Shown here: positions 1 to 32,000 of the stretch, in pieces
Numbering within the stretch: the first letter of the stretch is position 1
Layout: each line of letters opens with the position of its first letter
Assembly: GCA_942492995.1 (NCBI GenBank)
Contig: OW818653.1
Location: 780,001-812,000 of the forward strand
Source of the DNA: an uncultured Erysipelotrichaceae bacterium
Lineage (GTDB): Bacteria > Bacillota_I > Bacilli_A > Erysipelotrichales > Erysipelotrichaceae
Length of the DNA: 32,000 nucleotides
Direction: 5' to 3'
Notes under the pieces: model-generated
Databases searched by the model: none
The model's input: only the letters and a program-made list of their open reading frames with translations
What the model was told of the DNA's origin: nothing
Program-made: the position numbers and the translations under genes

Positions 1-1465
1 CATATCGTTTTAAATCAATTAATAAATCTATATTATTAATATTTATGATCGCTTCATTCTCTAGCTCAATCACATGCGAAAGTTTATCTAAGAAGAATAG
101 ATCAATTTTCGTAATTGCATGTATTTCTTCAATTGAATATCCGCGTCTTAGTGCTTCCGCAACATAAAACAAACGATCATCTTCAGCTTTAATAAGTTTA
201 AACGCGATCGTTTCATTGGATACGTGTTTTGTCTCTTCAATTTGAATATAGTACGCTCCAATCTCCAGAGATCGAACTGCTTTTAATAAGGCTTCTTCGA
301 GCGTTCTACCCATCGCCATAACTTCGCCAGTTGCTTTCATCTGTGTGCCTAAGCGACGATCACCCTTCGTGAACTTATCAAATGGCCAACGTGGTATTTT
401 AGCAACGACATAATCAAGTGTTGGTTCGAATTGAGCGAATGTCGTTAGTGTTACAGGATTCTTGATTTCGTCTAACGTTAATCCAACCGCAATCTTCGCC
501 GCAATTTTCGCAATAGGATAACCTGTCGCTTTAGATGCGAGTGCAGATGAACGTGATACACGAGGATTAACTTCAATTACGTAATAGTTATAACTGTTTG
601 GATCTAGTGCTAATTGAACATTACATCCCCCTTCTATTTTAAGTGAACGGATAATCTTTAATGACGCATCACGAAGCAGTTGGTATTCGACATCCGTTAA
701 TGTCTGACTAGGCGCAAATACGATTGAATCACCGGTATGGATCCCTACAGGATCGAAGTTTTCCATATTACACACGACAATCGCATTATCTGCTTTATCA
801 CGCATTACTTCATATTCAATTTCTTTATAACCGGCAATACTGACTTCGATTAAACATTGATGAACCGGTGATATTTTTAATCCATTTTCAACAATCGTCT
901 CTAAGATTTCACTTGTTTCACAAATGCCACCACCCGTTCCACCTAAGGTATAAGCAGGTCTAACGATAACTGGATAACCAATTTTATTCGCAAAGTCTAA
1001 CGCTTCATTAATTGTATGTACAATTGTGCTTTCTGGCACAGGTTCATTGATTTCTAACATCAGTGATTTGAATAATTCACGATCTTCTGCTTCTTTAATC
1101 GCTTTGAGTTTAGTCCCTAATAACTCAATCTTTAATTCATCGAGAATACCAGATTCCGCAAGTTCTAACGCCATATTCAAACCTGTTTGACCACCAAGGG
1201 TTGCGAGTATCGCATCAGGTCTTTCTTTACGTAATATTCGTGACATAAATTCAAGAGTTAAGGGTTCAATATAAACACGATCTGCCATTTCTTTGTCCGT
1301 CATTATCGTTGCAGGATTTGAATTAACTAAGATAACTTCATAGCCTTCTTCACGCAATGATAAACATGCTTGTGTCCCTGCATAATCAAACTCAGCAGCT
1401 TGTCCTATGATAATTGGTCCTGAACCAATGACAAGAATGCGATGTATATCAGAACGTTTAGGCAT
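1..1465 (-). CDS. carB: carbamoyl-phosphate synthase large subunit, N-terminal part (gene continues beyond the left edge)
   Basis: My own minus-strand translation from ATG 1465-1463 gives [57 protein letters not shown]..., the classic CPSase large-subunit ATP-grasp N-terminus. The frame stays open to position 1. The start overlaps the carA stop by 8 nt. It is absent from the ORF track because it is truncated by the window. Confidence 0.93.
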
Positions 1466-2543
1466 GTTTTTTCTCCTTAAATGTATCCATCATTTCCATA
1501 AATTCATCAAAGATATGAACTCCATCATGTGGACCTGGCGTCGCATCTGGATGAAACTGCACACTAAAAGCAGGATATGTACGATGACGTATACCTTCTA
1601 CAGTGCCATCATTTAATTCTGTATGGGTAATAAATAGTTTTGATTTATCAATACTCTTAGGATCGACTGTATAACCATGGTTTTGTGACGTAAAGTTAAT
1701 CTTACCTGTCGCTATTTCAAGTACTGGATGATTGAATCCACGATGTCCATATTTTAGTTTAAACGTATCCGCATCATTCGCTAATGCAAGAAGTTGATGT
1801 CCTAAACATATCCCAAAGATTGGGACTTGACCCATTAACTCACGAATCATTTGTATCGCATGTGGGACATCTTTTGGATCACCAGGACCATTTGTTAACA
1901 TAACTCCATCAGGATGTTGATCTAATACATCGCTTGATGTAGCGGTGTGAGGTAGAACTGTACAATCACATTGACGTAAGCTGAGTTCTCTTAAGATACT
2001 GTGTTTTAATCCAAAGTCTATAACTACAACACGTCTTCCTGTACCAGGATTTGGATATGCAGTTCTTGTCGAAACTTGTTCAACATTGTTTATTGGTAAT
2101 ATTGTTTTTTGTAAGTTTGATAGCACTTCATTTACATCGCAACTTGCGTCCACAATACACGCTTTAATCGTTCCTTTTTCTCTTAATTTACGGGTTAATG
2201 CACGCGTATCAATTCCAGCAATCCCAACTATTTTTCTACTTTTAAGAAAACTATCGATATCTTGTGCACTTCGCCAATTAGATGGTACGCGTGCATATTC
2301 CTTTACCACAATCCCCTTACACGAAGGTGATATTGATTCATTATCATCGCGATTAATTCCAGTATTACCAATTAATGGATAGGTAAATGTAATAATTTGT
2401 CCATTGTATGATTGATCTGTTATGGATTCCTGATATCCTGTCATACCTGTAGTAAATACAAGTTCACCAACACACATTTCAGAATGTCCAAATCCCTTAC
2501 CTTTAAAGATTGTCCCATCTTCTAATATTAGATATCTATCCAT
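1458..2543 (-). CDS. carA: carbamoyl-phosphate synthase small (glutamine amidotransferase) subunit
   Basis: Track ORF 1458..2558. It has a CPSase small-chain N-domain and the class-I GATase motif [10 protein letters not shown]. The preferred start is ATG 2543 ([10 protein letters not shown]), preceded by GGAGGAAAA and overlapping the pyrC stop as TAATG. 2558 is the alternative start. Confidence 0.93.
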
Positions 2544-3814
2544 TACATTTTCCTCCATTTAATTTCACCATGCACAAGTGTCATAACACAATCTCCATAA
2601 ACAGATTGACCAATGAATGGCGAATTGCTTGATTTAGACACAAATTGATTTGTAATTTCAACCTCAGTATCTAAATCAAATACTGAAATATCTGCTTTTT
2701 TACCTATTTCTAAACTTCCACAATCGAGATTAAAACATTGACTGGGTTTTATAGTCATCCATTCAATCAATTGATTTAATGTAAATACACCTGTTTTAAC
2801 TAATTTCGTGTAGAGTAATGCGAACGCATATTCAAGTCCAATGATTCCAAATGGAGCTTTTATCATACCGAGATTCTTTTCTTCCATGTGATGAGGCGCA
2901 TGATCCGTTGCGATACAATCAAGTGTTCCGTCCATTAGTCCTTGGATTAGTGCTTCTTGATCTAATTTACTTCGTAACGGTGGATTCATTTTATAATTCG
3001 TATTTAATTCTTTTATATCTTCTTCACTTAACAACAAGTGATGTGGAGTAACTTCAGCACTTACTTTAATCCCAGCTCTTTTCGCATCTCTTATAATTCG
3101 CACGGTTTCTTTTGCGGATACATGACACACATGGTAACGAGCATTCGCAGCTTCTGCTAATAAAACATCTCGAACTACCTGTGTTGACTCAGAAACAGAT
3201 GGAATACCTGGAATATTTAATAAATGGGCAACGTTTCCATCATGTAAAACACCATTCCCTTTTAGGCTATCATCTTCCGCATGTGCCGCCACAATCGTAT
3301 TATTTAAACTTGATTGTTTCAATGCCTCAAACATTGTGTTCGCATCTTGTACACCAACACCATCGTTTGTGAATGCGATTGCGCCAGCGTGTAATAATCT
3401 TTTCTGATCACTTAATTCAGCGCTTGTTAAACTCAGAGTAATAGGCGCATACGTATATACATTTACTTGTGCATCTGTCTTACATTTTTGATAAAAATCA
3501 TTAATTAATTCAGGTGTTTCAGGTACAGGTTTAGTATTAGGCATTGCACAGATAGTCGTAAATCCTCCACGTGCAGCGGCTTGTGTTCCGGTTAGAATTG
3601 TCTCTTTATGCGTAAATCCTGGTTCACGTAAATGTACATGTAAATCAACTAATCCCGGAGTTATTAGCTTACCGTTTAGATCGATTTCAATATCGTTATT
3701 GTTTAGTGTGTTTGGTAAATCATAGGAAATGATGATTCCATTTTCGATGATGATATTACGTGTAATTAATTCTCCATTAGAGATAGATTTTCCGTTCTTA
3801 AGAATCAGTTTCAT
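2543..3814 (-). CDS. pyrC: dihydroorotase
   Basis: Track ORF 2543..3838. Metal-binding motifs [10 protein letters not shown] and ATDHAPH are present. The likely start is ATG 3814 (MKLILKNGK), which has a GAGGA upstream and an ATGA overlap with the pyrB stop. 3838 is the alternative start. Confidence 0.92.
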
Positions 3815-4734
3815 TTGATTAATCCTCGATACGTACAAATCGCTTCAAGTACTGCCATACGCATAAACACACCATTTCGCATTTGTTCAACGATTCTGGA
3901 TTGAGGTGCTTCGACACATTCACTAGCTAGTTCAGAATCACGATTGACTGGGGCTGGATGCATTATAATACAGCTAGGTTTAAGTTGATTATATCGACTT
4001 ATCGTTAATCCATAATTAGAATGGTATGTTTCTTTACTAAACGAATCATCGTTATCATGACGTTCATGTTGCACACGAAGTAACATCACCACATCTAATT
4101 GATCAAGGATATCATCAAGATTTTCACGTTTTCCATATTGGTTAAATGACTCGTCGTACCAAATCTCTGGACCACAGAAACTAACAATTGCGCCAAGTCG
4201 ATTTAATAGAATCGCATTTGAACGTGCAACACGAGAATTACGAATATCCCCAACAATTGCGATTCTTAAACCTTTGAAATTCTCAAATTCATTTTGAATT
4301 GTCATCAAATCAAGTAAACATTGTGTTGGATGTTGGCCACGACCATCACCCCCATTTATGATTGAACATGTAATACCATTTTGATTAATCAATTCTTTAT
4401 AATACTCTTCTTGTGAATGACGAATTACTGTAATATCAATTCCAATCGCACACATTGTTAATACTGTATCGTAAAGTGTTTCCCCTTTGTTAACAGAACT
4501 TGTGGACGCATCAAATTGGATAACTTCCATGTTTAGTTTTCGCTCTGCCATTTCAAAACTTCGATGTGTTCGTGTTGAATTCTCAAAAAATAAATTTGAT
4601 GTGTACACAGGTCGATTTAAACTTAATGTCTTTCGATTGTGTTTAAAATCGTTTGCGCTATTGATTAATCTTAATACTTCATCAATACTCAAATCTTCTA
4701 CCGATAATAAATGTTTTAGTTTAATGGGTTCCAT
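3811..4734 (-). CDS. pyrB: aspartate carbamoyltransferase catalytic subunit
   Basis: 307-aa ORF with ATCase motifs [21 protein letters not shown] and HPAPVNR. The RBS AGGAGGAAAC precedes the ATG. Confidence 0.93.
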
Positions 4735-4743
4735 GTTTCCTCC

Positions 4744-4780
4744 TAATAAAAACGTATTGCGTAAGATACTCGCAATACGT
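4744..4780 (-). terminator. intrinsic terminator of the pyrR-pyrB attenuator
   Basis: The minus strand reads ACGTATTGCG-AGTATCTTA-CGCAATACGT followed by TTTTTATT, a perfect 10-bp stem. It lies directly upstream of the pyrB RBS. Confidence 0.8.
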
Positions 4781-4819
4781 AGAAGGTCCTTCCAAAGGAA
4801 ATAACTTGGAACTGTTTCA

Positions 4820-4850
4820 CGCTTACAAGTATCTCGTACTTGTTTAAAGT
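4820..4850 (-). promoter_or_regulatory. PyrR-binding (anti-antiterminator) RNA element in the pyrB leader
   Basis: The minus-strand RNA is ACUUUAAACAAGUACGAGAUACUUGUAAGCG. This is UUUAA + stem + GAGA-containing loop + AAG, resembling the known PyrR binding loop and the second copy at 5458-5492. Confidence 0.6.
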
Positions 4851-4857
4851 CGTTTAA

Positions 4858-5385
4858 TCAGTTTTCTTTAATTATACTAACCCGATCTAATCCATCATTT
4901 TCTTTTAATTCTACACGTATATTTTCATCACTTGATGTTGGTATATTCTTACCAATATAATCAGGTCTTATTGGTAATTCACGATGACCACGATCAATCA
5001 ATACAGCTAATGCGATACTCTTAGCACGACCCAGACTCATAATCGCATCTAAGGCGGCACGAATTGTTCTACCGGTATATAAAACATCATCGACTAAAAT
5101 TACTTGTTTATCAACAATCGAGAATGGCAAAGTTGGTTTTTCAGTGCTTGGATCACGAACGATATCATCTCTAAAATAGGTAATGTCTAATTCACCTACT
5201 GGTATATCAAATGATTCCAATGCTTTCATACGTTCCGCAATTCGATATGCAATGGTAATACCTCTTGTTTTAATACCGACTAACACGACATCTTTCAATG
5301 ACTTGTGTTGTTCAATCATTTCAAATGTAATACGTGTTAAAGATCGTTTAATTGTTTCTTCATCTAATACAACTTTTTGGTTCAT
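4858..5385 (-). CDS. pyrR: bifunctional pyr operon attenuation regulator / uracil phosphoribosyltransferase PyrR
   Basis: 175-aa ORF with the PRPP-binding motif [17 protein letters not shown] and the PyrR-typical [22 protein letters not shown]. The RBS is GGAGGAAAC. Confidence 0.93.
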
Positions 5386-5395
5386 GTTTCCTCCG

Positions 5396-5423
5396 ATAAA
5401 AAACCTCAGTACGTACTGAGGTT
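5396..5423 (-). terminator. intrinsic terminator of the pyrR leader attenuator
   Basis: The minus strand reads AACCTCAGTACGTACTGAGGTT followed by TTTTAT, immediately upstream of the pyrR RBS. Confidence 0.8.
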
Positions 5424-5457
5424 ATATTTGCATAAAAAGAATGGGCTTACCCGATTG

Positions 5458-5492
5458 TCTCCTTAGTCGTCTCTCAGTACGAATTTAAAGGA
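5458..5492 (-). promoter_or_regulatory. PyrR-binding RNA element in the pyrR leader
   Basis: The minus-strand RNA is CCUUUAAAUUCGUACUGAGAGACGACUAAGGAGA. It contains UUUAA, a stem with a GAGAG loop and AAGGAG, as in Bacillus-type PyrR binding loops. Confidence 0.7.
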
Positions 5493-5510
5493 TATTTTAT
5501 TGTTGGTTCT

Positions 5511-5539
5511 ACTTTAAATCGTTTCACCTAATATGTCAA
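5511..5539 (-). promoter_or_regulatory. sigma-A-type promoter of the pyr operon
   Basis: On the minus strand, TTGACA (5539-5534), a 17-nt spacer and TAAAGT (5516-5511) lie just upstream of the PyrR leader. Confidence 0.6.
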
Positions 5540-5575
5540 GTCTGATCTATGGCCGCAGATGCGATTGAATCGGTA

Positions 5576-6085
5576 TTATTCGCTTGGATTACCGTACTGA
5601 TTAGTACCAATCGTTCCTCTTAAGCACATGAAGATAAATAGTACAATTGCGCCAAGATATGGAATTAAAACAATTAAATACCATGCGCCAGATTTGTTCT
5701 GATCATGTAGACGTCGAATTGCGATTGCGACACTAGGTATTACAATATAAAGTCCATAACCACATGCGACAAGGATATAAATAATCATTGGAATATACGG
5801 ATTTTGTGTAATCAAATAGATAATCAAACTTAACACGACAAGCGCTAAACTACCTACAAAACCAATAATCATATTGGATAACACAAAGTACCAATATTCA
5901 TATAATGAAGCTCTTCCACTGAATGTCGCATATTTACTTAATGCGTCTTTATAATAATCAAATATACCTTTAGGACTACGATTCTTAGTATAGGTTGGTT
6001 GTTCAACATTTACGCCACAATTTGAACAATAGACTGATCCAACTCTTAACTCTGTACCACAATTACTACAATATTTCTGTTCCAT
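5576..6085 (-). CDS. zinc-ribbon / DUF805 family inner-membrane protein
   Basis: The N-terminus has CSNCG...CSNCG (two CxxC pairs). The remainder matches remembered DUF805 (YhaH/YhaI-like) hallmarks: FSGRASLYEYWYF and IAIRRLHDQNKSGAWYLIVLIPYLG...GTNQYG. Confidence 0.8.
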   Translation of the reverse strand: MEQKYCSNCGTELRVGSVYCSNCGVNVEQPTYTKNRSPKGIFDYYKDALSKYATFSGRASLYEYWYFVLSNMIIGFVGSLALVVLSLIIYLITQNPYIPMIIYILVACGYGLYIVIPSVAIAIRRLHDQNKSGAWYLIVLIPYLGAIVLFIFMCLRGTIGTNQYGNPSE

Positions 6086-6152
6086 AAATCCCCCATATTT
6101 TCGAATTTTATTATACTATAAATTTATTTGTTAATTAAACATAATTCAATAT

Positions 6153-7577
6153 CTAGTTATGATGAACATTCTTTATATCCAATTGAATTTGTTTAATCAA
6201 CTCTTCATTTAACGGATATTTTCTTAAACTTAGATACGCAAATACGAAACTAATGATTGTCCCAAGTGCTAATATCAAACCTAAACTAATTAACGTAAAT
6301 TCTGATTGTACGACAAGTGATGAATCAAACTTAATTAAATCAAGCAATATACCAATTATAAAGATTGCGATAGCTTGGGATAATTTATAGTAGAACGTTA
6401 AACTACCAAAATAGAACCCCTCGAATCGATAACCTCTTTTTAATTCATCATAATCAATTGTATCGACTACCATTGATAATGGTATGGTAAATAAAGCGCC
6501 TGTCCCAAAACCTGCTAACATCGCATATGGGAAGAAAAATAATGGTTGAGATAGTACGGAGTTCTTAAACGTAATAAGTAAAATAAAGAAAAATCCTGCG
6601 ATTAAACTTAATCCTAAGCCCATATTCAGAGCAGGTTTTTTATCATACTTACGAGCGATTTTCATCCAAAATGGTTGCGATACAATACTCATTAAAAATT
6701 GAACCCCAAGAATAAGAGCGATTTGTTGACTCGTTAAAACGAATGTATAGGTAAATACATGAAGACCCATATTACTTAAAAACGCAGACGCTAAGTTGGT
6801 AAACATATAACATAACGCTACTGATATAAATGCTTTATTTCGTAATGTGCTTAATAGTGCTTGTTTAAGATTGCTTAATTTATTTCCACGCGTATCACTT
6901 AACTTATACCGATTAAGTTGTGGGATATATTTTTTTGTGGAGATATAACATACAAATGAGGAAATTAGAATTATTATTGCGGAGATTATCCCAATTGTTC
7001 GATATGAATCAGGGTTTAATTGACCATGTGGAAATTCAATCGTAGGTTTAAAAAATAGATATAAACCCGCAACCGAAACAAACGCCAAACCAAATAGAAA
7101 AAATACGGTCTTAATACTTTGAATGGAAGTACGTTCATTGTAATCACTGGATAATTCTGCACCCAATGCGGTATATGGCGTTACATAAATAGTAATAAAT
7201 GTTTTGAACAATATAATATCCGCAAACAATAAGAAATATTTTAAATTAGTATCCATATTAGATGGTATTAGCCACATGAAATAGATACTCATAGAAACAC
7301 CGATTGAGCCAATAATCAAATACAAATGACGACGACCAAATAGTTTAGAACGTGTTACATCTGATAAGTATCCCATTAGAGGATCAGTAATCGCATCCCA
7401 AAATATACTAATACTTACCGCTAATCCAACAAGATATCCAGGAATACCAAGAATAACTGTCGCAAAGAAAACTAAATACGTCCCAACGACTTGCATTGCG
7501 ATTCCAACACTTAAGTTACCAATTCCATATCCAATCTTATCTTTGACAGGTATCAATTGAGATGATTGTTTAGTCAT
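6153..7577 (-). CDS. GPH-family (glycoside-pentoside-hexuronide):cation symporter, MFS superfamily
   Basis: 474-aa protein with about 12 TM segments. The N-terminal GYGIGNLSVG...FWDAITDPLMGYLSDVTRSKLFGRRH block is typical of MelB/YicJ-type carriers. The RBS is AAGGGGGA. Confidence 0.8.
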   Translation of the reverse strand: MTKQSSQLIPVKDKIGYGIGNLSVGIAMQVVGTYLVFFATVILGIPGYLVGLAVSISIFWDAITDPLMGYLSDVTRSKLFGRRHLYLIIGSIGVSMSIYFMWLIPSNMDTNLKYFLLFADIILFKTFITIYVTPYTALGAELSSDYNERTSIQSIKTVFFLFGLAFVSVAGLYLFFKPTIEFPHGQLNPDSYRTIGIISAIIILISSFVCYISTKKYIPQLNRYKLSDTRGNKLSNLKQALLSTLRNKAFISVALCYMFTNLASAFLSNMGLHVFTYTFVLTSQQIALILGVQFLMSIVSQPFWMKIARKYDKKPALNMGLGLSLIAGFFFILLITFKNSVLSQPLFFFPYAMLAGFGTGALFTIPLSMVVDTIDYDELKRGYRFEGFYFGSLTFYYKLSQAIAIFIIGILLDLIKFDSSLVVQSEFTLISLGLILALGTIISFVFAYLSLRKYPLNEELIKQIQLDIKNVHHN

Positions 7578-7630
7578 TGGATTTCCCCCTTATTTGATAA
7601 CTATATTATAACGATAAATTTAATATTATT

Positions 7631-8151
7631 TTAAATATTCATTACATGAACATTCTCTGTTAATATCTCTCCCATATAAATTTCTTCTTTAACCGATTGA
7701 ATGGTTGTGCCCATCTTAAGATAGAAATCATTCGCTGAATTACCAACAAGACAATCTAAATATAGTCTTTTAAAGCCAAGTTTCTTAAGTTCAGAAAGCG
7801 CTAAATTAAACAATACCTTACCAACACCAATTCTATGATACTCATCAAGAATACATAGTGCTTGAATGACACCGTAATCTTCAAAATCCTTATTATTCGA
7901 TTGAATATACTGAATAAATCCAATAACACGATAATCAATCTCAGCCACAATATAAGTATTATTCGTATTAATTTGAACAATCGCTGTTTCAATACGTTTG
8001 TCATTCGTTAAAAACCTAGCTTCTATTGTTTCTGAACTAACTAATTTCTATATGTAGTACGCCACATTTGTAAATTTATCTCAACAATACTCTGTGCATC
8101 TTCTACAGTAGCATTTCGAAAAATTACATCATTTATATTTATTGATTTCAT
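7631..8151 (-). pseudogene. GNAT-family N-acetyltransferase interrupted by a frameshift
   Basis: ATG 8151 opens MKSININDVIFRNATVEDAQSIVEINLQMWRTTYRN, then a TAG at 8043-8041. A different frame, open from 8047 down, continues KLVSSETIEARFLTNDKRIETAIVQINTNNTYIVAEIDYRVIGF... into track ORF 7631..7948. That ORF carries the GNAT core HRIGVGKVLFNLALSELKKLGFKRLYLD. The two pieces together form one normal-length GNAT. Confidence 0.7.
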
Positions 8152-8206
8152 TTTTCACCTCATTTGACACATAAGATATTATCAATGATCTTATCCTATT
8201 TTTGAC

Positions 8207-8725
8207 TTAAAGATACTTCTCTAAACGTATATCTGCGCACCATTTACCGTAAGAGTACGTAAAATGTTCAATTCGTGTGAATTCTTTGTATCCTAATGAT
8301 TTATATAAATTGATTGCCTTTATATTGTTTTCAAAAACACCTAACTCAATACGATTAAAACCCATATCTTTACACGTATTATCAAGAAACATCATAGCGA
8401 TTTTAGATATACCTTTACCCCAATAATTTTGATCACCAATTAGAATTGAAATCCAAGCGCTATTTTCATCCTTTTTCATTAATAGAAAAAAGTCTTTTGT
8501 GATTGATAATTCACCAATTGGTAAATCCCCATCTAGTATTACGTATCGATATACATTCGTTTGGGGATGTAGTTCTTTAATGACATCACTTATTGTGTAT
8601 TCTTGAGGGTTTTCTTCTTTTCGATTAACGTGAATAAAATGTGCAATTTCAGGGTTGTTATACCAAACAACTATTTTATTAGCTAAATCTAGATCGTTTT
8701 CGATTAATTTAAATTTGATATTCAT
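8207..8725 (-). CDS. GNAT-family N-acetyltransferase (RimJ/RimL-like)
   Basis: 172-aa ORF. The acetyl-CoA-binding region NYWGKGISKIAMMFLDNTCKDMGFNRIELGVFENNIKAINLYKSLGY is typical of this family. Confidence 0.85.
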   Translation of the reverse strand: MNIKFKLIENDLDLANKIVVWYNNPEIAHFIHVNRKEENPQEYTISDVIKELHPQTNVYRYVILDGDLPIGELSITKDFFLLMKKDENSAWISILIGDQNYWGKGISKIAMMFLDNTCKDMGFNRIELGVFENNIKAINLYKSLGYKEFTRIEHFTYSYGKWCADIRLEKYL

Positions 8726-8742
8726 ATGTAACTCTTTCTATA

Positions 8743-8771
8743 TTAAAAAAATGTAAATATTTTTACATTTT
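8743..8771 (-). terminator. AT-rich intrinsic terminator after the HesB-like gene
   Basis: AAAATGTAAA (8748-8757) pairs with TTTACATTTT (8762-8771). On the minus strand the hairpin runs into a T tract. The stem is almost all A/T, so it is weak. Confidence 0.4.
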
Positions 8772-8778
8772 CGAATAA

Positions 8779-9087
8779 TTAATTACTTGCGCACCCTGCA
8801 CAACCGCCACTTGAGCAAGAACTTGTACTAACTGTTTTATCATCAACTAATAATTGTCCGTTCTGTACGATTATAGTTACTTCTTCTGCACGTTTTAGTG
8901 CAACTAAATCCATGATAACAGGAATATTGTCAATCATCATTATCGTATCATCTTCTTCTTTCATCGCTAAGGCAAAAGATAATGATTCTCCGCAACATGA
9001 ATTCTCTAATTGTACATATAATGCGTCAGCGCTATTTGTTTGTAGTGCTTCCTTTAATAAAACTTGTGCTTCTTCTGTAATTCTCAT
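8779..9087 (-). CDS. small HesB/IscA-like protein with an SCCG motif and a Cys/Gly-rich C-terminal tail
   Basis: 102-aa ORF with RBS GGGAGA. The opening MRITEEAQVLLKEAL... resembles Fe-S cluster biosynthesis (HesB-fold) proteins. It carries NSCCGESLSF and a C-terminal SSCSSGGCAGCASN. Confidence 0.6.
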   Translation of the reverse strand: MRITEEAQVLLKEALQTNSADALYVQLENSCCGESLSFALAMKEEDDTIMMIDNIPVIMDLVALKRAEEVTIIVQNGQLLVDDKTVSTSSCSSGGCAGCASN

Positions 9088-9164
9088 ATTTATCTCCCTA
9101 CGAATAATCGTATTTCATTTATCTGTTTAATTTTACGATTATCTTATCGTTTGTGCAATAACCT

Positions 9165-9192
9165 TTAAAAAAAGAAGCACAATGTGCTTCTT
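9165..9192 (-). terminator. intrinsic terminator after the XRE gene
   Basis: The 9-bp stem AAGAAGCAC / GTGCTTCTT (9172-9180 / 9184-9192) is followed on the minus strand by a run of about 7 T. It lies 3 nt after the stop codon. Confidence 0.75.
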
Positions 9193-9194
9193 GA

Positions 9195-9395
9195 TTAATC
9201 TCGATATTCTAAGATATCCCCAGGCTGACAATCCAATGCTTTACAAATCGCTTCTAAAGTAGAGAAACGAATTGCCTTTGCTTTACCATTTTTTAAGATT
9301 GATAAATTCGCGATTGTGATCCCAACCTTTTCAGTCAATTCAGTCACACTCATTTTACGTTTCGCTAACATGACATCAATATTAATGATTAACAT
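9195..9395 (-). CDS. XRE-family (YozG-like) helix-turn-helix transcriptional regulator
   Basis: 66-aa ORF reading MLAKRKMSVTELTEKVGITIANLSILKNGKAKAIRFSTLEAICKALDCQPGDILEY, the typical short Cro/C1 HTH. The RBS is GAGGAT. Confidence 0.85.
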   Translation of the reverse strand: MLIINIDVMLAKRKMSVTELTEKVGITIANLSILKNGKAKAIRFSTLEAICKALDCQPGDILEYRD

Positions 9396-9405
9396 AGTTA
9401 TATCC

Positions 9406-9888
9406 TCACACCGTTAAATCATTTTCAGATTTAATCCGGATGGCTTCTTTTAATAATCGTTCAAGTAATGCCGCAAATACTGATATGACAATAGGAGTAA
9501 AGACAATCGCAGCCCCAATCAAGATAAGACCTGGCGCATCATCAATGTCCGCAACATAATAGACGATTGGCATAAATGTTGCGAGTACAACACTTATTGA
9601 GAATGCACTTAGTTTAATATTTTTTAATGCACTAACAGATAAATCAGAGAACGCATCATTCGCATCGATATTATCGAGTAATCTGAATCCTTGATATAAC
9701 GCAAAGAAATACAACAATGATGCGATATAAAGTGCTATTAAATATGGGAATCTTAAATACGCAAATTCCGGTAGTATTTCTGATCCTCTTAAGGTAAAGA
9801 TTGGAAATACATAGAAACAGGATGCTAAGATGGGTAATGCGAGTACAAATATAACGATACGTAAGAATAAAGTAGAACTTTGTTTCAT
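9406..9888 (-). CDS. DUF2975-like four-TM membrane protein, the usual partner of YozG-type regulators
   Basis: 160-aa ORF with four predicted TM helices. It sits 10 nt upstream of the XRE gene. The family name comes from remembered architecture and pairing, not from a search. Confidence 0.65.
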   Translation of the reverse strand: MKQSSTLFLRIVIFVLALPILASCFYVFPIFTLRGSEILPEFAYLRFPYLIALYIASLLYFFALYQGFRLLDNIDANDAFSDLSVSALKNIKLSAFSISVVLATFMPIVYYVADIDDAPGLILIGAAIVFTPIVISVFAALLERLLKEAIRIKSENDLTV

Positions 9889-9918
9889 ATTAACTCCTTG
9901 AATCTAGTTTATACCTAT

Positions 9919-9946
9919 ATTCTAGCATAAATTTATTGTTTATCAA
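9919..9946 (-). promoter_or_regulatory. promoter of the DUF2975-XRE operon
   Basis: On the minus strand, TTGATA (9946-9941), a 16-nt spacer and TGC-TAGAAT (extended -10, 9924-9919) are present. GGAG follows, about 30 nt downstream. Confidence 0.55.
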
Positions 9947-9964
9947 TAACTATTTATTGTTTAT
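9931..9964. repeat. exact 13-nt direct repeat ATTTATTGTTTAT x2 (offset 21 nt); candidate operator
   Basis: The copies lie at 9931-9943 and 9952-9964. The first overlaps the -35 box, and TTATTG-N5-CAATAA dyad symmetry lies between them. Confidence 0.5.
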
Positions 9965-12102
9965 ACATCTAACATGCTTAATGCGACTTTATTCCGTTCT
10001 AAATCAATTTCGATTACTTTAACACTTACGATATCTCCAACAGCGACTTTTTCATAGGGTGAACTGATTTTATCTTTGCTTAATTTAGAGATATGAACAA
10101 GTCCATCATTTTTTAAGCCAATATCAACGAATGCCCCAAAGTCAGTCACATTTCGCACTGTGCCTTCAAGCGTTATCCCTACTTTCAAATCTTCAATTTT
10201 TACAATATCACTGTGCAATAATGGTCCATCAAAACGATCACGATAATCTCTAAAAGGAACAGATAATATACCAAGTATATCTTTGACTGTATAGATATCC
10301 GAGTTTAAACGATTTGCGATGGATTGAGCATCTGCTGTACTTAATGCGATACCACGATTCTCATCAGTAAGTGATTTAATCCCTAATTCACGCATAATAC
10401 TGCGTGCTAAATCATAACTTTCTGGATGGATTGCGGTACGATCAAGTTCATCTTTTGCCTCAGGTATACGTAAGAATCCTGCCGCTTGTTGGTAGGCTTT
10501 TGCGCCTAATCCTTTAACTTTATTTAATTGTGCACGACTGTTAAATAATCCATTTTCATTTCTGAATGATACGAGTGATTTTGCGACATTCTTATTCAAT
10601 CCAGCAATATGTCTTAATAATTCTTCACTGGCAGTATTCACATCTGCCCCAACACGGTTTACTGATTTAACAACCGTAAAATCAAGTCTTTCTTGAAGAC
10701 GAGCAGGTGCTAAATCATGTTGGTATTGCCCTACCCCAATACTCTTAGGATCAATTTTTATGAGTTCTGATAGTGGATCAAGTAAACGACGTGCGATAGA
10801 AACAGCTGAGCGTTCTTCGACATGTAAGTCTGGGAATTCTTCACGTGCTAAATCTCCTGCACTGTAAACGGATGCCCCAGCTTCGGATACGATGGCGTAA
10901 CGTGTGTTGAGCAATGGGTTATCACGTAGTATTTCTGCCACAAACGCTTCCGATTCACGACTGGCAGTCCCATTACCAATAGCGATAACATTAACATTAT
11001 ATTTTTTGATTATTTCGATTAGTTTTGCGGTTGCGTCACCTTTTTTATTCACAGGAGGATGTGGGAATATAACACTGATATGTAATAGCTTGCCTGTACT
11101 ATCAATGACAGCAAGTTTACAGCCAGTACGATACGCTGGATCAAAACCTAATATATTTGAACCTTTCAAAGGTGCTTGTGATAACAAACGTTCAAGATTG
11201 GACGAGAATACATCGATTGATTTTTCTTGTGCCATATCGGTTAAATTTGAGCGTATTTCACGTTCAATGGATGGATAAACTAAACGTTTTAATCCATCGC
11301 GAATCGCTTCATCGATTAACAGAGATGTGATTGTCTCTTTCCCATTGGTTAGTATTTGGAATTCATATTTTGCGAATCTCTCACGATTATAATCCATCGA
11401 TACATCCAGTATTTTCTCACGTTCACCACGATTAATAGCCATAATTCGATGTGGAGCTAATGTGACACAACGTTCATTGTAGTTGTAGTACACTCGATAC
11501 GTCTTTTCTTCATCCACCGCATCTTTCTTAAGTTTGACGATTAATCTTGCCTCTGTTGACACATATTCACGGATACGTTTACGTAAATCTGCTTCATCAC
11601 TTACCATTTCCGCAATAATATCTTTTGCGCCTTGGATCGCATCAACAGTATTTTCTACTTTATCATTTACGTATTTCTGAGCTTCTATTTCGATATTCCC
11701 AACTTTAGGACAAGTTAAAATCCATTCCGCAAATGGTTTTAATCCTTTCGCAATCGCATCTGTAGCACGTGTCTTACGTTTCTGTTGGTAAGGACGATAA
11801 ATATCATCCACAAGTGATAATGTCTCACATTTATCAATCTGTTCAATTAACTCTGGTGTTAATTTACCTTGTGTTTCGATTAATCGTTTAACATCTTCTT
11901 TACGTTTTGCTAGATTTTTTTGGTACTGATATTGTTCATCAATATAACGAATTTGTTCTTCATCTAAATCTTTAGTAACTTCTTTACGATAACGTGCAAT
12001 AAACGGAATCGTATTTCCATCTGCTAATAATTCTAATGTGTTTCTTACTTGTGAGACTGAAATATTTAGCGTTTTCGCTATTGGTACGATTAATTTTTCC
12101 AT
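9961..12102 (-). CDS. tex: Tex-like transcription accessory protein (S1 RNA-binding domain protein)
   Basis: 713-aa ORF. It has a Tex N-terminal HTH (IPFIARYRKE), a YqgF/RuvX-like region (ILGFDPAYRTGCKLAVID), HhH motifs and a C-terminal S1 domain (GTVRNVTDFGAFVDIGLKNDGLVHISKLS). Confidence 0.92.
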   Translation of the reverse strand: MEKLIVPIAKTLNISVSQVRNTLELLADGNTIPFIARYRKEVTKDLDEEQIRYIDEQYQYQKNLAKRKEDVKRLIETQGKLTPELIEQIDKCETLSLVDDIYRPYQQKRKTRATDAIAKGLKPFAEWILTCPKVGNIEIEAQKYVNDKVENTVDAIQGAKDIIAEMVSDEADLRKRIREYVSTEARLIVKLKKDAVDEEKTYRVYYNYNERCVTLAPHRIMAINRGEREKILDVSMDYNRERFAKYEFQILTNGKETITSLLIDEAIRDGLKRLVYPSIEREIRSNLTDMAQEKSIDVFSSNLERLLSQAPLKGSNILGFDPAYRTGCKLAVIDSTGKLLHISVIFPHPPVNKKGDATAKLIEIIKKYNVNVIAIGNGTASRESEAFVAEILRDNPLLNTRYAIVSEAGASVYSAGDLAREEFPDLHVEERSAVSIARRLLDPLSELIKIDPKSIGVGQYQHDLAPARLQERLDFTVVKSVNRVGADVNTASEELLRHIAGLNKNVAKSLVSFRNENGLFNSRAQLNKVKGLGAKAYQQAAGFLRIPEAKDELDRTAIHPESYDLARSIMRELGIKSLTDENRGIALSTADAQSIANRLNSDIYTVKDILGILSVPFRDYRDRFDGPLLHSDIVKIEDLKVGITLEGTVRNVTDFGAFVDIGLKNDGLVHISKLSKDKISSPYEKVAVGDIVSVKVIEIDLERNKVALSMLDV

Positions 12103-12126
12103 TATTTTACCTCTTTTAGATTATAA

Positions 12127-12152
12127 AAGGCAAAGTCCTTGGACTCTGCCCT
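12127..12152 (-). terminator. terminator-like hairpin in the tex 5' leader
   Basis: The minus strand reads GGCAGAGTCC-AA-GGACTTTGCC followed by TTTTATAA, about 25 nt upstream of the tex ATG. The single non-Watson-Crick position is G.U on the minus-strand RNA but A.C on the plus strand, which favours minus-strand function. Confidence 0.45.
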
Positions 12153-12349
12153 TGTCCTTAAAAATCGTAACCGATTTTACTTTATTATTCAAGTTACTGT
12201 CTTATCTGTTTGTTCAATTAAACTCTTTAATCATTACATTTCGTATGAATAAATCAATTATTTATCTTATTTCTTATCTTTTTTAACTATTTAAGCTAGC
12301 TTAAATGATAATAATCAGGAGTATAATGAAATTGATAGGAGGCCTCAAA

Positions 12350-12790
12350 ATGAAAAATGACTGGACCAAAAAGTTATTGAGTATCATTGGGATTACCATC
12401 GGAGCATTTATTGGATTTAATTTATCTTTTATGTTAGCTGCTGTTATAACATTAACCGTAGCGAAACTTACTGGACCTTTGGGTTATACAATAGGTCGAC
12501 TTATTTTCTTGGTTGTTATTTATCTTATTTTCGCACTAACTAAACAATTAAAAATTCCTGTATGGATTAAGGCAGCTGTCTTCACAATGCCAATGATTAG
12601 TAGCTTAATTTTAATTGGTGTTTATGGATATGGATTAGCTCAATGGATGGTACTTGGTGGTGGGGCATTATTTGTATTAGCTGTTCTATACTATCTATGG
12701 CGAAATAAGTGGGATTGGACCTATTACTATGCACTTGGATTTGTGAGTGTTGTTGCGGCGTATGTCATTATTGCAGGGATTGATATTTAA
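12350..12790 (+). CDS. hypothetical small integral membrane protein (about 4 TM)
   Basis: Track ORF 12305..12790. The preferred start is ATG 12350 (MKNDWTKKLL), 7 nt after AGGAGG. I recognise no family. Confidence 0.6.
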   Translation: MKNDWTKKLLSIIGITIGAFIGFNLSFMLAAVITLTVAKLTGPLGYTIGRLIFLVVIYLIFALTKQLKIPVWIKAAVFTMPMISSLILIGVYGYGLAQWMVLGGGALFVLAVLYYLWRNKWDWTYYYALGFVSVVAAYVIIAGIDI

Positions 12791-12800
12791 ACGAAAGAAA

Positions 12801-12821
12801 AGTGTGACGAATTATCACACT
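12801..12821. terminator. bidirectional terminator hairpin between convergent genes
   Basis: AGTGTGA-cgaatta-TCACACT. T-rich sequence follows on both strands (TTATTTAT on plus, TTTTCTTTCG on minus). Confidence 0.5.
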
Positions 12822-13367
12822 TTATTTATCCCAAAATAAGGGTAGTTTTTCTAAATAGATAATATCTTCGCGATCTGCCGCATCACCTTCTGCTAGGATG
12901 GCAGCTTTTGCGACAATAATTCCACCTGCTTGTTCAACAAGTCGTTCCAGTGCGCTTAAGGATGCACCTGTACTTATTACATCATCAATTAAGCCAATAC
13001 GTTTCCCTTTTATGCGTTGAGCATCTATTTCATCAAGCGCTAATATTTGGGGTACTTGTGTAGTGATGGATAATACTTCATCCACAACTGCACTTCCCAT
13101 ATATGGTTTAATACTCTTTCGTGCTATTACGTATCGATCTATATTAAGTATTCTAGATAGTTCATGAACTAGCGGAATTCCTTTTGCCTCTGCACCTACC
13201 AATAGATCAAGTTCTGGCAATTTATCTGCTAATAATGGGGCGGATTTTACGACAAGTTCGGTATCCCCAAGTAAGACAAAACTTGCGATAGATAACGTAT
13301 CATTTAAGCGAAGTATTGGTAGAATACGTTCTATTCCAGCCACGTGTAAAGTATAGTAGTTTTTCAT
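12822..13367 (-). CDS. type-I phosphoribosyltransferase-fold protein (adenine/purine PRT-like)
   Basis: 181-aa ORF with the PRPP-binding loop RIGLIDDVISTGASL. Substrate specificity cannot be read from the sequence. Confidence 0.7.
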   Translation of the reverse strand: MKNYYTLHVAGIERILPILRLNDTLSIASFVLLGDTELVVKSAPLLADKLPELDLLVGAEAKGIPLVHELSRILNIDRYVIARKSIKPYMGSAVVDEVLSITTQVPQILALDEIDAQRIKGKRIGLIDDVISTGASLSALERLVEQAGGIIVAKAAILAEGDAADREDIIYLEKLPLFWDK

Positions 13368-13547
13368 TCGTTAAATTCCTTTTCATTATTTTATCAAATA
13401 TCCAGATTACTATTAATCATAGTTATAACTTAGATTTAACTTTAAGATAATGTATTAATTGGAAATATAACATGAAAACATGATTTATTACAGGAAGTTC
13501 GAGCAAAATTTGAAGATATCTGAAAATTACCCTTGTATTTACTTTTA

Positions 13548-14483
13548 TTATTTTAAGACAAACATAAATAGTGGAATTATTAGTAACGTAAAAATAGTTG
13601 TAAGTGTTGTGACAATCGTCGCATACTCATAATCCGCTCCAGATTCCGCAGCTAATACAGTTGTGACAGTCATAGCTGGCATTGCGGATTGAATAAGAAA
13701 TACATTACGCATTAGTTCGGGTAATGTGATGATACTTGTTAAGAAATACACTAAAAGTGGAGAAATCAGAAATCGACTAATCAATATAAACGTCATTGAT
13801 TTATCCCAAACGACTTTCTTAAAATCAATCATATAAATGGTTATACCAATGTATAACATTGATAATGGTGTTAGTATATTCCCCATATATTTGCTTGTAT
13901 CCATCACAAACTTTGGAAGTGGTATTTCTAGAAATATAATAAGGATCGCAATTAGAAACGAGATTAATGGCACATTGAATATTTTCTTAAGATTATTCTT
14001 TGATATTAATTTCCCTTTTAAACCACCATCGCGACTAATTCCCCAAGCACCAATCGTCCAAAAGAAACTAACATTCACAATAAAATAGATAAACACATAA
14101 GGAATACTATCTGTACCATATAACGCTAAATTGATTGGAAGACCAACAAATAATGTGTTAGAAATTGAAACTGTTGATGAGAATATACCCCTACGATTTT
14201 CGGGAACTTTTAGTAGTTTCGCTAGTATGTAACCAAATATATACATAATTAACATCGAAGTGAATGGAATAATAAATCCACCTGATACTTCGATTAATTT
14301 TGATTTACTAAAGTTAGTAACTAAGTTAGAAATCATAAATCCAGGAACTGATATATTCACAACTATTTTAGAAAATAATGATGCGGTATCATGATTGAAC
14401 CATTTCTTATAGCTGAAGAATATACCGATTAATATCATTGCGATAATTGAAAATATACTTTGTAGAGAATCGAATATATTCAT
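13548..14483 (-). CDS. AEC (auxin efflux carrier) family transporter
   Basis: 311-aa protein with about 10 TM segments. The N-terminal SIIAMILIGIFFSYKKWFNHDTASLFSKIVVNISVPGFMISNL block is typical of the AEC / malate-permease-like family. Confidence 0.8.
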   Translation of the reverse strand: MNIFDSLQSIFSIIAMILIGIFFSYKKWFNHDTASLFSKIVVNISVPGFMISNLVTNFSKSKLIEVSGGFIIPFTSMLIMYIFGYILAKLLKVPENRRGIFSSTVSISNTLFVGLPINLALYGTDSIPYVFIYFIVNVSFFWTIGAWGISRDGGLKGKLISKNNLKKIFNVPLISFLIAILIIFLEIPLPKFVMDTSKYMGNILTPLSMLYIGITIYMIDFKKVVWDKSMTFILISRFLISPLLVYFLTSIITLPELMRNVFLIQSAMPAMTVTTVLAAESGADYEYATIVTTLTTIFTLLIIPLFMFVLK

Positions 14484-14489
14484 AAATAC

Positions 14490-15041
14490 TTACTTTCCAC
14501 CTGATAGTTGATAGTAATGATTTTCTCTAATTGTTTCTGTATTTACACCCAAAGATTCCGCAATCATAAAGGCAAATGGATATGGTGTTGCAGGTCCTTG
14601 ACTCGTAATAACGTTTTGATCCTCTACTGAAACTTCATGTTTAAATATTCCACCGATAAGCTTTTCTTCATATCCTGTATAGCCAGTTACTTTTTTACCT
14701 GTGATTACTTTCGAATCTGATAAAACGATTGTACCAGCACACATAGCCGTAACTTTTTTATTCTTCAGATCAAAATATTGAACCATTTCGATAACTTTAG
14801 GATTATCTCTAAGATTTTGACCTCCAGGTCTACCACCTGGTAAGACGATACAATCGTAATCTTTTACTACATCACTAAATGGTTTATCCCCTTTAATAGT
14901 TATATTTTGCATACCCTTTACTACCTCGTCGTTAAAGAAAAATGTATGACATGTTAATCCACATTCACGAAGAACTTCTACAATGATAAATGTCTCACTT
15001 TCTTCAAAACCTTCTGCCATTAGTACCGCGATTTTTTTCAT
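14490..15041 (-). CDS. DJ-1/PfpI family protein with the nucleophile-elbow Cys retained
   Basis: 183-aa ORF with MKKIAVLMAEGFEESE, VLPGGRPG and the nucleophile elbow KKVTAMCAGTIVL. Confidence 0.85.
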   Translation of the reverse strand: MKKIAVLMAEGFEESETFIIVEVLRECGLTCHTFFFNDEVVKGMQNITIKGDKPFSDVVKDYDCIVLPGGRPGGQNLRDNPKVIEMVQYFDLKNKKVTAMCAGTIVLSDSKVITGKKVTGYTGYEEKLIGGIFKHEVSVEDQNVITSQGPATPYPFAFMIAESLGVNTETIRENHYYQLSGGK

Positions 15042-15530
15042 TTAATTCACCTTCTTTACATCAAACGCATTATAGTAGACCATTCTTTGTTTAATCGGTT
15101 CACTATCAACTCTTAATAATTCTAAACAATGATAGATAAAAGCATAAGTTGTTGAGAAGCCTTTATTAAGCAAGATATTTTCTCGTACTGAAAATAACTC
15201 ATTCTCTAAAAGTGGTTTTGTATTAACGAGAGAAATTGAATCTCCCATTAAACCTACCCATTTTTTATGTTGGATTAAGTCATTTATCATTGATGAAATG
15301 GATGTTTTATGATTAAATCCACTTGGAATAATAAGCATGTCATATTCAAAAAAATCAGTATTCTCAAATCTTAGATTGGATAGTACTGTTATCTCATGTT
15401 TACCGTGTACTTCAATATCATCTAATGATATTATTCTACAATCAATTTCAGCTCTTCGCATGATATCAACTGTGAGTAATAATTCACTTTCTTCAAATCC
15501 ATTATCGATTAAAACAGCAACTTTTTTCAT
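15042..15530 (-). CDS. divergent DJ-1/PfpI-like protein lacking the conserved Cys
   Basis: 162-aa ORF opening MKKVAVLIDNGFEESE. The segment aligned to the nucleophile elbow reads KKWVGLMGDSISL, with Met in place of Cys. Its stop codon abuts the start codon of the downstream DJ-1 gene with a 0-nt gap. Confidence 0.7.
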   Translation of the reverse strand: MKKVAVLIDNGFEESELLLTVDIMRRAEIDCRIISLDDIEVHGKHEITVLSNLRFENTDFFEYDMLIIPSGFNHKTSISSMINDLIQHKKWVGLMGDSISLVNTKPLLENELFSVRENILLNKGFSTTYAFIYHCLELLRVDSEPIKQRMVYYNAFDVKKVN

Positions 15531-15602
15531 ATTCGTTTCCTCCTATGAATGTAAGTATACTGAGTATATTATTTCTATTATTGTATTTCCAAAATCTGGA
15601 AA

Positions 15603-16370
15603 TTATTCTTTATTAAAATGATTATATTCTTGGGCAATTAAACTACTCACAAAAATAAGTTGATATGGATGTGAGATTTGATCCAATTTAGAATTAAAAC
15701 AGATGTTTTTATAGATATATGGATTTTCTTCACAGACGTTTCCTGAGATTAGATATATTTTAGGAATATTATTCAGATTCTTTGTGAAACGTAATCCTTG
15801 ATCAAAATATGCACCAGTATAGCTAAAAATTATGACTAAATCATTTTGGTTCGCATGTGATATGAATTCAAGTTGATCATTATAGGTTAACTTAACATTG
15901 ACTAACTTGCCTAACATCAATAAGTCTACTTGTAGATTAATCGCAGCACTTGACGCTTTTAACAAACCAAGTATCGTGACTTGTTTATATTGATGTATAT
16001 CTTTTACGAGTTCAAAAAGTACTCTAGTATCAAGTGTTTGTGCAACTTCATTAATGGATTCTTGAACCTTTGAAGCGTGTTCAAATGTTCTAATTTCATT
16101 ATCATTAGAATTTGATGCGACTTCAAACTTAAAGGTTTGATCATTTAAACTTTCTTTTAATTCGGAAAAATCATTTAAGCCAATATTACGACAAAAACGA
16201 GATATAGAACTATTGGATACATTACATTTCATCGCAAGTTCTGATATTGAGTCATTTTGAATATCATCTAAATGATTTAGAATATAGTACGCTATTTGAC
16301 TATCAGTTGTGTCATTTGGCTGACTCGCGATTTGTGTTAATAAAATAATCGATAGTTTATTGTATATCAT
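15603..16370 (-). CDS. MurR/RpiR-family transcriptional regulator (HTH + SIS domain)
   Basis: 255-aa ORF. The N-terminal HTH is SISELAMKCNVSNSSISRFCRNIGLNDFSELK. The C-terminal region is SIS-like (VTILGLLKASSAAINLQVDL...VIIFSYTGAY). Confidence 0.85.
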   Translation of the reverse strand: MIYNKLSIILLTQIASQPNDTTDSQIAYYILNHLDDIQNDSISELAMKCNVSNSSISRFCRNIGLNDFSELKESLNDQTFKFEVASNSNDNEIRTFEHASKVQESINEVAQTLDTRVLFELVKDIHQYKQVTILGLLKASSAAINLQVDLLMLGKLVNVKLTYNDQLEFISHANQNDLVIIFSYTGAYFDQGLRFTKNLNNIPKIYLISGNVCEENPYIYKNICFNSKLDQISHPYQLIFVSSLIAQEYNHFNKE

Positions 16371-16400
16371 CGTATACTCCTTAAATTTATTGAATATGAT

Positions 16401-17246
16401 TTATTTCAAATTTTTATTTAGAATCTTCCATCTCCAAATTAACATCCAGACGATTAACAACACATGTAATGTGTCATTTTCATTAAACCAGATATTGAAA
16501 TTAGAATACAAGAATGGACCTTGGTTAGAAAATAAGGCAATGAAATATGCAACATTTACACCTAAGAATAGTAGCCAAATAGTCCATAATCGTTTGTGCA
16601 AAGTATTGCTTAAATTCTTATAATTGATCCACATCATGATAATGATATTAGGACTCAGAAATAACAACATTCCTTCATATGAAATCATAAATTGGTTTGG
16701 TAGTACTATTCCAATACCTTGAAATAATGAGTATAATACAACACTTATTATTGCGTAATTCTGTAGATTATCCTGAACTTTTTTATTATTTATTAAATAA
16801 GAGTAAGCGACTAATAACGCATTAATACTAATTACAGTAAATGTCATATAGAGTAATTCTACCCAATTTGTGAAGGTACAATACTCCAAATTCGTACATT
16901 TCAAATAATATCCAAAAGCTTGGTAACTTAATCCGGCCAGAAAAGCACCAATTCCCCAAAATATAAAGTTAATCCCTAACCATACACTAAATTTATTCTT
17001 CTTATTTTTTAAATAATATAAACCCAAACCTACGGTGATGATTGCTAAAAGAAGGATAATGAACGTTGAAGTTGGTTGTTGGATGATTAGATTATTAAGT
17101 TTGATATAAGGATATTGAGAAAGAAACATATCACCTTTAATTAGAGGTAGTATAAGTAAACGATCAATTTGACTGAATTGAAATAAAATAATAAAGCTTA
17201 TGATAGAGAAAACTAATACCATTTTACTTTTCATTTTAAATGACAT
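16401..17246 (-). CDS. hypothetical polytopic membrane protein (about 8 TM)
   Basis: 281-aa hydrophobic ORF ending 30 nt upstream of the RpiR start, with no hairpin in between. I cannot name a family. Confidence 0.6.
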   Translation of the reverse strand: MSFKMKSKMVLVFSIISFIILFQFSQIDRLLILPLIKGDMFLSQYPYIKLNNLIIQQPTSTFIILLLAIITVGLGLYYLKNKKNKFSVWLGINFIFWGIGAFLAGLSYQAFGYYLKCTNLEYCTFTNWVELLYMTFTVISINALLVAYSYLINNKKVQDNLQNYAIISVVLYSLFQGIGIVLPNQFMISYEGMLLFLSPNIIIMMWINYKNLSNTLHKRLWTIWLLFLGVNVAYFIALFSNQGPFLYSNFNIWFNENDTLHVLLIVWMLIWRWKILNKNLK

Positions 17247-17336
17247 AGTTTCATCCTTTCGAAGATATTAACCTTATTTCAATTATAATGTTATCTTAAC
17301 TTATGTATATCAAATAATGAGCTATCATCAAATTAA

Positions 17337-17359
17337 AAGGTACAGAAAATCTGTACCTT
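17337..17359 (-). terminator. intrinsic terminator ending the Fe-S/HypA/membrane operon
   Basis: AAGGTACAG-aaaat-CTGTACCTT. On the minus strand it is followed by TTTTAATTT. It lies 10 nt after the stop of the 17370..18293 gene. Confidence 0.75.
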
Positions 17360-17369
17360 AGTAATTTTT

Positions 17370-18293
17370 TTATAAATTATTTGATTTAAGAATATCTAAA
17401 TAAGATTTTAAATCGACATACAACTCTTCTTTTAATGGATTACGTTTTGTCTTAATCATAAGATAAATCTGATACGCAAAGACTAAACCATTTGAAAGAA
17501 TAGATAGTATGCTTAATATTAACATCGGAGTTGTATTCAAGGTAGAGGTTATCGAGAAGAACGCTGTTGTGGAATAAGTAGGAAATGTCACAGAGAACAT
17601 GGCGAATAATGCCAAGATTTGAGCTCTGTGTTGAAGCCATACACCTTTAGAAGTGAATAATCCTGCAATTAGAGATAAAGACAGAATGATTACACCGGCA
17701 TAGAATGCTCTATTAGGAATGCAATTATAGACATAAGATATATTCCAGATACAATACGCCACAACATAGAACCACTGCATATCTGGCCAAACCATATCTT
17801 TAAATTTATTATTAGATACTCTGATTCCAACCCATCCTGTAATGGTTAAAATTGATAGAATCCCAGCAATACCATTAAAAATATTCCAAATTCCTCCCTG
17901 TATATACAAACCATTGACAAGCTCATTGGATAAAGAGGAACATTGGAAATCTCTAAGAACAGCCTCGAAAATATTTACAGCAAGGATTAATGCGGGAAAC
18001 ACTAACATGAATCGATTCTTCTGTAATTTCGGGATAAAACGTAATGCCATAAATCCGATAACACCCGCTAGTGCGGAATAGGTTTTTATCCATGCGAACC
18101 AGTTACCAGACACGGTACTAGATTCACCTGTCTTTGGCCAAACAAATAAAGTGAGGATGATTGGTAAAAGAATATAGATAATAATCGATAATATTCTAGA
18201 TCTTCTTGTTGCTTCATTTAATATAAATAAACCAATTGCAAGTATGAGTGCAGATAGTAGGTTAATGATGGTGTAATTTTCAAAAAAGAACAT
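17370..18293 (-). CDS. uncharacterised polytopic membrane protein, paralogue of 21355..22182
   Basis: 307-aa hydrophobic ORF. It shares motif blocks with the 275-aa protein: WFAWIKTYS/WFRWAKTIS, LILAVNIFEAVLRDF/LILNIAEASLKDF, NIFNGIAGILSILTI/NMFNAISGVILCITI and CIWNISYVY/VTWNAAFVY. Confidence 0.7.
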   Translation of the reverse strand: MFFFENYTIINLLSALILAIGLFILNEATRRSRILSIIIYILLPIILTLFVWPKTGESSTVSGNWFAWIKTYSALAGVIGFMALRFIPKLQKNRFMLVFPALILAVNIFEAVLRDFQCSSLSNELVNGLYIQGGIWNIFNGIAGILSILTITGWVGIRVSNNKFKDMVWPDMQWFYVVAYCIWNISYVYNCIPNRAFYAGVIILSLSLIAGLFTSKGVWLQHRAQILALFAMFSVTFPTYSTTAFFSITSTLNTTPMLILSILSILSNGLVFAYQIYLMIKTKRNPLKEELYVDLKSYLDILKSNNL

Positions 18294-18308
18294 ATTAATC
18301 TCCTTTGT

Positions 18309-18653
18309 TTATTGCCTTACAATAATCTCTTTAATGAGAAATTCTCTTCCTCGTATGATCGTAAAATTGGATTTTGAGCATCGAGGACAATGATTATTAT
18401 TTTCGACTAAATTATAGATAAATTCACATTCATTACATTTCCCTATACCAGGATTGATCTCTATCTCGAGATTCGTATTCCTTAATCGAGAATTTTCGAC
18501 TGCGATAGGATAAACGTCTTTAATGTACTTAGGATATACACTGGATAAAGCTCCAATCTCTAGCACAACTGTTTCTATCTGATCAATGTCATTTGATGTC
18601 ATGTAATTTTCAAGTTGTTTAACGATTTGAATAACAATTCCTAACTCATGCAT
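18309..18653 (-). CDS. hypA: HypA-type nickel metallochaperone-like protein
   Basis: 114 aa, beginning with MHE (the HypA N-terminal Ni-binding motif). It has the Zn site C73-x2-C76...C89-x2-C92 (GKCNECEF...HCPRCS). The start lies 2 nt after the upstream stop codon. Confidence 0.75.
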   Translation of the reverse strand: MHELGIVIQIVKQLENYMTSNDIDQIETVVLEIGALSSVYPKYIKDVYPIAVENSRLRNTNLEIEINPGIGKCNECEFIYNLVENNNHCPRCSKSNFTIIRGREFLIKEIIVRQ

Positions 18654-18655
18654 TG

Positions 18656-21337
18656 TTATTTGCCTAAAATGCTTGTCTTAATATTTTTCGCGACAATTCT
18701 AACTTTTCGTTTTATGACGTGTTTTAAGACAATTGGTTTTAAATCTGGGAAATCAACCCCAACCGCATCATATTTACGCACGAGCTTAATCGCATCAAAC
18801 TTACATCTGGTTGTGCATGCCCCACATCCTACACACATGAATTCATCTACAACAGAAATACCACACGATAAACAACGCATCGTTTCTTTTTTAACTTGTT
18901 CTTCGGTTAGTACTCCACGAGGATCTTTAAAATCTCCTTTAATATTATCTAAATGAAGAGTATAAACACGTTCACGACTAACTTCATCATAACCACTGAA
19001 ATCAATATTGTTTTTATCTAGAGAGACAAAGTATTTATTATTTCGTCCGTAGACTAAACTTTGACCACGATTGACAAATCGATGAATTGAAATTGCTGCT
19101 TCTTTACCGTGTGATATAGCATGAATAGCATACTTAGGTCCTGTCGCGACATCTCCTCCCGCAAATATATCACTTACACTGGATTGTAACGTTTGAGGAT
19201 CAACACTGATGGTTTGATTTGGGTTTAATTTAACATCTATTCCATCAAATAGATTTCCCCATTGAATTTGTTGACCTACGGAAAGTAATACTGTATCAGC
19301 TTCAACTGTCATACAATCATTCTCGTCATAGATTGGATTAAATCGTTTGTTTTCATCGAGCAATTGAATGCATTTTTTGAATTCTACACCGACAACTTTC
19401 CCATCTTTTACAAGGATTTTCTTAGGACCGTATTCATTATGTAATACGATTCCTTCATTCAAAGCTTCATGAACTTCATCTTGAAGTGCTGGAATCGTAT
19501 CTCTTGATTCTAAACAGAACATACTGACACCGATATTATTTAAACGTACTGCAGTACGTGCGACATCAATCGCTACATTACCACCACCAATTACAACCAC
19601 TTTGCCAAGATTCATATCTTTTTGAATTTTTGTATTTCGCAAGAACTCAACGCCTGTTATAACATTTTCAGCATTTCCGTTTTCAATATTAATTTTTCTT
19701 CCATCTTGTGCACCAATCGCAACGTAGAATGCTTTAAATCCTTCTACTCTAAGTTGATCAATGGTAATATCTTTCCCAACATTTACACCAGTTTTAAATT
19801 CAATACCTAATTCTCTTAGAATTTCAATTTCAGCTTTGATAACATTTTTCTGAAGTCTAAACTCTGGAATACCATAATGCAACATTCCACCTAATTCTTT
19901 TTGTTTTTCAAATACAGTAACTTTATACCCTTCAATTGCTAAGAAGTACGCACAGGTTAACCCTGAAGGACCTGCTCCAATTACCGCAATCTTTTTATCG
20001 TAATTATGTTTAATAATTGGTACAAAGCGACTTTCTTCATGTAAATCAAGTTCTGCAATAAACTTCTTTACATCATCAATCGCAACAGAACAATCTAGAT
20101 TATTACGTGTACAAGCACTTTCACATAACGCAGGACAAACACGTCCACAAACTGCAGGAAATGGATTTTCTTTTTTAATCATTTCTAATGCTTCACGATA
20201 TATTCCTTGCGATGCAAGTTTTAAGTAACCTGGTATAGATATATGAGCTGGACACTCTGTCTTACATGGAGCAGTACCACTCTCTAAAGATTCTTTACGA
20301 TTCACACGATAATCTGGATTCCATTTATCTGCACCCCATTCTGTATCGTATGGGAATTCAGTTCTAACTTGATTCCTAATTTCATTGATTGTACATAGTT
20401 TTTGACCCAAACGAATCGCATTGGTTGGACATACTTCTACGCATTCACCACAACCTACACACTTTTCTGGATCAATGGTACTCACATAATTAGAACGAAC
20501 CATGTCTGGGTTATTGTACATACCTGCAGCACGCATCGCATAACATGAACAACCACAACAATTACATATGGCATGGGTATGTCCTTCACCCTCTGTATTA
20601 GGGATTTGATGCATTAAACCATCTCGTTCAGCTCTTTGAATAATATCAATCGCATCTTCTTTGGTGATTTCTCGTCCGCGACCAGTTCGAATGTAATATT
20701 CAGCCGCATCACCTAATTGGATACACATATCTTCTTTAAGATGACCGCAACCTTGATTCATTTCTTCACGTGATGTACGACAAGAACAATCTGATACTGA
20801 AAGTATTCTTGCCTCGTTAATATACTTCGAAACTTCTTCATAAGAAGCTCTTCTTGTATCACCATTAATCGCTGTTTCAATTGGAATAACTCGCATCAAA
20901 CCATGACCCATGGGAATATTACCCGCCGCAACAGGATTTCTCAAAAGTCCATAATCATCAAAAGCTTTACCAATTTGAGGATACTTTTTTACATTCTCTT
21001 TATTATTTACAACCATTTCAAAGATACCTGGAACCCAAGTTTCATACCAGAATGTATCTCCATCATCTTCACGTTTAATGGTTGCGACTCCTGCCATGGC
21101 TAAATCCCATAATAATTCCTTTGTTCTTTCAATAGACTTGCCACATTTCTTCGCAATATCTTCTGCTTTTAAATGCACGCGATACTCAAGTGCTAATGCG
21201 ACTTCTGCCATTTGTTCTGATACTACTTTTTCTAAAAGTTTAAACCGAGGATCTTCTTCAGTTAATCCTTTTTTAGTCCCCATTTTTGTCATCGATACTT
21301 TATTAACAAACTCTAATAGTTTTACTTGATCAGTCAT
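18656..21337 (-). CDS. multidomain Fe-S flavoprotein oxidoreductase (Cys-rich N-domain + ferredoxin + GltD-like NAD(P)H/FAD module + C-terminal ferredoxin)
   Basis: 893-aa ORF. Cys patterns include CSCR-x9-C-x7-C, ICNCCGCSC and CVGCGECVEVCP. GltD-type clusters (CKTECPAH...VCGRVCPALCESAC) and dinucleotide folds (IAVIGAGPSGL, VVVIGGGNVAIDVA) follow. The C-terminus has CLSCG...CVGCGACTTRC. Confidence 0.8.
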   Translation of the reverse strand: MTDQVKLLEFVNKVSMTKMGTKKGLTEEDPRFKLLEKVVSEQMAEVALALEYRVHLKAEDIAKKCGKSIERTKELLWDLAMAGVATIKREDDGDTFWYETWVPGIFEMVVNNKENVKKYPQIGKAFDDYGLLRNPVAAGNIPMGHGLMRVIPIETAINGDTRRASYEEVSKYINEARILSVSDCSCRTSREEMNQGCGHLKEDMCIQLGDAAEYYIRTGRGREITKEDAIDIIQRAERDGLMHQIPNTEGEGHTHAICNCCGCSCYAMRAAGMYNNPDMVRSNYVSTIDPEKCVGCGECVEVCPTNAIRLGQKLCTINEIRNQVRTEFPYDTEWGADKWNPDYRVNRKESLESGTAPCKTECPAHISIPGYLKLASQGIYREALEMIKKENPFPAVCGRVCPALCESACTRNNLDCSVAIDDVKKFIAELDLHEESRFVPIIKHNYDKKIAVIGAGPSGLTCAYFLAIEGYKVTVFEKQKELGGMLHYGIPEFRLQKNVIKAEIEILRELGIEFKTGVNVGKDITIDQLRVEGFKAFYVAIGAQDGRKINIENGNAENVITGVEFLRNTKIQKDMNLGKVVVIGGGNVAIDVARTAVRLNNIGVSMFCLESRDTIPALQDEVHEALNEGIVLHNEYGPKKILVKDGKVVGVEFKKCIQLLDENKRFNPIYDENDCMTVEADTVLLSVGQQIQWGNLFDGIDVKLNPNQTISVDPQTLQSSVSDIFAGGDVATGPKYAIHAISHGKEAAISIHRFVNRGQSLVYGRNNKYFVSLDKNNIDFSGYDEVSRERVYTLHLDNIKGDFKDPRGVLTEEQVKKETMRCLSCGISVVDEFMCVGCGACTTRCKFDAIKLVRKYDAVGVDFPDLKPIVLKHVIKRKVRIVAKNIKTSILGK

Positions 21338-21354
21338 ATTTTCCCTTTCAATTC

Positions 21355-22182
21355 CTAATATCCATAGTATTGAGCTGTATTTTTAACAACATAATCTTTA
21401 TTTCTTAACTTAAAGAACCAATAGATTAAATAAGCAATATGTAAGCCTAAGTTAATCGCACCCCAAACATAAAGAAATGTTTCATTATACCAAGCAGAAG
21501 AATCCATTATTGGCGTAAAAATGTCATAACACGCTCGTATGAGTAAATGAACCGCTAAGGTATACACTCTACCCATCAACCATAGATCCGTTCTTTTTTT
21601 AGTAAACATCCATATTTCCGGTATAAGAAGAATGCATAAACTAGACGCAAAATAACTAATATTTTCTGCATAAACAAATGCCGCATTCCAAGTTACATAT
21701 AACAAACACCACGCCAATGGTAAGTCTGCGATAAGTTCCGCAAATGAATTCTTTTGGTCATTATTACCAATTCTCCAATGTTTATTCGCTAAAGGAATCG
21801 TAATGCATAGAATGACTCCACTTATCGCATTAAACATATTCCCTAAGGTAAAATCTTTTAAACTCGCTTCCGCTATATTTAGGATTAATACTGCATAGAG
21901 AATCCACATTGGCCCCTGTTTCTTAAATGAAAGAAGTAGAAGTGGATGATGTCCATCATTTGATATTCTTACAAATGTTAAGAATAATAATGGAATAAGA
22001 ATACTAATTGTCTTTGCCCATCTGAACCATGAACTTAAATTGAGAAACCATAATGGTATGGTCATCAACGCAATGATTGAAAACCATTTATAAAACCCTT
22101 GTTTCTCTCTTGTGTACTCCAAAAATAGATACAAAAACAACATATACACTGCCATTGACACGAAAATACTTAAATTAGACAT
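21355..22182 (-). CDS. uncharacterised polytopic membrane protein, paralogue of 17370..18293
   Basis: 275-aa hydrophobic ORF and the first gene of the operon. The RBS AGGAGA lies 8 nt upstream of the ATG. Motif blocks are shared with the 307-aa protein (listed under that feature). Confidence 0.7.
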   Translation of the reverse strand: MSNLSIFVSMAVYMLFLYLFLEYTREKQGFYKWFSIIALMTIPLWFLNLSSWFRWAKTISILIPLLFLTFVRISNDGHHPLLLLSFKKQGPMWILYAVLILNIAEASLKDFTLGNMFNAISGVILCITIPLANKHWRIGNNDQKNSFAELIADLPLAWCLLYVTWNAAFVYAENISYFASSLCILLIPEIWMFTKKRTDLWLMGRVYTLAVHLLIRACYDIFTPIMDSSAWYNETFLYVWGAINLGLHIAYLIYWFFKLRNKDYVVKNTAQYYGY

Positions 22183-22197
22183 ATTATCTTTCTCCTA

Positions 22198-22213
22198 AGT
22201 GAATGATTTCACA
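22198..22213. promoter_or_regulatory. palindrome AGTGA-N6-TCACA (Crp/Fnr-like dyad) at the predicted transcription start of the operon
   Basis: The sequence reads aAGTGAATGATTTCACAa. It lies between the candidate -10 box (22217-22222) and the RBS (22191-22196). Confidence 0.3.
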
Positions 22214-22216
22214 AAT

Positions 22217-22245
22217 ATCTTAACGAATGTAACATAGCTTAACAA
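22217..22245 (-). promoter_or_regulatory. candidate promoter of the membrane/Fe-S/HypA operon
   Basis: On the minus strand: TTGTTA (22245-22240), a 17-nt spacer and TAAGAT (22222-22217). Confidence 0.4.
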
Positions 22246-22274
22246 TAGATTATCCCTCTATCTCCTTAGCAAGA

Positions 22275-22303
22275 TTGTCCTATTTTTATAAATAAAATAT
22301 AAT
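22275..22303 (+). promoter_or_regulatory. candidate promoter of the AraC-family gene
   Basis: TTGTCC (22275-22280), a 17-nt spacer and TATAAT (22298-22303), 27 nt upstream of the ATG. Confidence 0.45.
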
Positions 22304-22330
22304 TTGTGATAAAATGGACAAGATAAAACT

Positions 22331-23317
22331 ATGATACAAACATGTATAGATGAATTTGAATCCCTTGATCTTCCTTTCTCTACTTTCATATGCACATTTT
22401 TAGATCATGAAACTGAAGCACATGATGAAATGGAGTTTATTTGGGTGATTGATGGAAATGTCACCATAGTATGTGAAAAGAAAACATATGAATTATGTTC
22501 TGATAATGTTTTTATGATTTATATCAATCAAGTACATTCAATCAAGTCTTCATCTAATTCACTTATGTTTTGTTTTAGATTGAAAAAACAATATATATTA
22601 GATCATCATCTACGATTTGATAAACTACCCTCTCCTAATCGAATATTTTCATTTCAAGAACTCACTCAAAAGTATCATGCAGTTCCACTGATTATTTCTC
22701 AAATTATTTTATTATTAAAAACTCAAAATCCGAATCCCAATATTCGTTATAAGTTAATTGGTTATTACAATATGTACATTTATGATTTATATAGTGTACG
22801 TTTAAAAGAACGATATTTAGATGTTAAAAAGAAGAATTATGATATTTATTTAATTCGATTTCATACGGTTATTGATTACATTAATAAAAATTTTAAAGAA
22901 CCAATTTCGCTAAATACATTGGCCAATTTAGTTAATATCAGTCCCTATCGTTTATCTCATTTTATTCAAGATCGACTCGGTATTTCATTTCAAGAATACC
23001 TTCAAAATATTCGTTTTGAGCATGCATTAATCGAGCTAAAAAATTCAGATTTACCCATTAGTAAGATTGTTAGAAACAGTGGATTTAGTGATTCAAAGTA
23101 TCTCAATCAATTAATGAAGAAAAAGTTTCATGTGACCGCTTTAAAATATCGTTCTTTGATGAAGATTAGTGAGAATGAGGAAATATATGATTTTAGTTAT
23201 CCTAAGTTATTAGAAGAATTGTCGGTAAGACTTCATCAAATCGATAAAGGTTTATATATGCGCGATACTTTTGGTTTGAAAGAAAATGTGAACATTATTC
23301 ATAACTCTTCAGATTAA
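22331..23317 (+). CDS. AraC-family transcriptional regulator (cupin-like sensor + HTH)
   Basis: 328-aa ORF. The N-terminus is cupin-like (HDEMEFIWVIDGNVTIVCE). The C-terminal double HTH includes ISLNTLANLVNISPYRLSHFIQDRLGISFQEYLQNIRFEHA and IVRNSGFSDSKYLNQLMKKKF. Confidence 0.85.
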   Translation: MIQTCIDEFESLDLPFSTFICTFLDHETEAHDEMEFIWVIDGNVTIVCEKKTYELCSDNVFMIYINQVHSIKSSSNSLMFCFRLKKQYILDHHLRFDKLPSPNRIFSFQELTQKYHAVPLIISQIILLLKTQNPNPNIRYKLIGYYNMYIYDLYSVRLKERYLDVKKKNYDIYLIRFHTVIDYINKNFKEPISLNTLANLVNISPYRLSHFIQDRLGISFQEYLQNIRFEHALIELKNSDLPISKIVRNSGFSDSKYLNQLMKKKFHVTALKYRSLMKISENEEIYDFSYPKLLEELSVRLHQIDKGLYMRDTFGLKENVNIIHNSSD

Positions 23318-23384
23318 ATAAAGCGATTAAATTATATTGGAAAGAAAAATGTTAATATAAACACAAGAAAATATAGGTATATTA

Positions 23385-24794
23385 ATGAATAATAAAACAC
23401 TAATTTCTCATCAATTGCCACATTTTGATGTCATTGTGATTGGGTCAGGTTTTGCAGGATTAACAGCCGCAATAGAATGTAAGATGAATGGTGGAAATGT
23501 CATTGTATTAGAGAAAATGAAGGCCATTGGTGGTAATTCAGTTATTAGTGATGGAGGAATTGCGGCCCCAAATACACCTGAACAAAAATCACTTCAAATT
23601 GATGATTCAGCTGAGTTAATGTTTGAAGATATGATGAAATCTGGTGAAGGATTAAATAATCCTAATATTACAAAAATGGTATGTGATAACGCAAAAGATG
23701 CATATCAATGGTCTAAAGATGTATTAAATGTCAAATATATGTCTAGAGTTGATATCTTTGGAGGACATAGTGTTCCACGGTGTTACTCACCAGACCCACT
23801 TTCTGGATATACGATTATTCAAAAGATGAAACAGAAATGCGATGAACTTGGCATTGAGATAAAACTACAAGCGTTTGTGGAATCCTTTATCTTAACTAAC
23901 AATCGTTTTGTTGGTGTAAATTTTGATTCAAACTATTCTATTGATCCAACTCATCAAAAAGAACTTTCAACATTATACGCAAACAAAGGCGTAATCATCG
24001 CAACCGGTGGTTATGCGGCAGATGCTAAGTTCATCCAAAACCATGTGCCAAACTTCCCTTCTTCATTTCTAACCACAAATAAAAAAACAACCAGTGCGGA
24101 AGTTCTTGAAACGTGTATGAGTATCCATTGTGCTACAGCTCATTTGGATCAGATTCAATGGATGCCATGGACTACACAAAATGAAAGTGGTTATGGTATT
24201 GGAGGACTATTCGGTGATTATATCGTTTCATCAAATGGTATTTTAATTGATTGTAAAAATGGATTAAGATTTGTGAATGAATGTGGTAATCGAAAACACG
24301 TAACACATGAAATTCTTAAAGTGAAGAATGTTATTGGATTAGTTGATTCTGTGAGTGTTATTAAGTCTGGATGGAATTTAGATCGTGCATTAAAAATGAA
24401 AATTGTTCAAGAATTCAATTCAATTGATGAAGTATCAAACTTCTATTCAATCCCTATTAAGCCGTTATTAAACACAATAGATTCCTATAACACAAATCTA
24501 TTATCAAAAAAATTAGATACATTGGGTAAAGTGTATGAACCATGGATGACGCCTATTCAAAATCCACCGTATTACGCAATGTCGATTACTCCAAAAACAC
24601 ATTACAGTTTAGGTGGATTAGTTACAGATATTAACACTAATGTACTCGATTTAAATAATAATCCTATTCCTGGATTATACGCGATTGGTGAAGTTACAGG
24701 TTTAACCCATGGTGCGAATCGTTTAGGGAGTTGTTCAGTTACAGAGTGTCTTGTGATGGGACGAATTGCAGGTAAAAAGATACTCGAAGTATAA
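23385..24794 (+). CDS. FAD-dependent oxidoreductase of the fumarate reductase / flavocytochrome-c flavoprotein family, cytoplasmic
   Basis: 469-aa ORF with FDVIVIGSGFAGLTAAIE, LEKMKAIGGNSVISDGGIAAPNT, HYSLGGL and GLYAIGEVTGLTHGANRLGSCSVTECLVMGRIAG. It has no signal peptide and no heme or FMN-binding extension. Confidence 0.8.
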   Translation: MNNKTLISHQLPHFDVIVIGSGFAGLTAAIECKMNGGNVIVLEKMKAIGGNSVISDGGIAAPNTPEQKSLQIDDSAELMFEDMMKSGEGLNNPNITKMVCDNAKDAYQWSKDVLNVKYMSRVDIFGGHSVPRCYSPDPLSGYTIIQKMKQKCDELGIEIKLQAFVESFILTNNRFVGVNFDSNYSIDPTHQKELSTLYANKGVIIATGGYAADAKFIQNHVPNFPSSFLTTNKKTTSAEVLETCMSIHCATAHLDQIQWMPWTTQNESGYGIGGLFGDYIVSSNGILIDCKNGLRFVNECGNRKHVTHEILKVKNVIGLVDSVSVIKSGWNLDRALKMKIVQEFNSIDEVSNFYSIPIKPLLNTIDSYNTNLLSKKLDTLGKVYEPWMTPIQNPPYYAMSITPKTHYSLGGLVTDINTNVLDLNNNPIPGLYAIGEVTGLTHGANRLGSCSVTECLVMGRIAGKKILEV

Positions 24795-24797
24795 GTA

Positions 24798-25622
24798 TTA
24801 CTTAACCACTTCAATCTGTATGTGACTTGTATCATACATAACTTTCGCATGATTTACTTTAATACATTTTACATCTTGTACTAATCCAGATAATTTGGAT
24901 ATTTTCTTACGTAAGATGGTTCCGTTTCGATATACACTTCCATTTTCTTGAGAGAAATACTCATTCTCTACTTCAATGTGATATTTATGTTTTAACTGCG
25001 TATCTGTTAATATTTCACCTTTAAGATACTCACCTTCTACCCAAACAATTAATTGATATGTTTGATTCGTATTATTCTTAAATCGATAGTCTAGATAATT
25101 AAAGAATATGGAAGTCCCTGTCCCAAAAGGTATTTGACGTCCAAAATCCGGGAATAAATCAATTCCATCATGGTGATGATGTTCGATAATATCTAAGTCA
25201 GTGTGTAAGATTAACCAATGGATTAGATTAGTAAATTGACACATTCCTCCTCCAATTGCTTGAGAGGTTTGTCCGTTCTTTATTGTTAAACCTTCTTTAT
25301 AGCCATCTTTCGCTTTACATTTACCAACTAATTCCCAGAAAGAAAAAACTTCATTCGGTTTTATTAATATATGTGATATTTTTGGGGCCGCAATTGATAA
25401 GTTAATTGCTTTGTTTTCCTGAAGTTGTAAGTTCACATTACCAAGTTTGCGTTTGATGAGTGAGTTGTGTTTATATACACTGTACTTTAAACGAATTATT
25501 TGTTTAGTCTTACTAAATGTATTTGGATTTAATAGATTTTTAAAATGACGTAAATAAATCTCCTTATAAACGGAGATTGTGTACGTAGTATGATTGATTT
25601 CACTAAAAAGTTTTCGCCCCAT
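24798..25622 (-). CDS. VanW-family protein
   Basis: Track ORF 24798..25640. The VanW core GGGMCQFTNLIHWLILHT is present. The preferred start is ATG 25622 (MGRKLF), preceded by GGGGGAAA. Confidence 0.8.
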   Translation of the reverse strand: MGRKLFSEINHTTYTISVYKEIYLRHFKNLLNPNTFSKTKQIIRLKYSVYKHNSLIKRKLGNVNLQLQENKAINLSIAAPKISHILIKPNEVFSFWELVGKCKAKDGYKEGLTIKNGQTSQAIGGGMCQFTNLIHWLILHTDLDIIEHHHHDGIDLFPDFGRQIPFGTGTSIFFNYLDYRFKNNTNQTYQLIVWVEGEYLKGEILTDTQLKHKYHIEVENEYFSQENGSVYRNGTILRKKISKLSGLVQDVKCIKVNHAKVMYDTSHIQIEVVK

Positions 25623-25710
25623 ATATTTCCCCCGAAACATAGTTATAGTTTATCATTGAAATAGTAATTGAACATAGAATTTAATATTAAGTATAAAGAA
25701 AGAGGTTCTA

Positions 25711-26553
25711 ATGATGAAAAGTCATACGTTTCAATCCATTAAAGCAGGATATCGCCAAAGTGTTGGACTTAGATCAGATGGGTCAGTTATCGCTTGTGGT
25801 GATAATAAATATGGACAATGTGATGTAAGTAATTGGCTACATATTACGTCTATTTCAATTGCGAATGCACATACAGGTAATTCACATACCTTAGGCTTAA
25901 AGAATGATGGGACTGTTGTATCAACTGGATGGAACGTATATGGTCAGTGTGATGTGCAGGATTGGAAAGACATTGTGGCAATTGAGACTGGTTGGCGTAC
26001 TTCTTTTGGGATTACGCTAGATGGTCATGTAAGATCAACGGGTCGTAATCACGAGGAACAATGTAATGTAGGTGATTGGACTAATGTGGTAATGATTTCG
26101 GCTGGTGATTGGCATACGATTGGATTAACAACGGATGGAAAACTTTTAAGTACTGGGAATAATATTTATGGTCAATGTAAGATACATGATTGGTTAAACA
26201 TAAAATCATTATCTGCAGGCTATTTACATACACTTGGATTAAGGAAAGATGGGACGGTTGTATCGACTGGTATTAATACATACCATCAATGCGATGTCAA
26301 CGATTGGGTCACTATTATTCGTATATCAAGTGGTAGTCATCATTCTGTTGGGTTAAAAGAAGATGGGACAGTTGTTGCGTGTGGTCTAAATGATGATGGA
26401 CAATGTGATGTTCAATCTTGGACGAATATTGTGTCTATTTCTGCAGGTTGTTCACATACCTTAGGGTTAAAAAATGATGGCAATGTTATATCAACTGGAA
26501 ACAATAAATATAATCAATGTGACACAAACAATTGGACTAATATAAAAATCTAA
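25711..26553 (+). CDS. RCC1-like repeat protein (predicted 7-bladed beta-propeller)
   Basis: 280-aa ORF built from seven about 38-aa units of the form SAGxxHTLGLKxDGTVVSTGxNxYGQCDVxxWxNIV. The RBS is AGAGG. There is no signal peptide. Confidence 0.85.
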   Translation: MMKSHTFQSIKAGYRQSVGLRSDGSVIACGDNKYGQCDVSNWLHITSISIANAHTGNSHTLGLKNDGTVVSTGWNVYGQCDVQDWKDIVAIETGWRTSFGITLDGHVRSTGRNHEEQCNVGDWTNVVMISAGDWHTIGLTTDGKLLSTGNNIYGQCKIHDWLNIKSLSAGYLHTLGLRKDGTVVSTGINTYHQCDVNDWVTIIRISSGSHHSVGLKEDGTVVACGLNDDGQCDVQSWTNIVSISAGCSHTLGLKNDGNVISTGNNKYNQCDTNNWTNIKI

Positions 26554-26583
26554 CATATAAAAATCAAAGCTTAACTTAGATTT

Positions 26584-26937
26584 TTATTCGATTATCTGTC
26601 TTAATTCAATTTGCCCTTCACCATTTCCCATAGGATCTGGCATTTTTCTAGCCCATTCAACTGCTTCTTCTTTTGATTTAACATCAATCAATATAAAACC
26701 TGTAATCAATTCTTGGTAAGGTTGAAATGGTCCAACTGTCACAACTGGTTCTTCACCAGGTTTAACATATGAGAAACGCATCCCATTTGAACTTGGGTGA
26801 ATTCCTTTTGCCATAACTCTTACACCAGCTTTAACTAATTCTTCATTGTACTTCGACATTGCGTGATTATGTTCTGCGTTTGGACGTCCTCCATTCTCAG
26901 AACTATGTGTCGCTTTTACGATTAACATAAACAACAT
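26584..26937 (-). CDS. YciI-like (DGPF-domain) protein
   Basis: 117-aa ORF with a strong RBS (AAGGAGGAAAGTAT-ATG). The pattern MLFMLIVKAT...VTVGPFQPYQELITGFILIDVKSKEEAVEWARKMP matches the YciI/DGPF family pattern. Confidence 0.7.
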   Translation of the reverse strand: MLFMLIVKATHSSENGGRPNAEHNHAMSKYNEELVKAGVRVMAKGIHPSSNGMRFSYVKPGEEPVVTVGPFQPYQELITGFILIDVKSKEEAVEWARKMPDPMGNGEGQIELRQIIE

Positions 26938-27034
26938 ATACTTTCCTCCTTATTGGATATAGAAATACTACTTTTAATTACTATATCAAAATCATTAAAA
27001 ACTTATACGAGTTTTGCTTAGAAATATATATTTT

Positions 27035-28438
27035 TTATTCTTCCGCAATCATTTTACCGATAATACTAACTGAAATAGTATTATAAATTACTCCAAAGTT
27101 ATCAACGACAGACTGATGCATTTTCTGAACAACACTAGATATTTCATCTTTAGTTGTTATTTCTGTATACGATTCTAGTATTATTTTCTCAATAATTTCA
27201 TCTAAATATGGACGTGATGAGATTAATGAATTAAATTCTTCTTCGCTACTAATTCTAAAATATACTTGTACTTGATTACCATCAGGTGTGATTACTGTGG
27301 GTCCAAATTCCGTAAATGAGTAAGTGTCTAAATGGACATATTTTTCATCTGATGTTTCAATTAATAAATCAATGTCATCTTCGTTCGTTAGAACTTGTTT
27401 TATTGTCAGCTCTTTAATATCATCATAGCTTAAATCATTTCGGTCGGTTACAGAGCTTATTTTGTTATATTCTAAGAAATATTCCAATGAAGTCTTATCG
27501 TTGATAACTTGCGTAATTGGTTCACCAGTATCTGGTGTTGAAGTTTCCAGAATTTCAACCTTTGTTACTTCCATGTTGATATTCATTTTTCGCATTGTCT
27601 GATTTAAAATTTCGATTATTCTATTTTCCGATAGATCTTCTAGCGTTTCAATTGTTTCAAATTGGTCAAATGCTTCCTCAATAAATGATTTCTCGTATAG
27701 CTGTTGTTCAATGTTTAATACATCTAAAACGGTTAACAGTTCCTGATTTTTAATTCTATAATCAAAAAGAAAATTAAATGTTGATCTGTCCTCATTCAAA
27801 TCGATTCGTTCAATAAAGTAATTCATTTGGTTTGAATAATTACTACTTTTACTCGCGAAACTTTTGGTTAAATCAGTATAGTAATAAGTGATTTTATGGT
27901 TCGACGGATCTCCGATGAATTCTTTATAACTCATATCAAAATAATTATTTAAAGTTTCAAATTCAGAGTAAAATTGATTCGCAAATGTATCCTTTACTTG
28001 ATAGATTTGAACTGGTTTAGAATAATTATAATTATGATTTTCAAATTCAAGTAGATTACCAAGTATCAAGTCATCTTGATAGCTAACATTAAAGTATCGA
28101 TCATATGTAGTCGAACATTTTGATGTGAATGTTTCTATATCAGTATCTGAATTATTTAGTGTAATAAAAGTGGATCCAAAGATCGCTGGATGATACACAA
28201 AACCATATTCCTTCTCTACTACACTGCACGCCAATACATTATCTTCTTCAAGAAGAAATGTAGTGTATTGGTTGTTCGAACTTAATTCTTTGATATCTGG
28301 ATTTTCAAGAAATATTATTTCTCCAAAAACTTTTGCGACATCCACTGGTGTAAATCGATATTGTTTTGTATAACCAATGATCAATATTATAATTACAATT
28401 AAAAGAATATTACGTATTAGTTTTAAACTTCGTTTCAT
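27035..28438 (-). CDS. hypothetical N-terminally membrane-anchored, acidic extracytoplasmic protein
   Basis: 467-aa ORF with a single N-terminal TM (LKLIRNILLIVIIILIIGY). The remainder is rich in D/E/N/Y/F/I/T/S, and I recognise no motif. The start overlaps the upstream stop as ATGA. Confidence 0.6.
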   Translation of the reverse strand: MKRSLKLIRNILLIVIIILIIGYTKQYRFTPVDVAKVFGEIIFLENPDIKELSSNNQYTTFLLEEDNVLACSVVEKEYGFVYHPAIFGSTFITLNNSDTDIETFTSKCSTTYDRYFNVSYQDDLILGNLLEFENHNYNYSKPVQIYQVKDTFANQFYSEFETLNNYFDMSYKEFIGDPSNHKITYYYTDLTKSFASKSSNYSNQMNYFIERIDLNEDRSTFNFLFDYRIKNQELLTVLDVLNIEQQLYEKSFIEEAFDQFETIETLEDLSENRIIEILNQTMRKMNINMEVTKVEILETSTPDTGEPITQVINDKTSLEYFLEYNKISSVTDRNDLSYDDIKELTIKQVLTNEDDIDLLIETSDEKYVHLDTYSFTEFGPTVITPDGNQVQVYFRISSEEEFNSLISSRPYLDEIIEKIILESYTEITTKDEISSVVQKMHQSVVDNFGVIYNTISVSIIGKMIAEE

Positions 28439-29181
28439 GATGGGACCTCAAATTGGTAAGTAATATTATGAATTGATTCGTTATAGTTAAATGTAAATGA
28501 TTGCGGTGTAGATGATCCTACTTCAAAAAATAATGTTTTGAAACCGAAATACGACTGATTTAAGTCAACAGGAGGAATTAATATCGTGTTGTCTTGTAAG
28601 ATAATTTGTGTAAAATTTGATAAATTATGGTTAAGTAAATATGGTTTAAAAAGATTATAGGGTTCTATTTCTTGATATATGATAGCCATTCTTCCACTTG
28701 GATGAAAGATTACATGTTCCAAGATAATTGTTGATTCTCCGCACTTAAATCGTTCATGTATATCGTACTTAATGATTCCACTACTATCAATAGAATCATA
28801 ATACATATTAAACAAGTAAGTCATATCTAATGCTTTATCTGATATCTCTTGAGTATGTTCTAATACTCTTAGATTAATCGTATACATATAAATGCCGAAA
28901 TATATTATCATTCCAACTAATGCATATCTCGATACAATCCAAAGCCACCCTAACCAAGGCTTATGCACTTTATTCAATTCTCTACCAATGAGTTCAGGAT
29001 CCCCCATTTCTTGAATCACTAATTCCTCATTTTGATTATGATCGATATTATTACGATTGATTTCGTCTTGCAAATCTTCCATATGATTCAGTAATTCTTT
29101 TCTAATAGAATTATGATCAAAGACAAAATGTACATGTTTTAATACCGAACGAATATATTGTTCCTTAGTACTTAAATTCAT
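28435..29181 (-). CDS. PadR-associated single-pass membrane protein (N-terminal helical prefix domain + unknown outer domain)
   Basis: Track ORF 28435..29244. The likely start is ATG 29181 (MNLSTKEQYIRSVLKHV...). The N-terminal YIRSVLKHV...RKELLNHMEDLQDE...EMGDPELIGRELN resembles the helical domain commonly encoded after padR genes. One TM follows (WLGWLWIVSRYALVGMIIYFGIYMY). Confidence 0.55.
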   Translation of the reverse strand: MNLSTKEQYIRSVLKHVHFVFDHNSIRKELLNHMEDLQDEINRNNIDHNQNEELVIQEMGDPELIGRELNKVHKPWLGWLWIVSRYALVGMIIYFGIYMYTINLRVLEHTQEISDKALDMTYLFNMYYDSIDSSGIIKYDIHERFKCGESTIILEHVIFHPSGRMAIIYQEIEPYNLFKPYLLNHNLSNFTQIILQDNTILIPPVDLNQSYFGFKTLFFEVGSSTPQSFTFNYNESIHNITYQFEVPS

Positions 29182-29506
29182 ACGAAAAATTATTGAGTAC
29201 TTTTGAAATGGATGATTGAAAAAGCTCCCAGTTTTTTTGTTCAAACGCGAGGTGTTTTAGTCCTTTGTTTGTAATTTGATAATACTTACGTTCTTTATTA
29301 TTATCTGCACGTTGTGAATATGAACTTACATATCCATTGTTCTCTAATCGATGTAAAATCGGATAAAGCGTTCCTTCTTTTAATTGAAATACATTCTCAG
29401 ATAATATTTCTAAATTTTTGATTATTTCATATCCATACATATCTTTACGACTGATTAATGTAAGAATAAGCAATTCAGACCCCGCCCCAATATAATCTTT
29501 GTTCAT
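29165..29506 (-). CDS. PadR-family transcriptional regulator
   Basis: 113-aa ORF. The winged HTH region reads LILTLISRKDMYGYEIIKNLEILSENVFQLKEGTLYPILHRLENNGYVSSY...RKYYQITNKG. Confidence 0.88.
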   Translation of the reverse strand: MNKDYIGAGSELLILTLISRKDMYGYEIIKNLEILSENVFQLKEGTLYPILHRLENNGYVSSYSQRADNNKERKYYQITNKGLKHLAFEQKNWELFQSSISKVLNNFSYEFKY

Positions 29507-29691
29507 ACATAGTTCTCCTAGGTATATTATACATAGACGTTCTATGCATGTAAAGACTAAGCTTTAATATATTTTAGTTATGAACATATACTATTCTTAT
29601 TACACTAATTTCTACATTATCAATTATCTGTTATCATATAGACGCATCATTTAATAATTTGTATATTAAATACATAGAAATGGAGATCATT

Positions 29692-30861
29692 TTGAAACAT
29701 ATCGTAATCGTAGGAGGCGGTCCATCAGGTTGTATGGCCGCAATATCATGTAAAAGAAATAACCCTGATTATAAAGTCACCTTAGTTGAAGGCAATGATC
29801 GTATAGGCGTTAAATTAAGACTTACAGGTGGTGGAAGATGTAATCTAACAGCCAATGTTAGTGCAGATGAAATCATTCGTCATACGCCACGTAATGGGCG
29901 TTTCCTGTACAGTAGTTTAAGTCAGTTTGATGCTCAATCAATTATGCAATTCTTTAAGGATAGAGGTTTAGCACTAAAAGAAGAAGATCATCATCGTATC
30001 TTCCCGGTTACCGATCGTGCAGAGGATGTAGTAAGAGTTCTAGAAAAAGAGCTACATGCACAAGGTGTTCAGATTAACTACAAAACAAGAGTCAAAAAGA
30101 TTGATACGCAACATCGTAAGTTGATTACGGATCAAGGTGAGATTATTTTCGATTATTTGATACTTGCGATGGGTGGTAGTACTTACCCACAAACAGGTTC
30201 AGACTTCGAAGGTTTCGATTTGATTGCGTCATTAGGTCATACAGTTACAGAACTTAAACCAGCAGAAGTCCCATTGGTGAGTAATGCGGCGATTATTCAG
30301 TCCAAGGAGTTACAAGGATTATCGTTTAAAGATGTATTAATCACGACTTTTGTGGATGATAAAAAGATTATTCAAGTAAAGAATGATTTATTGTTTACAC
30401 ATTTTGGATTATCTGGCCCAGGTGCTTTACAAACAAGTAGTTATTTAACCGATGCGTTTAAGGATGATCATAAAGTACATTTACTTATCGATTTCTTACC
30501 TGATATTCGTTTAGATGATTTACAAGTTCAAATAAAAGAACCAGAAACAGTATTACAAACACATGGTATCCCTAAGCGTTTTATTCAAGTGATAAAACTT
30601 CATTACCCGACGATTGACTTATATACATTAATCAAACGTTTCCCATTAGAATTACATGGAACTCGAGGTTATAATGCGGCATTTGTGACGTGCGGTGGCG
30701 TTAATCTAAAAGAGATAGATCCTAAGACATTACGTTCTAAACTTTATCCTTGGTTATCGATTTGTGGGGAGTCTTTGGATGTGAATTCATTGACTGGTGG
30801 ATTTAATATGACAGTAGCTTTCTCTACTGGTTATACAGCTGGAATGAATATTGATAATTAA
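29692..30861 (+). CDS. NAD(P)/FAD-dependent oxidoreductase, HI0933/YhiN/BaiN family
   Basis: Track ORF 29659..30861. Motifs present are IVIVGGGPSG, LTGGGRCNLT and FTHFGLSGPGAL. The preferred start is TTG 29692 (read as MKHIVIVGGG), 6 nt after GGAG. ATG 29680 is the alternative start. Confidence 0.8.
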   Translation: MKHIVIVGGGPSGCMAAISCKRNNPDYKVTLVEGNDRIGVKLRLTGGGRCNLTANVSADEIIRHTPRNGRFLYSSLSQFDAQSIMQFFKDRGLALKEEDHHRIFPVTDRAEDVVRVLEKELHAQGVQINYKTRVKKIDTQHRKLITDQGEIIFDYLILAMGGSTYPQTGSDFEGFDLIASLGHTVTELKPAEVPLVSNAAIIQSKELQGLSFKDVLITTFVDDKKIIQVKNDLLFTHFGLSGPGALQTSSYLTDAFKDDHKVHLLIDFLPDIRLDDLQVQIKEPETVLQTHGIPKRFIQVIKLHYPTIDLYTLIKRFPLELHGTRGYNAAFVTCGGVNLKEIDPKTLRSKLYPWLSICGESLDVNSLTGGFNMTVAFSTGYTAGMNIDN

Positions 30862-30863
30862 CT

Positions 30864-30893
30864 AATCAACTCAATTGAGTTGATTTTCTTTTT
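30864..30893 (+). terminator. intrinsic terminator after the BaiN-like gene
   Basis: AATCAACTC-aatt-GAGTTGATT followed by TTCTTTTT, starting 3 nt after the stop codon. Confidence 0.8.
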
Positions 30894-30966
30894 AATATTA
30901 AAACTATAAACTATTAACGATAAATTAATAAATAAAAGAATATGATGAAGTTAGGAGGAGACTGCC

Positions 30967-31914
30967 ATGAAATTTAGAAAAATACTAATGATTGTTTTAA
31001 TTGTATTCCTATTCAACGCTTGTTCATCCTTTTCAAATCCTAAAGAAACAAGTACAGATGATAATTATGGTAATACTACTGAAGAAAGTGAAGGAATGAT
31101 CCCATCGTTTACTAATGATGGAATTGATCAAACTAACAAAGATACGACTGGATCACCAAATGAAAAGCTTATCCAAAATATAGGTTTAGAACTAGAGACT
31201 AAAGAATACACAAAAACTGTTAATGATATTGAGGCTTTAGTTAAATTATTAAATGGTTATATACAGAGTTCTTATGTACCTCGACCTCGCAATGATGTGG
31301 AATTTAATAATCTAGAGGCAAATTTAACAGTGATGATTCCAACATCAAGCATAGAAGATTTTATTCTTAAAGCTGGTGCGACTTCGAACATCGTAAATGA
31401 ACGTCGTGAAGTATACAACGTTACCGATGTTTATCGTGATACCGAATCGCGTATTACTACACTGAAAGCTAAAGAAATACGTCTTCTTGAACTACTTCAA
31501 CAATCTGGTTCATTATCCGATTTATTAATGATTGAAACTGAGTTATCAAATACACGTTATGAAATTGAACGTTTAGAATCTTCTATTCAGGACTATGATA
31601 CACGTATTCAATATACACAATTCAACTTAATTATTCGTGAAGTATATGAATTCTCACCTTCTGATCAAGCAAGTTTATGGGAACGAATTGTTGAGGGATT
31701 CTCAAGTAATGCACAAAGTTTTATACGTACACTTGAAACAGGCTTTGTCTATATCGTTACTACCCTTCCATTCTTAATTATTCAATTGTTACTATGGTGT
31801 ACACCATTAATTATCATATTCTTGATTTATCGTAAGTTATCTAAGAAGCATAATTTTAAAAATTGGTTTAACCAAAAAATATCGCCAATTAATAAAGATG
31901 AGAAAAAAGAATAA
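30967..31914 (+). CDS. DUF4349-like lipoprotein
   Basis: 315-aa ORF with RBS AGGAGG. It has a signal peptide with lipobox LFNAC and a central block KLIQNIGLELETKEYTKTVNDIEALVKLLNGYIQSS. A coiled-coil segment and C-terminal TM helices follow, matching the remembered DUF4349 layout. Confidence 0.7.
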   Translation: MKFRKILMIVLIVFLFNACSSFSNPKETSTDDNYGNTTEESEGMIPSFTNDGIDQTNKDTTGSPNEKLIQNIGLELETKEYTKTVNDIEALVKLLNGYIQSSYVPRPRNDVEFNNLEANLTVMIPTSSIEDFILKAGATSNIVNERREVYNVTDVYRDTESRITTLKAKEIRLLELLQQSGSLSDLLMIETELSNTRYEIERLESSIQDYDTRIQYTQFNLIIREVYEFSPSDQASLWERIVEGFSSNAQSFIRTLETGFVYIVTTLPFLIIQLLLWCTPLIIIFLIYRKLSKKHNFKNWFNQKISPINKDEKKE

Positions 31915-31955
31915 TTAAGATATTAGTTAATTATGTGCATTTATAATCTATAATC

Positions 31956-32000
31956 AAAAAAGTCTTAACGAAGCAAAACTTTCTGCTTAGGTAAGACTTT
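31956..32000 (-). terminator. long interrupted hairpin at the window edge, probably a terminator
   Basis: AAAGTCTTA (31959-31967) pairs with TAAGACTTT (31992-32000), with an inner AAGCA/TGCTT pairing. On the minus strand it runs into TTTTTTG. The plus-strand downstream sequence is outside the window. Confidence 0.4.

Follow-up and report, generated by a model that had tools for sequence, protein, structure and literature searches.

To our knowledge, the enzymes with which anaerobes hydrogenate unactivated C=C bonds are largely unidentified, a question that concerns both the biohydrogenation of fatty acids in gut and rumen and the reduction of isoprene and terpenes in sediments. Among the closest described systems is the five-gene isr operon of Acetobacterium wieringae ISORED-2 (isrA, hypA, hypB, a ferredoxin gene whose product has an IsrA-N-like domain, and a second hypA), which encodes the putative isoprene reductase IsrA (VUZ27132.1; PMC10134865). 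In A. wieringae, which has no [NiFe]-hydrogenase, isoprene induced IsrA, one HypA, HypB, and the ferredoxin more strongly than any other protein, and the assignment of IsrA as isoprene reductase is proteomic and transcriptomic only (PMC10134865). In P. schinkii, hypA and hypB were upregulated 373- and 585-fold with isoprene. Other homologues within clade 9 share 47–49% identity with IsrA, and only IsrA and its relatives in Pelotomaculum have a 26-residue segment at IsrA positions 756–782 (PMC10134865). The neighbours of clade 9 oxidoreductases include HypA (73%), HypB (56%), and DUF5692 (40%), a published network of gene neighbourhoods covering 988 homologues names HypA, HypB, TetR, and DUF5692, and the homologue clusters of A. 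woodii include an oleate hydratase (Kronen et al. 2023, PMC10134865).

The window analyzed here is a stretch of 32,000 nucleotides from an uncultured Erysipelotrichaceae bacterium. An earlier note on this DNA had described a compact four-gene operon on the minus strand, and all four ORFs were recovered at the same coordinates with intergenic gaps of 17, 2, and 15 nt (table 1). Each of the four genes has hundreds of conserved homologues, and all four are real genes. Shine-Dalgarno-like sequences were found upstream of genes 1, 2, and 4 (AGGAGA ahead of the first gene, inside the divergent intergenic region), whereas the start codon of hypA follows 2 nt after the upstream stop codon, which suggests that hypA is probably translationally coupled to the flavoprotein gene.

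Table 1. Features of the operon and its flanking regions, with positions counted within the window
Feature	Position	Strand	Basis
Polytopic membrane protein, short divergent member of DUF5692, 275 aa	21355..22182	-	hhalign, orthologue Pfam scores
IsrA-like ("clade 9") Fe-S flavoprotein, 893 aa	18656..21337	-	Pfam, NCBIfam, invariant Cys
HypA-type nickel metallochaperone, 114 aa	18309..18653	-	PF01155
Canonical DUF5692 membrane protein, 307 aa, ~9 transmembrane helices	17370..18293	-	PF18948
Intrinsic-terminator-like hairpin, 10-bp stem, T-rich tail, 10 nt past last stop codon	17337..17359	-	
AraC-family regulator, divergent from operon	22331..23317	+	HTH_18, HTH_AraC, AraC_binding domains
Divergent intergenic region, 148 nt	22183..22330	.	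Sequence read

Judged by described architecture and motif positions, the 893-aa protein resembles the IsrA-like clade 9 oxidoreductases. It follows their layout of ~900 aa with an unassigned N-terminal region, Fer4 (residues 287–309), Fer4_20 (353–432), an FAD/NAD(P) domain (Pyr_redox_2, 449–744), and a C-terminal cluster (Cys within 822–845), and these domains bear out its earlier description as a soluble NAD(P)H-type Fe-S flavoprotein. IsrA and the window protein have in common the unannotated N-terminal domain, four canonical [4Fe-4S] sites, a directly adjacent hypA, and the Cys-rich site called cluster V, whose two CxC motifs are located at C184-x-C186 and C258-x-C260 in the window protein and at 180/182 and 254/256 in IsrA. 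An alignment of 12 homologues, down to 49% identity, displayed nine invariant Cys in the N-terminal domain (184/186/197/205/258/260/261/263/265) and 16 further invariant Cys that were assigned to the canonical clusters. The N-terminal part (residues 1–285) consists of a winged-helix and a Cys-rich domain. No Pfam family matched the residues before ~258–285 except for a weak, sub-threshold match to TFIIE_alpha (winged-helix), and the PDB sequence search covered only residues 355–835, with no chain over the Cys-rich domain. A model of the N-terminal domain of moderate quality (pLDDT 69.7) gave weak winged-helix matches for the first ~100 residues but no informative fold match, and none for the Cys-rich part. 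The locus differs from the isr operon in that only the isrA-like gene and one hypA of the five-gene set are present; no cobW/HypB gene, second hypA, or ferredoxin gene (including one with the N-domain-like region) was found in the window, which carries two DUF5692 genes and a divergent AraC gene instead.

The identification of the 114-aa protein as HypA held up: it matches PF01155 with 97.7 bits and carries the MHE nickel-binding N-terminus (M1-H2-E3) as well as two CxxC pairs (C73/C76 and C89/C92). The fold family, the MHE N-terminus, and the structural zinc CxxC pairs are common to the HypA/HypB systems of [NiFe]-hydrogenase and urease. In contrast to these systems, profile searches within the window revealed no hydrogenase, urease, or hypCDEF genes, and the score on TIGR00100, the equivalog for hydrogenase-maturation HypA, was 67.8 bits and thus under the cutoff of 88.1. 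The flavoprotein is the presumed client of this HypA, and we infer its nickel dependence from the adjacency of HypA and HypB genes in the family. The IsrA-like family is widespread, with relatives in Clostridium scindens, Mediterraneibacter, Oscillibacter, Roseburia-related DUF5692 carriers, Izemoplasmatales, and spirochaetes, and it apparently relies on a nickel chaperone in a setting other than that of hydrogenase, urease, or CODH.

The earlier note regarded the first and last genes as encoding paralogous membrane proteins of no assignable family; the paralogy was upheld and a family was found for both. The 307-aa protein is a full-length DUF5692 protein (PF18948, 364.8 bits against a gathering threshold of 27 bits, model positions 2–302 of 304). 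The 275-aa protein has no match to PF18948, even at E = 10, but its orthologues P0295 and P0317 score 39–40 bits, over the Pfam threshold. The two proteins align by BLASTP over 206 aa (E = 2e-9, 24% identity) with the previously noted motif blocks in register, and a profile–profile comparison of the short and long families with hhalign gave a probability of 98.1% (E = 1e-13, 228 columns). By these comparisons, the 275-aa protein is classified as a divergent DUF5692 homologue and a paralogue of the 307-aa copy. DUF5692 proteins are 275–352 aa long with ~9 helices and share invariant residues across subfamilies (R30, K70, R85, N107, E110, N140, D171, Y180, N184, Y189, and R223) that resemble a catalytic site or one for a polar head group; the conserved charged residues lie in transmembrane helices. 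The AF2 model of the 307-aa protein (pLDDT 86.2, pTM 0.85) had no fold match in the PDB by Foldseek (best E = 0.1, TM 0.21), and neither a sequence-profile search of the PDB nor the transporter families of Pfam and NCBIfam produced a match to DUF5692.

For the contig look-ups, P0017, a 92% relative, stood in for the window's own protein P0001. The AraC, short DUF5692, and IsrA-like genes were adjacent in all ten loci of this subclade, whereas HypA was adjacent in seven, HypB in five, and a long DUF5692 gene was nearby in six. The subclade core consists of the divergent AraC gene, the short DUF5692 gene, and the IsrA-like gene, and HypA, HypB, and the long DUF5692 gene are variable. That the genes are conserved neighbours was borne out. 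The divergent AraC gene lies beside the short DUF5692 gene in loci L081, L082, L163, L164, L165, L001, L002, L003, and L005, and Fusibacter carries its long DUF5692 paralogue ~40 kb away. Three of these loci (L001, L163, and L165) lack an adjacent hypA, which, like the absence of hypB from the window, counts against nickel dependence. Within a human-gut DUF5692 subfamily the arrangement (HypB)-IsrA-HypA-DUF5692 was found in 24 out of 80 contigs. The longest contig of at least 27 short-type and at least 14 long-type DUF5692 proteins equals in size that of an IsrA-like protein, which suggests that these proteins share contigs. Conservation of the operon neighbours extends across phyla. A neighbourhood with HypA, HypB, and DUF5692 had already been published (PMC10134865), and in that respect the system is not undescribed as the earlier note proposed; its sense of unexplained biology was fair, since the clade 9 family is biochemically uncharacterised.

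A scan for partners of DUF5692 in other genomes identified 144 operon-like partners at 56 species loci. The most frequent families were DAO/NAD_binding_8 (19), Amino_oxidase (15), Pyr_redox_2 (13), TetR (13), and FNR-type reductases (10), and only three partners were ABC transporters. DUF5692 elsewhere is mostly found beside flavoenzymes acting on lipid double bonds (homologues of the fatty-acid isomerase PAI, CrtI-like, and FNR-like) together with TetR. The 420-aa partner is homologous over its full length to PAI, the polyunsaturated fatty-acid isomerase of Cutibacterium acnes (PDB 2b9w; E = 1.3e-68 and 7e-58), and in 14 species loci DUF5692 has such a full-length homologue as operon partner. 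The 510-aa partner is CrtI/CrtD-like. The PAI-like gene is clustered with IsrA-like, HypA, and HypB genes at two loci: L054 (Clostridium) has the order HTH–PAI-like–DUF5692–HypB–IsrA-like–HypA on one strand, and in L072 the IsrA-like gene is split in two, with a geranylgeranyl-reductase-like gene between its parts. In about 70 of 80 species loci, DUF5692 has neither HypA nor an IsrA-like gene as a neighbour, and it may have a more general role. The window itself contains no fatty-acid genes (hydratase, PAI-like isomerase, lipase, or acyl-CoA ligase), so the argument for a lipid substrate rests on other genomes.

What is added here is a substrate hypothesis, lipids with double bonds, based on the finding that DUF5692 and IsrA-like genes are repeatedly linked to genes for PAI-like, CrtI-like, geranylgeranyl-reductase-like, and FNR-like enzymes. 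The operon would encode an NAD(P)H-linked Fe-S flavoprotein, matured by HypA, for the hydrogenation of an unactivated C=C bond of a lipophilic substrate with the assistance of DUF5692, a reading from sequence and gene context that we hold with roughly even confidence. The IsrA-like flavoprotein would be cytoplasmic, and the co-translated HypA would probably insert nickel into its N-terminal Cys-rich site. Electrons would pass from NAD(P)H to FAD and through a chain of [4Fe-4S] clusters to this unusual site, where a probably conjugated C=C bond would be reduced; as substrate, a fatty acid (unsaturated or conjugated) or an isoprenoid-like lipid is most plausible. The two DUF5692 paralogues, perhaps paired, would handle the same substrate at the membrane, either handing it over to the soluble enzyme or converting it beforehand, for example by double-bond isomerisation, and the divergent AraC protein probably activates the operon when the substrate is present. 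Confirmation would establish a new class of nickel enzyme and give a function to a DUF found commonly in human gut bacteria. The window operon and L054 are compact natural operons suited to expression.

A narrower version of this reading is that the DUF5692 proteins are the long-sought membrane polyunsaturated fatty-acid isomerases, that the IsrA-like protein is a nickel reductase of conjugated dienes or alkenes, and that the operon forms a complete biohydrogenation module; we consider it tentative and, in this specific form, somewhat unlikely. Membrane polyunsaturated fatty-acid isomerase activity has been known in Butyrivibrio since 1967 and is genetically defined as the Bifidobacterium BBI. 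Three reports describe BBI/LAI of Bifidobacterium breve as a membrane linoleic acid isomerase of ~330 aa (993-bp gene) with nine predicted helices (PMC9636412, PMC11812354, PMC12048573). By description alone, DUF5692 resembles it in being polytopic, of similar size, and with ~nine helices; BBI/LAI acts on an unsaturated fatty acid, and DUF5692 adjoins fatty-acid isomerase and reductase-type genes. The resemblance is a lead only, and no DUF5692 protein was found in Bifidobacterium by a representative search of 1.84 billion proteins, cluster look-ups, and a metagenome scan. The literature searched contained no gene of the IsrA-like family assigned to a conjugated linoleic acid reductase and no link of biohydrogenation or this reductase to HypA, IsrA, or nickel. 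If true, the combination of isomerase and reductase would make the IsrA-like enzymes a new nickel class that hydrogenates unactivated C=C bonds.

The IsrA-type architecture and the HypA partner are also compatible with an operon whose electron acceptor would be isoprene, butadiene, or a volatile terpene, and terpenes and other hydrocarbons were proposed as substrates of the homologues by Kronen et al. This is improbable for the window given the absence of HypB, the second HypA, and the isr-specific ferredoxin, and DUF5692 lies outside the isr operon (PMC10134865). Furthermore, the flavoprotein is colinear with 11 homologues across residues 700–830 (an alignment that does not include IsrA) and lacks an extra segment like that at IsrA 756–782. 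Acetobacterium strains in which only homologues are present do not reduce isoprene (PMC10134865), and the substrate is therefore probably unlike that of IsrA. The host is Erysipelotrichaceae-like with a genome of ~2 Mb, which likewise speaks against isoprene.

Two membrane subunits flanking a soluble redox protein, together with the charged residues in their transmembrane helices, could also form a membrane anchor or ion-translocating subunit that couples the reduction to energy conservation or quinone redox chemistry, and isoprene reduction has been suggested to be energy-conserving (PMC10134865). Such a role appears unlikely: DUF5692 is missing from the isr operon (PMC10134865) and also partners the PAI-like isomerase, which catalyzes no net redox reaction. 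DUF5692 offers no haem or Fe-S ligands, the flavoprotein has its own NAD(P)-binding domain, and the distance of the long paralogue in Fusibacter points the same way.

The earlier note also considered a metal-handling module. In such a module, the DUF5692 proteins would import nickel or another metal to feed HypA. Nickel-enzyme operons often include a dedicated nickel permease, and many loci combine DUF5692 with HypA and HypB. The NiCoT, HupE/UreJ, and CbiM/NikM permeases carry conserved His/Asp-rich metal-binding signatures in their transmembrane helices, whereas no conserved His, Cys, or Met was found across 82 DUF5692 sequences, the invariant polar residues being R, K, E, D, N, and Y. The lack of conserved His or Cys makes a nickel-transporter role unlikely. 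Most DUF5692 copies lie away from HypA and IsrA, the commonest partners (PAI-like, CrtI-like, and FNR-like flavoenzymes and TetR) have no known nickel link, and the AF2 model is unlike any solved transporter. DUF5692 was rejected as a nickel transporter, and the metal-handling module as a whole is very unlikely.

Residues 349–862 of the flavoprotein strongly match GltD/NfnB-type families (NF009410, its best NCBIfam score, 471.8 bits; PDB 9bov, E = 3e-102), and residues 355–835 are homologous to the Fer4_20 two-cluster plus Pyr_redox_2 modules of NfnB, GltD, and dihydropyrimidine dehydrogenase (PDB 5jca, 9bov, 8oh5, and 1gt8). That the protein is an ordinary member of these groups (glutamate synthase small subunit, YgfK, or AegA) with incidental neighbours is nonetheless scarcely tenable: no NCBIfam score reaches its curated cutoff (516 for NF009410, with all equivalogs far below), the ~285-aa N-terminal domain with its nine invariant Cys is outside those families and any PDB chain, the additional ferredoxin-type clusters and the HypA partner set the protein apart, and the neighbours are kept across phyla.

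The preferred reading, an operon for the hydrogenation of a lipophilic substrate, includes regulation by the AraC protein, which is the probable operon regulator. The divergent intergenic region must contain the promoters of both the operon and araC. The promoter proposed at 22245-22217 (TTGTTA-17-TAAGAT) matches only 8 out of 12 consensus positions, and 35 promoter-like sites were observed in the region compared with 40.2 expected from shuffles; the element is therefore not above chance. A scan of the minus strand found no terminator inside the operon, and the terminator described in the earlier note at its downstream end was recovered with stem and T-rich tail.

The operon in the window is a variant of a kind of gene set that has been described but not characterised, consisting of an IsrA-like Fe-S flavoprotein, HypA, two DUF5692 membrane-protein paralogues (one short, one long) and an AraC regulator. 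All four minus-strand ORFs claimed by the earlier note were found, separated by the gaps of 17, 2 and 15 nt that it had described. Genes 1, 2 and 4 each have a Shine-Dalgarno-like sequence in front of them, and the hypA start codon lies 2 nt past the stop of the upstream flavoprotein gene. The terminator was recovered as a hairpin whose 10-bp stem is followed by a T-rich tail, and a terminator scan found no minus-strand terminator inside the operon. The proposed promoter (TTGTTA-17-TAAGAT) matches just 8 out of 12 consensus positions and a scan of the region found 35 promoter-like sites where 40 were expected from shuffles; it was therefore given no weight.

Features of the operon and its surroundings in the window
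Feature	Coordinates	Strand	Product
ORF	12305-12790	+	161 aa
Auxin-efflux/SBF-type permease gene	13548-14483
Two tandem genes	14490-15530	-
RpiR-family regulator gene	15603-16370
Polytopic membrane protein gene	16401-17246	-	281 aa
Terminator hairpin	17337-17359
Long DUF5692 gene	17370..18293	-	307 aa
hypA	18309..18653	-	114 aa
IsrA-like flavoprotein gene	18656..21337	-	893 aa
Short DUF5692 gene	21355..22182	-	275 aa
Proposed promoter	22245-22217
AraC gene	22331-23317	+
Flavocytochrome-c-type soluble FAD reductase gene	23385-24794	+
VanW-like gene	24798-25640
RCC1-type repeat protein gene	25711-26553	+	280 aa
ORF	27035-28438	-	467 aa

IsrA is a putative isoprene reductase of 901 aa from Acetobacterium wieringae, with four canonical [4Fe-4S] sites, an FAD/NAD(P) domain, an unannotated region of ~270 residues at the N-terminus and CxC motifs at 180/182 and 254/256 within a proposed Cys6 "cluster V" (PMC10134865). 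Compared by architecture and motif positions, the window flavoprotein is a near position-for-position match to IsrA. The isrA gene is encoded alongside two hypA genes, hypB and a ferredoxin gene, and the cluster of the A. woodii homologue includes an oleate hydratase (PMC10134865); the window operon differs from the isr operon in lacking HypB and the isr ferredoxin. In a 2026 preprint IsrA still has the status of a hypothesis, and hypA is reported to be up 373-fold and hypB 585-fold with isoprene. No member of the IsrA-like family has been biochemically characterised, and an isoprene-type reductase, as the match to IsrA might suggest, is a less well supported reading of the window enzyme than the general model discussed below.

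The core of the flavoprotein is of the GltD/NfnB type (Fer4_20 and Pyr_redox_2), sequence matches in the PDB are confined to residues 355-835, and all NCBIfam scores fall under the curated cutoffs. No Pfam family scores above threshold for the ~285 residues at its N-terminus, which have no relative of solved structure, and the AF2 model of the domain (pLDDT 69.7) yielded weak winged-helix matches only. The domain carries nine invariant Cys (184, 186, 197, 205, 258, 260, 261, 263 and 265), two CxC motifs among them. An ordinary GltD-like enzyme, as the core would have it, is a less well supported reading of a protein with this Cys-rich domain. The product of hypA is HypA (PF01155, 97.7 bits), with MHE at its N-terminus and two CxxC pairs, at 73/76 and 89/92, and scores 67.8 bits against the hydrogenase-HypA equivalog, below the cutoff of 88.1 bits.

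A literature search for DUF5692 found Kronen et al. 2023 (PMC10134865) as the sole paper that mentions the family. In its neighbourhood network of "clade 9" (988 homologues) HypA is given 0.73, HypB 0.56, DUF5692 0.40 and TetR 0.21. The association of the flavoprotein with HypA and the membrane proteins, which the earlier note had taken for a candidate undescribed system, was thus already on record. The four-gene neighbourhood is conserved in part. Among ten loci examined from the window protein's own subclade (≥66% identity; the window, L081, L082, L163, L164, L165, L001, L002, L003 and L005), a divergent AraC gene, the short DUF5692 gene and the IsrA-like gene are present in all ten; hypA is adjacent in seven (exceptions L001, L163 and L165), the long DUF5692 gene is adjacent or ≤5 kb away in six, and hypB is adjacent in five. 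In Fusibacter the long paralogue lies ~40 kb off. At least 27 short-type and at least 14 long-type DUF5692 proteins have a longest contig equal in size to that of an IsrA-like protein. Sizes that recur in this way across the three lists of homologues point to more cases of co-location.

A third DUF5692 subfamily, common in human gut Firmicutes (Oscillibacter, Mediterraneibacter faecis, Clostridium scindens, Gemmiger, Pygmaiobacter and Eubacterium), is likewise linked to IsrA-like genes: its gene comes immediately after (HypB)-IsrA-like-HypA in 24 out of 80 metagenome loci, often with a GntR/FCD regulator near. On the basis of the subclade and gut-subfamily neighbourhoods, the four-gene bracket of the window is one lineage's variant of a partnership that is conserved broadly. 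In the close relative L001 (positions 6361-10924; long DUF5692 79% identical) the short DUF5692 gene, the IsrA-like gene (911 aa) and the long DUF5692 gene leave no space for hypA among them, so HypA is not always encoded in the cluster. The Oscillibacter-like human gut contigs L083-L096 (GC ~0.62) carry, ~1.7 kb upstream of DUF5692 and on the other strand, a hypB-like gene, and no IsrA-like gene was seen on them.

The first and last gene products are homologous, as the earlier note had concluded from shared motif blocks, which align in BLASTP (E 2e-9, 24% identity over 206 aa); comparison of the two family profiles gave 98.1% probability and E 1e-13 over 228 columns. The note had been unable to assign them to a family, but the last gene product is a full-length DUF5692 protein (PF18948, 364.8 bits). 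The first has no Pfam match itself, its orthologues reach the PF18948 threshold (39-40 bits), and it represents a distinct short subfamily, 66-94% conserved in Erysipelotrichaceae, Izemoplasmatales, Fusibacter and others. An AF2 model of DUF5692 (pLDDT 86.2, pTM 0.85) has approximately nine membrane helices and no significant match among solved structures. The residues invariant in both subfamilies (R30, K70, R85, N107, E110, N140, D171, Y180, N184, Y189 and R223) are polar and not metal-binding, and no His or Cys is conserved across the two. Two cluster representatives, P0414 and P0423, have Arg/Pro-rich C-termini that do not align with the family and appear to be frameshifted calls made on high-GC contigs, the intact versions having 344 aa.

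A survey of DUF5692 with one genome per species gave 80 loci in many phyla, including aerobes and facultative organisms (Paenibacillus, Cryobacterium, Vagococcus and Listeria ilorinensis), and an IsrA-like gene lies within 10 kb in only ~10 of these. The 144 same-strand, closely spaced genes in 56 loci were compared with Pfam and include DAO/NAD_binding_8 (19), Amino_oxidase (15), Pyr_redox_2 (13) and TetR (13) proteins, FNR-type reductases with a 2Fe-2S domain (10) and ABC transporters (3). A 420-aa Amino_oxidase partner, present in 14 loci, is a full-length homologue of the polyunsaturated fatty-acid isomerase (PAI) of Cutibacterium acnes (PDB 2b9w; E 1.3e-68 and 7e-58), and a 510-aa partner is CrtI/CrtD-like. 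The order remote DUF5692 paralogue, CrtI-like, FNR-like, DUF5692 recurs in 11-12 loci, which share with the window operon two DUF5692 paralogues on either side of soluble flavoenzymes.

Several loci join these partners to the IsrA-like family. A Clostridium locus (L054) has the order HTH–PAI-like–DUF5692–HypB–IsrA-like–HypA, and in L018, L029 and L076 the CrtI/FNR/DUF5692 module stands beside IsrA-like–HypA. A Clostridium MAG (L072) has a PAI-like gene and a split IsrA-like gene, with a 390-aa geranylgeranyl-reductase-like FAD protein encoded between the halves and HypA, HypB and DUF5692 after them. Of the two halves, the C-terminal flavoprotein part (575 aa) precedes the N-terminal Cys-rich part (394 aa) (L072:3758-7957), and the split suggests that they are separable modules. 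Common to these contexts is chemistry on the C=C bonds of lipophilic compounds. The analysis adds this comparative evidence, in which DUF5692 and the IsrA-like family are both linked with enzymes of lipid double bonds, and it gives a directly testable biohydrogenation hypothesis.

To the observed operon structure, homologies, conserved Cys and HypA motifs and conserved neighbourhoods a general model can be fitted, which we consider about evenly balanced between right and wrong. HypA, perhaps helped by HypB from elsewhere in the genome, would load nickel into the Cys-rich N-terminal site of the flavoprotein; electrons would pass from NAD(P)H through FAD and the [4Fe-4S] clusters to this site, which would hydrogenate an unactivated C=C bond, probably a conjugated one, in a lipophilic substrate. 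The DUF5692 pair would present or pre-isomerise the substrate at the membrane and AraC would sense it. The narrower proposal of an unsaturated fatty acid as the substrate is tentative and rather doubtful. Together with the genomic contexts, the DUF5692 residue pattern fits either a site that binds a lipid bearing a carboxylate or a cofactor-free catalytic site. A respiratory membrane anchor, with the pair flanking a redox protein, is a less well supported role. So is a nickel importer beside HypA, against which both the polar, non-metal-binding invariant residues and the genomic contexts of DUF5692 argue.

A suggestive parallel for a membrane protein acting on fatty-acid double bonds is the linoleic acid isomerase (BBI/LAI) of Bifidobacterium breve, the likeness to DUF5692 lying in the description of the protein and not in a sequence comparison. 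BBI/LAI is a membrane protein of nine predicted helices encoded by a gene of 993 bp (~330 aa), whose deletion abolished the formation of conjugated linoleic acid and whose expression in L. plantarum conferred it (PMC9636412, PMC11812354, PMC12048573).

Directly downstream of the AraC gene and on the same strand lies the gene of the FAD reductase (TIGR01813, 404.7 bits, above cutoff). L081, a 92% relative, has this gene too, together with an HI0933-like flavoprotein, and in L163 an OYE-type ene-reductase adjoins the equivalent AraC gene, so that the C=C reductases under AraC control may be a broader group. Just past the operon terminator, the 281-aa membrane protein has a single match, to DUF6962 (21.8 bits), which falls below threshold, and its gene keeps the same position in L081. 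The two tandem genes that follow the RpiR-family regulator gene, and which the permease gene adjoins, have DJ-1/PfpI-family proteins as their L081 counterparts. The ORFs of 467 and 161 aa match nothing in Pfam at E 1e-5. The RCC1-type protein, whose gene adjoins the VanW-like gene, contains six repeats (RCC1_2, 204.5 bits).
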